Of a DNA stretch of 64,000 bases, positions 1-64,000 are shown in pieces (position 1 is the first letter of the stretch; every line of letters starts with the position of its first letter). The DNA is from an uncultured Actinomycetes bacterium (GTDB lineage: Bacteria > Chloroflexota > Dormibacteria > Aeolococcales > Aeolococcaceae): NCBI GenBank assembly GCA_964618935.1, contig CAZUDL010000008.1, positions 28,870-92,869 on the forward strand, read 5' to 3'. The translations under genes were made by a program, and so were the position numbers. The notes beneath the pieces were generated by a model, which was given only the letters and a program-made list of their open reading frames with translations, had not been told where the DNA came from and did no database searches.

Positions 1-2
1 GT

Positions 3-1406
3 GGGCTGGGATCGGTCCCGCTCACCGCGGCCGCGTCCCCGCCAGCGGGCGGTCACACCCTGGCGCCCTCCACCCGGTTCTTCGTGCCATCGCCCGCCCA
101 GGGGTCCCTCCAGCAGGTGGCGCAGCTGGTGAAGGGTCGCGATCTGAAGGACGCCAACCTCCTGCTCGACATGGAGGCCACCCCGCAGGCGGTCTGGCTC
201 GACGGCGAGACGGCCGCAGAGGATGCCGAGGGCGCGGCCGGTGCGCAGCAGGCCGATTTCCAGGTTGGGCAGCAGGTGCGACAGGCCCTGTTCGAGGCCG
301 GCCTGGAGAATGCCGTCCCCATCCTGGTCGCCTACAACATCCCCGGTCGCGACTGCTCCGAGTACTCGGCCGGCGGCGCTCCCAGCGATACGGCATATGA
401 CCAGTGGATCAGTGCCTTCGCCCAGGCCCTGGGCTGGGGCAAGGCGGTCGTCATCCTGGAGCCCGATGCGCTCGCCAACCTGCCCACCGACTGCAGCGCG
501 GCGTACCAGACCGCCAACCCCGGGATCACGGACGCCACCCGTGAGGCGGACGTCGCCGACGCGGTGAACGCGCTGGAGGCGGATCCCAATGTCAGCGTGT
601 ACCTCGACGGTGGCCACAGCGCGTGGCAGAACGTCGGCAACATCGCGCAGCCGCTGGTGGCGGCGGGCGTTGCCAAGGCCCAGGGCTTCTTCCTGGACGT
701 CTCCAACTACCAGTTCGCTCAGAACAACGTCCAGTACGGAACCTGGGTCTCCGACTGCATCGCCATGGGTGCGGGCAGCCTCACCTATGACTACTCCGAC
801 AACTGCCCGAACCAGTACTGGAACGGCGGGCCCTCCGGCACCGAGATCGCCACACTGCTCGGCGCCTGGACGGGCGTCGCGCTCAGCCCCTACGGGGTGT
901 GGAGCGACGCCTCGACGACGGCCGACCTGAACACGTCCGGGATCAACGCGCGGTACGCCGGCGTGGACGGGACGACCCACTTCGTCATCGACACGAGCCG
1001 CAACGGTCTCGGACCCAACGACATGGCGACCTACGGCGTGGCACCGTACGACCAGTCGGCGGCGACGGTCGGCACCCTGGCGGCCGGCAACTGGTGCAAC
1101 CCGCCCGGCGCGGGCACCGGCATCCTGCCGACCGCGAACACCAGCGGCGTCTCGCCGCTGCTCGATGCCTACCTCTGGGTGAAGACGCCGGGGCAGTCCG
1201 ATGGGCAGTGCGATGCCGCCGGCGGCGTGCGGGCCTGGGACTACACCGCGTACACCCAACCCGGATGGCCCACCAGCAGCAGCGCGCAGGCGCTCTTCGA
1301 CCCCCTGTGGGGACAGGACGATCCCGCGGCCGGTGCCTGGTTCGCCCCGCAGGCCCTCCAGCTCGCACGGAATGCCAACCCGCCGCTGACCTTCCCGATC
1401 CCCTGA
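3..1406 (+). CDS. Glycoside hydrolase family 6 (cellulase/endoglucanase-like), secreted; 5' end lies upstream of window
   Basis: GH6 motifs YNIPGRDC, EPDAL (catalytic acid), YLDGGHSAW, VIDTSRNG, WCNPPG, LWVKTPGQSDG. Frame is open from position 3 (GLGSVPLTAAAS..., signal-peptide-like tail). Confidence 0.9.
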   Translation, partial: GLGSVPLTAAASPPAGGHTLAPSTRFFVPSPAQGSLQQVAQLVKGRDLKDANLLLDMEATPQAVWLDGETAAEDAEGAAGAQQADFQVGQQVRQALFEAGLENAVPILVAYNIPGRDCSEYSAGGAPSDTAYDQWISAFAQALGWGKAVVILEPDALANLPTDCSAAYQTANPGITDATREADVADAVNALEADPNVSVYLDGGHSAWQNVGNIAQPLVAAGVAKAQGFFLDVSNYQFAQNNVQYGTWVSDCIAMGAGSLTYDYSDNCPNQYWNGGPSGTEIATLLGAWTGVALSPYGVWSDASTTADLNTSGINARYAGVDGTTHFVIDTSRNGLGPNDMATYGVAPYDQSAATVGTLAAGNWCNPPGAGTGILPTANTSGVSPLLDAYLWVKTPGQSDGQCDAAGGVRAWDYTAYTQPGWPTSSSAQALFDPLWGQDDPAAGAWFAPQALQLARNANPPLTFPIP

Positions 1407-1459
1407 TCGGGGGATTCCTCTCGGAGGGGACATCGGGACCGCCGGAGCCGTCGCTCCGG

Positions 1460-1487
1460 CGGTCCCTCCGCCGGTCCCTCCGCCGGT
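1460..1487 (+). repeat. 12-bp tandem repeat (CGGTCCCTCCGC x2.3) abutting a TAGACT -10 element
   Basis: Units at 1460-1471 and 1472-1483, partial unit 1484-1487; 8-bp hairpin GCCGGAGC/GCTCCGGC at 1441-1460. Confidence 0.75.
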
Positions 1488-1500
1488 AGACTGCCGGGCC

Positions 1501-2859
1501 ATGGACCTCGCCGCGCTGAGCCGTCAGGCCGTCGAGACGGTGGCCCGCTGGGAGGCCGGCTGGCCCGAGGTCGCCCCGGACGTCTCCGTGGCGGCGGAAC
1601 CGGAGAGGGTGGCGGCGGTGCTGGAGGAGCTGGGACGCCGCCTCCAGAACAACTACCCCTACTTCCATCCCAGCTACGCCGGCCAGATGCTCACGCCGCC
1701 GCACCCGGCGGCCGCCGCCGCGTATCTCATGGCCATGCTCATCAACCCCAACAACCACGCCGAGGACGGGGGCCCGGCGACGGCGATCCTGGAGAGGGAG
1801 TCGGTGGCCGCCGTGGCAGCGATGTTCCACCTCCCCGCTGAGAGCCTCGGCCACCTCACCAGCAGCGGCACCATCGCCAACCTCGAGGCGTTGTTCGTCG
1901 CGCGCGAGCTGCGCCCGGGGGCCGCCGTCGCGTACGGCGAGGAGGCCCACTACACCCATGCGCGGATGTGCCACCTGCTGGGCATCCGAGGCGTGGCGGT
2001 GCCGGCCGACTCGTGCGGGCGCATGGACCTCGACGCCCTCGAGCGGCTGCTCCGGACCGACCCCTCCATCGGCACGGTGGTGCTGACGGCGGGCACCACC
2101 GCCCTCGGCGCCGTCGACCCCATCGACGCGGCCCTGCCGCTGCGGGACCGCTACGGCGTCCGCCTCCATGTCGACGCCGCGTACGGCGGCTTCCACGCCA
2201 TCCCCGCATGGTCCGGCTCGAGTGATGTCCCGGCGGCCCCGCTGCGCGCCATCGCGGAGTGCGACTCCGTGGTCGTCGATCCTCACAAGCACGGGCTCCA
2301 GCCGTACGGCTGTGGCTGCGTCCTCTTCCGCGACCCCTCGGTGCGGCGCTTCTACGCGCACGACTCCCCGTACACGTACTTCACCGCCGCCGACCTGCAT
2401 CTCGGCGAGATCAGCCTCGAGTGCTCGCGCGCCGGCGCCGCCGCCGCGGCGCTGTGGACCACGTTCCAGCTCTTCCCCCTCACCGCCGACGGACTGGGGG
2501 CGGTCCTCGCCGCCTGCCGCCGCGCCGCGCGGCGCTTCGCCGGTCTCGTCGCCGGCTCTCCGCACCTGCGGCTGTACCAGGAGCCGGAGCTGGACATCGT
2601 CGCCTACTTCCCCTGGACGGCCGGGTCAAGCGCCGGCGATGTCGACCGCGCCAGCCAGCGGCTCTTCGACGAGGCGATGTCGGCAGACGATCCCGTCTAC
2701 CTCAGCGTGGCCCGGGTGACGCCGGAGGCCTTCACGCTGCGGAATCCGGACATCCCCGCCGGCGCGAGCATCCGTGTGCTCCGCAGCGTCTTCATGAAGC
2801 CCGAGCACGAGGCACACGCGCCCCTCATCCACGAACGGCTGACACTCCTCCTCGACTGA
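1501..2859 (+). CDS. Group II PLP-dependent decarboxylase (tyrosine/glutamate/aspartate decarboxylase-like)
   Basis: LTSSGTIAN, LHVDAAYGG, DPHKHG (PLP lysine), LECSR; TAGACT 8 nt before ATG. Confidence 0.85.
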   Translation: MDLAALSRQAVETVARWEAGWPEVAPDVSVAAEPERVAAVLEELGRRLQNNYPYFHPSYAGQMLTPPHPAAAAAYLMAMLINPNNHAEDGGPATAILERESVAAVAAMFHLPAESLGHLTSSGTIANLEALFVARELRPGAAVAYGEEAHYTHARMCHLLGIRGVAVPADSCGRMDLDALERLLRTDPSIGTVVLTAGTTALGAVDPIDAALPLRDRYGVRLHVDAAYGGFHAIPAWSGSSDVPAAPLRAIAECDSVVVDPHKHGLQPYGCGCVLFRDPSVRRFYAHDSPYTYFTAADLHLGEISLECSRAGAAAAALWTTFQLFPLTADGLGAVLAACRRAARRFAGLVAGSPHLRLYQEPELDIVAYFPWTAGSSAGDVDRASQRLFDEAMSADDPVYLSVARVTPEAFTLRNPDIPAGASIRVLRSVFMKPEHEAHAPLIHERLTLLLD

Positions 2860-2898
2860 GCCTCGCCGGCGCCAGCGTTCGCGTGCCCGGCCTGGGGG

Positions 2899-5766
2899 TC
2901 AGCCGGTGTTCTGCAGTCCCGCAGCGATGCCGTTGACGGTGCGCAGGATGGCCTCCCGCAGGGCGTCGCGCTCGGGGGCGTCGCCGTCCATGCGGCGGTA
3001 TCGGTCGAGCATCTGGGCCTGGAGGACCGACAGCGGATCGATGTACGGGTCGCGCAACCGGAGCGTCTCCTGCAGCAGCGGCTGGTCGGCGAGCAGGGCC
3101 TCCTTGCCGGTGACGCGGAGCATCGCCGACACGGTCCGCGCGTGCTCGGCGGTGATCTCGTCCCACATCCTGCGGCGCAGCCCGGCGTCGGTGACCAGCT
3201 CCAGGTAGCGCCCGGCGACACCGAGGTCGGTCTTGGCCAGGGTCATCTCCAGGTTGCCGACGAGGGCTCGGAAGAACGGCCAGCCGGCGTACATCTCGTG
3301 GAGCAGGCGCCAGCGCGGCTCTCCCGCCGCGGGGAGGGGCGCGTCGGCGGCGCCGGGCGGCATGTCGCGGCCGTCCTCGATCTCGGAGCGCCCCTCCTGG
3401 GCGAAGGCGGCCAGCGACCGGCCGACCCCGTACCAGGTGGGGAGCATGAGCCGGGTCTGGTTCCACGCGAAGCTCCAGGGGATCGCACGCAGATCCTCGA
3501 TCCGGTTCGATCCGTGGCGGCTCACCGGCCGGGAGCCGATGGTCAGCTGTCCCAGCTCGTCGATGGGGGTGACCTCCCGGAAGAACCGCTCGAAGTCCTC
3601 GGTGTAGACGAAGCCGCGGTAGCGGCGGAAGCTGTCGCCGGCGATGCCCGCCATGGCCCGCTCCCAGACCGCCTCGCGGTCGGCGGGAAGCGGAGGCTGC
3701 AGCGAGCTCGCCTCCAGGACCGCCGCCGCCACCAGTTCCAGGTGGTTCTGGGCCACCTCGGCCCGCGAGTAGCGGTAGTGGAGGACCTCACCCTGCTCGG
3801 TGATCCTGACCCTGCCGCGCACCGCCCCTGGCGGCTGCGCCAGCAGGGCCTCGTGGGTCGGGCCGCCGCCCCGGGAGACCGTGCCACCGCGGCCGTGGAA
3901 GAGGCGCAGCCGGACGCCGGCGCCGTCGCAGACGCGGGCCAGCTCGCGGTGGGCCACGTACAGGGACCACTGCGCCGCCAGGTAGCCGCCGTCCTTGCTG
4001 CTGTCGCTGTAGCCGAGCATGATCTCCTGGACGTCGCCGCGGGCATGCACCTGCTGGGCGTACTCGGGCTGGGCGAGGAGGCGGCGGAGCACCTCGGGAC
4101 CGGCCCGCAGGCTGGAGATCGTCTCCATGAGCGGGACGATGTCGATGCGGCTGCTGTGGACCGAGCCGAAGCTCCAGGACACCAGCCCCACCAGCGAGGC
4201 CAGCCACATCGTCGCCAGGGCGTCGACGGGTGAGTGGCTCATGGAGAGCACGAACCGCTCCGTGGATCGCGGTGAGATGGTCCGCTGGGCCCGGCCCATC
4301 TCCACCAGCGTGTCGAGGATGTCGCGGTCGTCCGGATTCAGATCGAGGGCGCCGATGTGGGGGCCGCGCTGTCTCATGGCGCCGGTGAGCAGCCGCATGG
4401 CGTCGGCCTCGTCCATCGCGTCGAGGCCGGTCTCGACCTGGCCGAACTGGCGGAGGATCGCCGAGGCCACCTCGCGGATCCGCGAGCTGTGCTGGCGGAC
4501 GTCGACGGAGTACCCGCAGAAGTCGAAACTGGCAACGCGGCGCCGCAGCCGCAGCAGCTCGCCGTCCGCGAAGACCGCACCACGCTGCCGGCGCAGGGCG
4601 GCGTCGACCAGATCCAGGTCGGCCAGCAACTCGTCGGCACCGGCGTAGGGGTGCTCGGCCGCGGTCCCCTGCAGCTGCGACAGGTTGGCCTCGATGCGGT
4701 GGTGGATCAGGGTCAGCTTGCGCCGGTACGGTTCGTCCTGGTTGCGCGTCCCCATCGCCTGCGCCGCCAGCGGCATGTTCGCCTCGTCGCGGGCGATCGA
4801 GGCGGCCAGTTCGGCGTCGCCCCCGGTCCACCGCGTGGACTGGCTGAATTGGACACTGATGGCGGAAACATCATCGCGGTAGCGGGTGAGCATCAGCTGC
4901 TTCTGCTCGCGGAGGGCGTCGCGCAGCGAGGCGGCCCGCGCATGGGGATTGCCATCCTGGTCACCGCCGACCCAGGAACCGAGGCGGAGGAAGGGACGGA
5001 AGCGGGGAGGCGCCTCGCCGAAGACCTCGGACCAGCGCCGGTCCAGCTCGGCGTGGACGGCGGGGACGACCTCGAGCAGCAGGGGGAGATGGGAGCGAAC
5101 GTCGCGCGCCTCGTCGGCGACGGTGGGCCGGGCGGTGTGCAGCTCCTCGGTCTGCCACAGGAGCTCGATGTGCTCGCGCATGGCCGCCACCAGGGCGGCC
5201 TGGCGGGAGGGGTCGACCTGCCCGTCGAGCGCGTCAAGGGCCATGGCCACGCCGGTCACATGGTCGAGGACCGAGCGACGCACCGCCTCGGTGGGGTGGG
5301 CGGTGACCACCGGCATGACGTCCAGCTCGGCGAGGGCGGCGCGGAGCCTCTCCCGGCCACCCTCGATGGCCGCTGCCCGCGTGAAGAGGTGGAAGAAGGT
5401 CCCGGGGGGCGCGGGCTCGCCGGGGACCGCGGCCTGGATCTCCCGGATGACCTGCACCCGGTGCTCCAGCTCGGCGACGTTGACCAGCTGGAAGTAGAGG
5501 GAGAAGGCGCGGATCAGCCGCGTTGCCGTGGACATGTCGATGCCGCCGAGCTCCGCCCCCAGCGCCCGGCTCACGCCGTCGTCGTGGTGCTCGCGGAGCT
5601 GCTTGGTCTTGGCCCGGACGCCCTCCTCGAGGTCGAGGAGAGCCTGACCCTCCTGGTTCACCACCGTCTCGCCGAGGAGCGCGCCGAGCAGGCGGACGTG
5701 ACTCCGGAGGCGCCGGTCGGCGTCGTCGGTCGCGTCGGGCAGGTTCGGATCAGCGGAACCGATCAC
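2899..5766 (-). CDS. ppc: Phosphoenolpyruvate carboxylase (bacterial type)
   Basis: TAHPTE, MLGYSDSSKDGG, LFHGRGG, RITEQGE, LRAIPW, C-terminal QNTG; GTG start at 5766 chosen (955 aa). Confidence 0.95.
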   Translation of the reverse strand: MIGSADPNLPDATDDADRRLRSHVRLLGALLGETVVNQEGQALLDLEEGVRAKTKQLREHHDDGVSRALGAELGGIDMSTATRLIRAFSLYFQLVNVAELEHRVQVIREIQAAVPGEPAPPGTFFHLFTRAAAIEGGRERLRAALAELDVMPVVTAHPTEAVRRSVLDHVTGVAMALDALDGQVDPSRQAALVAAMREHIELLWQTEELHTARPTVADEARDVRSHLPLLLEVVPAVHAELDRRWSEVFGEAPPRFRPFLRLGSWVGGDQDGNPHARAASLRDALREQKQLMLTRYRDDVSAISVQFSQSTRWTGGDAELAASIARDEANMPLAAQAMGTRNQDEPYRRKLTLIHHRIEANLSQLQGTAAEHPYAGADELLADLDLVDAALRRQRGAVFADGELLRLRRRVASFDFCGYSVDVRQHSSRIREVASAILRQFGQVETGLDAMDEADAMRLLTGAMRQRGPHIGALDLNPDDRDILDTLVEMGRAQRTISPRSTERFVLSMSHSPVDALATMWLASLVGLVSWSFGSVHSSRIDIVPLMETISSLRAGPEVLRRLLAQPEYAQQVHARGDVQEIMLGYSDSSKDGGYLAAQWSLYVAHRELARVCDGAGVRLRLFHGRGGTVSRGGGPTHEALLAQPPGAVRGRVRITEQGEVLHYRYSRAEVAQNHLELVAAAVLEASSLQPPLPADREAVWERAMAGIAGDSFRRYRGFVYTEDFERFFREVTPIDELGQLTIGSRPVSRHGSNRIEDLRAIPWSFAWNQTRLMLPTWYGVGRSLAAFAQEGRSEIEDGRDMPPGAADAPLPAAGEPRWRLLHEMYAGWPFFRALVGNLEMTLAKTDLGVAGRYLELVTDAGLRRRMWDEITAEHARTVSAMLRVTGKEALLADQPLLQETLRLRDPYIDPLSVLQAQMLDRYRRMDGDAPERDALREAILRTVNGIAAGLQNTG

Positions 5767-5855
5767 CTGCCAAGCATGCCTCCTCGCCGTCCGGCGGTGC
5801 AGGGACGCGCGCCCCGGGGGCCACGGGTCCTTCCGCCGCATCCCCCCTGGGCCGG

Positions 5856-7094
5856 TCAGCCGGCGGCGGAGGGGCAGAGATCCACATCCTTGGCGGTGAG
5901 GACGTGGGCGACCGCGTCGATCAACCGCGCCTGCGGTACCGCCCCGTCCCCCACCGCCTGGACGATGGCGGTCTCCACCGCCGCCGTCATCGAGGCGGGG
6001 TCGGTGGCGGTGAACAGGATCATGTCGGCGCCGGCCGCGATGGCGTCGACAGCGGCCTGCGGCACGCTGATGCCCAGGGCCCCGATGGCTCCGGCGCTGA
6101 GCGAGTCGGTGAGGATCAGCCCCTCGAAATGGAGCTGGTCGACGAGCAGCCCCTCGATGGCGGCCGAGGAGAGGCTGGCCGGACCGCTGGACCATCCGGG
6201 GATGGAGGCGTTGGAGACCATCACCGCCGGCAGCTCGGCACCGACGGCGGCGACGAAGGGGAGGAGCCCGCCGTTGACCAGCGTCGAGTAGGGGAGGGTG
6301 GAGGCGGGGCCGTCGTCGGTGTTGCCGCTGGCACCGCCCAATCCCGGGAAGTGCTTCACGACCGGGATCACCCCCGCCGTCACCAGCCCCTCGGCGAAGG
6401 CCAGGCCGTCGGCGGTGGCGACGGACGCGTCCGCGCTGAACGAGCGCGAGCCGTCCGCATCGGAGTCGTTGGGACCGACACCCCCGTCCACGTCGAGGAC
6501 GGGGGCGAGATCCATCGTCACACCCTGCTGCAGCATCGCCGCCCCCACGGTCTCGGCCTGGCTCTCGATCTGGGCCGGGGTCATGGTGCTCCCCATGTCG
6601 CGGGCCCAGGGAAGCGACCCCACCAGGTTCGCCATCCTCTGCACGCCGCCGCCCTCCTCGTCGGTCATGACGAACGGGCGGATCCCGCCGGGCGCTCCCG
6701 CCTCCATGGCCGCCAGCTGGGAGCCGAGGTCCGAGGGTGCCGTGCTGCCGAAGAGGATCACGCCGCCCGCTCCCTGGGCGACCTCGGGCGCGGCGGCACC
6801 CACGTCCGTCTCGTCGACGGGGACGACGACGACCTGGGCCGCCAGGCTGGCGAGGCTCCACGACGCCAGCACGGTCTGATTGGAGCAATTCGCGACGGCG
6901 GTGGCCGTGGCCGTGGGCGAGGGCACCGGCGCGGAGGCGCGCGGCGCGGCCCGCGGCGTCCGGCTGCCGCCCCCGCAACTCGCCAGCAGAAGAGCGGCGG
7001 CCAACATCGCCGCGGCGAAGGAGGTGCCGGGCCTGTGCCCGGTCAGCGGCCGCACCAGGCGAGGATACCGCCCAGGTCTCGGACGGTCGAGCAC
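5856..7094 (-). CDS. GH3 beta-N-acetylhexosaminidase-like lipoprotein
   Basis: Lipobox LASC; TDEEGG, DLAPVLDV, KHFPGLG, LTDSL; single GH3 N-domain length; exact start uncertain. Confidence 0.85.
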   Translation of the reverse strand: MLDRPRPGRYPRLVRPLTGHRPGTSFAAAMLAAALLLASCGGGSRTPRAAPRASAPVPSPTATATAVANCSNQTVLASWSLASLAAQVVVVPVDETDVGAAAPEVAQGAGGVILFGSTAPSDLGSQLAAMEAGAPGGIRPFVMTDEEGGGVQRMANLVGSLPWARDMGSTMTPAQIESQAETVGAAMLQQGVTMDLAPVLDVDGGVGPNDSDADGSRSFSADASVATADGLAFAEGLVTAGVIPVVKHFPGLGGASGNTDDGPASTLPYSTLVNGGLLPFVAAVGAELPAVMVSNASIPGWSSGPASLSSAAIEGLLVDQLHFEGLILTDSLSAGAIGALGISVPQAAVDAIAAGADMILFTATDPASMTAAVETAIVQAVGDGAVPQARLIDAVAHVLTAKDVDLCPSAAG

Positions 7095-7121
7095 CGCCCG
7101 ACGCCCGCCGTGCCGAGGGGG

Positions 7122-7778
7122 TCAGGCGCGGAAGTCGTGCGGTCGCTCGCGGCTGGCGGCGAGCAGAGCCGCCCTGACGCCCGCCGCGTCGAGGTCTGCC
7201 ACGTACACCGGGGTGCCGGGCTGCTGGCGCCACGACTCGTCGATGGTGCCGGCGTCGACCGGGTCGAAGCCGAGGTCGTCGACCAGGCGCATGACGATGG
7301 CCTTGGCCTGCGGCTCGTCCCCGGCCACCGGAAGAGCGATCCTTCCGGGCGCCCCCGCCGGTCTGCCCCCCTCGAGGAGGCGCTGGGCGCGGATGCCGTT
7401 GAACGCCTTGACCACCGGGTGCCCGAGGTGCCGGCCGACCCAGCGGCTCTCGGGGAGCCCGGCCTCGATCTCGTCGATGCGCCCGTCGCGCCGCGGGTAG
7501 TAGTTCCCGGTGTCGACGATGGGGGTCCCCGGCGCCGTGCCGTCGAGGATGCCGCCGGGCAGCGACGGGATGGCCCTCTCCGGGACCGCGACGATGACCA
7601 GGTCGGCGCCGTGGGCCGCGTCGGCGGCGAGGACGGCCCGCGCGCCGGTCTCGCGCGCCAGGCCGGCCAGGGTCTCCGGGTCCCGGGAGTTGGCGACCGC
7701 CACCTCGTGGCCCAGCGCCGACAGCCGCCGGGTGAGGGTGCCGCCGATGTTACCGGCGCCGATGATGCCGACCCTCAT
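7122..7778 (-). CDS. NADPH-dependent F420 reductase-like oxidoreductase
   Basis: GIIGAGNIG Rossmann motif, VDTGNYYP, VVKAFN, GFDPVDAG; ATGA overlap with upstream bcp. Confidence 0.85.
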   Translation of the reverse strand: MRVGIIGAGNIGGTLTRRLSALGHEVAVANSRDPETLAGLARETGARAVLAADAAHGADLVIVAVPERAIPSLPGGILDGTAPGTPIVDTGNYYPRRDGRIDEIEAGLPESRWVGRHLGHPVVKAFNGIRAQRLLEGGRPAGAPGRIALPVAGDEPQAKAIVMRLVDDLGFDPVDAGTIDESWRQQPGTPVYVADLDAAGVRAALLAASRERPHDFRA

Positions 7779-8224
7779 CGCCGGCGCAGGATCTCGAGGG
7801 CCCGGGTGGCGTGCGCGCTCATGCTGATCTCGCTCTTGACGACGCCGAGCACCCTGCGGTTGGTATCGATGACGAAGGTCCAGCGCTTGACGGGGATGGG
7901 GCCGAACCGCCGCTTCACCCCGAACTGGCGCGCCACCCTTCCCGCCTCGTCGGAGAGGAGCGGGTAGCCCAGTGAGTTGCGCTCGGCGAATCGGCGCTGC
8001 TTCTCCACGACGTCAGTGCTGATGCCGACCCTCTGGGCGCCGACCGCCGCGAACTCGCCGGCGAGGTCCCGGAAGAGCAGGCACTCGACGGTGCAGCCGG
8101 CGCTCATCGCCGCCGGGTAGAAGAACAGGGCCACAGGTCCCCTTGCCAGGAACTCGGACAGCCGCCGCGGCGTGCCGGTCTCGTCGGGCAGTTCGAACTC
8201 GTCGACCCGGTCACCTATCTCCAC
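7775..8224 (-). CDS. bcp: Peroxiredoxin, Bcp/PrxQ family
   Basis: FELPDETG, FFYPAAMSAGCTVEC, GISTD, KRWTFVID; start placed at GTG 8224 (7 nt after TGnTACATT), ATG 8227 also possible. Confidence 0.85.
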   Translation of the reverse strand: MEIGDRVDEFELPDETGTPRRLSEFLARGPVALFFYPAAMSAGCTVECLLFRDLAGEFAAVGAQRVGISTDVVEKQRRFAERNSLGYPLLSDEAGRVARQFGVKRRFGPIPVKRWTFVIDTNRRVLGVVKSEISMSAHATRALEILRRR

Positions 8225-8270
8225 CATCCCCAATGTAGCATCGGGCTCTGGTTTCGACGAAGGGCACGAT

Positions 8271-9503
8271 GTGAGCGCCGGACCCGCCATGGGGGGATCC
8301 TCGGAGAGATCCCGGAGCTGGCCGGAGCGCCTCTCCTGGTCACCGGGGTCCGGCGCGGATCCGGCCGGGTGGCCCCAGGTCTGGAGGGGGCCGGCGGCGC
8401 TCGCCGTCGCCCTGGTGGTCGGTCTCCGTGTGGCATACGGGCTCGCCGCCGCCCTCTTCGCCACCGGCCGGCTCCACCCCGAGAACCTCATCGCGTCGGC
8501 CCCCCTCTCCGCCTCGCCTCTGATCTCGCCGTGGCAGCGCTTCGACGCGCTGTGGTACCAGTCGATCGCGGTCCACGGATACGCCGCCAAACCACCGGGA
8601 TCCGCCGCCTTCCTGCCCCTATACCCGCTGCTGGAAGGCGCGGCCGGCCGTCTCGTGGGTGGGGCCGCCCTCGGAGGCCTCCTCGTCAGCAGCGCCGCCC
8701 TGATCGCCGCGCTGATCCTCCTGGCGAGGTTCGCCGAACCGATCATCGGCCGCCGCGCCGCCGCCTGCGCGGTGGTCCTGGTCGCGGTGGCGCCCACCGC
8801 CGTCTTCCTCTTCGCCGGATACACCGAAAGCCTCTTCCTGCTCCTGGTGCTCGCCGTGTACCTGCTCGCCCGTGGAGGCCGCCTGGGCTGGGCCGGCCTG
8901 GCCGCCGGCATCGCCGTGCTGACCCGGGACCAGGGACTCTTCCTGGCGCCGGCCCTGCTGGCGGGCATCTGGTTCGGGCCGGCACGCCCGCGCGGCGCCG
9001 GCGCCTGGGCCGCCGCCGTCCTGAGGACCTGCGCCCCGTCGGTGGTCGCCGCGGGAGCCATCGTCGGGGCCTGGGAGTGGATGGGCCAGGGGCTCGGTCC
9101 CTGGAGCTCGGAGGCGCTCTGGGGTGCCCGGGCCAGCGCACCCTGGACGACGCTTGCCGACTCGTTCCGGGTGGCGATCCAGGGTGGCCATGCGGAGGAG
9201 CTGCTGAACCTCGCGGCCGTCGCCGCCATGGTGGTCACCCTGCCCTGGGTCTGGCGGCGGGCCGGCGCTGGGCCGGGCGTCTTCCAGCTGCTCAGCCTCC
9301 TCGTCATCGTCGTCCACGAGAACGACATCACGCCGCTGACGTCGGCCGACCGGTACATCCTGGCGCTGCCGGGCGTCTTCCTCGCCGTGGCCGCCTTCCT
9401 GGACCGGCGGCCGTCGTGGCTGCGATGGCTGGTGGCCGCCGTGTCGCTCGCCGCCGCCGTCTACGTCCTGGGCAGGTTCGTCGCCTTCCACTTCGTCGGC
9501 TGA
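8271..9503 (+). CDS. PIG-V-like (GT-C) membrane mannosyltransferase
   Basis: RFDALWYQSIAVHGY, AFLPLYP, YTESLFL, multiple TM helices; start uncertain (8271 or 8289). Confidence 0.75.
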   Translation: MSAGPAMGGSSERSRSWPERLSWSPGSGADPAGWPQVWRGPAALAVALVVGLRVAYGLAAALFATGRLHPENLIASAPLSASPLISPWQRFDALWYQSIAVHGYAAKPPGSAAFLPLYPLLEGAAGRLVGGAALGGLLVSSAALIAALILLARFAEPIIGRRAAACAVVLVAVAPTAVFLFAGYTESLFLLLVLAVYLLARGGRLGWAGLAAGIAVLTRDQGLFLAPALLAGIWFGPARPRGAGAWAAAVLRTCAPSVVAAGAIVGAWEWMGQGLGPWSSEALWGARASAPWTTLADSFRVAIQGGHAEELLNLAAVAAMVVTLPWVWRRAGAGPGVFQLLSLLVIVVHENDITPLTSADRYILALPGVFLAVAAFLDRRPSWLRWLVAAVSLAAAVYVLGRFVAFHFVG

Positions 9504-11761
9504 GGCAGGTCGAGGCCGGCCGCACCGCGGCCCCGCGCGAACCGGCGCAGGCGGAGCGCGTTGCCCACCACCGTGACGGAGCTCAGCGCCATGGCCAGCG
9601 CCGCCAGCACCGGCGGGACGATGCCGAGCATGGCCAGGGGCACCAGCACCAGGTTGTAGCCGAAGGCCCACCCCAGGTTCTGGTGGATGGTCCGCAGCGT
9701 CGCCCGGCCCAGCGCGATGGCGTCGCCGACCCGGCCGACGTCCCCGCGGACGAGGGTGATCGCCGCCGCCGCCATGGCCACGCCCGTGCCGCCGCCCAGG
9801 GCGATGCCGACGTCGGCGGCGGCCAGAGCCGGGGCGTCGTTGACGCCGTCGCCCACCATGGCCACGGCGGCGCCTCCCCGTCGCAGGGCGGTCACCAGGG
9901 CGGCCTTCCCCTCGGGGCTCAACCCTGCATGCCACTCGCCGATGCCGGCCTGCGCGGAGATGGCAGCCGCCGCCTCGGGAGTGTCGCCGGTGGCGAGGAC
10001 GACGCGCAGCCCCATGGAGCGCAGCCGGCGCACCCCCGCAGCGCTCTCGGGTCGCAGGGGGTCGGCCACATTCATCCGCAGGCGGAGCGCTCCGTCGACG
10101 GCGACGCCGATCCGGGTCCCCCCGCGACCGACCTCGACGGCGGGCGGGACACCGGCCGCCGGCACCCCCTGCTCCGCCAGCCACCGGGGCGATCCCACCA
10201 GCACGCGGTGACCGCCGGCGGTGCCCTCGATGCCGCCGCCCGGGTGGCTCACGATGCCCTGGGCCGCGTCCGGGACGTCGCATCCCCGCCGCGAGGCGGC
10301 GTCGAGCACCGCCTGGCCCAGGCTGTGCTCGGAGCCGGATTCGACGGCGGCGGCCAGGGCCAGCGCGGGCTCCACCCGCCCGGTCCCCACGGCGACGACG
10401 TCGAGCACCTCGGGGCGGCCCAGCGTCAGCGTCCCGGTCTTGTCGAGCACCACGACGCGCAGGCGGTGCACGGTCTCCAGGGTCTCGCCGCCCCGGATCA
10501 GCAGTCCCAGCTCGGCGCCCCGCCCGCTCGAGACCATGATGGCGACCGGAGTGGCCAGCCCGAGGGCGCAGGGACAGGCGACCACCAGCGTCGCCACCGC
10601 CGGGATCATGGACGCGGCGACGCCGTGGCCGGTGAGCAGCCACGCGGCGAAGGTCACGGCGGCCAGCGCGATCACGGTGGGCACGAACACCGAGGAGACG
10701 CGGTCGGCCAGGCGCTGCGCCGGGGCCTTCTCCGCCTGCGCCCGCTCGACGAGCTGGACGATGTGGGCGAGGACGGTCTCGCTCCCAGTCCGGTCGACCC
10801 GCATCTCCAGAGGGCTCCTGCCGTTCACGGTGCCGCCGATCAGGCGGTCGCCGGCTCCCCGTGCCACGGGCAGGCTCTCGCCCGTCATCAGGGACTCGTC
10901 CACGGTGCCGGAACCGCGGACCACGATGCCGTCGGTGGGGATGCGCTCGCCCGGCTTGACCAGCAGGCGGTCACCCATCGCCACCAGCTCCACGTCCACG
11001 TCGACGGCGGGGGCGCCGCCGGTGCCGGCCGCCTCCAGGCGATGGGCGACCCGGGGCTGCAGGCCGGCCAGGGCCGCGATCGCCGAGCCCGCGCGGTGCC
11101 GGGCGACCACCTCGCAGAAGCTGCCGACGGAGATGAGGGTGACGATGAGCGAGGCGGTGTCGAAGTAGGTCGCCCGGCCGGGAAGGGCCACCGTGGCCAC
11201 GATCGAGTAGGTGTAGGCGGCGGTGGCGCCCAGGGAGACCAGGGTGTCCATGGTGACGGTGGCGTGGCGCAGCGACCGCAGCGCGCTGCGATGGAAGGGT
11301 CCTCCGACCCAGAGGAAGACGGGCAACGTCACCACCAGCTGGGCCGCGTTGGACCAGGAGGCGCCGCCGAACCCGTAGGCGAGGATCAGAGTTGCGGCGC
11401 TGAGCACAGCGCCTGCGGTGATCCTCGCCAGCCGGCGCCGCAGGTCGGCACGGTGACGGGCCTCCCCGCCGTCCGCAGGGAGCCCGCGCTCGCCGGCGCG
11501 GACGCTCGCCTCGTATCCGGCCTCGCGGACCGCCGCCACCAGGGAGGTGGCTGCGACGCCGCCGGCGGTGCGGACCCGGGCCCGATCCGTCGCCAGGTTG
11601 ACACTGACCTCGGTGACACCGGCCACGCTCTCGAGGGCACGCTCGACCCGGCTGACGCACGAGGCACAGCTCATCCCGCCGATCTCCAGGTCGACCACGC
11701 CCGGGGCCGGGCCGGTGACCGCCGGCACCGTCGTGGCGGGCAGGCCGACGGTGCCGGTCAC
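9461..11761 (-). CDS. copA: Cu(I)-translocating P1B-type ATPase
   Basis: GMSCASC HMA, TGES, CPC, DKTGT, GDGVNDAP, YN and MxxSS; GTGA overlap with csoR stop. Confidence 0.95.
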   Translation of the reverse strand: MTGTVGLPATTVPAVTGPAPGVVDLEIGGMSCASCVSRVERALESVAGVTEVSVNLATDRARVRTAGGVAATSLVAAVREAGYEASVRAGERGLPADGGEARHRADLRRRLARITAGAVLSAATLILAYGFGGASWSNAAQLVVTLPVFLWVGGPFHRSALRSLRHATVTMDTLVSLGATAAYTYSIVATVALPGRATYFDTASLIVTLISVGSFCEVVARHRAGSAIAALAGLQPRVAHRLEAAGTGGAPAVDVDVELVAMGDRLLVKPGERIPTDGIVVRGSGTVDESLMTGESLPVARGAGDRLIGGTVNGRSPLEMRVDRTGSETVLAHIVQLVERAQAEKAPAQRLADRVSSVFVPTVIALAAVTFAAWLLTGHGVAASMIPAVATLVVACPCALGLATPVAIMVSSGRGAELGLLIRGGETLETVHRLRVVVLDKTGTLTLGRPEVLDVVAVGTGRVEPALALAAAVESGSEHSLGQAVLDAASRRGCDVPDAAQGIVSHPGGGIEGTAGGHRVLVGSPRWLAEQGVPAAGVPPAVEVGRGGTRIGVAVDGALRLRMNVADPLRPESAAGVRRLRSMGLRVVLATGDTPEAAAAISAQAGIGEWHAGLSPEGKAALVTALRRGGAAVAMVGDGVNDAPALAAADVGIALGGGTGVAMAAAAITLVRGDVGRVGDAIALGRATLRTIHQNLGWAFGYNLVLVPLAMLGIVPPVLAALAMALSSVTVVGNALRLRRFARGRGAAGLDLPQPTKWKATNLPRT

Positions 11762-12123
11762 GGCCGGCGCTTCCGGGCCACCCTCGATGCCGTGGCGAGA
11801 GCGGCGACGGGCACGCCGGGCAGGGGGAGGGGGTCGAACCGCTCGCGGAGGTCGGTGAGGGCCCCGGTGAAGCGGAGCGCCTCCAGCAGATCGGCGATCT
11901 TCTGCTGCCCGCCGCCGGAGGCGATGGCCTCGGTGACGCAGGTCTCCAGGTGATTCTGGAGCAGCACCCGGTTCACCTTCTCCAGCGACGCCTGGAGAGC
12001 GGCGATCTGCTTCATCAGGTCGGGGCAGTAGTCCTCCCGCTCCACCATGGCGAGGACGCCGTCCAGGTGTCCACGGACGGTCTTGAGCCGGAGCAGCGCG
12101 TCGCGCTTGTGCTCGGGTTTCAT
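11758..12123 (-). CDS. csoR: Copper-sensing repressor CsoR
   Basis: RLKTVRGHLDGV, YC, HLETC (C-H-C Cu(I) ligands); directly upstream of copA. Confidence 0.92.
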   Translation of the reverse strand: MKPEHKRDALLRLKTVRGHLDGVLAMVEREDYCPDLMKQIAALQASLEKVNRVLLQNHLETCVTEAIASGGGQQKIADLLEALRFTGALTDLRERFDPLPLPGVPVAALATASRVARKRRP

Positions 12124-12146
12124 CGGGGGCGGCGGCGGGCGGGCAC
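12120..12146 (-). other. Candidate leaderless 8-codon uORF (GTG: M-P-A-R-R-R-P-R-stop) overlapping csoR start
   Basis: GTG at 12146 is 7 nt downstream of TAGACT (12159-12154); its TGA (12122-12120) overlaps the csoR ATG (ATGA); no SD before csoR. Confidence 0.45.
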
Positions 12147-12153
12147 GGCTGCC

Positions 12154-12177
12154 AGTCTACCCCACCCGGGGTGGGGT
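12154..12177 (-). promoter_or_regulatory. csoR-copA promoter: CsoR operator plus -10
   Basis: Perfect 9-1-9 inverted repeat ACCCCACCC-G-GGGTGGGGT (12159-12177) of the C/G-tract type bound by CsoR, abutting minus-strand TAGACT. Confidence 0.75.
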
Positions 12178-12206
12178 GGGGGCAGCAGGTGGCGCCTCCC
12201 CATGGT

Positions 12207-12218
12207 TTGTGCTACAAT
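12207..12218 (+). promoter_or_regulatory. Extended -10 (TG-c-TACAAT) overlapping a TTGT-N3-ACAA palindrome
   Basis: TTGTGCTACAAT at 12207-12218; near-identical copy at 13151-13162. Confidence 0.6.
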
Positions 12219-12279
12219 CCTACAAGTAACCGCCATCCGGCTCAGAACGAGGGTTGGACGCAGGAAAGGGAGGAACGAC

Positions 12280-12486
12280 ATGAGCATGATGATGGGAACG
12301 ATGTGGGACCCGGTGCGACCCCTCAACGGAACGCAGTCGGGTCGGAGCTGCAGCGTGTGCCGCCAGACCATCCATCCGGCCGACGGCTTCGGTATGAGCG
12401 AGGGCGTATGCGCCCCCTGCCACTCCGGAAGGTCGGCGCGGGTCAGTTCGCGGCAGGGGCTCCGCCGCCTGCTGCGGATCGGCTGA
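12280..12486 (+). CDS. 68-aa Met-rich, CxxC/CxxC small protein of unknown function
   Basis: GGAGG 6 nt before ATG; MSMMMGTMW N-terminus; CSVC and CAPC pairs; own promoter. Confidence 0.7.
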   Translation: MSMMMGTMWDPVRPLNGTQSGRSCSVCRQTIHPADGFGMSEGVCAPCHSGRSARVSSRQGLRRLLRIG

Positions 12487-13114
12487 TCAGGCGGGCGCTC
12501 GCGCCCTCCAGGTGATGGCGGACCGCGGCCTCGGCCGTTGCTGGGCGGCCGCTGCCGATGGCCGCGAGGATCCGCTCGTGTTCGGCCGCCAGCAGGCGGA
12601 GCGTCGCCCACTCGCCCACCAGCTGACCCAGGCATAGGCGGATCTCGGAGGCGAGGTCCTCGTAGGCACGGGTCATGCGGGCGTTTCCGGCGCCGGCGAC
12701 GATGGCACGGTGGAAGGCGAGATCGGCCTCGATGCGCGAACGGTGCGGGGAGTCCTCGCTCAGGCCCAGCTCCCGCGCCAGCGCGTCGCGGGCGTCCTCG
12801 GGCACGGCGCCCCGCGCCGCCAGGGTGCGTGCCGCCTGGACCTCGAGAGCGGCGCGCAGCTCGTAGACGTCGGCGAGGTCGCGCTCGGTGAGCACCCTGA
12901 TGAAGACGCCGCGGTTCTGCGCCTTCATCAGGATGCCGCGTCCGACCAGGGCGTCGAAGGCCGCCCGCAGGGTGTTCCGGCCGACCGCGTACTCCCGGCT
13001 CAGCTCGATCTCCCGCAGGTGCTCGCCGGGCCGGAATCGGCCGTCCAGCACGGCCTTCTCCAGCGCCCGCTCGAGGGCGTGAACCGTGGACACGGTCTCC
13101 AGACGTTGGCTCAC
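12443..13114 (-). CDS. GntR/FCD-family transcriptional regulator
   Basis: PGEHLREIELSREYAVGRNTLRAA wHTH; ADLAFHRAI and EHERIL (FCD); GGAGAG before GTG 13114. Confidence 0.9.
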   Translation of the reverse strand: MSQRLETVSTVHALERALEKAVLDGRFRPGEHLREIELSREYAVGRNTLRAAFDALVGRGILMKAQNRGVFIRVLTERDLADVYELRAALEVQAARTLAARGAVPEDARDALARELGLSEDSPHRSRIEADLAFHRAIVAGAGNARMTRAYEDLASEIRLCLGQLVGEWATLRLLAAEHERILAAIGSGRPATAEAAVRHHLEGASARLISRSAAGGGAPAAN

Positions 13115-13149
13115 CCAGGACTCTCCCCGCATGCCGTCAGGTCTGTTGC

Positions 13150-13162
13150 ATTGTTCTACAAT
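13150..13162. promoter_or_regulatory. GntR-type operator palindrome ATTGT-TCT-ACAAT in the gntR/marR divergent region
   Basis: 5-3-5 inverted repeat matching the GntR-family GT-Nx-AC pattern; also contains TACAAT. Confidence 0.55.
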
Positions 13163-13324
13163 CGCGCGCCACCTGGCAAGCGCGCCGGCGCCCTCGCGGG
13201 CCCCGCATCGGTTCCATGAATCGCTTCCCTGTGGAGCCGCGATGGGCGCGCTAGAGTTCCTCCTGTGAGTTCGGCGGCGGAGGCCAGGCAGGGCACCGCG
13301 GCCTCGGGCGCGGGGGAGTTGCGC

Positions 13325-13783
13325 ATGGCTGCGGCGCTCCGCCGCGGCTTCCGGCAGGCCCAGGTCCTCATGGCCCACTCACTTGCCGAGTACGACCTCG
13401 GGTCGCTCTCGTACCAGCTCCTCCTGGAGGTCGCCGCGGCCGGCGCCCCGGGTGTCGCCCAGGGCGATCTCACCGACCTGCTCCAGTGTCCCGACACCCG
13501 CGTGTCGACCCTGGTCCGGGACCTGGCGGAGAGGGGCCTGGTCAAGGCCGTGCGCACCCTCCCCGATCGCCGCGCGGTCACCATCCGCCCCACGCCCCGG
13601 GGGGTCCGGTTGACCCAGGCGGCGCTCCACAGCCAGCGCGTCGCGCTCAACCGGCTCTCGGAGCAGGCCCTCGTCCCCGGCGTCATGGCGCTCCTCGAGG
13701 ACGCCCTCCGCCTCTACGTCGGCCTGGAGGTCCGCGTCGAGGGCGTGCCCATCCGGTCGCTGATCGGCTCCTCGGATCGCTGA
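13325..13783 (+). CDS. MarR-family transcriptional regulator
   Basis: VSTLVRDLAERGLV...DRRAVTIRPTPRG winged helix; GGGGAG before ATG 13325. Confidence 0.85.
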   Translation: MAAALRRGFRQAQVLMAHSLAEYDLGSLSYQLLLEVAAAGAPGVAQGDLTDLLQCPDTRVSTLVRDLAERGLVKAVRTLPDRRAVTIRPTPRGVRLTQAALHSQRVALNRLSEQALVPGVMALLEDALRLYVGLEVRVEGVPIRSLIGSSDR

Positions 13784-13813
13784 CGGGGACGGTACGAACT
13801 GTTCCCGACGGGG

Positions 13814-14479
13814 TCAGGCCCGGCTCGCAGAGGGCAACGGGGCGTGGTCCAGCCCGGCGGCGAGGCAGCGGGCGGCGAGCCGTGCGTAGCCCGGGGCCCG
13901 GCGCGCCAGCCAGAGGAGCTCCCGGCCACGGCGGGGGTCGAGGGCCGCCCTCCCCGGCGCCGCCCATTCCGGCGACATCTCCCGCGACGGCGCGTCGAGG
14001 ATGACGCGGATGCTGGCCAGGGGCGCCCCGGTGGGGACGAGCCGCGCCGTCTCCATCTCTGCGGCGAGGAACCCCCGGTTCGCCCAGACCCCCCGGGCCG
14101 GCCCGACGACCGGGCGCCGTGCCGTGAGCAGCGGCCCAACCGCCGGCTCGCAGCCCAGCTCGCGGGCCCCGGCCACCAGGGCGCGCACCCAGCCCGGGTC
14201 GCAGGCCACCTGCTCCCCGCCCTCGAGGGCCACGGAATCGGCGACGACGACCGTCCCCGGCAGGAGGTCGCCCACCAGGCCTCCGGCCAGGCCGCAGGTG
14301 ATCAGGACCGGCGACGCACCGGCCGGCAACGTCCACCGCCGCACGGCGATGCCGCATCTCACCAGCCCGACACCGCTCCGCTGACGGCCGGCCAGAGCCC
14401 GGCGCACCGCGCGCCACTCCATCCACGTCGCGGCCAGCACCGTGACGTCGGCGCGGCCGGCCCGGGCGGCCTCAGACAT
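13814..14479 (-). CDS. hpnG: Hopanoid-associated nucleoside phosphorylase-like protein (adenosylhopane nucleosidase)
   Basis: CGLAGGL, AEMET, SIRVILD (PNP/UDP family); last gene of the hop operon. Confidence 0.7.
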   Translation of the reverse strand: MSEAARAGRADVTVLAATWMEWRAVRRALAGRQRSGVGLVRCGIAVRRWTLPAGASPVLITCGLAGGLVGDLLPGTVVVADSVALEGGEQVACDPGWVRALVAGARELGCEPAVGPLLTARRPVVGPARGVWANRGFLAAEMETARLVPTGAPLASIRVILDAPSREMSPEWAAPGRAALDPRRGRELLWLARRAPGYARLAARCLAAGLDHAPLPSASRA

Positions 14480-15464
14480 AGCCGTGGTCGCGGTACCAGG
14501 CCACGGACCGCCCCACCGCCTCGTCGACGGGGCCGGGGGCGAAGCCGAGCTCCGTTCGCGCCCTGTCGCTGCGGACGTACATCCGCTGGCGGCCCATCCT
14601 CACCCCCTCCAGCGGCACCCGCGGCTGAGCGGAAGGCCACAGGCGGCAGCGAGCCTCGTCGACCCAGGCGGCGGCGGCGGCCACCGCGTACGGCATCCGC
14701 GCCGACGGCGGCCGGAGACCGGCGCTGCGGGCGATCAGCTCCCAGATCTCCGCCAGGCTCAGGTTCTCGCCTCCCACGAGGTACCGCGACCCCGGGCGCC
14801 CGCGCTCCAGGGCCAGGACGTGGGCGCGGGCGACGTCCTCGACGGCCACGAGGTTCATGCCTCCGCCCAGGTAGGCGGGGATCCGGCCGAGCATGAGGTC
14901 GACGACCATCTGCCCCGTCGGGGTGGGACGGGCATCGCGCGGACCGATGGGGGCGGTGGGCAGCACCGTGACCACCGGGAGGTTGGCGCGCAGGGCGGCG
15001 CGCTCCTGCCTGACCTTGGACCCGTGATAGCCGGCCGTGGCGTGCCCCCCCTCGGCCCAGTCGCTCTCGACGGCCAGCCGCCCACCGCGCAGCGGTCCCA
15101 CCGCGGCGGAGCTGGAGGTCACCACCGCCCTCTCCATGCCGGCGAGGCGGGCCGCCTCGAGGAGGCTTCGGGTCCCCGCCACGTTGACCCGGTCGAGCCC
15201 CGGCCGCTCCCGCGGCGCGAACGAGTACTCCGCCGCAACGTGCAGCAGGTAGCGGCAGCCGCGCATCGCCTCCACCAGAGCGCCGCCGTCGCGGACGTCT
15301 CCCCGGGCGAGGCTCAGCCCCTGGCGCGCTGCGAGACGGCCGGGGTCGCCGCGCACCAGTGCCGTCACCGTGCGGCCATCCTCGAGCAGGGCGTCGAGCA
15401 CATGGCCGCCGACGAACCCGGTCGCCCCGGTGAGGAACACCTCGCCCCTGGAGATGGTCGCCAT
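14472..15464 (-). CDS. hpnA: Hopanoid-associated NAD-dependent epimerase/dehydratase
   Basis: TGATGFVG, LHVAAEYS, YHGSK, PTAPIGPRDARPTPTG; within hop operon. Confidence 0.85.
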   Translation of the reverse strand: MATISRGEVFLTGATGFVGGHVLDALLEDGRTVTALVRGDPGRLAARQGLSLARGDVRDGGALVEAMRGCRYLLHVAAEYSFAPRERPGLDRVNVAGTRSLLEAARLAGMERAVVTSSSAAVGPLRGGRLAVESDWAEGGHATAGYHGSKVRQERAALRANLPVVTVLPTAPIGPRDARPTPTGQMVVDLMLGRIPAYLGGGMNLVAVEDVARAHVLALERGRPGSRYLVGGENLSLAEIWELIARSAGLRPPSARMPYAVAAAAAWVDEARCRLWPSAQPRVPLEGVRMGRQRMYVRSDRARTELGFAPGPVDEAVGRSVAWYRDHGYV

Positions 15465-15481
15465 GCTGCGATCGCGCCCCG

Positions 15482-16513
15482 TCAGTTGCGGTTGAGGACC
15501 TGCCCGCGGAAGGTGTCGCCGGCGGCGCGCAGGGACTGCCGCAGCGAACCGGTGGTCGCCACCACGGCGGTGGGCTCGTAGCCGCAGTGGGCCATGCAGT
15601 TGGCGCAGCGCGGGTCCTTGCCACGTCCATAGCTGTCCCACTCGGTCGTCTCCAGGAGTTCCCGGTACGACGACACGTAGCCGTCCGCCATGAGGTAGCA
15701 GGGACGCTGCCAGCCAAAGATCGAGTAGCACGGGATTCCCCATGCCGTGCATTGGAAATCGACCTTGCCCTCGAGGAAGTCGAGGAACAGCGGGGAGTGG
15801 TTGAGCCGCCACTTGGCCCGCCGGCCGTCGGCGAAGGCCTCCCGGAAGATGCGGTGGGTGTTCTCCACCTGGAGCCAGTGCTCCTGGTCGGGCGCCTTCT
15901 CGTAGGCGTAGCCGGGGGAGATCTGCATGGTGTCGACCTTGGCGTCGTCGTTGAGGAAGTCCAGCACGTCGCGGATCGACTGGGCGTTGTCCATGTCGAA
16001 GAAGGTGGTGTTGGTGGTGACCCGGAAGCCGCGCCGCTTGGCCTCGCGGATGGCCGCCACCGCCTTGTCGAAGGTCCCCTTGCGGTCCACCGATTGATCG
16101 TGCCGCTCGCGGAGACCGTCGATGTGGATGGAGAAGGAGAAGTAGGGCGAGGGCGTGAAGAGGTCGAGCTTCTTCTCCAGCAGCAGCGCGTTGGTGCACA
16201 GGTAGACGAAGCGTTTGCGGGCCACGAGTTCCGCGGCGATCTTGTCGATCTCCTTGTGCACCAAGGGCTCGCCACCGGCGATGGAGACGATGGGGGCGCC
16301 GCATTCCTCGACCGCGGCGACGCACTGCTCGACGCTGAGACGGCGGGACAGGATGTCCTGCGGATGCTGGATCTTGCCGCAGCCGGCGCACGCCAGATTG
16401 CATTGGTAGAGCGGCTCCAGCTGGAGCACGAGCGCGAACTTCTCGTTCTTCCGGATGCGCTGGCGCATGACGTAGCCGCCGACTTTCAGGGTCTGGCGGA
16501 GGGGGATGGCCAT
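15482..16513 (-). CDS. hpnH: Adenosyl-hopene transferase (radical SAM)
   Basis: LEPLYQCNLACAGCGKI (CxxxCxxC), IAGGEPL, CMAHCGYE; follows shc. Confidence 0.95.
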   Translation of the reverse strand: MAIPLRQTLKVGGYVMRQRIRKNEKFALVLQLEPLYQCNLACAGCGKIQHPQDILSRRLSVEQCVAAVEECGAPIVSIAGGEPLVHKEIDKIAAELVARKRFVYLCTNALLLEKKLDLFTPSPYFSFSIHIDGLRERHDQSVDRKGTFDKAVAAIREAKRRGFRVTTNTTFFDMDNAQSIRDVLDFLNDDAKVDTMQISPGYAYEKAPDQEHWLQVENTHRIFREAFADGRRAKWRLNHSPLFLDFLEGKVDFQCTAWGIPCYSIFGWQRPCYLMADGYVSSYRELLETTEWDSYGRGKDPRCANCMAHCGYEPTAVVATTGSLRQSLRAAGDTFRGQVLNRN

Positions 16514-16516
16514 CTC

Positions 16517-18487
16517 TCAGTTCTCCTTGCCGGTGGGTCCTGCGGTTCTCACCGGTCCGACCCCCGCGGTCCCGGCGTGCGGTTCATGTGCGGCCACCCC
16601 CCGGCCGCGCGGCGAGCTGCGCCCGCGAGCGACGGCGGGGCGGATGCCCTCTGCTTCGGAGGCCCCGGCGAGCGCCAGGGCCATGGTGGGGAAGAGGTGC
16701 CGGTACATGCCGTAGTTGAGGTAGAAGTCGCCGGGGAATCCCGTCCCCGTGTACTCCCGCTCCATCCAGGTGCCGCCACTCTGGCGCTCCCGGAGGTGGT
16801 TCAGGCCACGCCGGCACGACGGGTCATCACCGTGCCCGCTTCTCTGCAATGCCATCACCGCCCACGCCGTCTGCGATGCCGTGCTGACGCCGACCCCGGC
16901 GAAGCTCTCGTCCTCGTACGAGTGGCATGTCTCACCCCACCCGCCGTCCGTGTTCTGGACGCGGACCAGCCAGTCGGTGGCGCGGGGAAGGCGCGGACCG
17001 CCGCACCCCAGAGCCGCCAGGGCGCTGATGACGCACCACGTGCCGTAGACGTGGTTCACGCCCCACCGGCCGTACCATGAGCCCCAGGGGCGCTGCTCCC
17101 GAGCCAGGTAGAGGAGGCCCTTTCTCACCACCGGGTCGTCCACCCCGCGCCCCAGCGCCGACAGCATCTCCAGGACGTGGGCGGTGACGTCCTCGCTGGG
17201 GGGATCGAGCATGGCCCCGAAGTCGGCGAAGGGGATCTGGTAGACGAGCCTCCGGGTGTTGTCCTTGTCGAACGATCCCCAGGCGCCGTTGCGCGATCGC
17301 ATGGCCACGCACCACCGGGCGGCCCTCTCCGCCGCGGCCCGCACCGCCTCGCCACCGCCTCCCTCGAGCAGCGCCAGCACCACAACGGCGGTGTCGTCGA
17401 TGTCGGGGTAGATGTCGTTGTCGAACTCGAAGGCCCAGCCGCCGCATTCCTGCATGGGCACCTTCACCTGCCAGTCGCCGCCGCGCTCGATCTGCTCGCC
17501 GAGCAGCCAGTCGACGGCGGCGCGGACCTGGGGATGCGCCCGGGGCAGCCCGGCCGCACGCAGAGCCAGGACGGCCCAGGCCGTGTCCCACACCGGGGAC
17601 ATGCAGGCCTGGAGCCGCCAGCCGGCGGCGTCGGAGACGGCGAACCGCTCGTGGAGCCCGCGCAGGCCGAGCCGCATCACCGGGTGGTCCAGCCCCATCC
17701 CCTGCAGGTTGAGGGCGATCAGCGAGTAGACCCAGGGCGGCTGGATCCCACCCCAGCTGCCGTCCGCCTCCTGGTGGTCGGCGATCCAGTCGGTGATGCT
17801 GCGGCAGGCACGGCGCCGCCCCGGCTGGCGGGGCAGCCTCTCGTAGAGCTTCTGCAACTTGTCAAGCCACCAGAAGATCCCTGAGCCGGGGATGCGGTGC
17901 AACTCCGTCTCCGTCCCCGGCGCCACCAGCTCCCCGACGCCGAACCCCAGCGGGCGCACCGGCTTGCGGCTCAGGACGATGAGCAGCGGGGCGATCGTCC
18001 CCCGGGCCCAGCAGGCGAAGTCGTAGAGGTTCAGCGGCGCCCAGGTGGGCAGGTGGACCAGCTCGGGCGGCATCGACGGCACCCCGTCCCAGGGGTACTC
18101 GCCGAAGAGAGCCAGCCACAGCTTGGTGAACACCCGGGCGTGGGCGACCCCGCCCTGGTCGAGGACGAAGCGGCGGGCGCGGACCAGGGGTTCGGACGAC
18201 GCGGCCACGCCGAGCAGGCGCAGGGCGACGTAGGCCTCGACGGTGGTGCTGAGGTCGCCCGGACCGTCGTGGTAGAGGGCCCAGGTGCCATCGGCGCGCT
18301 GGGCTCCGAGGATGTGCTGCCGGGCGCCGGCGGCGATGGCGGTGTGGTCGGCACCGAGAAACCGGAGCAGGAGGAGGTGCTCGGCGGTCATGGTGACGTT
18401 GGTCTCCATCTCCGCCGTCCACCAGCCGGCCGGGTCCTGGCGCTCCAGAAGCCATGCCACGGCGTCGCGCAGCGCGGTGTCAACCAT
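16517..18487 (-). CDS. shc: Squalene-hopene cyclase
   Basis: DIDDTA (DxDD), repeated QW motifs (QRADGTW, QEADGSW, QNTDGGWGE), GTGFPGDFYLNY. Confidence 0.97.
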   Translation of the reverse strand: MVDTALRDAVAWLLERQDPAGWWTAEMETNVTMTAEHLLLLRFLGADHTAIAAGARQHILGAQRADGTWALYHDGPGDLSTTVEAYVALRLLGVAASSEPLVRARRFVLDQGGVAHARVFTKLWLALFGEYPWDGVPSMPPELVHLPTWAPLNLYDFACWARGTIAPLLIVLSRKPVRPLGFGVGELVAPGTETELHRIPGSGIFWWLDKLQKLYERLPRQPGRRRACRSITDWIADHQEADGSWGGIQPPWVYSLIALNLQGMGLDHPVMRLGLRGLHERFAVSDAAGWRLQACMSPVWDTAWAVLALRAAGLPRAHPQVRAAVDWLLGEQIERGGDWQVKVPMQECGGWAFEFDNDIYPDIDDTAVVVLALLEGGGGEAVRAAAERAARWCVAMRSRNGAWGSFDKDNTRRLVYQIPFADFGAMLDPPSEDVTAHVLEMLSALGRGVDDPVVRKGLLYLAREQRPWGSWYGRWGVNHVYGTWCVISALAALGCGGPRLPRATDWLVRVQNTDGGWGETCHSYEDESFAGVGVSTASQTAWAVMALQRSGHGDDPSCRRGLNHLRERQSGGTWMEREYTGTGFPGDFYLNYGMYRHLFPTMALALAGASEAEGIRPAVARGRSSPRGRGVAAHEPHAGTAGVGPVRTAGPTGKEN

Positions 18488-19880
18488 GCAGGGAGGCCTC
18501 CTCGAGCCGGCGGGGGTCGCCCGCCGGATCCGGCCCCGCCGCTGAGCCCGCCGGGACGGGACGCGGCGCCGATCCGGCCGGGCTCATGCCCTGCACGACG
18601 CTGCGCGCCGCCGCCTGGCCGCTCAGAACGGCCCCCTCCATGGTCGCCGGCCAGCCCGTGTCGGTCCAGGCCCCGGCGATGGCGACGTTGGCGGCCAGGG
18701 TGGACGGCCCGGGGCGGCGCAGTCCCGGCGTGGGCACGAAGGTGGCCTCGGGGTCGCGGGTGACCACGCCCCGCCGCAGGGACGCGCCCAACAGGGCGGG
18801 GATACGGGCGCGCAGCTCGCCGTCGGCCAGCTCGACCAGCCTCTCCTCGGGCGTCGCGATCCACTCCGCGGCGCTGCTCATGCTGCAGCAGAGGTAGCCC
18901 GGCCCCCGGGTGAAGACCCATTGCACGGGCGAGCCGGGAAGGGCGGCGAAGTCGAGACCGCGCATCTCGCGGTCGTACCAGAGGTGGACATCGACGATCG
19001 GCTGGGTGCGGAAGCCCTCCAACCCCGGCACCCCCAGCGCCTCCGCGCCGGGGATACGCCGCAGACGCTCCGGGGGCACGGCGAAGACGGCGCCGTTGAC
19101 AGCCACCTCCTCCGTGCCGACGACCACGCCGCGGAGCCGCCCGCCCTCAACCCGGACCCCGGTCACGGCGGCGCGCATGCGCACCTCGTCGCAGCGCTGG
19201 GCCGCCGCTTCGGCGAAGCGCACCAGCGGCACGGTCGCATAGCCGATGCAGGCGGCGTGACGGTCGCCGAGGAACGCGGTCCTGACCACGAACAGGCCGG
19301 CGGCGGCGCTCGCCTGGTCGAGGGGCGCGTTGAGCGCGGGGACGATGAAGGGCTCCCAGAAGCCCCGGAGCGCCGACTCGCCCTGGCGGTGGCGGCGCAG
19401 CCAGTCGGCGAACGTCTCCGCCTCCTCGCGTTCGGGGTGGACCCCGAAACGCGCCGCCAGCAGCGCTCGGGCGACGCCGAGGCGGCCGCGGAGGCTGATC
19501 GCCCGGAATCCCAGGAAGGGAAGCCCCAGGTGCAGCGGGGCGGGGAGGTTCATCGCCCGGAGCCGCCTCGACCCGCCCGGTGAGAGCACCATGGCCTCGA
19601 ACCGGCGCTGGATGTGGAGGCTGTCCCGCATGCCCAGTTCGGACGCGAAGCCGAGGAAAGCCGCGTAGCACCCCAGGATGACGTGCTGGCCGCAGTCGAC
19701 CTCGGTGTCGCCGACCAGGAAGGACGTTGTCTTGCCGCCGAGGAGCCGGCTGCGCTCCAGAAGGATGACGTGGCAGTCGCGCCGCTTGAGCTCCAGCGCG
19801 GCTGCCAGACCCGCCAGCCCGGTGCCGACGACGGCCACGCGGAGATTCCCCGCGGGGCGGCCCCCTCCCGACCGGCTCAC
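18480..19880 (-). CDS. hpnE: Hydroxysqualene dehydroxylase (FAD-dependent)
   Basis: GTGLAGL FAD motif, DCGQHVILGCY, WPATMEGAVLSG; GTGA overlap with hpnCD. Confidence 0.9.
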   Translation of the reverse strand: MSRSGGGRPAGNLRVAVVGTGLAGLAAALELKRRDCHVILLERSRLLGGKTTSFLVGDTEVDCGQHVILGCYAAFLGFASELGMRDSLHIQRRFEAMVLSPGGSRRLRAMNLPAPLHLGLPFLGFRAISLRGRLGVARALLAARFGVHPEREEAETFADWLRRHRQGESALRGFWEPFIVPALNAPLDQASAAAGLFVVRTAFLGDRHAACIGYATVPLVRFAEAAAQRCDEVRMRAAVTGVRVEGGRLRGVVVGTEEVAVNGAVFAVPPERLRRIPGAEALGVPGLEGFRTQPIVDVHLWYDREMRGLDFAALPGSPVQWVFTRGPGYLCCSMSSAAEWIATPEERLVELADGELRARIPALLGASLRRGVVTRDPEATFVPTPGLRRPGPSTLAANVAIAGAWTDTGWPATMEGAVLSGQAAARSVVQGMSPAGSAPRPVPAGSAAGPDPAGDPRRLEEASLHG

Positions 19881-21598
19881 CGGAGCAGTCCCGCCGCCGT
19901 GACGGCCGCCCACGATCGGACCATCACCCCGGCCTTCTCCCCGGAGGAGAGCCGGACCCGCCGCCGCAGTGGAAGCTCGGGATCCGCCTCGATGCGGTCG
20001 AGGATTCCACTGTAGATGCCGGCCATGGTCCGGACGCACACCCGCGCCTGGACCGGGATGTAGGCGCAGACCCCGATCCCCGAGGTGTACAGCCGCCGGG
20101 CGCGGACCGCCTCGTGCTCGACCAGCGCGGGCCAGGTGGGACCCGGCTCGCCGGCGAGGAGGCCGGCTTCGCTGATCCCGAATCGGGCCAGGTCGTCGGC
20201 TGGGAGGTAGACGCGACCCATGGAGGCGTCCTCGCGGACGTCCCGGAGGATGTTGATGAGCTGCAGGGCGGTGCCGAGATCGTCGGCGCGCGCCAGGGCG
20301 GCCGGGTCGGCCGAGCCGAAGATGCGCACGCACATCTGGCCGACCACGCCGGCGACGAGGTGGCAGTAGCGGCCGAGCTCGTCCCAGCTGGCGTACCGAT
20401 GGCAGCTCAGGTCCATGGCGACCCCGCTCACCAGGTCCTCCAGCTCGGTGAGGGGGATCCCGTGGCGGTGCACGGCGTGGAGGAGCACCTGCAGCACGGG
20501 GTCGTCGCCGGGGTCGCCGGCGGCGGCGCGCCGCAGGCGGGCCCGGTGCACCTCCAGCCGCTGGAGGCGTTCCGCCAGCCCGGCGGGCTCGGGGCCGTCG
20601 GTGGCGTCGTCGAGCTGACGGGCGAAGCCGTACAGGGCGTAGATGGAGATCCGCTGGGCGTGCGGCAGGGCGATGAAGCCCCAGTAGAAGTTGCCCGCCT
20701 CCCGGCGGGCCAGCTCCCGGCAGTAGCGCTCGGCGGAGGCGCGGCCGCCGGCAGCCCCATCTCCGGCCGCCGGGTGACCACCGGTCGCGTGGTCGCGGAG
20801 GGCCGTCGCCACCAGCCGCGCCTTCGCCGCAGGCCGCACCTCCGGGCGCTGCACGTCGGTGCGGAACCCCTCCCGGCGAATGGCCTCGATGATCGCCTCG
20901 CCGCCCTTCCGATACAGCTCCAGCTGCAGGCGCAGACGTCCGGGCATGGCGAGCCGCTCGAGGCGCCGTCCCGAGGCGAGAAGCTCGAGGGCCCTGCGGC
21001 ACATCAGCTCGACGGCTCCCGGCACGCCGCCCTGGTCCAGGTCGGACTGGATCAGGTAGGTCCGTCCCTTGCCTCGGTCGACGGCCACGTCCTGGGCGAA
21101 GTTGGCGAGCTGGAGCCCGATGCAGACATCGTCGGAGAGGGGCACCGCCGCCGGATCGTCGATCTCGAAGAGCCGCAGCACCATCCGTCCCACCGGCGCG
21201 GCCGACAGCAGGCAGTAGGACCGAAGGTCCTCCCAGGTCTCGTAGCGCGCCACCGCCTGGTCCTGGACGTTGGCGTCGATGAGGTCCAGGAAGGGCGCGG
21301 CCGGGATGCCGAACCGCCGGATGGTGCCGGCCAGGGCGACCAGCACAGGGTGGACGGGGGGCCGGCCGGCGAACAGGGCCTCCACCTCCGACCGCCAGAG
21401 CTGGAGGCGCCAGATCGCCTCGTCGCCGCTCTCGTCGCCGAGGTCGTCGGTGGTGCGGCAGTAGGCGTAGATGCGGGCGAGGTGGAGGCGGAGCTCCCGC
21501 GGCACGATGAGCGACGCGACCGAGAAGTTCTCGTAGTGCCGCCGGGCCAGGCGCACGCAGAGCGCGTCGGCCTCGCCCAGCTCGCTGACGCGGCTCAT
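19877..21598 (-). CDS. hpnCD: Fused HpnC (hydroxysqualene synthase) - HpnD (presqualene diphosphate synthase)
   Basis: N-half HYENFSVAS, DDLGDE, LQLANFAQD; C-half NFYWGF, LDDATD, LQLINILRDVREDA..GRVYLP; single 573-aa ORF. Confidence 0.88.
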   Translation of the reverse strand: MSRVSELGEADALCVRLARRHYENFSVASLIVPRELRLHLARIYAYCRTTDDLGDESGDEAIWRLQLWRSEVEALFAGRPPVHPVLVALAGTIRRFGIPAAPFLDLIDANVQDQAVARYETWEDLRSYCLLSAAPVGRMVLRLFEIDDPAAVPLSDDVCIGLQLANFAQDVAVDRGKGRTYLIQSDLDQGGVPGAVELMCRRALELLASGRRLERLAMPGRLRLQLELYRKGGEAIIEAIRREGFRTDVQRPEVRPAAKARLVATALRDHATGGHPAAGDGAAGGRASAERYCRELARREAGNFYWGFIALPHAQRISIYALYGFARQLDDATDGPEPAGLAERLQRLEVHRARLRRAAAGDPGDDPVLQVLLHAVHRHGIPLTELEDLVSGVAMDLSCHRYASWDELGRYCHLVAGVVGQMCVRIFGSADPAALARADDLGTALQLINILRDVREDASMGRVYLPADDLARFGISEAGLLAGEPGPTWPALVEHEAVRARRLYTSGIGVCAYIPVQARVCVRTMAGIYSGILDRIEADPELPLRRRVRLSSGEKAGVMVRSWAAVTAAGLLR

Positions 21599-22695
21599 CG
21601 CCCGGCCGGTGGCCAGGCCCCGAGATCCAGCGGACCGCGGGCCACGACGCGTCCGGCCTGCGCCAGCCGGCCGATGTCGGCCGCCCCGGCGCAGAACATG
21701 GCGATGCGGAGGGTCTCGACGATCTCGGTGATGGCGCCGTCCAGCGTCTCCGGCCCGTCGTCGGCGGCACGGAGCATGGAGCCGGCGATGCCTCCGAGGT
21801 CGGCTCCCAGAGCGATGGCCATCGCCAGGTCGACGCCGCTGCGGATGCCGCCGCTGGCGATCAGCGTCGCCCCGGGGGCGGCACGGCGGGCGAGGTGGAT
21901 GGCATCGGCGGTGGGCAGCCCCCAGCCGGCGAAGGCGGCGGCGACGCGGGCCCGCACCGGGTCGTGCATGCGGTGCCGCTCCACCTCACTCCACGACGTG
22001 CCCCCTGCACCCGCCACGTCGACGGCACCCACGCCCGCCTCGACGAGCGCCGCCACCAGGTCGGGGGCGATTCCCCACCCGACCTCCTTGACGATGACCG
22101 GGACGCCGAGCGTCGCGCACAGCCCCTCGATGCGGCGCAGGAGCCCGTCGAACCGGGTGTCCCCCTCCGGCTGCAGGGCTTCCTGTAGGGGGTTCAGGTG
22201 GAGCACGAGGGCGTCGGCGTCCAGCAGGTCCACGATGCGCCGGCACCCGGTCACGCCAACCCCCATGTTGAGCTGCACCGCTCCCAGGTTGGCGAGCAGG
22301 GGCACGCTCGGACAGAGGTCGCGGACGGCGAAGGTGGGCAGCACCTCGGGGTGCTCGAGGAGCACGCGGCAAGACCCAAGGCCCATCGCCACACCGAAGC
22401 GCTCCGCCGCCCCGGCCAGGGTGCGATTGATCCGGCGCGCCTCCGCCGTGCCTCCGGTCATGCAGGAGAGGAGGAGGGGGGCCCGGAGACGCCTCCCCAG
22501 GAACACCGTGGCCGGGCTCACGTTGTCGAGGTCGATCTCCGGGAGGGCACGGTGGACGAACCGGTACCGTTCGAAGCCGGTGGTCACGCCGGTGGCGTCG
22601 ACGTCTTCCTCGAGGTTGATGCGGATGTGGTCCGCCTTCCGATCGACGATGCCAGGCGCGCGGGCGGGGCGGGAGGAGGCGCTGCCGACAGCCAC
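21595..22695 (-). CDS. fni: Type 2 isopentenyl-diphosphate delta-isomerase (FMN)
   Basis: RKADHI, SCMTGG, NLGAVQL, HLNPLQE..QPEGD, KEVGWG, AGAGGTSW, ASGGIRSG. Confidence 0.95.
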   Translation of the reverse strand: MAVGSASSRPARAPGIVDRKADHIRINLEEDVDATGVTTGFERYRFVHRALPEIDLDNVSPATVFLGRRLRAPLLLSCMTGGTAEARRINRTLAGAAERFGVAMGLGSCRVLLEHPEVLPTFAVRDLCPSVPLLANLGAVQLNMGVGVTGCRRIVDLLDADALVLHLNPLQEALQPEGDTRFDGLLRRIEGLCATLGVPVIVKEVGWGIAPDLVAALVEAGVGAVDVAGAGGTSWSEVERHRMHDPVRARVAAAFAGWGLPTADAIHLARRAAPGATLIASGGIRSGVDLAMAIALGADLGGIAGSMLRAADDGPETLDGAITEIVETLRIAMFCAGAADIGRLAQAGRVVARGPLDLGAWPPAGR

Positions 22696-22699
22696 CGGC

Positions 22700-23791
22700 T
22701 CACCTCATCCGATGGGCAACGAATTCGGTGATGGCGGAGAAGTCGTCGATCCAGTGGCGTTCGAGGCCCGAGCTGGCCACCGCGGCGACGGCGGCGTGGG
22801 CGGTCTGGGTGGTGGCGGCGGCGCTCGCCGCCGGTTCGCCGAGCCCGGCCAGGATGTCGCGGATGCGCCGCTCGCCGTCCTCGGCGTCCGACTCCGAGAA
22901 GAGGCCGCAGAGGTCGCGCTGCTCGTCGTAGGAGGCGCGCGAGTAGGCGCTGATCACCGGGTAGGTCGGCTTGCGGCGGGCCAGGTCGGTCTCCCGTCCC
23001 TTGCCGGTCCGCTGCGGGTCCCCGAAGGTGCCCAGCCAGTCGTCGCGCATCTGGAAGGTCTGGCCCAGCAGGCGCCCGGCGCTGCGCAGCTTGCCGACGG
23101 TCCTCGCCGACGCGCCGGCGAGGATCGCCCCCATCTCCAGGCTGGCGCCGAGGAGCGCCCCGGTCTTGGCGGTGATGAGGCGGACGTAGGTGGCCCGGGG
23201 GGTGTCCGGCCGGCCCTCCAGGGCAAGGTCGAGGCACTGCCCCTCGATGACCTCGAGCGCCGCCTGGCTCAGGCTGCGGGCGGCGCGCATCCGCCGATCG
23301 GCGCGCGGTCCCGGCGCCAGCAGGGTCATGTACGCGGTGGCGAAGAGGCCGTCCCCCACGTTGATCCCCTGAGCCGCTCCCCAGATCGCCCACACCGTCG
23401 GCCGGTGCCGCCGTTGCACGTCGCCATCCTGGATGTCGTCGTGGACCAGGGTGAAGTTGTGGATCAGCTCCACCGAGGTGGCGGCGGGGATCCCCCAATC
23501 GACCTCGCCGCCGCATGCCTCGCAGGCCCAGAGGGCGAGGGCGGCCCGCAGCAGCTTGCCGCTGCCGCCCGCCGTGGGCTGGCCGTCGGGGCCCACCCAG
23601 CCGAGGTGGTAGGCACACATCTTGCCCAGCGGCGACGTCTGCACCGGCAGCGCCCAGCGCAGCGCCTCGTCGATGAGGGGGAGGTGGCGGCTCAGCGAGC
23701 GAGGCAGCTCGGGGCCGGCGTCGTCGGGCCGGACGAGGGGTTGGTCGATGGTGTCGGCCGCTTGGAACGGTGCATCGACTACGACGGACAT
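22700..23791 (-). CDS. Short-chain polyprenyl diphosphate synthase (FPP/GGPP)
   Basis: GSGKLLR, HNFTLVHDDIQD (FARM), RRHRP, KTG, FQMRDD (SARM); GGAGG before ATG 23791. Confidence 0.92.
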   Translation of the reverse strand: MSVVVDAPFQAADTIDQPLVRPDDAGPELPRSLSRHLPLIDEALRWALPVQTSPLGKMCAYHLGWVGPDGQPTAGGSGKLLRAALALWACEACGGEVDWGIPAATSVELIHNFTLVHDDIQDGDVQRRHRPTVWAIWGAAQGINVGDGLFATAYMTLLAPGPRADRRMRAARSLSQAALEVIEGQCLDLALEGRPDTPRATYVRLITAKTGALLGASLEMGAILAGASARTVGKLRSAGRLLGQTFQMRDDWLGTFGDPQRTGKGRETDLARRKPTYPVISAYSRASYDEQRDLCGLFSESDAEDGERRIRDILAGLGEPAASAAATTQTAHAAVAAVASSGLERHWIDDFSAITEFVAHRMR

Positions 23792-23820
23792 GGTCGCCTC
23801 CAGTCCCGTGAAAGTTCTCA

Positions 23821-23833
23821 GATGGTAACTATC
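23821..23833. promoter_or_regulatory. Imperfect palindrome GATGGTAACTATC overlapping the minus-strand TACCAT -10 of the hop operon; candidate MarR operator
   Basis: AT-rich near-palindrome in the intergenic region shared with the divergent marR. Confidence 0.4.
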
Positions 23834-23947
23834 CGGGCCTGCCTCGGGCAAGAGGGGTGCCCCGCGCCCGGCCCACCCGGCACGGCCTCCGGGTTGCCCG
23901 TGGGCGCCCTGGCAAGGGTCTCTGACCCGCCGCATATAATTGTCCCC

Positions 23948-24433
23948 GTGACAAGGACCGGAGGGGGAGGGGGCCTCAGCCCCGAGGTGCGCGAGGTGCT
24001 GCGGGCCTATCTCGACGCCAGCCTCCTGAGCGACTCGCTGCAGGCCGATCTCTGGCGTGAGGCGCATCTGACGCTGGCCCAGCTGGCCGTGCTGCGCAAC
24101 CTCCGCGACGGCCGGCCGAGGCTCGCCGGCGAGCTGGCGGGGGCGGTGGGGCTGTCACCGGCGTCGGCGACGCGGCTCTTCGACCGCCTCGAGGAGCGGG
24201 GCCTGCTCCGCCGCCACCGGGGGCGGGACGACCGGCGCTGCGTGGAGATCCGCCTCACCGCCAGGGGGCGCCGACTGGTGGGGCCGTCACGTGCCCTGCG
24301 GAACAGCCCGCTCCGCCGCGCCGTCGAGGCCATGACCGAGGCCGAGCGGCGAAGCCTGGCGACGGCCCTGCAGCGGCTCGCCGAGACGGCGCGCCAGCTC
24401 GAGCTCCCGGCTCGTGGCGGGGCGATGCCGTGA
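23948..24433 (+). CDS. MarR-family regulator (probably leaderless)
   Basis: LTLAQLAVL, SPASATRLFDRLEERGLL, DDRRCVEIRLT; TATAAT (23935-23940) 7 nt before GTG. Confidence 0.9.
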   Translation: MTRTGGGGGLSPEVREVLRAYLDASLLSDSLQADLWREAHLTLAQLAVLRNLRDGRPRLAGELAGAVGLSPASATRLFDRLEERGLLRRHRGRDDRRCVEIRLTARGRRLVGPSRALRNSPLRRAVEAMTEAERRSLATALQRLAETARQLELPARGGAMP

Positions 24434-25428
24434 CCCGGCGCCGGCTCGTCCCCGCCGTGGTGGGCGCGGCCACGCTGGCGGCCCTCCTCTTCGTCATCCA
24501 CCCGTCCCAGGTGCTCGCCGCCGTGCGCGGTTTCGATCTTCGCTACCTGGTGGGGGCGATCGTGCTCACCGCCCTCTGCTGCGCCGTCCAGGGCGCTCGC
24601 TGGCACTTCCTGCTGCGCGCCGCCGGCATCCGCATGCGCTTCCACGAGTCGGTGCTGATCAGCGTGTCCGGCCAGAGCGTCTCCGCCGTGCTGCCCCTCG
24701 GCGACCTCACCCGCGCCCTCTTCGCCAGCCAGGCCACCGGCGCCTCGTTCGGGGCGGCCGCCGCCACCGTCACGGTGCAGGAGATGACCTTCACCACCCT
24801 GCTGGTGCTCTGCGCCGCGCCGGCGCTGCTGTCCGTCCCGGGCGGTTGGTTCCTGCTGGGCATCGTCCTCGGCGGCATCGCGGCGACACTGGCGGTGATC
24901 ATCGTGCCGGCCGCCTACCGGTGGGCACGCCGTCTCCTCGGCCGGCTTCCCGGCAGCTCGAGGCTGGTGACCCAGGCCGACGAGCTGCGACGCGAGACCG
25001 TCAGCCTGCTGATCCGACCGGTGGTGACGGTCACGGCGGTGATCGACCTCGTCCGGGTCCTCCTCATCACCTCCGCCTTCCTCCTCGTGCTGCGCGGCCT
25101 CCATCTCGGTCTGGGCTGGCCGGCGGCGCTCCTGGCGGTCGCCGTCGCCTATGTGGGCGGTGCGCTCAGCTTCCTCCCCGGCGGAATCGGGGCCAACGAG
25201 GCCAGCGCCGTCGCCGTGCTCGTCGGCCTCGGCGTGGGTGCCGCGCCCGCGGCCGCCGCCGCTCTGATCCAGCGGGGCCTGCTCACCGGCGTCCCCTCCC
25301 TGACCGGCCTGCTCGCCTACACCGCCGTGCACCGCCGCCTGCACCTGGGCAGCCTGGCGGCGGCGCAGCCCGCCGGCCGCAGCCCGGCCCGGCCCGGGGA
25401 GGCGGCCGCCTGCGAGGCGGCCGCCTGA
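24430..25428 (+). CDS. UPF0104 / lysylphosphatidylglycerol-synthase-TM (HpnL-like) membrane protein 1
   Basis: RWHFLL, PLGDLTRA, LPGGIGANEAS, QRGLL; GTGA overlap with marR. Confidence 0.75.
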   Translation: MTRRRLVPAVVGAATLAALLFVIHPSQVLAAVRGFDLRYLVGAIVLTALCCAVQGARWHFLLRAAGIRMRFHESVLISVSGQSVSAVLPLGDLTRALFASQATGASFGAAAATVTVQEMTFTTLLVLCAAPALLSVPGGWFLLGIVLGGIAATLAVIIVPAAYRWARRLLGRLPGSSRLVTQADELRRETVSLLIRPVVTVTAVIDLVRVLLITSAFLLVLRGLHLGLGWPAALLAVAVAYVGGALSFLPGGIGANEASAVAVLVGLGVGAAPAAAAALIQRGLLTGVPSLTGLLAYTAVHRRLHLGSLAAAQPAGRSPARPGEAAACEAAA

Positions 25429-25556
25429 CCGCACCCCGCCGGCCTCACCGAGCTCCGGCCGCCTGACGGGGCCCCGACCGGCGCCGCACACCCCGCCCTC
25501 GCGGGCCCGCGCCCCGGGCGCGGTTCCCGGCGCCGTCCACCGGCCATGATTGCGCG

Positions 25557-26573
25557 ATGAGCGTCACGGCCCTGCGCCGCCACCTCCGGCCGGCACAGCT
25601 GATTCCGATCGGCGTGGGGCTGGGCGCCATCGTGGCCCTGGTCGTCGTCGCCAATCCCGCGGCGATGGGCAGCGCTCTGTCCCACTTCGCCCTGATCGCG
25701 ATCCCGGTCGCTCTGGCGCTCTCGGCCGCCTACTACGTCCTGCAGGGAGTGCGCTGGCACCTCCTGCTGCACGACATCGGCGACCGGCTCACCGTCTGGG
25801 ACACCATCCTCCTGAGCGTCGCCGGGCAGGCGACCTCTCTACTCCCGTTCGGCGAGCTGACGCGGGCCATCTTCGTGAGCGAGGCCGCCGGCGTCGACTT
25901 CGCCGACGCCGTCGCCACGGTGACGGTGCAGGAACTCATCCTCATGCTCATCCTCATCCTCATCGCCATCCCGGGCGCCCTCTCGGTGCACCGGGCCCTG
26001 GCCGGGGTCATCGTCGCCCTCTTCGGTGTTCTCGCCCTCTTCGCCGTTCTGCTGGTGCCGTCGCTGTTCCATATCGTCCACCACGCGGTCGAGCGGACGC
26101 CGGTCCTGCGCAGGTTCACCGCCCAGGTGGACAGCTTCCGGCAGGAGACCGTCGTCCTCCTCCAGCGCCGCGACACCCTGGGCTGGTCGGTGATCAGCGT
26201 GGCCGGCGCGGCGGCGGAGATCTCCCTCTTCTGGGTCGTGATCAACGGCCTCCATCCGGGGGAGATCAGCTGGCCGATGGCCTCGTTCGTGCTCGCCGCC
26301 TCCTATGTCGGCGGCGCGATCAGCCTGATCCCGGGGGGAATCGGCGCCTCCGAGGCGACCGTGGTCCTCCTCCTCATCAGCGTCGGCGTCGACCCGGCGA
26401 CGGCGACCGCGGCCGCCCTCCTCCAGCGTGTGGCGGACAAGGGCTTCGGCACCCTGCTCGGTGTCATCGCCTACGCCGTCGCCCGGCGCCGGTTCCATCT
26501 CAGCGGCCTGAGCGCGCTCCGGCCCAAACCACCCGCCGCGCCGCCGCCGAGCCTGGAGGCGGCGGGCACCTGA
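25557..26573 (+). CDS. UPF0104 / LPG-synthase-TM (HpnL-like) membrane protein 2, paralog of the previous gene
   Basis: RWHLLL, PFGELTRA, VATVTVQE shared with paralog, IPGGIGASEAT. Confidence 0.75.
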   Translation: MSVTALRRHLRPAQLIPIGVGLGAIVALVVVANPAAMGSALSHFALIAIPVALALSAAYYVLQGVRWHLLLHDIGDRLTVWDTILLSVAGQATSLLPFGELTRAIFVSEAAGVDFADAVATVTVQELILMLILILIAIPGALSVHRALAGVIVALFGVLALFAVLLVPSLFHIVHHAVERTPVLRRFTAQVDSFRQETVVLLQRRDTLGWSVISVAGAAAEISLFWVVINGLHPGEISWPMASFVLAASYVGGAISLIPGGIGASEATVVLLLISVGVDPATATAAALLQRVADKGFGTLLGVIAYAVARRRFHLSGLSALRPKPPAAPPPSLEAAGT

Positions 26574-26643
26574 CCGCCCGGGGGCTCCACCAAGCGCCCC
26601 AGAACGCGCCGGACCCCTCACGCGGAGCATTTGCCACGGCGTC

Positions 26644-26707
26644 TCACCCGAACGGGTGATGCCGGATTCAGACACGGGGGCGTAGATTGGCGTGCATTGC
26701 CTATGCA
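26644..26707 (+). promoter_or_regulatory. Putative promoter of the peptide ABC operon with flanking palindromes
   Basis: TCACCCG-AA-CGGGTGA (26644-26659), TAGATT (26683-26688), TGCAT-N5-ATGCA (26693-26707). Confidence 0.35.
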
Positions 26708-26848
26708 TGGGTCGGCACCGAGGGCAGTCCGCGTCCCTGAGGGCGTGGGCGCTGCGACCACGGCACCGGCCGGTTGCAACGGGAGGCGGAGTTCGCATCG
26801 CCTCCATCGTCCTCGGGGGGCGATGGCGGTCACGACAAGGAGGGCGCG

Positions 26849-28831
26849 ATGACATCGGACAAGTTGCCACCGGGTGGAGCCGGCCCCAAACGGCGCTCGC
26901 GCCGCACGTGGATCGTGGGTGTCGCCACCGTCGGGATCGCCTCCATCGGCCTGGCCGCGTGCGGCTCGACCAGCAGCGCCACCTCGGTCCCCCCCCAGTT
27001 CAACCCAACGAGCTTCGACACCTCGACGATCTCGTGGCTCGCCGCCAACGTCAACGACACGGGGACGCCGCCGTCGACGCCCAGCGGGACGCTGACCATC
27101 GCCGGCTCCGAGGACGTCTCCGGAATGCTCGACCCGCAGGGTGAGTACGACACCGTCGGTTACACGGTGCTGCGCGCCCTCGACCGGACGCTGGTCAGCT
27201 ATCCGACCTCGTCCAACTTCACCACCGCCACCAGCCTCGTGGCCGACGCGGCCACGGAGGTGCCCACGGTGGCCAACGGCGGGATCACCAACGGCGGGTT
27301 GACCTACACGTTCCATCTCCGCTCGGGACTCACGTGGGACGTGACCGATCCCTCCACCGGAGCCTCGGTCGGGCCCGACTCCGGCACGCCGGTGACCTCC
27401 CAGGACTTCCTGCTCGGACTCAAGCGCGAGTGCGACCCGGTCCTGTCCGGGTACGGCAACCCCAGCTACTACACGGCGACGATCGCCGGCTTCCAGAGCT
27501 TCTGCACCGGGTATGAGGCCCTCGATCCGACGGCGCCGGCAGCGACACGGGCCGCCTACGTCAACGACAACACCATCTCGGGGATCTCGACCCCGGACAG
27601 CTCGACCATCGTCTTCACCTTGAGCGAGCCGGCCAGCGACTTCCTCAACATCCTCGCGATGTACTTCGCCGCCGCGGCGCCGCCCTCGTCGCTCAACTAC
27701 ATCCCCGAGACGGCGGGCAACCCGATCTGGGCCGACGGCCCCTACGCGGTCCAGGCCTACACCCCGGGCTCGCAGATCACCCTCGTGCCCAACCCCTACT
27801 GGGGCTCCAGCCCGACGGCGACCAGCTGGGCCCAGGACCCGGTCCGCAACCGGTACGTCTCCGAGATCAGCATCAACGAGACCCTCGGCTCGGACGCGGC
27901 CGCGGGTGAGGTCCAGGAGGAGATCCAGGACAACAGCCTCGACCTGGCGTGGAACACCGTCGTCCCCAACTCCTCGCTGCCCAGCCTCGCCAACCACAGC
28001 AACGCGGGCTTCGGTGACTTCCCCTCCCCGGGTATCACCAACCCCTACCTCGTCTTCAACACCCAGAGCACGGCCGACAACGGCGCCCTCGGCAAGGTCA
28101 AGGTCCGCCAGGCTCTGGAGTACGCCATCGACAAGGTCGCCATCAACAAGATCTACGGCGGCACCGACTTCAACGAGGCGTTGAACCAGGTGTTCAGCCC
28201 CGGCGCTGAGGGGTACATCGCCGGGTACGACCCCTATCCCACCACGAACGACGAGGGCAACCCCGCCAAGTGCAAGACGCTGCTCAAGGCGGCCGGCTAT
28301 CCCAACGGGCTGACCCTCACCGACTACTACCGCACCGACGGCAACCACCCCGCCGTGTTCGAAGAGGTCAAGACCGACTTCGGCAAGTGCGGCGTGACCG
28401 TCAACGGCAAGCCGATCTCGAACGGCTACTACACCTCGTCGGGAATCCTGGCCAGCAGCGCCACCGACCTGGCGGCGTCGGGCGAATGGGACCTGACCGA
28501 GCCGGGCTGGGTGCCCGACTGGTACGGGCCGACCAACGCCCGGTCCATCCTCCCCGACCTGTTCGGCACGAGTGACTTCCCCGGCACCAACTGGGGCGAC
28601 TTCAGCGACCCGAACGTCGACAACCTGATCGCCGAGGCGGAGGCGGCGCCCACGCTGGCGCAGGCCACCACCTACTGGCAGGAAGCCAACAAGGCGGTCA
28701 TGGCCGACGCCCCGTTCGTCCCCTTCCAGACCCAGCTGACCAACATCATGCATGCGTCGAGCGTGCACAACGCGATCTACAACCCGTTCTCCGCGCAGTA
28801 CGACATCACCGCCTGCTGGGTCAGCAGCTAG
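26849..28831 (+). CDS. ABC transporter substrate-binding lipoprotein, family 5 (oligo/dipeptide/nickel type)
   Basis: Lipobox LAAC; YTFHLR, VTSQDF, DGPY, VRQALEYAIDK, GWVPDW; AGGAGG before ATG 26849. Confidence 0.9.
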   Translation: MTSDKLPPGGAGPKRRSRRTWIVGVATVGIASIGLAACGSTSSATSVPPQFNPTSFDTSTISWLAANVNDTGTPPSTPSGTLTIAGSEDVSGMLDPQGEYDTVGYTVLRALDRTLVSYPTSSNFTTATSLVADAATEVPTVANGGITNGGLTYTFHLRSGLTWDVTDPSTGASVGPDSGTPVTSQDFLLGLKRECDPVLSGYGNPSYYTATIAGFQSFCTGYEALDPTAPAATRAAYVNDNTISGISTPDSSTIVFTLSEPASDFLNILAMYFAAAAPPSSLNYIPETAGNPIWADGPYAVQAYTPGSQITLVPNPYWGSSPTATSWAQDPVRNRYVSEISINETLGSDAAAGEVQEEIQDNSLDLAWNTVVPNSSLPSLANHSNAGFGDFPSPGITNPYLVFNTQSTADNGALGKVKVRQALEYAIDKVAINKIYGGTDFNEALNQVFSPGAEGYIAGYDPYPTTNDEGNPAKCKTLLKAAGYPNGLTLTDYYRTDGNHPAVFEEVKTDFGKCGVTVNGKPISNGYYTSSGILASSATDLAASGEWDLTEPGWVPDWYGPTNARSILPDLFGTSDFPGTNWGDFSDPNVDNLIAEAEAAPTLAQATTYWQEANKAVMADAPFVPFQTQLTNIMHASSVHNAIYNPFSAQYDITACWVSS

Positions 28832-28872
28832 GCGAAACCAGCCAGCCATGAGGGTGCCGCCGGGCCCCTCAG

Positions 28873-28926
28873 CCGCACCCGACCATCGCCTCCGCCCCGA
28901 CGCGGGGCGGGGGCGGTGGGGTGCGG
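28873..28926 (+). terminator. Long GC-rich intercistronic stem-loop after the SBP gene (terminator or mRNA stabiliser, no U-tract)
   Basis: About 24-bp imperfect stem CCGCACCC...CCGCCCCG-ACG-CGGGGCGG...GGGTGCGG. Confidence 0.55.
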
Positions 28927-29065
28927 ACCCCCCGCGACCGACTCTCCGGCGCCGGTCCGCCCCGGTGGACGGGCACGGGCCGCCGTCCCGTGGCGGAGGT
29001 CCGCTTGGAGCTCCGGCGCCGCCCAGCGCAGGATCCCGACCCACCCCGGTATCGTCTCAGCCGAC

Positions 29066-30154
29066 ATGAGCCTGCTGGCCGTCGAGGATCTCACCGTCTC
29101 GTTCCCCACCTCCGACGGGGTGGTCCGGGCGGTGCGGGGGCTGTCCTTCGAGGTCGAGCCCGGCCGGATCCTGGGGATCGTCGGCGAGACCGGCTCGGGG
29201 AAGACCGTGACGGCGCTCAGCCTGCTCGGGCTCAACCCCGGCGCCGACATCAGCGGCTCGGCACGCTTCCAGGGCCGGGACCTTCTCGCCATGGGGAGCA
29301 ACGAACTCCGCCGGCTCCGCGGCTCCGAGATCGCCATGATCTTCCAGGACCCGCTGAGCAGCCTCCACCCCTATTACCGCGTCGGCTGGCAGATCTCGGA
29401 GGCGATCCGCACCCACAGCCGGGTCAGCCGGGACGAGGCGATGCGCCAGGCCGTCGAGCTGCTCCGCATGGTCAGCATCCCCCAGCCCGAACGCCGGGTC
29501 CAGGCCTATCCGCACGAACTCTCCGGAGGCATGCGCCAGCGGGCGATGATCGCCATGGCCTTGGCCCTTCGCCCCAAGCTCCTCATCGCCGACGAGCCGA
29601 CCACGGCGCTGGATGCGACCGTCCAGGCCCAGCTGATGGAGCTGCTCACCGGGATGCAGCGCGAGCTGGGGATGGCCGTCATCATCATCACCCACGACCT
29701 CGGCCTGGTCGCCTCCATCGCCGACTCGGTGCTGGTCATGTACGCGGGGCGAGCCGCCGAGCGCGCCGACTCGCGGAGCATCTTCTACTCCCCCCACCAC
29801 CCCTACACCCGGGGACTGCTCGGCTCCATCCCCGGGGCCACCGGGGTCCGGGGCCGCCTGGTGCCCATCGTCGGCCAGCCTCCCAGCCTCATCCGGATCC
29901 CCACCGGCTGCGCCTTCCACCCCCGATGCCCCTTCGCCATGGACGCGTGCGTCCGCGACCAGCCCGAGCTGGCCCCCGTCTCCGGCGGTGTGGACCACGT
30001 GTCGGCGTGCTTCCTGCCCCCGGACGCCGTGGGGGTCGACCCCGCCATGGACGCGACCCGCCGCCGCTACGCGGAGAGCCGCCGCGGTGCCAGGGTGTCC
30101 CAGCTCCAGGGCGTGACCGCCCTGCAGGGCGGCGGAGGGGTCGCCGATGTCTGA
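29066..30154 (+). CDS. oppD: Peptide ABC ATPase, OppD/DppD-like
   Basis: GETGSGKT, IFQDP, YPHELSGGMRQR, DEPTTALD, HPYTRGLL, GCAFHPRC. Confidence 0.93.
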   Translation: MSLLAVEDLTVSFPTSDGVVRAVRGLSFEVEPGRILGIVGETGSGKTVTALSLLGLNPGADISGSARFQGRDLLAMGSNELRRLRGSEIAMIFQDPLSSLHPYYRVGWQISEAIRTHSRVSRDEAMRQAVELLRMVSIPQPERRVQAYPHELSGGMRQRAMIAMALALRPKLLIADEPTTALDATVQAQLMELLTGMQRELGMAVIIITHDLGLVASIADSVLVMYAGRAAERADSRSIFYSPHHPYTRGLLGSIPGATGVRGRLVPIVGQPPSLIRIPTGCAFHPRCPFAMDACVRDQPELAPVSGGVDHVSACFLPPDAVGVDPAMDATRRRYAESRRGARVSQLQGVTALQGGGGVADV

Positions 30155-31205
30155 GGCGGCGCCCGCTCCCGCCGCGGGCACGCTGCTCAGCGTCGACCGG
30201 GTCGTCAAGCGATTCCCGATCCGGCGCGGCGTCTTCTTCAAGCGCCAGATCGGCAGCGTCCATGCCGTGGAGGGTGTCTCGCTCGAGGTTCGGCGGGGCG
30301 AGACGCTCGGCCTGGTGGGGGAGACCGGCTGCGGCAAGTCGACGCTTGCACGCTGCATCACCCGCCTCTACCCGCTGACCTCCGGCAGTGTGCTCTTCGA
30401 CGGCGTCGACATCAGCCGGCTGTCGCGCCGGTCCCTCCGACCCTACCGCCGGCGGATCCAGATGATCTTCCAGGACCCGTACGGGTCGCTGAACCCGCGC
30501 CGGCGTGTCGGATCGATCATCGGCGACCCCCTGGCCATCCACAAGGTGGCCTCGGGTGCCGAGCGCAAGCGCCGGGTCCAGGAGCTGATGGCGGTGGTCG
30601 GCCTCAATCCCGAGCACTACAACCGCTTCCCCTCGGAGTTCTCCGGGGGGCAGCGGCAGCGCATCGGGGTCGCCCGGGCCCTGGCCCTGCATCCCGACCT
30701 GATCGTCTGCGACGAGCCCGTGTCGGCGCTCGACGTCTCCGTCCAGGCGCAGATCATCAACCTGCTGGAGGACCTGCAGGCGCAGTTCGGCCTCACCTAC
30801 ATCTTCATCGCTCACGACCTGGCCGTGGTGGAGCACGTCAGCGACCGAGTGGCGGTGATGTACCTCGGCAAGCTGATGGAGAAGGCGGAAGTCAAGGACC
30901 TCTACGGCTCGCCCCGCCATCCCTACACGGTGGCGCTGCTCTCCGCCTCCATGGTGCCAGACCCCGAACGGGCCCGTGCATCGCACCGGGTCGTTCTCTC
31001 CGGCGACGTCCCCTCGCCCATCAACCCGCCCTCCGGATGCCCCTTCCACACCCGCTGCCCGAGGGCCCAGGCGATCTGCTGGGTCGAGGAGCCGCCCCTC
31101 GAGGTCAAGAGCGGCGACCCGCCCGACCACCTCACGGCCTGCCACTTCCCGGTGGCGCCGGGCGAGCAGCTGCAGCGCGCTCCGGCGCAGGAGGTGGCGG
31201 GTTGA
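30147..31205 (+). CDS. oppF: Peptide ABC ATPase, OppF/DppF-like
   Basis: GETGCGKS, FSGGQRQR, DEPVSALDVS, PSPINPPSGCPFHTRC. Confidence 0.93.
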   Translation: MSEAAPAPAAGTLLSVDRVVKRFPIRRGVFFKRQIGSVHAVEGVSLEVRRGETLGLVGETGCGKSTLARCITRLYPLTSGSVLFDGVDISRLSRRSLRPYRRRIQMIFQDPYGSLNPRRRVGSIIGDPLAIHKVASGAERKRRVQELMAVVGLNPEHYNRFPSEFSGGQRQRIGVARALALHPDLIVCDEPVSALDVSVQAQIINLLEDLQAQFGLTYIFIAHDLAVVEHVSDRVAVMYLGKLMEKAEVKDLYGSPRHPYTVALLSASMVPDPERARASHRVVLSGDVPSPINPPSGCPFHTRCPRAQAICWVEEPPLEVKSGDPPDHLTACHFPVAPGEQLQRAPAQEVAG

Positions 31206-32245
31206 GCCTCGCCCCCTTCGAGGGCCGGACGCAGCTCCTCGATCCGGGAGACCTGCCGCCCGAGGCGGCCCAGGGGATCGAGGGCCGCAGCCCGCTGCGA
31301 CTGGCCCTGGCCCGGTTGCGCACCGACCGCATCGCCATCGTCGCCGGCGGGCTGATCGTGCTGATGGCCCTGCTCGCCGTCCTGGCCCCGATCATCTCCT
31401 CCGTCACCGGGCACAACCCCTACAACAACAACCTCCTCACCGGGACAACGTCCTTCGGCCAGCCGCTGTCGCCCGGCCAGGGCGGCTACCTGCTCGGCAC
31501 CGACAACGTCGGGCGCGACATCCTGGTCCGGATCGCCTACGGGGCCCAGATCTCGCTCATGGTGGGGATCCTGGCGACGCTCATCGCCACCGTCGTCGGG
31601 ACGGTGATCGGGCTGGTCGCCGGCTACTACGGGGGCTGGATCGACGCGGTGCTGGCCCGGCTGATGGACACCGTCCTCTCCTTCCCCTACGTGCTCCTCG
31701 CCATCGTCCTGGCGTCGGTGTTCGGCGCCAGCCTCCCGCTCACCATCGGCGTCATCGCCTTCTTCTCCTGGGCGGCCATCGGCAGGATCGTCCGCGGCCA
31801 GACGCTGTCGCACCGGGAGAAGGAGTACGTCGAAGCGGCCCACGCCGCCGGGGCCGGCGACCTCCGCATCATGTTCGTCGACATCCTGCCCAACCTGGTG
31901 GCGCCGATCATCGTCCTGGGGACGCTGCTGGTTCCCACCGCCATCGTCTTCGAGGCGACCCTCGACTTCCTCGGGGTCGGAGTGGGGCCGCCGACGCCCA
32001 CCTGGGGCAACATGCTCTCCGACGCTCAGAACTCCGGCTTCGTCAACTGGTGGTTCTGGATCTTCCCCTCCATCGCGCTGCTGCTCACCACCCTCGGCTT
32101 CAACCTCCTCGGGGACTCGGTGCGCGATGCGCTCGATCCCCGCACCGAGAGGATCTTCGCCACGCGCCGCAAGGGGGCGAAGTCCGGCGGCGGCGCTCCC
32201 GCGGGTGCCGGTGCCGTGCCCGCCGCGGGTGAGGCGGGATCCTGA
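31202..32245 (+). CDS. oppC: Peptide ABC permease, OppC/DppC-like
   Basis: LLGTDNVGRD, GYYGGWID, EYVEAAHAAGA, PTWGNML; TTG start overlapping oppF stop. Confidence 0.92.
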   Translation: MSLAPFEGRTQLLDPGDLPPEAAQGIEGRSPLRLALARLRTDRIAIVAGGLIVLMALLAVLAPIISSVTGHNPYNNNLLTGTTSFGQPLSPGQGGYLLGTDNVGRDILVRIAYGAQISLMVGILATLIATVVGTVIGLVAGYYGGWIDAVLARLMDTVLSFPYVLLAIVLASVFGASLPLTIGVIAFFSWAAIGRIVRGQTLSHREKEYVEAAHAAGAGDLRIMFVDILPNLVAPIIVLGTLLVPTAIVFEATLDFLGVGVGPPTPTWGNMLSDAQNSGFVNWWFWIFPSIALLLTTLGFNLLGDSVRDALDPRTERIFATRRKGAKSGGGAPAGAGAVPAAGEAGS

Positions 32246-33207
32246 TGAGCCGCTATCTCATCCGCCGAGTGATCCAGGGGATCTTCACCCTCTGGGTGAT
32301 CGTCAGCCTCGTCTTCTTCCTCTACTTCATCGCGCCGCACGATCCGGCGCGCCTCCTCGCCGGCAAGACGGTGACCCCCGGGCTGGTCGAGAACATCCGC
32401 AAGTCGCTGGGCCTGAACCTGCCCATCTGGCAGCAGTACCTCAACTACCTCGGACGCTTGATCCACGGGAACCTGGGGCTGTCGTACTTCCTCAAGCAAC
32501 CGGTGACCACCATCATCGCCCGGGAGGTGCCGGTCGACATCTCGCTGGCCATCCCGGCCGGCATCATCTGGCTTGCGCTCGGCCTGAGCATCGGCATCCT
32601 CTCGGCCCGCCGGCCGCGGAGCATCTGGGACCGCAGCGCGACCGTCTTCGTCCTCACCGGGCTGTCGACGCCGACCTTCATCCTGGGGCTGCTGCTGCTG
32701 TATTTCTTCTACTACATCCTGACCAGCCATGGGATCGCCATCTTCCCGGGTGCGGGAAGCTGGACCCCCTTCCAGACCAACCCGCTGCAGTGGGCCCACG
32801 ACCTCCTCCTTCCCTGGCTCACCCTGGCGCTGATCTCGGCGGCAACCTACGCCCGCCTCTCGCGCAGCACGCTGCTGGAGACCCTGGGAGAGGACTACGT
32901 CCGGACCGCCCGGGCCAAGGGGCTGTCCGAGCGCCGGGTGGTGTACCGCCATGCGCTGCGCGCCGCCATGACCCCGATCACGACCCAGTTCGGCATCGAC
33001 CTCGCCACCGTGCTGGGCGGGGCCATCATCACCGAGACGGTCTTCGGTCTTCCCGGGCTGGGGCAGGGCGTGGTCGTCGCCATCAGCCGCCAGGACCTGC
33101 CGCTGATCCAGGGGATCGTCCTCGTCGCGGCGGCCTTCATCGTCGTCGCCAACATCGTCGTCGACGCGCTGTACGCGGTCCTCGATCCGCGCGTGCGCCT
33201 GACGTAG
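32245..33207 (+). CDS. oppB: Peptide ABC permease, OppB/DppB-like
   Basis: GNLGLSY, EDYVRTARAKGL, ETVFGLPGLG, DALYAVLDPRV. Confidence 0.93.
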   Translation: MSRYLIRRVIQGIFTLWVIVSLVFFLYFIAPHDPARLLAGKTVTPGLVENIRKSLGLNLPIWQQYLNYLGRLIHGNLGLSYFLKQPVTTIIAREVPVDISLAIPAGIIWLALGLSIGILSARRPRSIWDRSATVFVLTGLSTPTFILGLLLLYFFYYILTSHGIAIFPGAGSWTPFQTNPLQWAHDLLLPWLTLALISAATYARLSRSTLLETLGEDYVRTARAKGLSERRVVYRHALRAAMTPITTQFGIDLATVLGGAIITETVFGLPGLGQGVVVAISRQDLPLIQGIVLVAAAFIVVANIVVDALYAVLDPRVRLT

Positions 33208-33231
33208 CCGGTCCCTGCCCCGCCGCCCCCC

Positions 33232-33996
33232 TTACGACACGGCGCGACCGAAGGAGCGGGCCGCCACCACGATCATCACCAGCGCCAGCACCGCCATGAC
33301 GGCCACGCCCTCGATGACGCTGCTGGTGCCGAGATGCTGGACGAAGACGTCACGCGCAGCGTTGACTGCGTAGTAGAGCGGGTTGAAATCGGCGACGTCG
33401 CGCAACCAGACGGGGCCCAGCTTGAGGGGCAACAGGACGCCGGACAGGAGCAGGAGGGGAAGCGCGGCGGTGAAGATCAGGGGGGCGAAGGAGTCCTCGT
33501 CACGCAGTGCCAGGGCCAGCGCGTAGGAGATGCAGGCGGTGGTGACGCCGACCAGGGCCACCAGCGCCAGCACGATGAGCAGCCCCCCCCACTGGATGCT
33601 GAGGCCGAAGGGCAGGGCCAGGGCGATGAGGATCATCGCTTGAATGAGGAGGTTCATGACGTCGCGGAGCGCCCGGCCCAGCAGGAGGGAGGCGCGACTG
33701 ATCGGGGTCACCCGCAAGCGTTCGATGACACCCTCGCGCAGCTCACTGATGAGGCTGAAGCCGACGCCGGCGGCACCGAACATGCCCAGCTGCATGAGCA
33801 GTCCGGGAACGAAGAAGTTGTAGGCGCCTGCCGGCGAGAACCCCAGCGTGGTGGCGATGGGCTTGAGCAATGGGGCGAAGAGGAGCAGGTAGATGACGGG
33901 CTGGATGACGCCGATGGCGATCCACACCGGGTTGCGGAGAACCATGCCCAGGTAGCGGCGGTAGACGAGGCCGGTGTCGCGCAGGACGTGGTTCAT
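33232..33996 (-). CDS. ABC-2 type exporter permease (DrrB-like)
   Basis: FFVPG, ERLRVTPISR, LSGVLLPL, FNPLYYAV. Confidence 0.88.
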   Translation of the reverse strand: MNHVLRDTGLVYRRYLGMVLRNPVWIAIGVIQPVIYLLLFAPLLKPIATTLGFSPAGAYNFFVPGLLMQLGMFGAAGVGFSLISELREGVIERLRVTPISRASLLLGRALRDVMNLLIQAMILIALALPFGLSIQWGGLLIVLALVALVGVTTACISYALALALRDEDSFAPLIFTAALPLLLLSGVLLPLKLGPVWLRDVADFNPLYYAVNAARDVFVQHLGTSSVIEGVAVMAVLALVMIVVAARSFGRAVS

Positions 33997-34940
33997 GCCG
34001 CCTCCTCCCTCAGCGAGCGGCCCGTCTTGCGCAGGAAGACGTCGTCCAGGCTCGGCCGGTGCAGCTCCAGCGTCTCCAGCACGACGCCGGAGCCGTCGAG
34101 GAGGCGGAGGATGGCCGGCATCGCCGTCTCACCGCGATCGACGTAGAGCCGCAGGTGGCCCTCCTCCACGGTCGCCTCGCGGACGAAGTCCTGGCCGCGA
34201 AGGAGATCCAGTGCCGGTTCCGGGTCTCCCCCGACACCGATGGTGACGACGTCGCCGGCGACCTGCCGCTTCAGCTCGAGCGGCGTCCCCTCGGCGACGA
34301 TCCGGCCGTGGTCGATGATGGCCAGGCGGTCGCAGAGGGCGTCCGCCTCCTCCAGGTAGTGGGTGGTGAGGAAGATCGTGGTGCCCTCGTTCCGCAGCCG
34401 CCGCACCTCATCCCACATCCGCGCTCGGCTCTGGGGATCGAGCCCCGTGGTGGGCTCGTCGAGGAACAGCACCGCCGGTGTGTGCATCAGGCCCAGCCCG
34501 ATGTCGAGGCGGCGCCGCTGGCCACCCGAGTAGGTGCCGGTGGTGCGGTCGGCGCAGTCCTCCAGGTCCAGGCTCCTGAGCAGCTCGGCGGCGCGCCGCC
34601 GGGCATCCCTCGGCGTCATGTCGTAGAGGCGGCCCTGGAAGATCATCTCCTCGCGCCCGCTCACGTCCCGGTCGGCTCCCCCTCTCTGCCCCACGTAGCC
34701 GATCCGCTGGCGGACCTTGCCCGGCTCGTGCCGCAGGTCGTAGCCGGCGATGGTCGCCTGGCCACCCGTCGGAGGCAGCAGGGTGGCGAGCATGCGCAGG
34801 GTCGTCGTCTTGCCCGCGCCGTTGGGCCCCAGGAAGCCGAAGACCTGGTCGGCGTCGACCTGGAGGTCGATGCCGGCCACCGCCTCCACCTGGCCGCGTC
34901 GAGACTTGAAGACGCGGCGAAGTCCATGGGTCCTGATCAC
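33993..34940 (-). CDS. ABC exporter ATPase (DrrA-like)
   Basis: GPNGAGKTT, YSGGQRRR, LDEPTTGLDP, TTHYLEEAD, SLDDVFL; GAGG before GTG 34940. Confidence 0.92.
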   Translation of the reverse strand: MIRTHGLRRVFKSRRGQVEAVAGIDLQVDADQVFGFLGPNGAGKTTTLRMLATLLPPTGGQATIAGYDLRHEPGKVRQRIGYVGQRGGADRDVSGREEMIFQGRLYDMTPRDARRRAAELLRSLDLEDCADRTTGTYSGGQRRRLDIGLGLMHTPAVLFLDEPTTGLDPQSRARMWDEVRRLRNEGTTIFLTTHYLEEADALCDRLAIIDHGRIVAEGTPLELKRQVAGDVVTIGVGGDPEPALDLLRGQDFVREATVEEGHLRLYVDRGETAMPAILRLLDGSGVVLETLELHRPSLDDVFLRKTGRSLREEAA

Positions 34941-35620
34941 CTGGTTCCCTCCTCTGACGGGTGTCCCCGTCCGTCTGTCACGCGGGGCGGTGCGGTGTGG
35001 CCGCGGGTGGCGATGACATCGTCGCCGACGGCGGCGCCGGGCTTGGGAAGATCCTCGGGCGGCCACTCCAGCGTGCCGCCGGCGATATCGGCGATGAGCC
35101 TTCTCACCCACTCCAGCTCGGCGCGGATCATGGCGAGCTGCAGCTCATTCTCGATGACATGGAGCCTGGGCAGGTCAAGGCGGTCGACCAGTGTCCGGGA
35201 CGCGGCGTCCAGCGCGCCGATCCAGGCCTCCAGGGCGACGGTTCGCCGTCCCAGCGCCTCGGCCGCCGCCGTCGGGGGGAGGCAGCCGAGGAAGCTGACG
35301 GCCGCCAGGAAGACGAGGTGCTCGGGGACGGGGTGGACGATGAGATCGCTCAGCCACGGCCCCAGCTCCTCCGCCCCGGGCCGCGTGATGCGGTACACGG
35401 TGCGTTCTGGGCGGTGCCCCTCGCGGCTGGTCTCCGCCGGTTCGACGAGACCATCGGCGTGGAGACGGTCCACGGCGTGGTACAGGGCGCGGGTCCGGCC
35501 CATGGCGAACTCCAGGTGCCGCTCCTTGATCAGCCTCTCCAGGTCGTACGGGTGGCGCGGTCCCTCGGAGAGGAGGGCGAGGACGGTCAGGGCGACCAGG
35601 TCGCGTGGGGAGTGGTCCAC
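34937..35620 (-). CDS. PadR-family transcriptional regulator
   Basis: LALLSEGPRHPYDL, LYHAVDRL, ERTVYRIT, ELEWVRRL; GTGA overlap with drrA. Confidence 0.87.
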   Translation of the reverse strand: MDHSPRDLVALTVLALLSEGPRHPYDLERLIKERHLEFAMGRTRALYHAVDRLHADGLVEPAETSREGHRPERTVYRITRPGAEELGPWLSDLIVHPVPEHLVFLAAVSFLGCLPPTAAAEALGRRTVALEAWIGALDAASRTLVDRLDLPRLHVIENELQLAMIRAELEWVRRLIADIAGGTLEWPPEDLPKPGAAVGDDVIATRGHTAPPRVTDGRGHPSEEGTR

Positions 35621-35766
35621 TGTATTGATATCATCTCGCAATAAGGCAAGATGCAATATAGCGCGCCGCTCCTCGGCGGTCAACCCCGCCCCGGGCGGCT
35701 CCGGATTCGCCGTCCGCCCGGCGCGATGCATCATCAGGACGTCACCGTTCTCAGGAGGCCCCACCG

Positions 35767-36210
35767 ATGCCGATCACCCACAGCACCGCCGACGCGACCT
35801 GGTCCGGGGATCTCGCCGGAGGCGCCGGCAGCGTCCGACCGGGAAGCGGCTCCTTCCCCGCCCTGCCACTCTCCTGGGGTCATCGGGCGCAGCGGGAGCA
35901 GGGCTCGACCAGCCCGGAGGAGCTCATCGCCGCCGCCCACGCCGGCTGCTATAGCATGGGGCTCGCCAACGAGCTGGCCCGGGCGGGGCATCCACCGGCG
36001 CGGCTTGAAACCGGCGCCCGGGTCGCCTTCGAGACGGGGCGCCCCGACGGCGCTGCCATCGTCGCCATCGAGCTGACGGTGCGGGGCGTGGTGCCGGGCA
36101 TCGGCGGCGACGCGTTCCAGGCCGCCGCCGAGGCGGCCAGGGTGGGCTGCCCGGTGTCCAAGGCGCTGTCAGGGGTCGAGATCCGCCTCCAGGCGACCCT
36201 GGAGGGCTGA
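35767..36210 (+). CDS. osmC: OsmC-family peroxiredoxin
   Basis: TSPEELIAAAHAGCYSM, GCPVSKAL; GGAGG RBS. Confidence 0.92.
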   Translation: MPITHSTADATWSGDLAGGAGSVRPGSGSFPALPLSWGHRAQREQGSTSPEELIAAAHAGCYSMGLANELARAGHPPARLETGARVAFETGRPDGAAIVAIELTVRGVVPGIGGDAFQAAAEAARVGCPVSKALSGVEIRLQATLEG

Positions 36211-36261
36211 GGGGCCGCGCGCCGGCGGCCCTCCTCCGTCCTGGCGCGGACCTGGCGGGGC

Positions 36262-36897
36262 CTACGCGCTCTGCGTGAAGAGGATGGCGAAGCCGCAGCT
36301 CTGACCCTGGTCCGAGCTGTCGGTGTTGAAGCTGGTGCCCTTGGTGACGGTGAAGGTGAAGGTGTTGCCGGTGCTCCCGCTGCCGTTGTGGGTGGCGTCA
36401 CCGCCCGTCCATAGGGTGGTGGGGGTGGCGGCGTTGTTGTTCAAGCTGGTCGGCGGGATGGTGACGCTGGCGGCTCCGCTCCAGACGGTCGTTCCGTTCT
36501 TGTCCGTGATGGTGAGGACGAGGTCGGGGCAGAGGTTGCCGCTCGGGGCAGCCGGCTCGCTGACCGAGAAGGTGCTGCTCAGGGACCCGCTGTTGTCGAT
36601 CTTCACCGCCCCGGTGGCGAGCGTGGCCGGGGAGGCGGGGGCGACCCCGGTGACGTTGATGATGATGTCGCAGACGTTGCCGGTCTGATTCAGGAGACCC
36701 GTCGAGTTCACCGAGGTGCAGGTGTTGGTGACCGTGTTGCTGTGGGTCAGGCTTCCCGCCGCCACGCTGTTGCCGGCGTTCTCGGTGTAGCTCTGCCAGG
36801 CGGCCAGGCCTCCGTAGCCGACCAGGCCCGTGGTCGCCACCGTGACCCCGAGCGCGATCGCCACTCGGAGCATGCGATTGCGCCTGCGCCTGTCCAT
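36262..36897 (-). CDS. Secreted TasA/CalY-like protein with SipW-class signal peptide
   Basis: Basic N-region, hydrophobic helix, then GGLAAWQSYTENAGNSVAAGSL resembling the A-F/W...N...aG.l SipW-cognate pattern; Thr/Ser/Asn/Gly-rich; GAAGGAAAGG RBS. Confidence 0.6.
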   Translation of the reverse strand: MDRRRRNRMLRVAIALGVTVATTGLVGYGGLAAWQSYTENAGNSVAAGSLTHSNTVTNTCTSVNSTGLLNQTGNVCDIIINVTGVAPASPATLATGAVKIDNSGSLSSTFSVSEPAAPSGNLCPDLVLTITDKNGTTVWSGAASVTIPPTSLNNNAATPTTLWTGGDATHNGSGSTGNTFTFTVTKGTSFNTDSSDQGQSCGFAILFTQSA

Positions 36898-36929
36898 GAC
36901 CTTTCCTTCGAGCCCCATATCAGGCCGAA

Positions 36930-36945
36930 TAGTTCAATTGCACTA
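36930..36945. promoter_or_regulatory. 16-bp imperfect palindrome TAGTTCAATTGCACTA upstream of the TasA-like gene; candidate operator
   Basis: 14 of 16 positions self-complementary; AT-rich in a GC-rich background. Confidence 0.4.
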
Positions 36946-37082
36946 GCTCGCCATGAAGCAGGGTACCCGGGGCCGGTTCGCGGAAACCCGGTGGGTTCCG
37001 CCACAGGAAGGTAACGGGGGATCGCGCCCCGGGAACCCACCCCCCGCCGTGTCCCCGGCGCGACCGGGCATACTCTGAGCCC

Positions 37083-38003
37083 GTGACCGGAGACGCACCC
37101 CAGGCTGTCATCGAGACGGCCGGGCTCACCAAGCGCTTCGGCCCCGGGGTGCTGGCGGTCGACCGGCTCGATCTCCGCGTCGAGCCGGGGCAGGTCTACG
37201 GCTTCCTGGGGCCGAACGGCGCGGGGAAGACCACCACGCTGCGGATGCTGGTCGGGCTCCTCCGGCCCACGGCCGGTTCGGCGATGGTCGCCGGCCACAC
37301 GCCGGGGGCCCCGGCGGGCCTGGCCCAGATCGGGGTGATGGTCGAGGAGGCGGTCTTCTACCCCTACCTCAGCGGCCGGGACAACCTCCTGGTGGTCGCC
37401 CGCTACTGCCGGCTCAAACCCTCCGCGGTCGAGCCAGCCCTGTCCTGGGTGGGCCTCCAGCCGGCCGCCAAGTTCAAGTTCAAGACCTACTCGACGGGCA
37501 TGAAGCAGCGCCTCGGTCTCGCCGCCGCGCTCATGAAGGACCCCAAGGTCCTCCTCCTCGACGAACCCAGCAACGGCCTCGACCCCGAGGGCATCGTCTG
37601 GCTGCGGCAGCTCCTCCGAGGCTTCGCCGCCAAGGGCGGCACGGCGCTCGTCTCCAGCCACCTGCTGGGCGAGATCGAGCAGATGTGCGACCGGGTGGCC
37701 ATCGTCCAGAGCGGGCGCCTGCTGCGCGAGGGACCGGTGGCGTCCCTGCGTGCCGCCGCCCAGCTCGAGATCACGGCGGCACCCCTCGACGCGGCGGCCC
37801 GCCTGGTGGAGGGATTGCTGGGGGCCGCGGCGGTGCGTGTCGCCGACGGCCGCCTCATCGTGACCTCGGGCACGGATCGGGCGGCGGAGATCAACCGAGC
37901 CCTGGTCGGGGCCGGGATCGAGGTGAGCGAGCTGTATCGCCGCCAGGCCAGCCTCGAGGAGTCCTTCCTCCGGCTCACCGCCGAGGAAGGGGGGCCAGGA
38001 TGA
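37083..38003 (+). CDS. ABC transporter ATP-binding protein (probably leaderless)
   Basis: GPNGAGKTT, YSTGMKQR, LDEPSNGLDP, SSHLL; TACTCT 6 nt before GTG. Confidence 0.92.
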   Translation: MTGDAPQAVIETAGLTKRFGPGVLAVDRLDLRVEPGQVYGFLGPNGAGKTTTLRMLVGLLRPTAGSAMVAGHTPGAPAGLAQIGVMVEEAVFYPYLSGRDNLLVVARYCRLKPSAVEPALSWVGLQPAAKFKFKTYSTGMKQRLGLAAALMKDPKVLLLDEPSNGLDPEGIVWLRQLLRGFAAKGGTALVSSHLLGEIEQMCDRVAIVQSGRLLREGPVASLRAAAQLEITAAPLDAAARLVEGLLGAAAVRVADGRLIVTSGTDRAAEINRALVGAGIEVSELYRRQASLEESFLRLTAEEGGPG

Positions 38004-38854
38004 GCAGCCTCGCCGCGGAGTTCGGCGCCTCCGTGAGGGCCGAGGTGCTGAAGCTGCGCAAGCGCCCCAGCACCTGGATCATCTGCCTGATCGCCTTCCT
38101 CTACGTCGCGCTCCTCGACTACCTCCTCACCTACGTGGTGGTCAAGACCGCGCCCCGCCGGGCCGGGCTCTCCAGGGGAACCCTCCACACCCTGATCAAC
38201 AACCTCTATCCCATCAACTTCGTCCGCTACTCGCTGACCGACGTCGTCGTCATCGGGGCCGCGCTCGCGCTGATCCTCGGCGCCCTCGCCATGAGCAGCG
38301 AATACGACTGGCGCACCCTGCGGAACGCCTTCTCCCAGGGTCCCGGCCGCCTCACGGTGCTCGCCTCCAAGGTCGCCGTCCTGATCCCGCTGACCGGCAT
38401 CCTCAGCCTTCTCTTCCTGGGCGCGGCAGCTCTCTCCAGCCTGGTCGTGGGCTCCCTCGACGGGCATCTGGGCAGCTGGCCGGCGCTCTCCCAGGTGGTC
38501 GGCGGCTTCTTCGCCACCTGGCTGATCCTCAGCGTCTGGCTCCTGCTCGGCCTCTTCCTGGGCGTCCTCCTGCGCCAGACCGCCATGGCGATCGCCGCCG
38601 GTCTCGTCTACGCCATCGTGGTCGAGGGACTGATCCTCAGCCTCTTCGCCTCCAACGGGGTCATCGAGGCGATCAAGAAGATCTTCCCCGGCGCCAACGC
38701 CAAGGCGCTCACCCTGGCCTTCGGCCAGCTCCCCAGCTCGAGCGCCACGCCCCTGGTCGGGGCGGGCCAGGCCGTCGCCGTGCTGTTCGGCTACGTGCTG
38801 GTCTTCATCGGCATCTCCGCCCTCCTGCTGCGACGTCGCGACGTCGTCGGCTGA
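38000..38854 (+). CDS. ABC-2 family permease
   Basis: VRAEVLKLRKR, SEYDWRTLR, LASKV; ATGA overlap with ATPase. Confidence 0.85.
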   Translation: MSSLAAEFGASVRAEVLKLRKRPSTWIICLIAFLYVALLDYLLTYVVVKTAPRRAGLSRGTLHTLINNLYPINFVRYSLTDVVVIGAALALILGALAMSSEYDWRTLRNAFSQGPGRLTVLASKVAVLIPLTGILSLLFLGAAALSSLVVGSLDGHLGSWPALSQVVGGFFATWLILSVWLLLGLFLGVLLRQTAMAIAAGLVYAIVVEGLILSLFASNGVIEAIKKIFPGANAKALTLAFGQLPSSSATPLVGAGQAVAVLFGYVLVFIGISALLLRRRDVVG

Positions 38855-38888
38855 CCGGGCGGCCGGGCCGGGCCGGACGCCCGCGGGC

Positions 38889-39830
38889 TCAGAGCCGGCC
38901 GAGGCGGACCTCGCGCAGCCAGTCGGAGGAGGCGCCGAAGTCCGCGTCGCCCGTCCCCCGCCGGACGGTCGGGGCCTCGCCGTCGGCTCTCGGGTAGGAG
39001 CCGCAGAAGCGGACGTCGTCGCAGACGCGGTGCAGCGCCGCCAGGGCGTCGCCCACCCGCGCCTCGCTGACATGACCCTCGCAGTCCATGGAGAAGCAGT
39101 AGCGACCGAGGCCGTGCCCGGTGGGGCGTGATTCGAGCCGCGTCAGGTTGACGCTCCTCACCGCGAACTCGGTGAGGATCTCCAGCAGGGCTCCGGGGTG
39201 ATCCTCGGCGATGAAGGTGACCACCGTCGTCCGGTCGGCCCCGGTCGGCTCGGGGAGGGGGCCCGGGGCGACGGCGAAGATGAAGCGGGTCACCGCCTCC
39301 GGGTGATCCCCGACGCTCGCGGCCAGCTCGACCAGCCCGTATCGCTCCGCGGCCCCGGGCCCGGAGATGGCGGCGTCGATGCCCCCGGTCCCGGCGGCCA
39401 GGTTGGCCGCCGCCTCGGCGGTGGAGGCGGCGGGGAGGATCGCCGCCTCCGGCAGGTTGGCCCGCAGCCAGTGCCGGCTCTGGGCCGTGGCATGGGGGTG
39501 GGAGGCGACGGCGCGGACGCCGCCCAGCCCGGTGCCCGGCCGCACCAGGAGGGCGAGGCGCACCGGCACCAGCACCTCGCGGGCGATGTGGAGCGGGCTG
39601 CCCCCCACCAGCTCGTCGAGGGTGTTGCCCACCGCCCCCTCCACCGAGTTCTCGAAGGGCACCATGGCTCCGCGCACCGACCCGTCCCGGACGGCGGCCA
39701 GGGCGTCGGCCACGGTGTCCATGGGGACCAGGTCCGCCTCCTCGTGACCCGCGACGCTGCGCAGGGCCGTCTCGGCGAAGGTGCCCTCGGGCCCGAGGTA
39801 GGCGTGGCGTGGTCTGGGGGTGGTGCTCAT
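38889..39830 (-). CDS. pheA: Prephenate dehydratase
   Basis: AYLGPEGTF, VPFENSVEG, SHPHATAQS, TRFIF, NLTRLESRP (ACT); AGGAG before ATG 39830. Confidence 0.95.
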   Translation of the reverse strand: MSTTPRPRHAYLGPEGTFAETALRSVAGHEEADLVPMDTVADALAAVRDGSVRGAMVPFENSVEGAVGNTLDELVGGSPLHIAREVLVPVRLALLVRPGTGLGGVRAVASHPHATAQSRHWLRANLPEAAILPAASTAEAAANLAAGTGGIDAAISGPGAAERYGLVELAASVGDHPEAVTRFIFAVAPGPLPEPTGADRTTVVTFIAEDHPGALLEILTEFAVRSVNLTRLESRPTGHGLGRYCFSMDCEGHVSEARVGDALAALHRVCDDVRFCGSYPRADGEAPTVRRGTGDADFGASSDWLREVRLGRL

Positions 39831-39918
39831 GTCGCTCCTGGCAACCGCAGGGCACGCATGGTACGCGCCGGGCCGCGGGTCACCGCCCCCCGGCGCCATG
39901 TCCTAAGCTGGACTCCCG

Positions 39919-40611
39919 ATGTCCCAGACCGACCTGGAACCGCTTCCCGACTCCGGCTCGGACGCGCCCGGCAGCCTCGCCGAGCGGATCCAGGGCATCC
40001 GCGACCTGGTGCTGCAGATGGGAGACGAGGTCGATCGCGCCATCGTCCGCTGCACCCGGGGTCTCACGGCACGGGATGTGGACCTGTGCGCCGCCGTCGT
40101 CAGGGACGACGCGCAGGTCAATGCCATGCTGGTGACCGCGCGTGAGCTGAGCATCCCCGTCCTCGCCCGCGCCTCGGCGCCGGCCGACCTGCGCGAGGCC
40201 ATGGGGCTGCTGCACACGGCCAGCGAGCTGGAGCGCATCGCCGACCACTGCGCCAACATCGCGCGCATCGGCCGCGACCTGGCCGACCTTCCGCCGTTCG
40301 GTCACCACGTCGACATCGCCCGGCTGTCCGAGGTGTGCAGCGAGCAGCTGCGCGACATCCTCGGCGCGGTGATCGCCCGCGACGTGGACCGCGCCCGTGC
40401 CGTCGCCGCGCGCGACGACCGTGTCAACCGGATCTATCATCGGGTCGTCGACGAGTTGATCCAGCTGATGACCGAGGACGGCGACCTCGTCTACCGCGGC
40501 ACCAGGCTGATCATGGCGGGGCAGAACTTCGAGCGCATCGGCGACCGTGTCACCAACCTCGCCGAGGACCTCCTGTACCGCGAGACCGGGGAGATCGTCG
40601 ACCTCGGCTGA
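39919..40611 (+). CDS. phoU: Phosphate signalling protein PhoU
   Basis: Two repeats ending ELERIADHCANI and FERIGDRVTNLAE; convergent with pst operon. Confidence 0.9.
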   Translation: MSQTDLEPLPDSGSDAPGSLAERIQGIRDLVLQMGDEVDRAIVRCTRGLTARDVDLCAAVVRDDAQVNAMLVTARELSIPVLARASAPADLREAMGLLHTASELERIADHCANIARIGRDLADLPPFGHHVDIARLSEVCSEQLRDILGAVIARDVDRARAVAARDDRVNRIYHRVVDELIQLMTEDGDLVYRGTRLIMAGQNFERIGDRVTNLAEDLLYRETGEIVDLG

Positions 40612-40654
40612 GCAGCGTGCGGCGGAGGCCCACTCCGCTCGCCACAACCCCGCG

Positions 40655-41512
40655 TCAGACGTCGAGGCGCGCCACCATCCGCCGCGAGCGCGCCGTGATG
40701 AGCCGGCCGCCGAGGATGAGGAAGAGGATGAGCAGGATGGTCACCGCGGCCGAGGCGCTGGCCAGCGCCTGAGCCCCCGCGCTGGGCAGCGAGACGTCGG
40801 TGTAGGTGACGTAGGTGAGGTAGCCCACCGGGTTCATGGGCCCGCTGGGGTTGGCGTCGGTGAAGCCGGCGGTGAAGAGGAGCGGAGCCGTCTCGCCGGT
40901 GGAGATGGCCAGTGCCAGCACCAGCCCCGAGACGATGCCCGGCAGGGCGGGCGGGAGCAGCACCTTGCGGATGGTGGTGAGCCGTGTCAGCCCCACCGCC
41001 ATCGCCGCCTCCCGCAGGCTCCGCGGCACCTGGGCGAAGGAGACCTCGGTGATCTTGATGATGTACGGGATGATGAGGACGGAGAGCGCGAGGATGCCCC
41101 CCAGCAGTGAGAAACCCCAGTGGAGTCTCACGACCAGGGTCAGGTAGCCGACGTAGCCGATGACGATCGACGGCACGCCGGCGAGCACCTCGGAGAAGAA
41201 GCGGAGCACCCCGCCGAATCGCTTGGGCGCGAACTCCGCGATGTACAGGCCGCTGAGGATGCCGATGGGTCCGGCGACGATCAGCACGCCGATGCCGAGC
41301 GTCAGGGTGCCGATGATGGCGTTCTGCAGGCCCAGCGCTCCCGAGCGCGTGGTCGTGGTCAGCAGGGTCACCCGGAGGACCGGGATGGCCTTGGCGACGA
41401 CGCCGATGATGATGGCGGCCGACGGCAGGACCACGATGACCAGGGCGATGCCGCAGAGCACCCAGAAGATGATGCCGCGCGCGTGCCGGGCGGGGTGGCG
41501 CTTAGATTCCAC
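40655..41512 (-). CDS. pstA: Phosphate ABC permease PstA
   Basis: NAIIGT, LAGVPSIVIG, VPRSLREAAMAVG, TGETAPL. Confidence 0.92.
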   Translation of the reverse strand: MESKRHPARHARGIIFWVLCGIALVIVVLPSAAIIIGVVAKAIPVLRVTLLTTTTRSGALGLQNAIIGTLTLGIGVLIVAGPIGILSGLYIAEFAPKRFGGVLRFFSEVLAGVPSIVIGYVGYLTLVVRLHWGFSLLGGILALSVLIIPYIIKITEVSFAQVPRSLREAAMAVGLTRLTTIRKVLLPPALPGIVSGLVLALAISTGETAPLLFTAGFTDANPSGPMNPVGYLTYVTYTDVSLPSAGAQALASASAAVTILLILFLILGGRLITARSRRMVARLDV

Positions 41513-42563
41513 GGCCGACCGGGAGGGCGTCGGTGCTGACGCGGCGGACGATGAGACGGCCGGCGAGGTTGGTCGCCAGGCTGATGACGAGGAGCAGCAC
41601 ACCGAGCTCCGCCAGCGCGCTGAGCGCCATGTGCGTGTAATCGGTGAAGGCGCTGTCGAGCGTCGAGGCGATGGTGGCGGCGATGGTGGACGTGGAGGCG
41701 AAGATGGAGTGCGGCAGCAGGGTCAGGTCGCCGACGATGAGCAGGACGGCGATGGTCTCGCCCAGTGCACGTCCCCAGCCGAGCAGGGTGGCGGCGATGA
41801 TGCCGCTGCGGATGTAGGGGATGGTCACGACGCGGACCGTCTCGTAGCGGGTCATGCCCAGGGCCAGAGCCCCCTCCTTGGCCAGCACGGGGACCCGTTT
41901 CACAAGCTCGCGCGTCGTCGAGGCGACGATGGGGATCACCATCAGCGCGAGGACGAGCGAGGCGGTGAGCAGCCCCTCGCCGAAGCCGACGGGGCCCTTC
42001 AGGAAGGGGATGAACCGGCCCAGGTGGCTGATCGTCGGGTAGATGTGGGCGGCGGCGAAGGGGCCGAAGATGGTGATGCCCCACAGCCCGAAGACGACGC
42101 TGGGGATGCCCGCCAGCAGGTCGACGAAGGTGGAGAGGAATCCCTGGAGGCGTTCCGGGATCCACTCGGAGAGCATGAGCACGCCACCCACCGAGATGGG
42201 CACCGCCAGGCAGATGGCGATCACCGACGTGGCCAGGGTGCCGACGATGAAGACCAGCGCCCCATACGAGGCGTCCTGCGGCGCCGAGACGCCGTTGTGC
42301 GTGGTCAGGGTGGTGGCGTAGAGGTGCCCGATGGAGAAGGTGGTGCTGGTGAAGAAGGTTAGCCCGCTGTAGATGATGGCGGGGATGGCCTGCACCACCA
42401 TGATCACGATGATCAGCGCCAGCGCCGCCACCGGGATGACCGCCGCCACGCCGGCCAGCCACTGGAAGACCTTGTCGCCGGCGCTGAACTCAGTGTTCCG
42501 AGCCCGGGAGGCCCGGGCCGGGCCGGTGGGCGATCCACCGGCCCGGCGACGGACAAGGATCAT
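41502..42563 (-). CDS. pstC: Phosphate ABC permease PstC
   Basis: LAGIPSVVFGLWG, EGALALGMTR, GRALGETIAV. Confidence 0.93.
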   Translation of the reverse strand: MILVRRRAGGSPTGPARASRARNTEFSAGDKVFQWLAGVAAVIPVAALALIIVIMVVQAIPAIIYSGLTFFTSTTFSIGHLYATTLTTHNGVSAPQDASYGALVFIVGTLATSVIAICLAVPISVGGVLMLSEWIPERLQGFLSTFVDLLAGIPSVVFGLWGITIFGPFAAAHIYPTISHLGRFIPFLKGPVGFGEGLLTASLVLALMVIPIVASTTRELVKRVPVLAKEGALALGMTRYETVRVVTIPYIRSGIIAATLLGWGRALGETIAVLLIVGDLTLLPHSIFASTSTIAATIASTLDSAFTDYTHMALSALAELGVLLLVISLATNLAGRLIVRRVSTDALPVGRGI

Positions 42564-42570
42564 GCGAGCG

Positions 42571-43698
42571 TCAGGGGACGTAGATCGAGTCGATCGCGGC
42601 CGTGACGTTGGGGATCACGCTGGTGGGCAGCGCGACGAAGTTCTCCTTGGTCAGGTTGGCCGCGGTCGCGCCCCCGGTGGGGCTGATCGCCCAGGTGAGG
42701 AAGGTGCGGATGGCGAGAGCCGTCGGCAGCGCCGACTGGCCCTTGTGCAGCACCAGGTACTCGAAGTTGACGATGGGGTAGGAATCCGCGCCGGTCTCGT
42801 AGATGAGGGACTGACGGAGATCCTTGGGGACGTTGGTGGCGCCGGCGGCGACCGCCGCGTTGATGTCGTCAGCGGTGGGCAGCACGAAGTTGCCGGCCTG
42901 GTTCTCCAGGTTGACCTCTCCGAGGCCGTCAGTGATGGCCGTCGCCTCGACGCTGATGCCGATGTAGGCGATGCAGCCCGGTGTGCTCTGGCAGGTCGTC
43001 ACCATGGCCGGGTTGCCGCTGGCGGTCTGCTCGTTGCTCACGGAGGGCCAGGTGACCGTCGTGCCGAAGCTGGGGCCGCTCGACCAGGCGGCGTTGGTGG
43101 CGCTGAGGAACGAGGTGAAGATGAAGGTGTCACCCGACGAGTCGATGCGCCGCACCGGGACGATGGTCGTCGAGGGGAGCGTGACCCCGGGGTTGAGGGC
43201 GGCGATCGCCGAGTCGTTCCACTTGGTGATGCTGCCCTGGTAGATCTCGGCGATGACGTTGCCGCTCAGCTTGAGGTTGCTGACGCCGGGCAGGTTGTAG
43301 TTGATGGCCTGCGCGGACACGGCGATGGGGATGTTGAGGATGCCGGGGTACTCGGCCTCGGCGCCGTTGCTCAGGTAGGCGTCGGAGCCCCCCATGTTGA
43401 CGGCGCCCGTCTCGGCGTCACTCTGCCCCTTGCCCGAACCGCCGGCGGCCGGGCTGAGAGTGATGTTGGGGTAGGCGGTGTTGAGCGGCGTCTCCAGCTC
43501 CTCGAGGTAGGGGTAGAGGAGGCTCGATCCGTCCTCGGTGAGGGTCACCGGGCTGGTCGGATTGCCGGTGGCCACGGGTGTGGGTGTCGTGGTGGCGGTG
43601 GCGGCGGTGGTGCTGGAGTTGGATGCGCCACACGCGCTGACCAGCAGCGCAGCCACAACCGCCGCCGTACTGACAGCCGTGATCCGTCGAACGTTCAT
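42571..43698 (-). CDS. pstS: Phosphate-binding lipoprotein PstS
   Basis: Lipobox VSAC; DGSSLLYP, GGSGKG, GGSD, RIDSSGDT, YPIVNFEY; GGAGG RBS. Confidence 0.93.
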   Translation of the reverse strand: MNVRRITAVSTAAVVAALLVSACGASNSSTTAATATTTPTPVATGNPTSPVTLTEDGSSLLYPYLEELETPLNTAYPNITLSPAAGGSGKGQSDAETGAVNMGGSDAYLSNGAEAEYPGILNIPIAVSAQAINYNLPGVSNLKLSGNVIAEIYQGSITKWNDSAIAALNPGVTLPSTTIVPVRRIDSSGDTFIFTSFLSATNAAWSSGPSFGTTVTWPSVSNEQTASGNPAMVTTCQSTPGCIAYIGISVEATAITDGLGEVNLENQAGNFVLPTADDINAAVAAGATNVPKDLRQSLIYETGADSYPIVNFEYLVLHKGQSALPTALAIRTFLTWAISPTGGATAANLTKENFVALPTSVIPNVTAAIDSIYVP

Positions 43699-43756
43699 GA
43701 ACCTCCCCTTCAGATGGTGGGCGTTGAGACGGCAGATGAGGGCACGCCGCGCGTGC

Positions 43757-44554
43757 TCATCCGATCCGACCGCTGACGTAGGCCCGGCTCTTCTCATTGG
43801 CCGGGTCGTGGAAGAACGTCCTCGCCGACGTCGCCTCGACGACCTCTCCCGCGGTGAGGAAGACGACGTCGTCGCTGATGCGATTCGCCTGGGCGAGGTT
43901 GTGGGTGACGATGAGGACGGTGATCCGCTCCGAGATCCGCTTGATCAGCTCCTCGATGCGCTCCGTGCTGTCCGGGTCGAGCGCCGAGGTGGGCTCGTCG
44001 AGGAGGAGCACGCTGGGCGACAGTGCCAGGGCCCGGGCCAGGCAGAGCAGCTGCTGCTGGCCTCCCGACAGGCCGAAGGGCGAGGCATGAAGCCGGGCGG
44101 ACACGGCCGCCCACAGGCCCACCTCGGTGAGGCGCTCCTCGATCAGCTCCTGCACGCCGCGCCGGTTGACCATGCCGTGGGCACGCGGTGCCAGGCCGAC
44201 GTTCTCGCCGATGCTGCGCGGGAACGGGTTGGCGCGCTGGAAGAGCATGCCCACCCGCCGCCGGACCTCCCGGACGTTGACGTCCGGGCCGTAGATGTCG
44301 ACCCCCTCGACGACGACGGACCCCTTGACCCGCATGCCCTGGGTCTGATCGTGCATCCGGTTGATGGAGCGAAGCAGGGTGGTCTTGCCGCAGCCCGTGG
44401 GGCCGACGATGGCGGTGACCCGGTTGGGGCGGAACGTCGTGGTGATGCCCGAGAGGAGCGCCTTGTCGCCGAAGCGCACCGAGAGGTCGCGAACCTCCAC
44501 GCCCTCGGACACCTCCTCCCCCGCCGTGGAGAAGGCCACGTTGGTTAGCTCCAT
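43757..44554 (-). CDS. pstB: Phosphate ABC ATPase PstB
   Basis: GPTGCGKTT, FQRANPFP, LSGGQQQ, DEPTSALDP, VTHNLAQA; start uncertain. Confidence 0.92.
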   Translation of the reverse strand: MELTNVAFSTAGEEVSEGVEVRDLSVRFGDKALLSGITTTFRPNRVTAIVGPTGCGKTTLLRSINRMHDQTQGMRVKGSVVVEGVDIYGPDVNVREVRRRVGMLFQRANPFPRSIGENVGLAPRAHGMVNRRGVQELIEERLTEVGLWAAVSARLHASPFGLSGGQQQLLCLARALALSPSVLLLDEPTSALDPDSTERIEELIKRISERITVLIVTHNLAQANRISDDVVFLTAGEVVEATSARTFFHDPANEKSRAYVSGRIG

Positions 44555-44603
44555 GGACCTGGTGACCACGGGTCGAGCGTAGGGGCCGCCGTTTTGTGGG
44601 CGG

Positions 44604-44636
44604 GTTGCCCAAAGGTTAACAACTCGCTAACTCGCC
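44604..44636. promoter_or_regulatory. Pho-box-like array of three direct repeats at 11-nt period
   Basis: GTTGCC (44604), GTTAAC (44615), GCTAAC (44626), directly upstream of pstB. Confidence 0.6.
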
Positions 44637-44703
44637 CCCTGACAGCACGTCCGTTCGCCACCGCGCCGGCCGCCGCAGGCTCGGGAGCGGCCCGGCGGAC
44701 CGC

Positions 44704-46434
44704 TCAGGCCGGGGGCGGGGAGGGGTCGGCGCTGGCCGCGGCGATCGCCTCGCGGACGCCGTGGTGGATGTGGTCGGCGGCGACCAGGCCGAGGATGCCG
44801 TAGCGCTCGAGGACGTCCTGGATGTCCTCGACGTGGGCGAGGTGGACGGCGATGGCGCCGTGCCCGAGGTTGCGCAGGAGCGTCAGCAGCATCTGTCCGG
44901 CGGTGTAGTCGATGTCGGCGATGGCCGAGAAGTCGAACGCCATCCAGGTGACCCGGTGGGGGGCCGCCTCCACCAGGCTGAGGACGCGGCCGCGGAAGTG
45001 TTCGGCGTTGGCGAAGAAGAGGGTGCTGTCGAAGCGGTAGGCGACGCCGCCCGGCATGGTCTCGAGGCCGGGCCGGGCCCGATGAGGGACGAGCTGGCCC
45101 TCGGGGTCGGCGGCGGCCACGATCACCGTGTCGCGCGGCCGGTAGGCGCGGCGCACGAAGTCGAGGACGGAGAGGCCGACGGCAAGGATGATGCCGGCCT
45201 CCACGCCGACGAGCACGACCATCAGGCCGGTGGCGACGGCGAGGGCGAACTCGTCGCGCCGCAGATGCCAGAGTTCGACGAGGTGGCGGCGGTCGATGAG
45301 GTGGACGCCGATGACGAAGACCACGGCGGCCAGGGTCGCCTCGGGCAGGAAGTGGAGGAGGCCGGTGGCGACGACCAGCACGGCGATGGTGATGGCGCCC
45401 GCGACGAGCTGCGAGAGCTGGGTGCGCTGCCCGGCGGCATCGACGACCGCCGTCTTCGTCGGGCTGCCGTTGACGCAGAAGGTGCCGGTCAGCCCGGCCA
45501 CGAGGTTGGCCCCGGCCAGCCCCACCAGATCGCGGTTCTCGTTGAGGTCCTCGCCGTGCTTCTGCGCGAAGCTGCGGGCCGTCGCCGCGCTCTGGGCGAG
45601 GACGACGACGAAGATCGACGCCGCGACGCCGGCCAGGCCGGGAACCTGCTGCCAGGAGACCTTGGGGAAGGTCACCGGCGGGAGCCCGCCAGGCACCGCG
45701 CCGATGATGGCGACGCCATGCCGGTCCAGGCGCAGCACCGCCGTCAGCACGATCGAAGCGGCGACGACGAGGAGGGCGCCCGGGACGCGTTTGGCGAAGG
45801 CCTCGATCAGCAGCAGCGCGGCCACTCCGGCGATGGCGAGGAGGGCGGCGGGGACGACGATCTGACCGGCGTGCTGCGCCAGCGTGGTGAGCTGGGCGAT
45901 GAGGCTGCCGCTGGCGTGGATGCCCAGCATCCCCGGCAGCTGGGTGAGGGCGACCTGGATGCCGACGCCGCTGAGGAAGCCGATGAGGGCGGTGCGCGAC
46001 AGGAAGTCGGCGAGGAAACCGAGGCGCAGCAGCCGCGCCACCAGCAGGTATCCCGCCGCCAGCAGGGCGACGACACCGGCGAGGGCGACGTACTCCTTGC
46101 TCGCCGGCTTGGCCATGGTGACCAGGGCCGCGAACATGATGGCGGCGGTCGCCGAATCGGCGCCGACGACGAGGTGGCGCGATGAGCCGAGGAGGGCGAA
46201 GACGATCGCCGGCACGGCCAGGGTGTAGATGCCGGTGATCACCGGCATGCCCGCGATCTTGGTGTAGCCCATCGACTCGGGAATGGCCACGGCGGCCAGG
46301 GTGGCGCCGGCGATGACGTCGGCGAGGAGGGTGGCACGGCTCGAGCCGTTCAGCCCCTGCGCCAGGCCGAGGATGCGGTCGGGCATGGATCGATGCACGG
46401 GGGGCGGCGGCGTGTTCCTCACGACGGCGCCCAC
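44704..46434 (-). CDS. SulP/SLC26 anion transporter with STAS domain
   Basis: GATLAAVAIPESMGY, GSSRHLVVG, NRDLVGLAGAN, NGSPTKT, RFDSTLFFANA; start uncertain (46434-46386). Confidence 0.93.
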   Translation of the reverse strand: MGAVVRNTPPPPVHRSMPDRILGLAQGLNGSSRATLLADVIAGATLAAVAIPESMGYTKIAGMPVITGIYTLAVPAIVFALLGSSRHLVVGADSATAAIMFAALVTMAKPASKEYVALAGVVALLAAGYLLVARLLRLGFLADFLSRTALIGFLSGVGIQVALTQLPGMLGIHASGSLIAQLTTLAQHAGQIVVPAALLAIAGVAALLLIEAFAKRVPGALLVVAASIVLTAVLRLDRHGVAIIGAVPGGLPPVTFPKVSWQQVPGLAGVAASIFVVVLAQSAATARSFAQKHGEDLNENRDLVGLAGANLVAGLTGTFCVNGSPTKTAVVDAAGQRTQLSQLVAGAITIAVLVVATGLLHFLPEATLAAVVFVIGVHLIDRRHLVELWHLRRDEFALAVATGLMVVLVGVEAGIILAVGLSVLDFVRRAYRPRDTVIVAAADPEGQLVPHRARPGLETMPGGVAYRFDSTLFFANAEHFRGRVLSLVEAAPHRVTWMAFDFSAIADIDYTAGQMLLTLLRNLGHGAIAVHLAHVEDIQDVLERYGILGLVAADHIHHGVREAIAAASADPSPPPA

Positions 46435-46506
46435 TCTATCCTCGAACCCGGCCGGACGGGTGCAGACGCATCGCCCGCACGGGCGGCGCCGCGCGGGCCA
46501 TCCCTA

Positions 46507-46878
46507 TCAGACGAGGCGGCAGGGGACGTCGGCGTCCTCGTCGAGGTGGTAGCTGGCGCAGACACGGTGGTAGCCGTCGGCGATGGTCAGCGGCAGGTCC
46601 TTGTCCAGGTGACCTCGCACCAGCAGCACCGGGGAGAGCAGCGACCCGTTCTCGACCTTGCCCAGGTCCTTCTTGACGTGGGCGTTGTCCGCGGGGAGCA
46701 GGGGAAGGCCGCTGGCTCGGAGCAGATCCTTGGCCTTGCGGTGGGTGAGGGGCGCGGCCCGAAGTTTCGTCACCAGGTCGCGAGCGGCGCTCTCGTCGGT
46801 GACCAGGCTGAGGTAGTCGGTCGCGGCGGGGAAATCGTGGTCGTCCGGGGTGCTCTTCCAGTGTTCCTTCGCGGTCAT
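46507..46878 (-). CDS. 123-aa stand-alone ParB/sulfiredoxin-like domain protein
   Basis: LSPVLLVRG...IADGYHRVCA (PxxV...DGxHR); GGGGAG RBS. Confidence 0.6.
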   Translation of the reverse strand: MTAKEHWKSTPDDHDFPAATDYLSLVTDESAARDLVTKLRAAPLTHRKAKDLLRASGLPLLPADNAHVKKDLGKVENGSLLSPVLLVRGHLDKDLPLTIADGYHRVCASYHLDEDADVPCRLV

Positions 46879-46972
46879 GCGGTGGCTCCCCTGCGGGCTG
46901 GGCCGGCTCCTGCAAGCCGGATCTGCCACCGAATGGTAGGCATTCCCGCTCTCGGGCGCCGGTGCGCGCCGG

Positions 46973-48556
46973 CTACTTCTTGACGAAGATGACGGCGCCG
47001 TCGCCGTCGTCGGGGAAATGGACCTGGGTCCACTGGGGGTCGACCGAGAGCGCCATGGACAGAGACGAGTCCGGCCGCTCGATGACGTAGTCGATCTGGT
47101 GCTCGGCGAGGATCTGCTGCCAGTCGGGTTCGGCGTTCTCCACGTCGCTGATCTGCTGCACCAGCTGGTTGCCCATGAGGGTGGCCTCGCCGTAGATGAA
47201 CACGCGGCGGTCGGTGAGGGGGACGTAGCCGTTGCTCGCGGGGGAGAAACGGTAGGCGAGGTAGCCGCCCCAGTCGTAGGCGTTGAACATGTGGGTGCCC
47301 ACATCCGGGTGGGCCAGCAGCCAGTCGGCCGCCCCCTCCGGGAAGTTGGCGCTGGTGCTCGCCGCCTGGCCCTGGAGCGTGTCCACGACGACGGCGCCGG
47401 TCACCGCCACCGACAGCACAAGGGCGAACGTCGCCAGGACGGTGAGATCCTGCCGCCGCCGGTCGACGTAGGCGGCGAACCGGGGCTGCCAGGCGCTGGC
47501 GGTCCAGCCCCCGCCCAGCCCCCAGGCGATGACGGGGACGACGGCCGCGACGGCGATGGCGCCGTTGCGCACGGCGGCGAGTGCGAGGACCATGCTCGCC
47601 AGGGCGACGCAGACGTCCCAGAGGCGCTGCCGCCGCGCGGCCATCGCCCAGACGGTGAAGAGGAGCATCAGCCCCAGCCCCCACTCCTCGGGGGAGTGGA
47701 AGTTGGGCGACTTCCACTCGGCGATGAAGCTCTGCTGTGCCGAGCTGAACTGGATGTGCAGGGGGATGAGGTAGACGCTGATGGTGTGTGGGTTGATCAG
47801 GGCCGTCAGGAACGAGGCGCCCAGCACCACCCACAGGCCCAGCGCGCGCCGCCGCGTCGCCACCTTTTCGCCGGTGAAGGCCCAGCGGGCCGACTCGGTG
47901 ACGGCGGCGAGCCCGACGAAGAAGAGGCCGTACACGAACCCGCCGTGCAGGTTGGCCCAGATCACCATCACCGCGGGCAGCCAGAAGAGGCGGTGGCTGC
48001 GATCGCGGAGGTAGGCCTCGATCCAGTAGAGGGTCAGGCCGAGGAGGGCGAAGCTGATCATCTGCGAGCGCGGGCCCCAGACCGCAACCCCCGCCGCCGC
48101 CCCCACGAGCAGGGAGAGCGCGGCGATCAGGGGAGGGACGCGCTCCAGCGCGATGCGGCGCCAGATCAGCCACATGCCGGCCCAGATCACCGCCGTGTAG
48201 ACGAGGCTCACGGCGAGGAAGCTGCCGGCGCGGAAGACGAGGGCGAGGAGGATCTCGCTGCCCCACTCCTGGTCGGCCCACGAGTGGCCGCTCACCGTGT
48301 AGGTGAAGAGGTCGTGGGTGGGGAGTGTCCCGTGGGCGAGCATCCACTGGCCCGTCGCCAGGTGCCAGTAGAAGTCGGGGTCGCCGACCCTCCGGCAGAT
48401 CACCACCAGCACCCCGATCAGCGCCGCGGCGATGACCAGGCCGCCGATGCCGGGGCGGCGGAAGCGGCTCCAGGGCCTCGTGAGCGCGGGCGCCGTCTCC
48501 GGGGCTTCCGAGGCGGTCACACCTCCGCCGGTGGACGGCTCCTCTGCTGGTGGCAT
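46973..48556 (-). CDS. Polytopic membrane protein, putative GT-C glycosyltransferase
   Basis: DPDFYWHLATG in first loop, EWGSE, WANLHGGF, EWKSP, YDWGGYL; many TM helices; AGGAGG before ATG 48556. Confidence 0.65.
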   Translation of the reverse strand: MPPAEEPSTGGGVTASEAPETAPALTRPWSRFRRPGIGGLVIAAALIGVLVVICRRVGDPDFYWHLATGQWMLAHGTLPTHDLFTYTVSGHSWADQEWGSEILLALVFRAGSFLAVSLVYTAVIWAGMWLIWRRIALERVPPLIAALSLLVGAAAGVAVWGPRSQMISFALLGLTLYWIEAYLRDRSHRLFWLPAVMVIWANLHGGFVYGLFFVGLAAVTESARWAFTGEKVATRRRALGLWVVLGASFLTALINPHTISVYLIPLHIQFSSAQQSFIAEWKSPNFHSPEEWGLGLMLLFTVWAMAARRQRLWDVCVALASMVLALAAVRNGAIAVAAVVPVIAWGLGGGWTASAWQPRFAAYVDRRRQDLTVLATFALVLSVAVTGAVVVDTLQGQAASTSANFPEGAADWLLAHPDVGTHMFNAYDWGGYLAYRFSPASNGYVPLTDRRVFIYGEATLMGNQLVQQISDVENAEPDWQQILAEHQIDYVIERPDSSLSMALSVDPQWTQVHFPDDGDGAVIFVKK

Positions 48557-48791
48557 CCCGGTATCACCCTCCTGCGCGACGTCGGGGTGGAAACCCGCTT
48601 GTGCCCACCTCCGTCCTGACCCGCCCCCGCCCACGCCGACCGGTCTCGCCGGCACGGGAAGAGGCCGGGCAATGATACGGTCTGCGCCCTGGGCAGCCGT
48701 GACGGTCCGGCCCGGCCGGTAACCGCTCAGCAAGGTTGCGTGATGATGATGCCATTGGGCTCCGCCGGTCCCTCCCCGAGCTGAGGGCGGC

Positions 48792-50441
48792 GTGCCCGGC
48801 GCGGAGGCGACGGAGGACGCGGTGGGACTGTCCGGGAACCCGGGCGCGGCCGGTGCAGCCGCCTCGGGACGCCATCCCTCCCCCGTCTCCCGGAGCGACG
48901 GCCCGGCGACCTCCGGTGTGGCAGGGGGGTTCCGCAGGCGGCTCTGGCTGATCGGGCCCGCCGCACTCTACTGCGTTCTCCGCCTCCCCTCCTTCTTCGA
49001 GCCGCACTGGTACACGGACGAGGCGGGCTACGTCGCCACCGCCCGCTCCATGCTCCAGGGCAAGACCCTCTACACCCAGATCTGGAACAACAAGCCGCCC
49101 CTCCACCTGTGGACCGTCGCCCTGGTGATCAAGTTCCTCGGCACCAGCGAGGCGGCGCTCCACTCGCTCACCTTCGTGAGCGGGCTGCTGACCCTCGCCG
49201 CCGTCGCCTACGCGTGCGACCGGGTGCTCGGCCGGCGGCGGACCGCCATCGCCCTCCTCGTCGCGGCCGTTCTCCTGGGCACGCCGATCCTCGACGCGGA
49301 GCTGCTCCTCCCCGAGAGCCTGCTGATCGCCCCCGTCACCTGGGCCGGGGCGATCCTCCTCCGTCGCTTCGCCGCGCCGGACGAGCGGGACTGGCCCCGC
49401 TGGCCCATCGCGGTGGGGGCGCTCGTGGCCGTCGCCATCGCCTACCAGCAGACGGCCGTGGCGGAGGCCTGCGCCTTCGGTTTCATCCTGCTCGTCACGT
49501 CGCGCGGCAACTGGCGGCGCTTCGCCGCCTACGCCATCACGGTGTCGGCGCTGACCGTCGCCTGGCTGATCCCGACCGTCCTCTCCGCCGGGCTGTCCAC
49601 CGCCAGCTATGCCCTCGTCGGGTTCTACGTCCACTTCACCCAGGGCAACTTCGCCGGGACGGCCGGCCTCCTCCTGCACCTGGTCCCCATCGTCGTCGCC
49701 TTCTCCCTGCTGGTGCTGTGCGCATGGTTCCGCCGGCACGATCGCGACCCGACCTGGGCGCTCTGGTTCTGGGCCGGCGCCGCCCTGCTGGTCCCCTCCA
49801 TCGCCCGTCAGCCCTACCCCCACTACCTGCTCCCCTCCGCGGTGCCGGTGGCCATGGCCATCTGCAGCCTCCGCCCGCTCCGCAGCAGGGGCGTCAGCCT
49901 GACCCAGAGGCTGACCGCCGCCGGACTCATCGCCGGGACGGCCCTGGTCCTCCCCGCGGCCGCCGTCACCGGGTTCAACTGGATCCCCTGGCCGGGGATC
50001 TCAGACCTGAGCCTGGCCACCTACTACGGGGGCGCGGTCCTGGTCGCCACCGGTGCGCAGTCGGATCAGTCCTGGGAGAACGAGTTCGACCTGCGGGTCG
50101 GCGAGGACCGGGCGGCGGCCGACTGGATCACCGGCCACGGTCTCCAGGGCACCTCCGCCGTCATCTGGTCGGCCGACGCCTGGCTCTACTCGATCAGCGA
50201 CTTCACCGTCCTCATGCCGACCCCTCCCATCTACAACGACGCCCCGCTGCTGGGAGGCTGGGACGCCACAGCGCAGCGGGTGGCCTCGCTCGATCCCGTG
50301 GTCGTCGTCACCGAGGGGACGACGATCGCGTCCTACCCCCAGATCGAGCCCCTTCTCGCCAGCTCCTACCGGGCCTGTGAGCAGAACGGGTCCGAGATCG
50401 TCTGGGTGCGGGACGACGTCGCACAGGCGCTGCTCGGGTGA
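48792..50441 (+). CDS. ArnT/PMT-like (GT-C) membrane glycosyltransferase
   Basis: WYTDEAGY (DE motif), IWNNKPP, PHYLLP, many TM helices; start uncertain. Confidence 0.7.
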   Translation: MPGAEATEDAVGLSGNPGAAGAAASGRHPSPVSRSDGPATSGVAGGFRRRLWLIGPAALYCVLRLPSFFEPHWYTDEAGYVATARSMLQGKTLYTQIWNNKPPLHLWTVALVIKFLGTSEAALHSLTFVSGLLTLAAVAYACDRVLGRRRTAIALLVAAVLLGTPILDAELLLPESLLIAPVTWAGAILLRRFAAPDERDWPRWPIAVGALVAVAIAYQQTAVAEACAFGFILLVTSRGNWRRFAAYAITVSALTVAWLIPTVLSAGLSTASYALVGFYVHFTQGNFAGTAGLLLHLVPIVVAFSLLVLCAWFRRHDRDPTWALWFWAGAALLVPSIARQPYPHYLLPSAVPVAMAICSLRPLRSRGVSLTQRLTAAGLIAGTALVLPAAAVTGFNWIPWPGISDLSLATYYGGAVLVATGAQSDQSWENEFDLRVGEDRAAADWITGHGLQGTSAVIWSADAWLYSISDFTVLMPTPPIYNDAPLLGGWDATAQRVASLDPVVVVTEGTTIASYPQIEPLLASSYRACEQNGSEIVWVRDDVAQALLG

Positions 50442-51370
50442 CCGTCGACCTGTGGATCCCCGCCGGCACCGGGGGCGATCTGCGCGCGCTGCTGCCCGCG
50501 GAGACCGCCGTCCACGAGGTCCCCATGACCGGGGAGCTTCCGCCGCATCTCGGGCACGCCGACATCCTCGTCACCGACTTCCGCTGGCACCGGGCGATCG
50601 AGGCCATCCCCCGCCTCGAGGGCCTGCGTGTCCTGCAGTCCCTCTCCGCCGGAGTGGACGCCATCGCCGGCCGCGTCCCTCCCCACATCACCCTCTGCGA
50701 CGCCGCCGGCGTCCACGACATCCCCGTGGCCGAGTGGGTGATCGCCGCCGTCCTCGCCTCCCGGCACCGGTTCCCCGAGTACGTCACCGCCCAGGCCGCC
50801 GGCCACTGGCTGGATCAGGGCCTCGACCTGACCGGGGGCGGCGCCGACCTCGAGGGCGCCACGGCGCTGATCGTCGGCCACGGCTCCATCGGCCGCGCGG
50901 TGGAGAAGCGGCTCCGCCCCTTCGGAGTCGAGTTCCTCCGCGTTGCCCGCACCGCCCGCCCGGGGGTGTCCACCGTCGCGGACCTAGCCGCCCTGGTGCC
51001 GCGCGCCGACATCGTGATCGTCCTGGTGCCGCTCACCGCCGAGACCAGGGGCCTCGTCGACCGGGAGTTCCTCGCCGCGATGCGCCGCGGCGCGCTGCTG
51101 GTCAACGCCGCCCGGGGAGCCGTCGTCGACACGGCAGCGCTGGTCGAGGCACTCCGGGCCCGGCGGATCGTCGCCGCCCTGGACGTCACCGACCCCGAGC
51201 CCCTCCCCGACGGCCACCCCCTCTGGTCCTGCCCCGGGCTCCTCATCACCCCCCACGTGGCCGGGGCGGTGCTGGCGCTGCCGGAGAGGGCCTGGCGCCT
51301 GGTGAGCGACCAGGTCGGGCGGTATCTCCGCGGAGAGCCCCTGCTCAACGTGGTCGTCGACGGATACTGA
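50438..51370 (+). CDS. D-isomer-specific 2-hydroxyacid dehydrogenase
   Basis: SLSAGVD, GHGSIG, VNAARGAVVD, LDVTDPEPLP, TPHVAG. Confidence 0.92.
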   Translation: MTVDLWIPAGTGGDLRALLPAETAVHEVPMTGELPPHLGHADILVTDFRWHRAIEAIPRLEGLRVLQSLSAGVDAIAGRVPPHITLCDAAGVHDIPVAEWVIAAVLASRHRFPEYVTAQAAGHWLDQGLDLTGGGADLEGATALIVGHGSIGRAVEKRLRPFGVEFLRVARTARPGVSTVADLAALVPRADIVIVLVPLTAETRGLVDREFLAAMRRGALLVNAARGAVVDTAALVEALRARRIVAALDVTDPEPLPDGHPLWSCPGLLITPHVAGAVLALPERAWRLVSDQVGRYLRGEPLLNVVVDGY

Positions 51371-51377
51371 GGCGGCC

Positions 51378-52403
<1,026 letters not shown>

Positions 52404-52433
52404 GGACCGCGGCCCGGACGCCCCGGGGGCCGG

Positions 52434-53627
52434 TCAGGCGTAGGTGAGGTTGTCAGGCAGGGCCCGCGGCGCCTGCGGACCGACGTAGAGGGCCGACGGG
52501 CGGATGAGCCGGTTGGCACCCGCCTGCTCGACGATGCCGGCGGTCCATCCCACCGTGCGGCTGCAGGCGAAGGTCGGGGTGAACATGTCGCGGGGCACCC
52601 CGACCGTGTTCATCACGACACCGCCGTAGAACTCCACGTTGGTGTACAGGCGCCGGCCCGGCTTCAGCTCGGCCAGCACCCGCAGCGCGGTCTGCTCGAT
52701 GTGCTGGGCGAACTCGGCCTGGGCGCCGCCGATCTCTCTGGCCACCTCGCGCAGCAGCAGCGACCGGGGGTCGTCGGTCTTGTAGATGCGGTGGCCGAAG
52801 CCCATCAGGCGCTGCCCGTTGGCGATCTGCTGCCGCAGGTAGTCCTCCGCCTTCTCGGGCGAGCCGATGGCGTCGAGCATCGCCAGCGCCCGCGAGGGGG
52901 CGCCGCCGTGCAGCGGGCCGGCCAGGGCGCCGATGGCGCCGGTGATGGCCGAGCCCATATCGCTGCCCGTGGAGGTGATCACCCGCGCCGTGAAGGTGCT
53001 GGCGTTGAAGCCGTGGTCCATGGTCAGCAGCAGGTACTTCTCGAGCGCCCTGGCGTTCTTCTCGTCGGGGCGCTCTCCCGTCAGCATCTGGAGGTAGGCG
53101 GCGGCATAGCCGAGGTCGGGGTCGGGGTCAACCGGAGGCAGGCCCTGCTGCACCCGGTACAGCCGCATGAGGAGCACCGGGACCAGCGCCGCCATGCGCA
53201 GCCCGTCGGCACGCACCTCCTCCACCCCGATGTCGAGGCTGGGCCTGAGGTTGAGGGCGGCCGCCGTCGCGGAGACGGCGGTGCGCAGCGATCCCAGGGG
53301 GGTGTGGCCGGGGAGACGGGCGATGACGTCGAGTGCCTCACCGATGCCGGTGGGCAGCTGACGCGCCTCGACTGCCTTCTCCCGGAAGGCCCGCAGCTGG
53401 GCGTCGTCCGGGAGCTCGCCCATGAGCAGGAGGTGCCAGACCTGCTCGAACGAGCAGCGCCGGGTCAGCGCGGTGGCGTCATAGCCGCGGTAGTGGAAGA
53501 AGCCCTCTTCGCCCCGGACGTCGCTGATCAGGGTTTCGGAAACCGCCACACCCTCGAGCCCCGGCGGGGCCAGGACCGGCGGGGCCGCAACCCTGAGCGC
53601 GTCTCTTATCGGGACAGGCTCCTCCAT
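52434..53627 (-). CDS. Citrate synthase (citrate/2-methylcitrate synthase family)
   Basis: GLEGV, DHGFNAST, GPLHGGA, GFGHRIYK, NVEFY, RLIRP. Confidence 0.93.
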   Translation of the reverse strand: MEEPVPIRDALRVAAPPVLAPPGLEGVAVSETLISDVRGEEGFFHYRGYDATALTRRCSFEQVWHLLLMGELPDDAQLRAFREKAVEARQLPTGIGEALDVIARLPGHTPLGSLRTAVSATAAALNLRPSLDIGVEEVRADGLRMAALVPVLLMRLYRVQQGLPPVDPDPDLGYAAAYLQMLTGERPDEKNARALEKYLLLTMDHGFNASTFTARVITSTGSDMGSAITGAIGALAGPLHGGAPSRALAMLDAIGSPEKAEDYLRQQIANGQRLMGFGHRIYKTDDPRSLLLREVAREIGGAQAEFAQHIEQTALRVLAELKPGRRLYTNVEFYGGVVMNTVGVPRDMFTPTFACSRTVGWTAGIVEQAGANRLIRPSALYVGPQAPRALPDNLTYA

Positions 53628-53783
53628 TCGCTTCCCGACTCTACAGGGTCCCGCCGGTCCGCAGGCTTTCCAATCCCCGCTCGCCGCCCGCCCCCTCCGC
53701 CTCCCGGAGCGGTGGGAGCTCGTTGGCAGGTTCGCCGGACCTCTGCTATCCTCGCCCGGTCACCCCCGACTTGGACACCCAGC

Positions 53784-54905
53784 ATGCGTCGCACCCCCTT
53801 TGTCGGTGGCCGTCTCGGGCTGTCGATCGTCGTGATCGCCGTCCTGATGGCGTCCTCTCCGCCTCAACTCTCCGGCCCGCAGCCGCCGAGCCGGATGGCG
53901 GACGTCTACGACCTGGAGATCGCCGCTCTGCAGACCCAGTACGACGCCCTCGGCGCCCAGATCCAGTCCCTCCTCGCTGATCAGACCGCGGCGTCCGCCC
54001 AGGCGGCGGAGGTCCAGGCGCAGGTGACCGCCACCCAGCAGAGCATGCAGACCGTCGAGACGCACATGACCCAGTTGAACGCAGCTCTGACGGCCACCAA
54101 TGCGGACATCCAGGCCGACACCGCCCGCCTCACCGCCGAGCGGAGCCAGCTCACCCAGCTGCTGGTGGCGATGTACACCGAGGGTGGTGGAAGCGCCCTC
54201 ACCGCCCTCGTCAGCAGCCAGAGCATCAGCCAGTTCATGACCCGCCTCGACGCCGTCCAGACGGTGGGGCAGAGGGTGCAGACGCTGATCGTCGCCGTGC
54301 GCACCGACGAGCAGAGCCTCGAGGTCCTGCGGCAGACGCAGCAGACGGATCTGACCGCGGCAGCGGCGTCGATGGCGCAGCTGGCCTCGCTGCAGAGCCA
54401 GCTTCAGGCCCAGCAGGCCCAGCTGCAGGCGCAGGTGGCGGCGCTCGGCGGCCAGGTCGCCGCCCTGCAGGGGCAGGCGCAGTCCCTGCAGAGCCAGATC
54501 GCCACCCTCCGCGCCGAGCAGGCTGCGGCCCAGGCCAGCGGCTATGGCGGCACCGTCCTCCAGCCCTTCGCCTTCGGTCCCATCAACGACGACTACCCGT
54601 GGGGCCAGTGCACCTGGTACGTCGCCTCGTTGCGCAACGTGCCCTGGATGGCCAACGCCAAGGACTGGCTGGAGTTCTCACAGTGGGACGGCTTCTCCAC
54701 GGGGATGACGCCGGAACCCGGCGCCATCGTCGTCTGGGGCGCGGGCCACGGATACAACGCGCTCTACGGTCACGTCGCCTACGTCGTCGCCGTGCAGAGC
54801 TCGTACCAGTTCACCGTGGACGAGGCCAACTTCTACCTGGTTCCCGGCCAGGTCGATCAGCGGCAGGTGAACACGCTGAACGACGTCGAGGGCTTCATCT
54901 ACTGA
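53784..54905 (+). CDS. Secreted coiled-coil + CHAP peptidoglycan hydrolase (PcsB/CwlO-like)
   Basis: Signal peptide, long Gln/Ala-rich heptads, YPWGQCTWYV (Cys), YGHVAYV (His), DEANF; TGcTATCCT upstream. Confidence 0.88.
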   Translation: MRRTPFVGGRLGLSIVVIAVLMASSPPQLSGPQPPSRMADVYDLEIAALQTQYDALGAQIQSLLADQTAASAQAAEVQAQVTATQQSMQTVETHMTQLNAALTATNADIQADTARLTAERSQLTQLLVAMYTEGGGSALTALVSSQSISQFMTRLDAVQTVGQRVQTLIVAVRTDEQSLEVLRQTQQTDLTAAAASMAQLASLQSQLQAQQAQLQAQVAALGGQVAALQGQAQSLQSQIATLRAEQAAAQASGYGGTVLQPFAFGPINDDYPWGQCTWYVASLRNVPWMANAKDWLEFSQWDGFSTGMTPEPGAIVVWGAGHGYNALYGHVAYVVAVQSSYQFTVDEANFYLVPGQVDQRQVNTLNDVEGFIY

Positions 54906-54972
54906 CCTCGGCGGAGGGGGCGCCGCAGCTGCCGATGCCGGTGCCTCCGATGTGCTCTGATAGGTGGTGCCC

Positions 54973-55611
54973 ATGAAGCAGTGGATCCACGGCGACACCG
55001 GACACTTCGACCGCTGGTCGGCCACCTATGACCGCAGCCTCCTGCAGCGGCTCCTCTTCGACCGTGTCCACCGCCACGTGTGTGCGGCACTCCTGGAGGG
55101 CCGCGTCCCTGCCACCGTGGTCGACGTCGGCTGCGGCACGGGGCGACTCCTGGAGATGATCCGGCGCCGCCTTCCGGACGCCGAGCTGGTCGGCGTCGAC
55201 TCCTCCGAGGGGATGGTCTCGGTCGCCCGCTCCCGCTTCGCCGGCGTGCGCGGGGTCCGCATCGAGGCTGGTTCCGCTCGCCACCTGCCCCTGGAGGGCG
55301 GCAGCGCCGACGTGGTGACCACGACGCTCTCCTTCCACCACTGGGACGAGCACGGCGACTCCCTGCGCGAGGTCGTGCGGGTGCTGCGCCCCGGGGGCCG
55401 GCTCCTCCTCGCCGACGTGCTGGGGATCGGCTTGTTCGGCCGCCTCGTCCACCGCCTCGGGCACCGCGACAGCAGCGCCTTCCGCGATGCCGGCGAGCTC
55501 TCCTCGCTGCTGGCCGGGGCGGGGTTCGCATCCTGGCGCCGGCGCCGGATCCTCGGTCCCGGCATCCCCGTCTTCCTGGTGGAGGCGCGGGTCGGCAGGC
55601 TCGACGCCTGA
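54973..55611 (+). CDS. Class I SAM-dependent methyltransferase
   Basis: VDVGCGTG, GVDSSEGM, SFHHW, LRPGG. Confidence 0.9.
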   Translation: MKQWIHGDTGHFDRWSATYDRSLLQRLLFDRVHRHVCAALLEGRVPATVVDVGCGTGRLLEMIRRRLPDAELVGVDSSEGMVSVARSRFAGVRGVRIEAGSARHLPLEGGSADVVTTTLSFHHWDEHGDSLREVVRVLRPGGRLLLADVLGIGLFGRLVHRLGHRDSSAFRDAGELSSLLAGAGFASWRRRRILGPGIPVFLVEARVGRLDA

Positions 55612-55634
55612 GCTCCTCTGCTGTCGCGGCTGGC

Positions 55635-56696
55635 TCAGCGCAGGGAGGAGGGGAGGGCTTCCGCGTCGGTGAGGCGGCGCGCCACGGTCACCGCGTCGTC
55701 GAAGAGGGCCTGCGCCCCGACGACGTTGGCCTCAGCGCCGGAGTGAGTGCTGACCCGGACGCCGTCGACGCCGTCCCGAACCCTCCCGCCCTCGCGGTCG
55801 TAGACAGGCTGGCCCGCCGGGTTGCGACCGTCGAACCACGCCCGGGCAGCGGTGGCACGTTCTGCGTACTCCGGTTCACCGGAGACCGCGGCCAGACGGC
55901 TCAGCACATGGACCGCGGAGGCGACGTCATAGGGTTGCGTCCGTGGCAGGTCGAAGCCGGACCTGACGGCCGCGCCGAACACCAGCTCCGCGCTGCGGCG
56001 GGCGACGTCGAGGAGGTCGGGCCGGCCCAGGTGCACTCCGACATCGGCGAGCACCCCCTCCTGGATGTGGCCCCAGAGATGAGGGTGGTTCCGCTCGTCG
56101 GGCGAGTTCATCAGCACACCGCCGGCGCGGCATCGCAGCAGCTCGTCGGTCCAGGGCCGCAGCAGCCCGTCGAGGCCGTGGGCGTTGCCCCCCTCCGACA
56201 GCACCAGCGCCGTTCGCAGGTGGAGTGCGCGCACGTCGGTGGGCACGTCCACGGCGGTCACCACATGGGGCAGGCCCGCTCGCAGTGCCGCATCGATCCG
56301 CGGATCGGTCAGGACCTGTGACGCTCGAGCCAGGGCGAGCAGGGCTCGAGCCTGCCAGAAGTCGCCGCCGGGACGGGACGTCCGCCCGCCCCGATTGGGA
56401 GTCCCCTGCCAATCGAGGATGAAGTTCAGCCAGCGCCCGTCGGCCTCCTGCATGGCGAGGACGAAGTCGAGCAGCCCCTCGCACCACCGCAACACCCAGG
56501 GCAGCCGTGTCGCCTCCCACAGATCGCAGTACAGCTCGAGGGCGCGCGCGGCGTCGTCGACACAGGCCACGCCCTCGTAGCCGGCCTCCCGGGCGCGAAG
56601 CGGTTCATCCCTCTCGTTGGCGTACACGGCGATGGCGATCCCGCTGCCGCCGGCGACCGGGACGCCGCGCCCCAGCCGGGCGAGCTGCCTCAGCAC
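55635..56696 (-). CDS. Uncharacterised alpha/alpha-toroid-like (six-hairpin glycosidase-like) protein
   Basis: EGVACVDDAARAL, MQEADGRWLNF, WFDGRNPAGQPVYD..GG.VRDG, SGAEA; overlaps the stop of the GT4-GH130 gene by 7 nt. Confidence 0.6.
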   Translation of the reverse strand: MLRQLARLGRGVPVAGGSGIAIAVYANERDEPLRAREAGYEGVACVDDAARALELYCDLWEATRLPWVLRWCEGLLDFVLAMQEADGRWLNFILDWQGTPNRGGRTSRPGGDFWQARALLALARASQVLTDPRIDAALRAGLPHVVTAVDVPTDVRALHLRTALVLSEGGNAHGLDGLLRPWTDELLRCRAGGVLMNSPDERNHPHLWGHIQEGVLADVGVHLGRPDLLDVARRSAELVFGAAVRSGFDLPRTQPYDVASAVHVLSRLAAVSGEPEYAERATAARAWFDGRNPAGQPVYDREGGRVRDGVDGVRVSTHSGAEANVVGAQALFDDAVTVARRLTDAEALPSSLR

Positions 56697-59092
56697 GGTT
56701 GCAGTTGATCGAGGATGTCCTGAACCCTGAAGTCCGCCGCGGCGAGGACCGCGTCGGCCGCCCCGTAGTAGACCCGGATGCTCTCGCCCGCAGCATCCAG
56801 CGGGACGTGGCCGCAGGCGAAGACGACGTCGTTGAAGACACCGCTGCGTTCGTAGCCGGCGGTCGGCACCAGGATCGGTTCCGGCGACCGGGCGAGGACG
56901 TGAGCGGGATTGTCGGCGTCGAGCAGCAGCCCCCCGAGCGCGTAGCGGGTGTTGCGATCGACCCCGTGGTAGATCTCCAGCCAGCCGCCCGGGACGCGGA
57001 AGGGGACCGCACCGGCGCCGGTGCGCAACTCGTCCCACATGCCGGGGCGGGGCAGCGCCAGCGGGGCGTGGTCCCCCCAGTGGACGAGGTCGTCGGAGAA
57101 CGCGATCCACATGCCGAGGACCCGGCCGAAGGACTGCGGCATGGGACGCGTGAAAGCGGCGAAGCGGCCGCCGGTGCGGCCGGGAAAGAGCACCACGTCC
57201 TTGTGGTCGGGCAGGAAGAGGATCCCATGGCGCTCGAACGACCGGAAGTCGGTCGTGGTCAGGCGGCTGGTGGTCACTCCCAGACGGCTCACCGACACGT
57301 ACGTGATGTGCCAGACGCCGTCGATGAGCGTCGCCCGGGGGTCCTCGCAGCCGTACTCCTCGAAGCGGTTCTCGGGGACCAGGGCCGGCTTCTCCTCCAC
57401 CTCGAAGTGGACTCCGTCGCGGCTCCTCGCCACACGGAGATGCGACATCTGGGTGAGGAAGTCGCTGACGTCGTCGGCCGCCGCGGTGAAGCCCCCGGTG
57501 AGGTTGCGGTAGCGGATGGACCGCGGGTCGCTGAGGTCGAGCCCGGGCGTGTCCCGGGGGATGAACACCTCGACGACGCGGGCCGGCTGGTGCTCGGAGT
57601 CGAGCAGGGCGATGGCGATGACGTCCTCGGCGCCGAAGCCCGGGCCCAGGGGCTTGAGCTCCGGCTCCGGGCGCGACAGGTCGAGGGTGAGCGCGTCCGC
57701 CGGGGGGACGGTGCCGGCCGACGGGCGTTCACCGACGCGCAGCAGCAGCACCACCTCGCCGTCCACGCGCGCCGCCGCGGCGTTGAAGACGGAGACGACC
57801 TCCAGGCCGGGCAGCGATGGGCGGACGTCGGACGGGCGCAGGATGGGGTTCTCACGCAGCCGGCGCCCCAGGTCGGCGTCGGGGTCCGCCGGTCGGGCTG
57901 CACGCCGCTGGAGCGGCGGGGTCCGGACCACCTCCTCCATGACGTCGAGGAAGGCCCGCGCCGAGCGCGGCCAGGTCGCGTCGTGGGCGTAGGCGAAGGC
58001 CGCCCGCTCCAGGGACTGCTTCGTCGCCGGCTCGCTCAGGATGGTCGATACGGCGCGTCCCAGCTGCAAGGGATCACGGAAGTCGACGAGGACTCCGCGT
58101 CCGTCGCTCAGCGCCTCGCGGGCATGCAGGTAGCGCGTCGACACCACCGCCTTGCCGGCGCCCAGCGCGTAGGAGAGCGTCCCGCTGGTGATCTGGTTGG
58201 GATCGAGATAGGGGGTCACGTAGACGTCGGTGGCGAGCAGCAGTTCGATGATGTCGGGCTGGCTCATGTAGGTGTCGATGAAGGCCACGTGGTCGTCCAG
58301 GCCCAGCTCGTGCGTCTTCGCCACCAGGGCGTTGCGATAGGTCTCGCCCTGTGCCCGCAGCAGATCGGGGTGGGTCTGGCCGGCGATGAGGTAGAGCGCG
58401 CCGGGATGCGCTTCCAGCACCGCCGGCATGCCCTCGATCATGTACTCGAGACCCTTGCGCGGGTCGACCAGGCCGAAGGTCGAGATCAGCGGGCGACCCT
58501 CCACGCCGAGCTTGCGCTTGAAGCGCACCCTGCCGTGCGGCTGGATCACCGGCATGCCGTGGGGGATGACCCGGGGAGGCTTGGCCAGTCCGTAGTCCAT
58601 GGACAGCAGGTCGATGGCGGTGGACGCCATGACGATGACCTCGTCGCTGAGGTCGGCGATGGCGCGCACCGCCGTCCGGATCGACGCCGACGGCTTGGGG
58701 AGGACCGTGTGCATGGTCGTCACCACCGGCTTGCGCAACTCCTCAAGGAAGAGATGGAGGTTGTCCTCGTAGGCGCCGTCGGTCCAGTGGCCGGCGATGA
58801 ACTTCGATTCCGTCCACGTGCCGTAGAGACCGAACTCGTGCTGCACGTTGACGGCGTCGGCATTCGAGGCGTTGATCGATCGCGCCGCCGCGCGGTAGCT
58901 CTCGGGGTCGCCCTGGCGGATCCGCCAGCGGACCTCGGAGGCGTACGGCCGCCGCACCGTGGGCTCCTCGATGGCGGCGATCCGGCAGGTCGTGGTGGGA
59001 TCGCTGGTGCGCACCGCGGCGATGAGGTCGGCGCAGAACGTGGCGATGCCGCAGCGGCGGGGCACGGCGGAGGAGACGAAGGCGATGCGCAT
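56690..59092 (-). CDS. GT4 glycosyltransferase - GH130 mannoside phosphorylase fusion
   Basis: N-half: PRRCGIATF, QHEFGLYG, GLVDPRKGLE, TSGTLSYA; C-half: ENPIL, VFNAA, EDPR, KDVVLFP, TRP, RTGAG, YHG, VVFACG, YYGAAD; one 800-aa ORF. Confidence 0.87.
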   Translation of the reverse strand: MRIAFVSSAVPRRCGIATFCADLIAAVRTSDPTTTCRIAAIEEPTVRRPYASEVRWRIRQGDPESYRAAARSINASNADAVNVQHEFGLYGTWTESKFIAGHWTDGAYEDNLHLFLEELRKPVVTTMHTVLPKPSASIRTAVRAIADLSDEVIVMASTAIDLLSMDYGLAKPPRVIPHGMPVIQPHGRVRFKRKLGVEGRPLISTFGLVDPRKGLEYMIEGMPAVLEAHPGALYLIAGQTHPDLLRAQGETYRNALVAKTHELGLDDHVAFIDTYMSQPDIIELLLATDVYVTPYLDPNQITSGTLSYALGAGKAVVSTRYLHAREALSDGRGVLVDFRDPLQLGRAVSTILSEPATKQSLERAAFAYAHDATWPRSARAFLDVMEEVVRTPPLQRRAARPADPDADLGRRLRENPILRPSDVRPSLPGLEVVSVFNAAAARVDGEVVLLLRVGERPSAGTVPPADALTLDLSRPEPELKPLGPGFGAEDVIAIALLDSEHQPARVVEVFIPRDTPGLDLSDPRSIRYRNLTGGFTAAADDVSDFLTQMSHLRVARSRDGVHFEVEEKPALVPENRFEEYGCEDPRATLIDGVWHITYVSVSRLGVTTSRLTTTDFRSFERHGILFLPDHKDVVLFPGRTGGRFAAFTRPMPQSFGRVLGMWIAFSDDLVHWGDHAPLALPRPGMWDELRTGAGAVPFRVPGGWLEIYHGVDRNTRYALGGLLLDADNPAHVLARSPEPILVPTAGYERSGVFNDVVFACGHVPLDAAGESIRVYYGAADAVLAAADFRVQDILDQLQPC

Positions 59093-59131
59093 GCTGCCGC
59101 TGCGCCTAGCGCGGCCGGGGATGGCGGTGCC

Positions 59132-59623
59132 TCACTGCACGGAGACCCGCGCCTGCCACTCGGCGCAGGGCTCGCAGAGGGTGCGCAGCCCCACCGCGCT
59201 GCGCACCGTCCCGGCCGGGGAGGCCTCGGGGCTCACGAAGCCGAAGCCGATGTCCCCGACGCCGCAGCTGCGGCAGCGCACCGAATTGGGCAGGGTGCTG
59301 AAGGAGAACCGGTCGCCCTGGATGACCAGCTCGCGGGGGGGATGCGGGTTGAAGCTGGCGGCGGAGACGAGATGGCGCCTCGACCCGGGAGGCGGCTCGG
59401 CCCTCGGCCATTCGGCGGTGGGATGGAGGCCGCGGATCACCTCGAGCTGGCCCGACAGGCCGTGGCGCCGCACGGCGACGACCGGCACGGGCAGGCCGTC
59501 CCCGGTGCTGTGCCCGGGAACCGGGTGGGGCAGCACCTGCCAATGATCTGCGCCCACGCCCTCCGCGTCCCGCCCGGCCGGAGACCGCCGCGCTCCGAGG
59601 AGACGCGCCAGCCTAGACGTCAT
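59132..59623 (-). CDS. 163-aa hypothetical protein with C-terminal CxxC/CxxC
   Basis: High GC3 codon pattern; CRSC and CEPC; start overlaps the phd-like stop by 11 nt. Confidence 0.65.
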   Translation of the reverse strand: MTSRLARLLGARRSPAGRDAEGVGADHWQVLPHPVPGHSTGDGLPVPVVAVRRHGLSGQLEVIRGLHPTAEWPRAEPPPGSRRHLVSAASFNPHPPRELVIQGDRFSFSTLPNSVRCRSCGVGDIGFGFVSPEASPAGTVRSAVGLRTLCEPCAEWQARVSVQ

Positions 59624-59876
59624 GGAGGCTGCCCCGCGGATGCTGCGGCAGCGAGGTCCCTCCAGGGTGGGCGGTGCGCCCGAGATCGGCGCCGGCCGCG
59701 GCGAGGTCGGGGACCTGGGTGAGGATCCAGTCCTCGAGGGCGGCCTCGTCGATGGGGATGAGGGCGACCACCGGCCTGCCGTTGCGGGTCACCAGGGCGG
59801 GACGGCGGGAGGATTGGACCCCCTGGATCACCGAGGTGGTGTTCCGGGCGAGATCGCGGACGCTGACGGTCGGCAT
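59613..59876 (-). CDS. Phd/YefM-family antitoxin-like DNA-binding protein (probably leaderless)
   Basis: MPTVSVRDLARNTTSVI...PALVTRNGRPVVALIPID; TATGCT 6 nt before ATG. Confidence 0.8.
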   Translation of the reverse strand: MPTVSVRDLARNTTSVIQGVQSSRRPALVTRNGRPVVALIPIDEAALEDWILTQVPDLAAAGADLGRTAHPGGTSLPQHPRGSLHDV

Positions 59877-59882
59877 GAGGCC

Positions 59883-59910
59883 AGCATACGCCTTGTCAGA
59901 CAATTGTCAG
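59883..59910 (-). promoter_or_regulatory. phd promoter with overlapping palindromic operator
   Basis: -10 TATGCT (59888-59883), -35-like CTGACA (59910-59905); palindromes TTGTC-A-GACAA (59893-59903) and GACAATTGTC (59899-59908). Confidence 0.7.
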
Positions 59911-60042
59911 TCGTTGACGGCCGGGCCCCAGCCAAACCCCAGGGCCGGAACCTGCCCGTCGACCTGACCGCGCGACGCGCGCGTCCGCCCGTCGAACCGC
60001 TCAGGGCCACCTGCTCGGAGCGTTCGCTACGAGTGATGTTTT

Positions 60043-60117
60043 TGGCTGGGGAGGTAGGATTCGAACCTACGATTGGCTGATCCAGAGTCAGCTGCCTTAC
60101 CACTTGGCCACTCCCCA
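60043..60117 (-). tRNA. tRNA-Gln (anticodon CTG), CCA encoded
   Basis: TGGGGAG/CTCCCCA acceptor stem, GCTGA-CTCTGGA-TCAGC anticodon arm, GTAGG-TTCGAAT-CCTAC T arm; TACACT -10 at 60136-60131. Confidence 0.97.
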
Positions 60118-60261
60118 GCGGCGCTGGCGAGTGTACCCGTCCCCCCTGCCGGGCAGGGCCCGGACGGCCCGCCGGATCGGGCCCCGTGGGGCCCGGCGCT
60201 TCCGCCGTTCGCCCATCGGCCCGGGTTGGATGTCGCCGCCACCGGGCATATACTGGGTTTC

Positions 60262-60603
60262 ATGGACCTCGCCGAGCTGCTCAGATCGCACGCCCGCCGC
60301 TATCGCTGCGCCCAGTGTGGAGGCAACATGGCGGACTGCGGCATCAACGTGATCGCCCAGCAGGGCAACCGCGCCCTGGTCCGTGTCACCTGCCCCACCT
60401 GCAACGACGAGAACCTCCTCCAGATCATCTTCCAGACCGAGGCCGACGCATCGGCGGGAGAGGCGCGGGAGGCGTCCGGCGCCACCCTCGACGAGGGCTA
60501 CCCGGCCGTGGACGGGCCCATCACCGGCGACGAGGTCCTGGAGGTCCACGAGTTGCTGGCGGGCCACGCCGGCAGCCTCGGCGAGCTGCTGGCCCGGCGC
60601 TGA
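60262..60603 (+). CDS. 113-aa Zn-ribbon (CxxC...CxxC) hypothetical protein, probably leaderless
   Basis: CAQC, CPTC, acidic C-terminus PITGDEVLEVHELL; TATACT 7 nt before ATG. Confidence 0.75.
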   Translation: MDLAELLRSHARRYRCAQCGGNMADCGINVIAQQGNRALVRVTCPTCNDENLLQIIFQTEADASAGEAREASGATLDEGYPAVDGPITGDEVLEVHELLAGHAGSLGELLARR

Positions 60604-60648
60604 GGCCGGCGCCGCCTCCCGACGGTTCGCCCAGGATCGCGACCGGCG

Positions 60649-61434
60649 TCACCCAGGCCGGTTCGCCGCCTCCCTCCTGGTGGGCAGCGACCGGCGGATC
60701 CGAAGGCGGAAGACGAAGAGCTCCTTGATGGCGCGGGCGATGGCCCGCGGCCGGGCGCCGGACCGCCGCCCCGCCACCCGGGGGTGATGGGGGATGGGGG
60801 CCTGGGCGATGCGCCAGCCCGCGTAGCGCGCCTTGTAATAGAGCTCGGCGTTGATCAGGGCGCTGCGCGCCTCCAGGGTGAGGGAGTCGAGAACCTCGCG
60901 GCGCATCAGCTTGAGGGCGCAGTCGACGTCCCGGTAGGGGAGCCGGTAGAGGATGGCGACCAGGGTGTTGAAGATCCAGCTCACGACCTCGCGGGCGCGG
61001 GCGTCCTTGCGCTTCTCCCGCCATCCCGCCGCCAGGTCGGCGCGGTCCAGCAGCGGGACGAGGCGGGCGAGGTCGGCGATCTCGAACTGTCCGTCGGCGT
61101 CGGTGAAGGCGACGAAGTCACCGGTGGCGGCGCGCAGGCCGTCCCCCACCGTGGCGCCGTAGCCGCTCTTCTGCGCGTGGCGAACGATGGTGAGCCGCAT
61201 CCCCAATTCGGCCGCCAGGGCGGTGGCGGCGGGGCCGCTGCCGTCGGTGCTGCCGTCGTCGACGATGACGATGTCGTGGCGGCTGGCGAGCGTCGGCAGG
61301 ACCTCCGCGGCGTGGGGCAGCAGCCAGCGGAGGTTCTCCACCTCGTTGTGGACGGGGAGCACCAGCGTCAGGCCGCTGAGGAGCGGCCCGGCCGGTTGCC
61401 CGGCGGGCTCACCCTCGGATCGCGCGGCGGTCAC
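60649..61434 (-). CDS. GT2 glycosyltransferase, DPM1/polyprenol-phosphate glycosyltransferase-like
   Basis: LPVHNEVENL, IVDDGSTDGS, GYG, FTDADGQF, DVDCALKLMRR; GTGA overlap with sqdB. Confidence 0.88.
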   Translation of the reverse strand: MTAARSEGEPAGQPAGPLLSGLTLVLPVHNEVENLRWLLPHAAEVLPTLASRHDIVIVDDGSTDGSGPAATALAAELGMRLTIVRHAQKSGYGATVGDGLRAATGDFVAFTDADGQFEIADLARLVPLLDRADLAAGWREKRKDARAREVVSWIFNTLVAILYRLPYRDVDCALKLMRREVLDSLTLEARSALINAELYYKARYAGWRIAQAPIPHHPRVAGRRSGARPRAIARAIKELFVFRLRIRRSLPTRREAANRPG

Positions 61435-62642
61435 CGCGTGGGGGCGGTGGCCAGCGGCGGAGCGGCCGGCTCCCCGGTGTAGAGGCCGCCGCCCTTGCGC
61501 CAGTCGACCTTGGCGTCCACGGTGTTCCGCCGGACCCGGTGGATGTTGCCCTCCACCGTCTGGACGACGCTGTCGATCAGCGTGTCGCTCAGCGAGTGCG
61601 GCTCCAGGCCGAGGTCGAGGAGGTGCTGGTGCTTCGCGTTGTAGTAGTGCTCCTCCTTCTCCCGGCGCGGGTTCTCGACGTGGTGGATCGTCGTCGGCAG
61701 GCCGTGGGCGGCGCGGGCGTGGGCCACCTTCTCCGCAAGTCCCAGTACGGAGAACTGCTCGGTGAACTGGTTGTAGACGCGGTACTCGCCCGCCGCGGGC
61801 GGGTTGAGGGCCGCCAGCTCGACGCAGCGCACCGTGTCCCGGATGTCGAGGAAGCCCCTGGTCTGCCCGCCCTTGCCGTAGACGCTGAGCGGCTCGCCGA
61901 TGGCCGCCTCCACGCAGTAGCGGTTGAGGACCGTGCCCCAGATGCCGTCGTAGTCGAACCGCGTGGTCAGGTCGGGATGCAGCGCGGTCTCTGCGGTGGT
62001 GATGCCGTAGACGACCCCCTGGTTCAGGTCGGTGGCCCGGAGATCCCAGATGCGGCAGCCGAAGTCGAGGTTGTGGCTGTCGTGCACCTTGGAGAGGTGG
62101 TAGACGGACCCGGGCTGTTTCGGGTAGAGCATGCGGTCGTGGCGCCCGTTGTGGTCGACCTCGAGGAAGCCCTCCTCGATGTCGATGTTCGGGGTGCCGT
62201 ACTCGCCCATCGTGCCCAGCTTGATGAGATGGCAGTGGGGGGCGCGATCCCGCAGGGCATAGAGGAGACGGAGGGTGCCGACGACGTTGTTGACCTGGGT
62301 CTCCACGCCGTGCCGGGGGCTGATCATCGAGTACGGGGCGGACCGCTGCTCGGCGAAGTGGACGACGGCATCGGGTGGGGAGGCGCCGATCAGCTCGTCG
62401 AGGGCCCCCTCGTCGCAGAGGTCGAGCTCGTGCCATTCGATGGTCCGCCCGCTCACCTCGTGCCAGCGGGCCAGGCGCTCCGGCATGGAGGCGATGGCCA
62501 CCAGGCTGTCGGTGCCGCACTCGATGTCCCAGTGCCGGCGGACCAGGCTGTCGACGGCCACGACGTCATGCCCGCGGGCGGACAGGTGCAGAGCCGTCGG
62601 CCATCCGAGGTATCCGTCGGCACCAAGGACCACGATGCGCAT
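61431..62642 (-). CDS. sqdB: UDP-sulfoquinovose synthase
   Basis: GADGYLGWPTALHLS, HFAEQRSAPYSMI, KLGTMGEYGTPNIDIEEG, YHLSKVHDSHN, ATDLNQGVVYG, TVLNRYC. Confidence 0.93.
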   Translation of the reverse strand: MRIVVLGADGYLGWPTALHLSARGHDVVAVDSLVRRHWDIECGTDSLVAIASMPERLARWHEVSGRTIEWHELDLCDEGALDELIGASPPDAVVHFAEQRSAPYSMISPRHGVETQVNNVVGTLRLLYALRDRAPHCHLIKLGTMGEYGTPNIDIEEGFLEVDHNGRHDRMLYPKQPGSVYHLSKVHDSHNLDFGCRIWDLRATDLNQGVVYGITTAETALHPDLTTRFDYDGIWGTVLNRYCVEAAIGEPLSVYGKGGQTRGFLDIRDTVRCVELAALNPPAAGEYRVYNQFTEQFSVLGLAEKVAHARAAHGLPTTIHHVENPRREKEEHYYNAKHQHLLDLGLEPHSLSDTLIDSVVQTVEGNIHRVRRNTVDAKVDWRKGGGLYTGEPAAPPLATAPTR

Positions 62643-62644
62643 CC

Positions 62645-63607
62645 TCAGATCTCCCCGTGAACCGGCCTGGAGGCGGCCGCTGATGGCGATGGGCGCTCGG
62701 CGAAGTACCGGTAGGTCTCCGCGAGCCCCTGCTCGAGGGAAGTGTGCGACTCCCAGCTGAGACGTTGCTGAGCCCGGCCGCTGTCCAGGCAGGCCCGCGC
62801 CACCTCCCCCGGCCGGGCGGGCAGGAGTTCGGGCTCGAGGGACAGCCCCGACGCCCGGATGAGCTCGCCGACGACGGCGCGGACGCTGGTCTCCCGGCCG
62901 GTGCCCACGTTGACCGGCCCGCTCTCCGTCGCCGACAGCGCCGCCCGGGTGGCCCGGGCGATGTCGCCGACGTAGACGAAGTCGCGGGTCTGGAGGCCGT
63001 CGCCGTAGATGACCGGCCGCAGCCCCTGGGTCAGCCGGGTGGCCGAGATGGCCACCACGCCGGCCTCGCCGGTGCCGTCCTGGCGCGGCCCGTACACGTT
63101 GCCGTAGCGCAGGGCGATGGTGCGCAGGCCCCGGCGGCGGTAGGTCCAGAGGTAGGTCTCCTCGCACAGCTTCTCGGCACCGTAGGCGGACATGGGCGCC
63201 GGAGGCAGCTCCTCGGCGGCGGGGAGCCGCTCCGCCTCGCCGTAGATGGCCCCGCCCGAGGAGGCGATGACGATGGTCCCGCATCCCGCCCGTGCCGCCG
63301 CCTCGAAGCAGCCGACCGAGCTGGCGAGGACCCGGTGAACGTGGTCGCCGGGGTCGCGGAGCGCCCGGTTGACACCGCCCTTGGCGGCGAGATGGACCAG
63401 GGTCTCGGGTTTGAAGCGGAGCAGTGCCTCGGCCGCCTCGGAGCCGCCGGCGTCCGCGACCAGCATCTCCGCCGCGCCCGGGAGGCTGGCGCCGCAGGGA
63501 TGGGAGAGATCGTCGATGACCAGCACGTCCAGCCCGTCCGAGGCCAGCATCTCGACGAGGTGGCTGCCGATGAACCCGGCGCCACCGACCACCGCAACTC
63601 GCGTCAT
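62645..63607 (-). CDS. NAD-dependent epimerase/dehydratase (UDP-glucose 4-epimerase-like)
   Basis: GGAGFIGSH, SSGGAIYG, YGAEK, RYGNVYGPRQ, TRDFVYVGD. Confidence 0.88.
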   Translation of the reverse strand: MTRVAVVGGAGFIGSHLVEMLASDGLDVLVIDDLSHPCGASLPGAAEMLVADAGGSEAAEALLRFKPETLVHLAAKGGVNRALRDPGDHVHRVLASSVGCFEAAARAGCGTIVIASSGGAIYGEAERLPAAEELPPAPMSAYGAEKLCEETYLWTYRRRGLRTIALRYGNVYGPRQDGTGEAGVVAISATRLTQGLRPVIYGDGLQTRDFVYVGDIARATRAALSATESGPVNVGTGRETSVRAVVGELIRASGLSLEPELLPARPGEVARACLDSGRAQQRLSWESHTSLEQGLAETYRYFAERPSPSAAASRPVHGEI

Positions 63608-63999
63608 GCGTCGCCGTCGATCGGAATCCGCGGACGTCCCAGGATGAGGATGCCCAGGGCGCCGGCGATGCCCAGCGGAAGCGTCGTGGCCAGGCGGAGC
63701 AGGATGGTGACCGCGGCGGCGCTGACGGCGCCGAGACCGGCCGCGGTCAGCAGGCTGATGACCACGACGTCGGTGGCGCCCAGACCGAAGGGGAGGGTGG
63801 AGACGCTGCCCGCGACCTGCGAGAGGCAGTAGGCCGACACCGCGACCCACAGGGCCAATCCGGCTCCGACCCCCCAGGCGAGGAGAAGGATCTGGAAGCC
63901 GCTGAGCAGGAAGACGCCCAGGGTCAGCGCGGTGAAGACGACGGCCACCCGGAACGACAGGCCGAGATCCTGGAGCCGGACGGTGGCGCGCAGAGCTCC
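63604..63999 (-). CDS. UPF0104 / LPG-synthase-TM membrane protein, 3' part only (start off-window)
   Basis: STLPFGLGATD, AVTILLRLATTLP; ATGA overlap with the epimerase. Confidence 0.65.
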   Translation of the reverse strand, partial: GALRATVRLQDLGLSFRVAVVFTALTLGVFLLSGFQILLLAWGVGAGLALWVAVSAYCLSQVAGSVSTLPFGLGATDVVVISLLTAAGLGAVSAAAVTILLRLATTLPLGIAGALGILILGRPRIPIDGDA

Positions 64000-64000
64000 C

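Follow-up and report, generated by a model that had tools for sequence, protein, structure and literature searches.

In Bacteroides and Ruminococcus, mannan catabolism employs a cellobiose 2-epimerase and a GH130 mannosylglucose phosphorylase, a pathway for which Senoura 2011 is reportedly the founding paper. It resembles the locus described here in combining an (α/α)6 toroid enzyme with GH130, and the next-closest structures to our toroid protein are AGE epimerases, but its linkage is β-1,4 rather than β-1,2. Short β-1,2-mannosides are the substrates of the GH130_4 phosphorylases Lin0857 of Listeria innocua (5b0p) and Uhgb_MS (9eqq), both single-domain proteins (PMC12814180). In Thermoanaerobacter sp. 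X-514, the cluster Teth514_1785-1796 likewise places GH130 β-1,2-mannoside phosphorylases beside a GT4 'GDP-mannose-dependent α-mannosyltransferase', but it also carries an ABC transporter, GH5 and a Man-1-P guanylyltransferase, is read as a salvage system, contains neither fusion nor toroid and has phosphorylases of GH130_6 (PMC4264767). The mannogen GT108 MTPs of Leishmania synthesize and phosphorolyze intracellular β-1,2-mannosides with a GH130-like fold and dual GT/GP chemistry; however, they form family GT108, have no GT4 or toroid partner and make a polymer, of DP 4-40 in L. mexicana (PMC4264767). CAZy lists GH130 proteins with several modules (GH130-GT81 and GH130-GH130), a rare precedent for GH130 joined to a glycosyltransferase, although the partner there is GT81, of the glucosyl-3-phosphoglycerate synthase type, rather than GT4, and a survey of 6308 GH130 sequences reports no GT4-GH130 combination (PMC7660257). 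It has been asked whether bacterial GH130 β-1,2 enzymes have any synthetic role (PMC12814180).

The window analysed here, a 64,000-nucleotide stretch of DNA from an uncultured Actinomycetes bacterium, contains a two-gene unit in which these activities appear to be joined. Its features are as follows.

56690..59092, minus strand: GT4-GH130 fusion gene (800 aa; ATG 59092-59090, TGA 56692-56690)
57908..59092, minus strand: GT4 domain with GT-B fold (residues 1-~395)
57866..57907, minus strand: inter-domain linker (residues ~396-409), variable columns between two conserved alignment blocks
56693..57865, minus strand: GH130 domain, GH130_4-like (residues ~410-800)
55635..56696, minus strand: toroid protein of the YPO2471 family (353 aa, GTG start at 56696), (α/α)6
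56690..56696, minus strand: 7-nt gene overlap GTGCTGA, fusion stop TGA plus toroid start GTG

The ORF list and Pfam agreed with the first-pass annotation on an uninterrupted 800-aa GT4+GH130 ORF, on the minus strand at 56690-59092. Residues ~192-365 match Pfam Glycos_transf_1/Glyco_trans_1_4 (PF00534, 53.4 bits; PF13692, 51.3 bits, both over cut-off), and residues 551-797 match Glyco_hydro_130 (PF04041, 149.4 bits against a cut-off of 26). The overlap of its stop codon with a 353-aa toroid gene, also noticed at first pass, proved to be the shared 7-nt string GTGCTGA; read from the GTG at 56696, the toroid protein begins VLRQLARLG and continues to the motif CVDDAARAL. Of the 39 loci scored, the window counted, 25 show the identical -7 overlap, which implies that the fusion and toroid genes would be translationally coupled. 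Analysis of GC by codon position gave GC3 values of 0.93 for the fusion ORF and 0.87 for the toroid ORF with GC2 of ~0.5, by which both ORFs carry a coding signature in this 72% GC genome.

The first-pass annotation had itself named an assembly artefact as a possible origin of the fusion. We examined 38 complete loci (37 related loci and the window). An uninterrupted GT4-GH130 frame was found in 28 of them, in as many species-level genomes, on contigs of up to 2.7 Mb. In addition, homologues spanning the full fusion length share 63-87% identity, and the clusters of such proteins at ≥63% number more than 120. This shared length and the intact frames together indicate that the fusion is not a chance event. 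Identical proteins are also on record: one entry of the protein collection (P0023) is 100% identical to the fusion product over 78% of the fusion, and another (P0121) is the whole toroid protein at 100% identity, on 20 contigs. An assembly artefact or chimera is thus ruled out by these recorded proteins and by 28 genomes in which the fusion is intact, the contig measuring 1.6-2.7 Mb in some of them. The two-gene unit is real and widely conserved. GH130 mannoside phosphorylases, proven or predicted, consist of a single module in more than 99% of cases (PMC7660257), which makes the conserved covalent joining of a GT to GH130 unusual.

The resemblance of the GH130 half to Lin0857, suggested at first pass, was confirmed by phmmer against the PDB, in which no solved structure matched better than 5b0p (E 1.9e-80); Uhgb_MS (9eqq) gave E 2.8e-69 and Teth514_1788 (9fj8) E 7.5e-49. 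The domain is, in sequence, nearest to GH130_4 (Lin0857, Uhgb_MS) and is not GH130_6-like. The putative catalytic Asp, D584 in YGCEDPR, is invariant in the fusion alignment and corresponds in position to the ED of Lin0857 and Uhgb_MS. The basic residues named at first pass as phosphate-binding are indeed retained in the alignment as R649, R690 and H709, in TRP (648-650), LRTG (689-692) and YHG (708-710); R649 and R690 align with R202 and R242 of Uhgb_MS, and YHG aligns with that of Lin0857 and Uhgb_MS. GH130 hydrolases carry Glu in place of basic phosphate-binding residues, and none of these three is changed to Glu. The markers of β-1,2 specificity are a Lys contacting O2 of the +1 mannose (K199 in BT3780, K184 in Uhgb_MS) and a Glu beside the catalytic Asp (PMC12814180, PMC4599007); the corresponding E583 and K631 are both invariant and match E136/K184 of Uhgb_MS and K199 of BT3780. 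The lid, D522-P523-R524-S525, aligns with D87-M90 of Lin0857 and D86-V89 of Uhgb_MS and is followed by an insertion of 8-12 residues relative to both. Catalytic Asp, Arg/Arg/His, E/K and lid Arg (R524 here) are all shared with these two enzymes (PMC12814180), from which the window domain differs by its fusion to GT4 and by the insertion after the lid. The NCBIfam β-1,2-mannobiose phosphorylase models scored below cut-off (NF050092, 352.6 against 550 bits; NF052550, 190.7 against 450 bits), and the exact substrate may differ.

The GT4 half was modelled by AlphaFold2 as a complete, well-folded GT-B (pLDDT 89.9), and its N-terminus, with no signal-peptide-like stretch, was modelled as the first GT-B β-strand. 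Foldseek with this model placed MshA, PimA, PimB', BshA and GlgM on top at TM 0.7-0.8, but gave no clue to donor or acceptor, as all retaining GT4 enzymes scored similarly. Two alignments showed PRxCGIA, QHEFG, K213-G214, THP and Q300x7Y308 to be invariant, of which K213-G214 occupies the phosphate-binding Lys position (G-x-x-x-x-x-K-G, after the first β-strand of the C-terminal domain). The usual motif of GT4 enzymes is EX7E. In the C-terminal domain of the window protein, the aligned positions are Q300 and Y308, and this QX7Y is invariant in both GT4-GH130 and GT4-toroid proteins. The half had been annotated at first pass as a nucleotide-sugar transferase; fold and profile place it in GT4, but with the canonical EX7E replaced, a nucleotide-sugar donor, like catalytic activity itself, has to be presumed.

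The toroid protein has no Pfam or NCBIfam match. Its AlphaFold2 model (pLDDT 80.7) retrieved 7tem as the top Foldseek hit (E 1.7e-12, TM 0.78), followed by AGE, GH76, GH127 and GH9 toroids, and its profile matched PDB 7TEM over the full length (E 3.2e-53, positions 3-338). This structure is YPO2471 of Yersinia pestis, a structural-genomics 'putative exported protein' of the same family with the DDxAR and NSGAES motifs in common. In contrast to the longer, 427-residue YPO2471, described as exported, the window toroid has no long hydrophobic stretch or signal-peptide-like sequence at its N-terminus, and represents a form of the family always paired with GT4 and GH130. The toroid homologue alignment identified D48, R51, F78, W287, D308 and G320-A321-E322 as invariant, and D48, R51, D308 and E322 are common to 7TEM. 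Ten longer relatives were scanned among the 150 best representative matches; CBM9 was found in five, a solute-binding domain in one and a GT4 fusion in none of the ten, GT4-toroid fusions having been found only via the related loci. The exported relatives fused to CBM9 or solute-binding domains point to a family of glycan-acting enzymes. An AGE-type epimerase was considered because of the cellobiose 2-epimerase, AGE and YihS structural neighbours and of H210xxE213, which resembles the H-x-x-E motif that accompanies the catalytic His pair of that superfamily, but was rejected as unlikely, as H210 and E213 are missing in three distant toroid homologues (L058, L071 and L079); in sequence, epimerases match only locally and weakly (E 2e-5). 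A GH76 α-1,6-mannanase, prompted by the DD motif, was also rejected, the window protein having no Pfam GH76 match and only local helical-hairpin similarity to GH76 (E 1e-4 to 1e-3), away from the DD motif at 47-48. The invariant Asp/Glu residues look glycosidase-like rather than like those of an AGE-type epimerase.

At first pass, the three domains had been said to recur together elsewhere, usually with GT4 fused to the toroid and GH130 separate, and this arrangement proved to be real and common: in all five loci examined from CPR bacteria or DPANN archaea, [GT4-toroid] and GH130 lie no more than 5 kb apart. Three further arrangements were found, namely [GT4-GH130] plus toroid in 28 loci, GT4, GH130 and toroid as split genes in 10 Chloroflexota-type loci, where the split point corresponds to the linker position of the fusion, and GT4, toroid and GH130 as separate genes in L071 and L079. 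Sequence comparison showed the toroids of differing arrangements to be homologous to one another. Such Rosetta-stone recurrence of the same domains in four arrangements is strong evidence that transferase, phosphorylase and toroid act in one pathway. The triad spans Dormibacterota, Chloroflexota, Actinomycetota, CPR bacteria and DPANN archaea, and thus both prokaryotic domains. By neighbour clustering of the 38 loci, no neighbour gene is conserved beyond the three domains; near these loci, no GDP-mannose synthesis, transporter or regulator gene is shared across lineages (synteny is lineage-specific only), and no conserved secretion gene, solute-binding protein or secreted glycanase was found. 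Correspondingly, a downstream methyltransferase and an upstream 163-aa ORF were rejected as partners, neither being conserved beside the module. In CPR/DPANN genomes, the triad adjoins a PGI/PMI-type isomerase and an HddA/fucokinase-like anomeric sugar kinase, which fit mannose or sugar-1-phosphate metabolism. An Rfam scan of the window detected tRNA-Gln only and no riboswitch or other element, and scanning for promoters and terminators brought up nothing informative close to the operon.

The first-pass annotation had envisaged a cycle of nucleotide-sugar transferase and phosphorylase. The bond that a retaining GT4 forms cannot be the one that an inverting GH130 cleaves; the two therefore cannot act as simple synthase and phosphorylase on a single linkage, and the product must contain at least two different linkages. 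We propose tentatively, as a reading just short of an even chance, that the module makes and recycles a short mannose-containing sugar in the cytoplasm as a self-contained three-domain cycle. The cytoplasmic placement is suggested by the N-termini, which are not signal-peptide-like, and by the lack of a conserved transporter or secretion gene nearby. The GT4 half, as a retaining GT-B transferase, would attach an α-linked hexose to a small acceptor, most plausibly mannose drawn from GDP-mannose. The GH130_4-like domain would add or remove β-1,2-mannose reversibly (α-Man-1-P + acceptor <-> Man-β-1,2-acceptor + Pi), a chemistry well supported by its conserved residues. The toroid, probably glycosidase-like through its conserved Asp/Glu, may trim or recycle the remaining linkage, and the fusion and gene overlap would hold the partners near one another at a fixed ratio. 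Overall, the module would both build and, by energy-conserving phosphorolysis, turn over a short mannose glycoside on the di- to tetrasaccharide scale, which could act as a compatible solute or small carbon reserve. The function had been called undescribed, and the searchable literature indeed yields no described GT4-GH130 module.

A β-1,2-mannan-like (mannogen-like) reserve or stress solute was the product suggested at first pass. Taken as a long intracellular β-1,2-mannan, it would need GT4 to make the primer and GH130 to elongate and phosphorolyze the chain. GH130 β-1,2 enzymes do elongate from Man-1-P and weakly from GDP-Man (PMC12814180), Teth514_1788 produces long chains, and the module is self-contained and apparently cytoplasmic. 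However, the domain is GH130_4-like rather than GH130_6-like (E ~1e-80/1e-69 against 7.5e-49 for Teth514_1788), and the GH130_4 lid (D-P-R-V/M), which blocks the +3 subsite and holds Lin0857 and Uhgb_MS to DP 2-3 (PMC12814180), appears to be kept here and even lengthened by the 8-12 residue insertion. Nor does the domain appear to be of the GT108 mannogen type, being a GH130 nearest to the short-chain subfamily, and we regard a long mannan as quite improbable. Synthesis of an envelope glycoconjugate, in which a PimA/PimB-like GT4 acts on a lipid or inositol acceptor, GH130 caps the product with a β-1,2-mannose and remodelling of the glycan falls to the toroid, is unlikely. The peripheral-membrane lipid mannosyltransferases PimA and PimB' are among the nearest GT4 structures, and the CPR/DPANN versions adjoin a PIG-L deacetylase and a second GT4, a pair typical of GlcNAc-inositol/GlcN-X pathways, but this pair is missing from the window and the 38 fusion-type loci, no conserved flippase, polyprenyl-phosphate or membrane genes lie nearby, and phosphorolysis is unusual in envelope assembly.

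Catabolic salvage of imported β-1,2-mannosides such as fungal mannan caps, as proposed for Lin0857 and the Teth514 clusters, would be consistent with the stand-alone, catabolic-type GH130_4 relatives of Paenibacillus, Cohnella and Listeria (40-47% identity) and with the pairing of GH130 with GT4 and Man-1-P guanylyltransferase in Thermoanaerobacter. It becomes very unlikely given that a conserved transporter, solute-binding protein or secreted glycanase is missing from all 38 loci and that a route serving degradation alone gives little reason for a glycosyltransferase to be covalently attached. The loss of both EX7E glutamates (Q300, Y308) in both fusion types could also mean that GT4 is a non-catalytic pseudo-GT that binds a ligand or regulates, tethering or controlling the phosphorylase. 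This too we consider highly improbable, as the N-terminal Gly loop, H85-E86, K213-G214 and THP are invariant across very distant lineages and AlphaFold2 gives the half a complete and well-folded GT-B structure (pLDDT 90), a pattern that fits a specialised active enzyme better.

Beyond the proposed cytoplasmic cycle, a bolder version, which we think quite improbable, is that the triad represents an ancient cross-phylum pathway for an undescribed glycoside, that the toroid founds a new glycoside hydrolase or glycan-rearranging family, that the QX7Y GT4 uses sugar 1-phosphates as acceptor or donor like GlgM, and that one fused domain passes Man-1-P straight to the other, bypassing any free nucleotide-sugar step. 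The module offers a concrete place to test the synthetic role of bacterial GH130 β-1,2 enzymes. It may also provide a role for the YPO2471 family, whose structure is already solved, a definition of a GT4 subfamily without EX7E, and a new sugar, solute or reserve, in Dormibacterota, which are abundant uncultured soil lineages, and in genome-reduced CPR/DPANN organisms; enzymes building β-mannosidic bonds are useful for synthesis as well. R690 is missing in a few family members (P0119, and also the GH130 of L079), which hints at a shifted phosphorylase/transferase balance in those members. P206 and N211 of Uhgb_MS, implicated in nucleotide binding, correspond to Q653 and V658 in the GH130 half of the fusion.

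Two overlapping genes make up the unit, in a window whose GC content is ~72% throughout:

56690-59092 (-): fusion gene, an uninterrupted 800-aa ORF
55635-56696 (-): toroid gene, GTG start at 56696, 353 aa, the next ORF after the fusion gene

The heptanucleotide GTGCTGA combines the toroid-gene start and the fusion stop in an overlap of 7 nt, and third-position GC (0.93 in the fusion, 0.87 in the toroid ORF) shows the bias typical of real genes in this genome. Pfam placed Glycos_transf_1/Glyco_trans_1_4 (GT4) at residues ~192-365 of the fusion, with a weak N-terminal match to Glyco_transf_4, and Glyco_hydro_130 at residues 551-797 (149 bits, cut-off 26). When the ORFs were re-read from the sequence, the coordinates, lengths and motifs quoted in the first-pass annotation all proved correct. 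Homologues of the fusion, each ~800 aa long, form more than 120 clusters among the 5.8 billion proteins searched (query coverage 94-100%, identity 63-87%), all containing both PF00534 and PF04041 and, where a source was named, assigned to Candidatus Dormibacterota, Chloroflexota, Acidimicrobiales or Candidatus Angelobacter. When each species was represented by one genome, 45 related loci emerged, and the GT4-GH130 frame was uninterrupted in 28 of the 39 scored, some of them on contigs of 1.6-2.7 Mb. These data rule out the assembly artefact that the first-pass annotation had named as a possible refutation and indicate that the fusion is real, with the anatomy described there and a wider reach than was known. 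From how its closest homologues are named, the source of the window is most likely of the Dormibacterota type.

The toroid gene directly follows the GH130 coding region in every complete locus, and the 7-nt overlap recurs in 25/39 scored loci. Clustering of flanking ORFs from 38 loci revealed no other conserved neighbours of the unit; synteny beyond it was confined to particular lineages and involved unrelated genes (rhodanese, molybdopterin oxidoreductase, VIT, two-component systems, a GGDEF/EAL protein). The three domains occur in four arrangements:

[GT4-GH130] + toroid: the window, Dormibacterota, Actinomycetota and Acidimicrobiales (28 loci)
GT4, GH130 and toroid as three overlapping genes: Chloroflexota/Limnocylindria-type loci (10)
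GT4, toroid and GH130 as separate genes: low-GC Actinomycetota MAGs (loci L071, L079)
[GT4-toroid] of ~735 aa + GH130: CPR bacteria and DPANN archaea

In all five CPR/DPANN loci examined, GH130 adjoins [GT4-toroid] or lies within 5 kb of it. Toroid homology extends across arrangements, as L079 matched the CPR/DPANN-type locus L058 in BLASTP (E 7e-56) and the window family aligned with L058 in hhalign (probability 97%, E 4.5e-11). The GT4-toroid fusion named in the first-pass annotation does exist, and the fusion in the window is permuted relative to it, as was proposed. Shuffling of fusion partners is a classic kind of evidence that proteins act together, which therefore applies to these three domains. 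Among related observations, Limnocylindria (L044 12701-13861; L042, L043, L046-L048) carry a second, stand-alone GH130 paralogue with 56-59% identity to the fused domain, adjoined by neither GT4 nor toroid in these loci. A record labelled Nitrosotalea sp. (L030) also holds a GT4/GH130/toroid locus ~61-64% identical to that of the window; its contig, of 5.8 kb, was assigned to a thaumarchaeal bin, probably through misbinning and not because of a transfer.

Among solved structures, the GH130 half matched the following, with Lin0857 at the top as the first-pass annotation had suggested:

Lin0857 (5b0p), GH130_4: E 1.9e-80
Uhgb_MS (9eqq), GH130_4: E 2.8e-69
Teth514_1788 (9fj8), GH130_6: E 7.5e-49
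Teth514_1789-type (7fip), GH130_6: E 8.2e-43
beta-1,4 enzymes: E 1e-30 or weaker

GH130 phosphorylases have three basic phosphate ligands, in place of which hydrolases have Glu, and beta-1,2 specificity is marked by a Lys equivalent to BT3780 K199 (PMC4599007); the E136/K184 pair marks beta-1,2/1,3 specificity, and a mannose at +3 collides with the GH130_4 lid (V89 in Uhgb_MS, M90 in Lin0857), which restricts products to DP 2-3 (PMC12814180). In the printed pairwise alignment with Uhgb_MS, R524 of the fusion corresponds to R88 in the lid, E583 to E136 and K631 to K184, while D584, in the EDPR motif, is the catalytic Asp. The basic residues previously proposed to bind phosphate are indeed kept, R649 and R690 corresponding to R202 and R242 and H709 lying within the YHG common to both proteins. 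Among 14 diverse fusion homologues, these seven positions (R524, E583, D584, K631, R649, R690, H709) show little or no variation. The lid stretch D522-P523-R524-S525 is kept and followed immediately by 8-12 extra residues, which may change its effect, and Q653 and V658 replace Uhgb_MS P206 and N211, positions implicated in GDP-Man use. The GH130 half thus has the catalytic Asp, the three basic phosphate ligands and the Glu/Lys pair by which GH130 phosphorylases and their beta-1,2-specific members were recognised, and we predict from its sequence, with fair confidence, an inverting beta-1,2-mannoside phosphorylase for short substrates. Because the half does not reach NCBIfam equivalog cut-offs, we call it GH130_4-like rather than a Lin0857 orthologue.

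The GT4 half is only remotely related to characterised GT4 enzymes (MshA, E 4e-7; PimB'/PimA, E ~2e-4). Its AlphaFold2 model, built with 20 homologues, is confident (pLDDT 89.9), and Foldseek matched it to retaining GT-B enzymes only, with similar scores (including MshA, PimA, PimB', BshA, GlgM, HepE, SPS and TreT). Profile and fold are those of GT4, but the EX7E motif is absent, Q300-x7-Y308 being invariant at its exact position in both fusion types. Also invariant in both types are the N-terminal PRxCGIA, QHEFG, PHG, K213-G214, THP and G-E-x-Y-R. The half represents a GT4 subfamily of its own, under strong constraint. Its sequence tells neither donor nor acceptor, and we infer GDP-mannose as a candidate donor from context only. 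The low-GC Actinomycetota loci have a second GT4 paralogue (~410 aa) immediately upstream of GT4-toroid-GH130 (L079 8662-9894, L071 1377-2603); it has the N-terminal PRxCGIATF of the triad GT4, yet in its EX7E region the first Glu is retained.

Searches of the toroid protein against Pfam and NCBIfam gave no match, and phmmer found a single solved relative, YPO2471 of Yersinia pestis (7TEM, E 3.9e-11), which a profile from 20 diverse toroid homologues matched over its whole length (E 3.2e-53). The AlphaFold2 model (pLDDT 80.7, low only at residues 1-43 and 94-111) contains twelve long helices. Foldseek ranked 7TEM first (TM 0.78), followed by AGE-family epimerases/isomerases and GH76, GH127, GH9 and GH88-type toroids (TM ~0.6, 10-15% identity). 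The helices and fold matches together indicate that the partner is an (alpha/alpha)6 toroid, as first guessed, and it belongs to the YPO2471 family. When homologues as distant as 18-23% identity are included, the sole invariant residues are D48 and R51 (DDxAR), F78, W287, D308 and G320-A321-E322 (GAES), and D47, N91, W114 and N292 are nearly invariant. An AGE epimerase and a GH76 were both rejected: the AGE-like H210xxE213 is not conserved among homologues, and the weak sequence matches to epimerases and to GH76 are local hairpins. Of ten longer relatives scanned, five carry CBM9 and one a solute-binding domain. We read the family as carbohydrate-acting with carboxylate-dependent catalysis, most simply a glycosidase, of which the copy in the window would be a cytoplasmic version.

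A retaining GT4 forms alpha bonds, and an inverting GH130 forms or cleaves beta bonds with alpha-Man-1-P. The two halves therefore cannot share a linkage, and the substrate or product must have at least two. In the most economical scheme, GT4 would place an alpha-hexose (perhaps mannose) on a small acceptor, GH130 would reversibly add beta-1,2-mannose from Man-1-P or free Man-1-P with Pi, and the toroid would hydrolyse the remaining bond; the GH130 chemistry is backed by sequence and we infer every other step. As a whole the mechanism is tentative, at slightly less than an even chance.

We favour an internal cycle that makes and turns over a short glycoside, rather than breakdown of glycans taken up from outside, because neither fusion nor toroid has a signal-peptide-like N-terminus (by inspection and the GT4 model only), neighbour clustering of 38 loci found no conserved transporter, the lid sequence is of the short-chain kind and a transferase is covalently attached. 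The mannogen-like polymer proposed earlier gives way to a short soluble mannoside as the more likely product, given that the sequence of the GH130_4 short-chain lid is kept. In CPR/DPANN, the triad neighbours a PGI/PMI-type isomerase, an HddA/fucokinase-like GHMP (anomeric) kinase, a PIG-L deacetylase, a second GT4 and a GH100/GDE_C-like protein, the cluster with GT4-toroid and GH130 recurring at L058 1223-9036, L084 5945-13293 and L086 6151-13195. These genes fit mannose or sugar-1-phosphate metabolism; with them, a glycolipid or a compound containing GlcN is also a candidate product in these lineages. The L058 cluster has an additional ROK-type kinase-like ORF, recognised by eye only.

In a survey of 6308 GH130 sequences, >99% were single-module, the only multi-modular CAZy entries were GH130-GT81 and GH130-GH130, and metagenomes also contained GH130 joined to other GH modules (PMC7660257). 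The literature searched, with most subscription journals outside its coverage, yielded no account of either the triad or a fusion between GT4 and GH130. The unit fits known kinds, namely sugar synthase/phosphorylase cycles and GH130 beta-1,2-mannoside metabolism; it includes one uncharacterised enzyme family (the toroid) and one atypical GT4 subfamily.

The window further contains:

14472-23791 (-): hopanoid biosynthesis cluster
44704-46434 (-): SulP sulfate permease
48792-50441 (+): PMT_2-type (GT39/ArnT-like) membrane glycosyltransferase
53832-54905 (+): PcsB-like coiled-coil + CHAP peptidoglycan hydrolase
59132-59623 (-): 163-aa ORF with two CxxC pairs
59613-59903 (-): 96-aa ORF, putative Phd/YefM-type antitoxin by sequence look
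60043-60117 (-): tRNA-Gln (CTG), the sole RNA family match in the window
60649-61434 (-): GT2 gene
61431-62645 (-): UDP-sulfoquinovose synthase-like gene (NCBIfam NF041015, E 3e-139, 464 bits, under the 575 cut-off)
62645-63592 (-): NAD-dependent epimerase

The end of the 163-aa ORF is 40 nt upstream of the fusion gene, and only the two closest relatives (L003, L004) conserve this ORF; the antitoxin-like ORF lies just upstream of it, with no obvious toxin gene beside it. The hopanoid cluster comprises NAD epimerase-like, radical-SAM + DUF3463 (HpnH-like), squalene-hopene cyclase, HpnE-like amine oxidase, FMN-dependent (IDI-2-like) and polyprenyl synthase genes and a 573-aa protein with two squalene/phytoene-synthase stretches. 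The UDP-sulfoquinovose synthase-like gene, its flanking GT2 and epimerase genes and the SulP permease 15 kb away suggest a sulfoquinovose-containing glycoconjugate.

Follow-up and report, generated by a model that had tools for sequence, protein, structure and literature searches.

The gene for UDP-sulfoquinovose synthase (sqdB) of an uncultured member of the Dormibacterota from soil and peat lies in an operon that is likely part of a lipid-carrier/GT-C glycosylation module. Sulfoquinovose is a plausible cargo of this module, and we lean slightly towards it. The full reading, namely that a Dormibacterota-wide module decorates an acceptor at the outer surface of the cytoplasmic membrane via a polyprenyl-monophosphate sugar, in this genome most likely supplied by SqdB, may well be correct, its chances being about even. 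The position of sqdB within a load-flip-attach operon suggests that sulfoquinovose is used here by a route distinct from that of the classical sulfolipid. The genes concerned are located as follows in the window, i.e. the whole stretch of 64,000 nucleotides that was analysed:

>63999..63604, minus strand: UPF0104 / LPG_synthase_TM membrane protein (MprF-flippase-domain, 'PplT'), 3' end of the gene; the C-terminal 131 aa (131 codons plus stop) lie in the window
63607..62645, minus strand: GalE-like NAD-dependent UDP-hexose 4-epimerase (SDR), 320 aa; Pfam Epimerase, 160.8 bits
62642..61431, minus strand: sqdB, UDP-sulfoquinovose synthase (SQD1 ortholog), 403 aa; called by SQD1 similarity and catalytic residues
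61434..60649, minus strand: GT2 glycosyltransferase of polyprenyl-phosphate (DPM1/GtrB/ArnC/GacI/PpgS) type, 261 aa, GTG start; Pfam Glycos_transf_2, 83 bits
59092..56690, minus strand: GT4-GH130 fusion, 800 aa; 1.56 kb downstream of the operon, on the same strand
48792..50441, plus strand: GT-C fold membrane glycosyltransferase (PMT_2 / GT39-83-like, ArnT-like), 549 aa; Pfam PMT_2, 37.4 bits (cut-off 26.1)

A GC3 frame plot and translation placed four co-directional genes on the minus strand, in the order UPF0104, epimerase, sqdB and GT2. Their tight joining, reported in a preliminary description of this DNA, was confirmed: the UPF0104 stop and the epimerase start overlap in ATGA, two nucleotides (GG) separate the epimerase stop from the ATG of sqdB, and the sqdB stop overlaps the GT2 start in GTGA. 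Domain calls also agreed with the identities given there to the four genes. The same four-gene unit is carried by six independent public contigs with identical SqdB, and the gene order is unchanged in four related species (L007-L010); therefore, the unit is a real operon and not a chance arrangement of open reading frames. Its 5' end lies beyond the window, and recovery of the upstream genes, which the preliminary description had proposed, was achieved on the identical contigs. There, the UPF0104 gene comes first; ahead of it lie about 490 bp without genes and then an aldo-keto reductase gene transcribed divergently, and the upstream DNA contained no sqdX. The GT2 gene closes the operon, the next gene being convergent.

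Judged by its sequence, SqdB is a bona fide UDP-sulfoquinovose synthase. It aligns with Arabidopsis SQD1 (1qrr/1i24) over 384 aa without gaps (499 bits, about 60% identity), and the catalytic residues are kept in the motifs GTMGEYG (T145) and YHLSK (Y182, H183, K186). The match to NCBIfam NF041015 extends across the full length at 464 bits, under the cut-off of 575, and relatives of the protein are named UDP-sulfoquinovose synthase by JGI. Among solved structures, those closest in sequence to the GT2 are ArnC, DPMS and GtrB, and all of the top 25 Foldseek matches of the GT2 AF2 model (pLDDT 87) were one of these three (E 5e-16 to 2e-10). D112-A-D114-G-Q116 (DADGQ) aligns with 100-DADLQ-104 of ArnC, and R139 and R148 with the Und-P-binding R128 and R137; the DADGQ residues and both carrier-phosphate arginines are invariant in 30 homologs. 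NCBIfam PpgS was among the best matches (47.8 bits), and no transmembrane or hydrophobic segment was found by hydropathy, which makes the enzyme anchor-less. By sequence, motifs (DADxQ and the two arginines) and modelled fold, the GT2 is thus of the polyprenyl-phosphate class suspected from the start, with a predicted activity to match.

The full-length UPF0104 protein comprises 359-364 aa and has 7-8 hydrophobic segments by hydropathy. The fragment in the window scored 28.2 bits against Pfam PF03706 and also matched TIGR00374 ('flippase-like domain'); for the complete protein of an identical contig (L001), these matches rose to 120.5 and 75.7 bits, respectively. The epimerase scored 145 bits against NCBIfam GalE, under the curated cut-off of 262. 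Its closest solved structures are the short UDP-glucose 4-epimerases 4zrm, 2p5u and 7ys8 (203-180 bits), and it bears the motifs 'SSGG..YG' and 'YGAEK' (YxxxK).

The GT-C gene of the window stands 10.2 kb from the operon and not inside it, a position that speaks against the reading preferred here. Its product shares 41-49% identity, across about 490-570 aligned residues, with GT-C proteins encoded near sqdB-GT2 in 14 Dormibacterota loci, in most of them at a distance of about 1 kb or less (2.5 kb in L016, 7.2 kb in L028), and likewise with the GT-C portion of a GT2::GT-C fusion described below. The best PDB match of its AF2 model (pLDDT 80) was ArnT (E 1e-6, TM 0.52), followed by AglB, STT3, AftB and Pmt4, and D76-E77 of the first loop are invariant in 28 homologs. 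From this similarity and the modelled fold, the protein probably acts as the module's extracytoplasmic transferase.

These components suggest the following mechanism. SqdB, with an activity expected from homology, would convert UDP-glucose and sulfite into UDP-sulfoquinovose. At the cytoplasmic face, the GT2, an enzyme of GacI/PpgS/ArnC type, would act as an inverting transferase, loading the UDP-bound sugar on polyprenyl phosphate; we take UDP-sulfoquinovose as the putative donor because of the strict gene linkage. The lipid-linked sugar would then be flipped by the UPF0104 protein, a step that we only infer since, to our knowledge, no UPF0104 protein has been demonstrated to flip a polyprenyl-phosphate sugar. 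Lastly, the ArnT/PMT-like GT-C would hand the sugar to an acceptor, for which proteins, wall polymers and lipids are candidates. The GalE-like epimerase would serve as a second nucleotide-sugar supplier to the GT2, with interconversion of UDP-Gal and UDP-Glc or 4-epimerisation of UDP-sulfoquinovose as candidate reactions.

Another explanation, which we consider unlikely but the most serious of those weighed here, is that the cargo of the UPF0104/epimerase/GT2/GT-C module is in every case a neutral hexose (for instance Gal or Glc via the GalE-like epimerase). SqdB would then be merely co-located or co-regulated and would feed an unlinked transferase, for example a SqdX/SQD2-like enzyme that makes SQDG. 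A UDP-hexose epimerase, a Pren-P glycosyltransferase and a GT-C indeed make up a complete known system on their own (PpgS/Rv3634c/Rv3779, Pgf), and in several cyanobacteria sqdB lies apart from sqdX (review PMC13436972). However, the linkage of sqdB across 33 Dormibacterota loci from different species, 31 of them untruncated, argues otherwise. A GT2 ortholog was present within about 2 kb of sqdB in all 31 untruncated loci, an association that outlasts several gene orders and orientations, and none of the loci surveyed had sqdB outside the module. At least one GT-C-type gene was near sqdB in 26/33 loci, and UPF0104 and the epimerase were linked to it in 28/33 and 27/33, respectively. The overlap of sqdB and GT2 seen here has its counterpart in L030-L038, where the two genes abut (0 nt). 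Two loci (L015 and L017) retain a minimal trio of sqdB, GT2 and GT-C, having neither epimerase nor UPF0104, and in one lineage (L172) a GT2::GT-C fusion protein is encoded 35 nt downstream of sqdB, i.e. a Rosetta-stone fusion. Independently, sqdB of Actinomycetota and Nitrospina adjoins DUF2304(GacJ)-GT2 fusions bearing DADGQ; Und-P sugar synthases are known to have DUF2304/GacJ as a partner. The flip and GT-C logic of the preliminary description is therefore backed by comparative genomics, with a GT-C beside sqdB-GT2 in most Dormibacterota, the fusion behind sqdB and the ArnT-like ortholog in the window.

A search of the window and of Dormibacterota loci totalling about 600 kb detected no SqdX-like GT4, although such a GT4 does adjoin sqdB in four other loci, and neither an SqdX/SQD2-type GT4 nor SqdD was found at this locus or at related ones. 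The initial statement that no SqdX-type GT4 is visible thus holds, with one qualification, the GT4-GH130 fusion downstream of the operon. This candidate was rejected as SqdX, having no significant similarity to a SqdX-like GT4 (BLASTP E=0.07); in its GH130 half it is similar to beta-1,2-mannobiose phosphorylases.

What favours a neutral hexose most is a clade in which the module has no local sqdB. When sampled from the GT2 side, all five GT2 homologs of 61-67% identity were encoded in a module consisting of an approximately 712-aa protein, GT-C, GT2, epimerase and UPF0104, with no sqdB within 6-7 kb. The five GT2s form one monophyletic clade nested among sqdB-linked GT2s, and they show no signature change at the residues conserved in at least 85% of the latter. 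From this, it follows that the module is not obligatorily sulfoquinovose-specific, and the GT2 may therefore accept donors besides UDP-sulfoquinovose, or not act on UDP-sulfoquinovose at all. SqdB appears to be an accessory of the module, lost in one clade, which presumably delivers a neutral hexose. Of the earlier proposal that sulfoquinovose is loaded on polyprenol phosphate, the class of the GT2 stands, whereas the sugar is called into question by this clade. In the literature searched, polyprenyl-phosphate-sulfoquinovose is not described.

Rather improbable is the possibility that the GT2 puts sulfoquinovose straight on diacylglycerol or phosphatidylglycerol, yielding an anionic, possibly phosphorus-sparing sulfoglycolipid that UPF0104 flips to the outer leaflet (cf. 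MprF, GpgSDF, HexSDF), with the GT-C genes as unrelated neighbours. The characterised or proposed UPF0104 flippases MprF, GpgF and HexF do act on glycerolipids, which counts against a polyprenyl-phosphate cargo, and every UPF0104 protein with genetic or biochemical data works in glycerolipid head-group pathways. The missing membrane anchor of the GT2 would also fit, as would a Pst/PhoU cluster and a SulP sulfate permease within 25 kb. Nevertheless, the transferases of glycerolipid systems are GT-B (GT4 or MGDG-synthase-like) and the operon GT2 is a GT-A, with three Pren-P glycosyltransferases as nearest solved relatives and the carrier-phosphate arginines kept. Neither the frequent linkage of GT-C and its fusion to GT2 nor the UPF0104-less loci with GT2 and GT-C would be expected. 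A phosphorus-sparing role, as once suggested, found no support: the pst/phoU genes are 16-24 kb away, a scan upstream of the operon revealed no Pho-box-like repeat, and for glycan decoration via a phosphate carrier a saving of phosphorus is not obvious. The same applies to a hopanoid acceptor, the hopanoid cluster being about 35 kb from the operon, with no linkage detected in any relative. Finally, synthesis of a soluble sulfoquinovoside by the GT2 (on 3-phosphoglycerate or glycerol phosphate, like glucosyl-3-phosphoglycerate synthase), as a compatible solute or later-acylated precursor, is very improbable, for although such synthases rank next after Pren-P glycosyltransferases in the structure search (E ~4e-10), a weak NCBIfam match exists (34.8 bits) and a sulfoquinovosyl-glycerol route to SQDG was proposed for rhizobia (bioRxiv 10.1101/2022.08.18.504050), the Pren-P matches are six orders of magnitude better, with DADxQ and arginine signatures, and the conserved flippase-like and GT-C partners and the GT2::GT-C fusion would be left unexplained.

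The preferred reading, i.e. delivery via a polyprenyl phosphate, resembles the three-component periplasmic glycosylation systems GtrA/GtrB/Gtr* (O-antigen glucosylation), ArnC/ArnE-F/ArnT and the Citrobacter pentofuranose system (PMC11127046). In these, a cytoplasmic GT2 loads polyprenyl monophosphate, a small membrane protein flips the product and a GT-C transfers the sugar outside; the operon GT2 shares fold and both signatures with GtrB and ArnC, and the fold of the window GT-C is nearest to ArnT. The differences lie in the putative donor, UDP-sulfoquinovose being described for none of these systems, in the putative flippase (UPF0104 instead of GtrA, SMR or MATE), in the C-terminal pair of TM helices that GtrB and ArnC have and the operon GT2 lacks, and in the place of the GT-C outside the operon. 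The mycobacterial PpgS locus includes a UDP-sugar 4-epimerase, the GalE-like Rv3634c, and in this respect is like the operon. PpgS (Rv3631)/Rv3632/Rv3634c/Rv3779 and GacI/GacJ/GacK/GacL (bioRxiv 10.1101/180810) share with our module an anchor-less GT2 of about 230-260 aa making a polyprenyl-P sugar, together with a GT-C, and the partner domain of GacJ/Rv3632, DUF2304, is the one fused to the sqdB-adjacent GT2s of Actinomycetota and Nitrospina. Those systems, however, carry GalNAc or GlcNAc, and the Dormibacterota GT2, of low identity to their enzymes, has a UPF0104 neighbour in place of a DUF2304 partner. The triad of GT2, fused or neighbouring UPF0104 and GT-C-like (PMT/STT3-like) protein recurs with archaeal AglD-type Dol-P-hexose synthases, where UPF0104 was predicted, not demonstrated, to be a glycosylation-pathway flippase (Makarova et al. 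2015, PMC5898192); these systems differ in being archaeal, in their dolichol carriers, in transferring mannose or hexose and in lacking SqdB. MprF, gpgSDF (PMC12713373) and hexSDF (PMC10128005) likewise combine a stand-alone UPF0104 with a glycosyltransferase for membrane lipids, but their transferases, which are GT-B (GT4 or MGDG-synthase-like), have PG or glycolipids as substrates, deacetylases are included and a GT-C partner is absent. With regard to the SqdB/SqdX (SQD1/SQD2) pathway, our SqdB is a close SQD1 ortholog, but the transferase linked to it is a Pren-P-type GT2. In Sulfolobus, sulfoquinovose occurs within an N-glycan linked to Dol-PP, with no known Dol-P-sulfoquinovose intermediate; as with Sulfolobus Agl3, however, sulfoquinovose would here be destined for a glycoconjugate other than SQDG.

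The window has a G+C content of 72%, for which reason mechanical ORF lists were full of false frames; the genes of the operon were called with a third-position GC plot. This left four co-directional minus-strand genes between 60649 and 63999:

>63999..63604, minus strand: UPF0104/LPG_synthase_TM protein, last 131 codons
63607..62645, minus strand: SDR epimerase, 320 aa
62642..61431, minus strand: SqdB, 403 aa
61434..60649, minus strand: GT2, 261 aa, GTG start

The tight gene junctions reported in the preliminary description were borne out (ATGA, a 2-nt gap and GTGA). GT2 is the last gene of the operon, since its downstream neighbour, a small ORF with CxxC...CxxC zinc-ribbon-like motifs (60328-60603, plus strand), is convergent. 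A scan for consensus terminators and promoters around the operon end gave no matches, as expected at 72% GC. Between the operon and a GT4-GH130 gene, a weak PhdYeFM-antitoxin-like 87-aa gene and a 141-163-aa gene without assignment were observed (59132-59876, minus strand). An exact-sequence look-up of SqdB returned 16 contigs, including six loci with the same four-gene unit, one of them from the NCBI MAG GCA_050014315.1. In all six, the UPF0104 gene (359-364 aa) opens the operon and is preceded by about 490 bp of non-coding sequence and then by a divergent aldo-keto reductase gene. The recovered operon start thus has UPF0104 first and no sqdX directly upstream, in agreement with the preliminary description, where sqdB was paired with a polyprenol-phosphate GT2 and UPF0104 rather than with sqdX. 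Among the nearest SqdB homologs and loci, the labels were Candidatus Dormibacteria, Dormibacteraeota or Dormiibacterota, and peat was the origin of many; the window can therefore be assigned to the genome of an uncultured member of the Dormibacterota.

SqdB aligned with Arabidopsis SQD1 (1qrr) over 384 residues without gaps (499 bits), and with NCBIfam NF041015 over the full model length at 464 bits, which is under the equivalog cut-off of 575. The motifs aligning with SQD1 were GTMGEYG (Thr145), YHLSK (Tyr182, His183, Lys186) and GADGYLG, the N-terminal GxxGxxG NAD motif; the residue numbers are those of SQD1. By similarity and catalytic residues, the protein can be assigned to the UDP-sulfoquinovose synthases (SQD1/SqdB, extended SDR). 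For the epimerase, the nearest relatives were short UDP-glucose 4-epimerases (4zrm, 2p5u and 7ys8), and its Ser/YxxxK pattern is that of 4-epimerases and unlike that of 4,6-dehydratases.

As for GT2, its best solved relatives by sequence were ArnC, P. furiosus Dol-P-Man synthase (DPMS) and GtrB. When an AlphaFold (AF2) model built on 30 homologs (pLDDT 87, pTM 0.85) was used for a Foldseek search, ranks 1-25 were all occupied by ArnC, DPMS and GtrB (E 5e-16 to 2e-10; TM 0.53-0.74), with glucosyl-3-phosphoglycerate synthases ranking next at about 4e-10. The DADxQ metal/donor motif of the known enzymes (GtrB 94-DADLQD, ArnC 100-DADLQN, DPMS 89-DADLQH) is represented by 112-DADGQF-117, which aligns to ArnC 100-105 and is invariant in the 30 homologs. 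In the HMMER alignment, R139 and R148 of GT2 fall opposite R128 and R137 of ArnC, which were proposed to hold undecaprenyl phosphate (PMC12690121); both GT2 arginines are unchanged in all 30 homologs. The fold, the DADxQ motif and the carrier-phosphate arginines place GT2 in the polyprenyl-phosphate (Pren-P) glycosyltransferase class, with the transfer activity itself being predicted. GT2 has no hydrophobic segment, and a long basic amphipathic C-terminal helix is present at residues 229-249 of the AF2 model. No TM anchor is present in GacI, PpgS and human DPM1 either, and for this reason such an anchor was not treated as strictly defining Pren-P glycosyltransferases; the anchor-less architecture of GacI and PpgS is similar to that of the window GT2. 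GacI is membrane-associated even without GacJ (bioRxiv 10.1101/180810).

The window also contains the following gene:

48792..50441, plus strand: GT-C, PMT_2 protein, 549 aa (PMT_2 37.4 bits, cut-off 26.1)

Its product has at least seven hydrophobic segments, and D76-E77 of the first loop ('EPHWYTDEAGY') are invariant in 28 homologs. With its AlphaFold model (pLDDT 80), significant Foldseek E-values were obtained for GT-C enzymes only, ArnT being the best (E 1e-6, TM 0.52), followed by AglB, STT3, AftB, Pmt4 and PimE. Profile, topology, loop motif and predicted fold are thus those of GT-C glycosyltransferases (PMT_2/GT39-GT83-like). The protein shares 41-49% identity over about 490-570 aligned residues with the GT-C that follows sqdB-GT2 in 14 loci, a divergence which parallels that of the UPF0104 protein, and in one relative the GT-C is located in a chromosomal region syntenic with the window. 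The candidate synthase and flippase are encoded in one operon of the window, and the GT-C lies 10.2 kb apart. Two further polytopic proteins are possibly of GT-C type: a 664-aa ORF (46973..48967, minus strand) divergent from the GT-C gene, for which there was no Pfam/NCBIfam match and no conservation near sqdB in other loci, and a weakly PMT_2/PIG-V-like protein near the window start (8121-9503, plus strand).

Three homolog clusters (P0313, P0322 and P0325) consist of 760-aa GT2::GT-C fusions. The GT2 half of P0313 is 41% identical to the window GT2 (E 1e-47), and in a locus of another genome (L172) the P0313 fusion gene (7001-9283) is found 35 nt downstream of an sqdB whose product is 67% identical to that of the window; a UPF0104 gene lies upstream and an epimerase gene downstream of the pair. 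From such a Rosetta-stone fusion directly behind sqdB, it can be deduced that GT2 and GT-C are tied to one pathway.

The same association was seen when sqdB was followed through one genome per GTDB species, which yielded 80 sqdB loci whose ORFs were called and clustered and whose recurrent families were annotated. The Dormibacterota-type set comprised 33 loci (L007-L040 minus L037). A GT2 ortholog (40-82% identity) was present at most about 2 kb from sqdB in 31 of these, the two exceptions (L020 and L023) being contigs that end just past sqdB. UPF0104 proteins of two divergent subfamilies, both PF03706, occurred in 28 of the 33 loci, the GalE-like epimerase in 27, and at least one GT-C-type gene, 0.1-3.1 kb from sqdB, in 26; the GT-C-type families involved were two PMT_2 families, DUF2079 and one without Pfam match. 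Gene order differed among sub-lineages: an operon on a single strand like that of the window, a GT2 gene convergent with sqdB, or an sqdB-GT2-GT-C-GT-C operon (L030-L038), in which sqdB and GT2 abut with 0 nt between alignment ends. As both order and orientation vary, the sqdB/GT2 association has been kept through rearrangement. Two loci (L015 and L017) have kept sqdB, GT2 and GT-C and contain neither epimerase nor UPF0104. The GT2/GT-C core is thus constant, and sqdB and the epimerase act like alternative genes for the supply of nucleotide sugars. In every untruncated Dormibacterota locus (31 of 31), sqdB was part of the module, which is the pattern expected if the module were the sole consumer of the SqdB product.

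A sample based on sqdB is biased towards sqdB by construction, and five GT2 homologs (61-67% identity) were therefore looked up from the GT2 side by exact sequence (L087, L088, L169, L170 and L171). All five loci shared the order secreted protein of about 712 aa, PMT_2 GT-C, GT2, epimerase and UPF0104, and sqdB was absent to a distance of 6-7 kb; in L087, the alignments of GT2 and epimerase are just 37 nt apart. A further locus, L092, has the same layout, but with sqdB present between GT2 and epimerase. It was the only informative one in a metagenome scan with the GT2 alignment; the back-translated motifs were common to GT2s in general, and the other 79 of the 80 loci therefore held distant GT2s (25-38% identity). 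A neighbour-joining tree placed the five sqdB-less GT2s in a single clade within the sqdB-linked GT2s, sister to L015, L017 and L092, and a single loss of sqdB would be the simplest history. The module of this clade is always followed by the conserved secreted protein (about 706-715 aa, no Pfam match) and a short-chain dehydrogenase; no homolog of the secreted protein, which follows GT-C in the relatives, was found in the window.

Since the sqdB-less loci hold the full module, the module can work without a local sqdB. This favours an explanation in which the module handles a neutral hexose, sqdB being merely co-located and supplying an unlinked SqdX. We regard it as unlikely, given that sqdB is strictly linked to GT2 and translationally coupled, that a trio of sqdB, GT2 and GT-C exists, and that GT2::GT-C fusions occur. 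The residues shared by at least 85% of the 32 sqdB-linked GT2s were all retained in the sqdB-less clade, and the sequences gave no sign of a donor switch. Position 203 is not a decisive discriminator: R/H occurs there in 25 of the 32 sqdB-linked GT2s and Q throughout the sqdB-less five, yet four GT2s with linked sqdB carry Q too. A GT2 tolerating either OH or SO3- at C6 would fit both the linkage and the sqdB-less loci. The natural variants of the module with and without sqdB offer a ready-made comparison for donor specificity.

As NCBIfam has no SqdX model, SqdX-like queries were defined only by GT4 family and adjacency to sqdB. With four such GT4s, no match was obtained in the window or in the Dormibacterota loci (tblastn, E<1e-6), and neither an SqdX/SQD2-type GT4 nor an SqdD GT8, the mark of an SQDG locus, is associated with sqdB there. 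The 800-aa GT4-GH130 (59092..56690, minus strand) was considered as a hidden SqdX and rejected, being unrelated to SqdX. It is an unusual synthase-phosphorylase fusion whose GH130 domain resembles beta-1,2-mannobiose phosphorylase, and its gene overlaps by 7 nt that of a 353-aa protein without family match (56696..55635, minus strand).

In other lineages, the partners of sqdB differ. An SqdX-like GT4 adjoins it in Caldilineaceae, Chloroflexaceae and Gaiellaceae. In Terriglobia, Acidobacteriaceae and Bryobacteraceae (L064, L067, L080, L081 and L084), sqdB lies 8-285 nt from an HpnI-like GT21; the model of HpnI, the bacteriohopanetetrol glucosamine glycosyltransferase, gave the Terriglobia GT21 307 bits against a cut-off of 310. 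This adjacency hints at a sulfoquinovose-hopanoid or another non-SQDG lipid in Acidobacteriota. In delta-proteobacterial and Binatia MAGs (L049, L051, L053 and L056), sqdB was observed within GT2 arrays together with three or four sulfotransferase genes (Sulfotransfer_1/3), which suggests loci for heavily sulfated or sulfonated polysaccharides. Finally, in two Actinomycetota MAGs (L061 and L077) and a Nitrospina MAG (L082), the neighbour of sqdB is a GT2 with a DUF2304 domain fused to its N-terminus (350-358 aa, with the DADGQ motif of the window GT2). The small membrane proteins of the DUF2304 family (GacJ/Rv3632) bind to GacI and PpgS, the Und-P/decaprenyl-P sugar synthases, and increase their activity; in some cases they are fused to these enzymes (bioRxiv 10.1101/180810). 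Pairs of sqdB and a GT2 of the polyprenyl-phosphate type therefore occur beyond the synteny of one lineage. Upstream in L077, a MATE/Wzx-like protein and an unannotated 501-aa protein are encoded.

The full-length UPF0104 protein, taken from the contig with identical SqdB (L001), scored 120.5 bits on PF03706 (cut-off 33.4) and 75.7 on TIGR00374 (cut-off 43.2), whereas the window fragment alone reached 28.2 bits on PF03706, below threshold. With its 7-8 hydrophobic segments, the full-length protein is clearly a polytopic PF03706/TIGR00374 member, for which lipid translocation is predicted. Within UPF0104, a flippase role has experimental support only for MprF, while GpgF (PMC12713373), HexF (PMC10128005) and the AglD C-domain (PMC5898192) are predictions; the experimentally supported cases act on glycerolipids. 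For archaeal AglD-type systems, UPF0104 was proposed as the flippase by Makarova et al. 2015 (PMC5898192). The precedents of MprF, GpgF and HexF would agree with direct sulfoquinovosylation of a glycerolipid that UPF0104 then flips, but these employ GT-B enzymes and the window GT2 bears GT-A Pren-P signatures; as the GT-C linkage also speaks against this route, we consider it quite improbable. A soluble sulfoquinoside made in the fashion of GpgS can hardly be credited.

In the preliminary description, a hopanoid acceptor and phosphorus sparing had also been suggested. The genes relevant to these ideas, including two of the three UPF0104 genes of the window, are:

15482..16516, minus strand: HpnH-like radical SAM/DUF3463 (hopanoid-type cluster)
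16517..18583, minus strand: squalene-hopene cyclase (hopanoid-type cluster)
19877..21985, minus strand: protein with two SQS_PSY domains (hopanoid-type cluster)
22700..24154, minus strand: polyprenyl synthase, beside a type-2 IDI-like FMN enzyme (IDI-2) (both hopanoid-type cluster)
24430..25428, plus strand: UPF0104 paralog, directly after the hopanoid-type genes
25557..26573, plus strand: UPF0104 paralog with weak HpnL similarity, in tandem with the preceding one
within 39907-46503, plus strand: phoU
40655..44626, minus strand: pstSCAB
44704..46503, minus strand: SulP/STAS sulfate permease

Neither suggestion was supported. The gene pairing itself was confirmed, and the interpretation given with it was supported in part. 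The hopanoid cluster is about 35 kb away from the operon, and nothing joins the two clusters in 39 related loci. A hopanoid link through the operon proteins was rejected, the HpnA, HpnB and HpnL models scoring far under their cut-offs on them. As for phosphorus, phoU, pstSCAB and SulP lie 14-24 kb from the operon, an arrangement that does not recur beside sqdB in other genomes. In the region upstream of the operon (L001 4480-5010), no Pho-box-like repeat was found; the search gave just GC-rich hairpins and a single 8-nt repeat, which lies within the start of the gene.

The reading that we prefer is a Pren-P-sugar/GT-C glycosylation module carrying sulfoquinovose. As a homolog of SQD1, SqdB would make UDP-sulfoquinovose from UDP-glucose and sulfite. 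GT2, given its enzyme class, would move a sugar, putatively from this donor, onto polyprenyl phosphate with inversion. The UPF0104 protein might then flip the lipid-linked product, and the ArnT/PMT-like GT-C, in view of its fold and linkage, would hand the sugar to a putative acceptor; the epimerase may either balance UDP-Gal/UDP-Glc or make a 4-epimer. That this is a Pren-P-sugar/GT-C module we consider likely. For the cargo, we lean slightly towards sulfoquinovose or a derivative of it, and for module and cargo taken as one statement, our judgement is evenly balanced. More tentatively still, Pren-P-sulfoquinovose, or the form made with the 4-epimer of the co-encoded epimerase, may be an undescribed lipid-linked donor from which the GT-C decorates an acceptor outside the cytoplasmic membrane with a sulfonated, permanently anionic sugar in Dormibacterota, and likewise in some Actinomycetota and Nitrospinota with GacJ-GacI-type fusions beside sqdB.

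In the full-text literature, no paper joining sulfoquinovose with Dormibacterota was found, nor any that combines sulfoquinovose with a phosphate carrier of the undecaprenyl, polyprenyl or dolichyl type, apart from work on the Sulfolobus N-glycan; in the literature searched, the association of sqdB with a Pren-P GT2 and a GT-C appears not to have been described before. Sulfoquinovose is almost entirely regarded as the SQDG head group of phototrophs, the Sulfolobus N-glycan being, to our knowledge, the one well-known exception. Dormibacterota are an abundant, uncultured phylum of soil and peat. If the proposed pathway is correct, they would have a sulfonated cell-surface component, and soils and peat would hold a pool of sulfoquinovose independent of SQDG and phototrophs. 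The sulfoglycolytic bacteria which recycle this sugar would then have a supply of it on land that does not stem from photosynthesis. UPF0104 proteins would gain a testable role as flippases of polyprenyl-phosphate sugars, and both the sugar and its lipid-linked donor would be additions to the GT2/flippase/GT-C paradigm. In a 2026 review of how bacteria cycle sulfoquinovose, SqdB-SqdX/SQDG is given as the biosynthetic route (PMC13436972). The logic of three-component glycosylation is in general well known (PMC11127046), and the system described here would be a three-component lipid-carrier glycosylation in which both the candidate sugar and the candidate flippase family are new.
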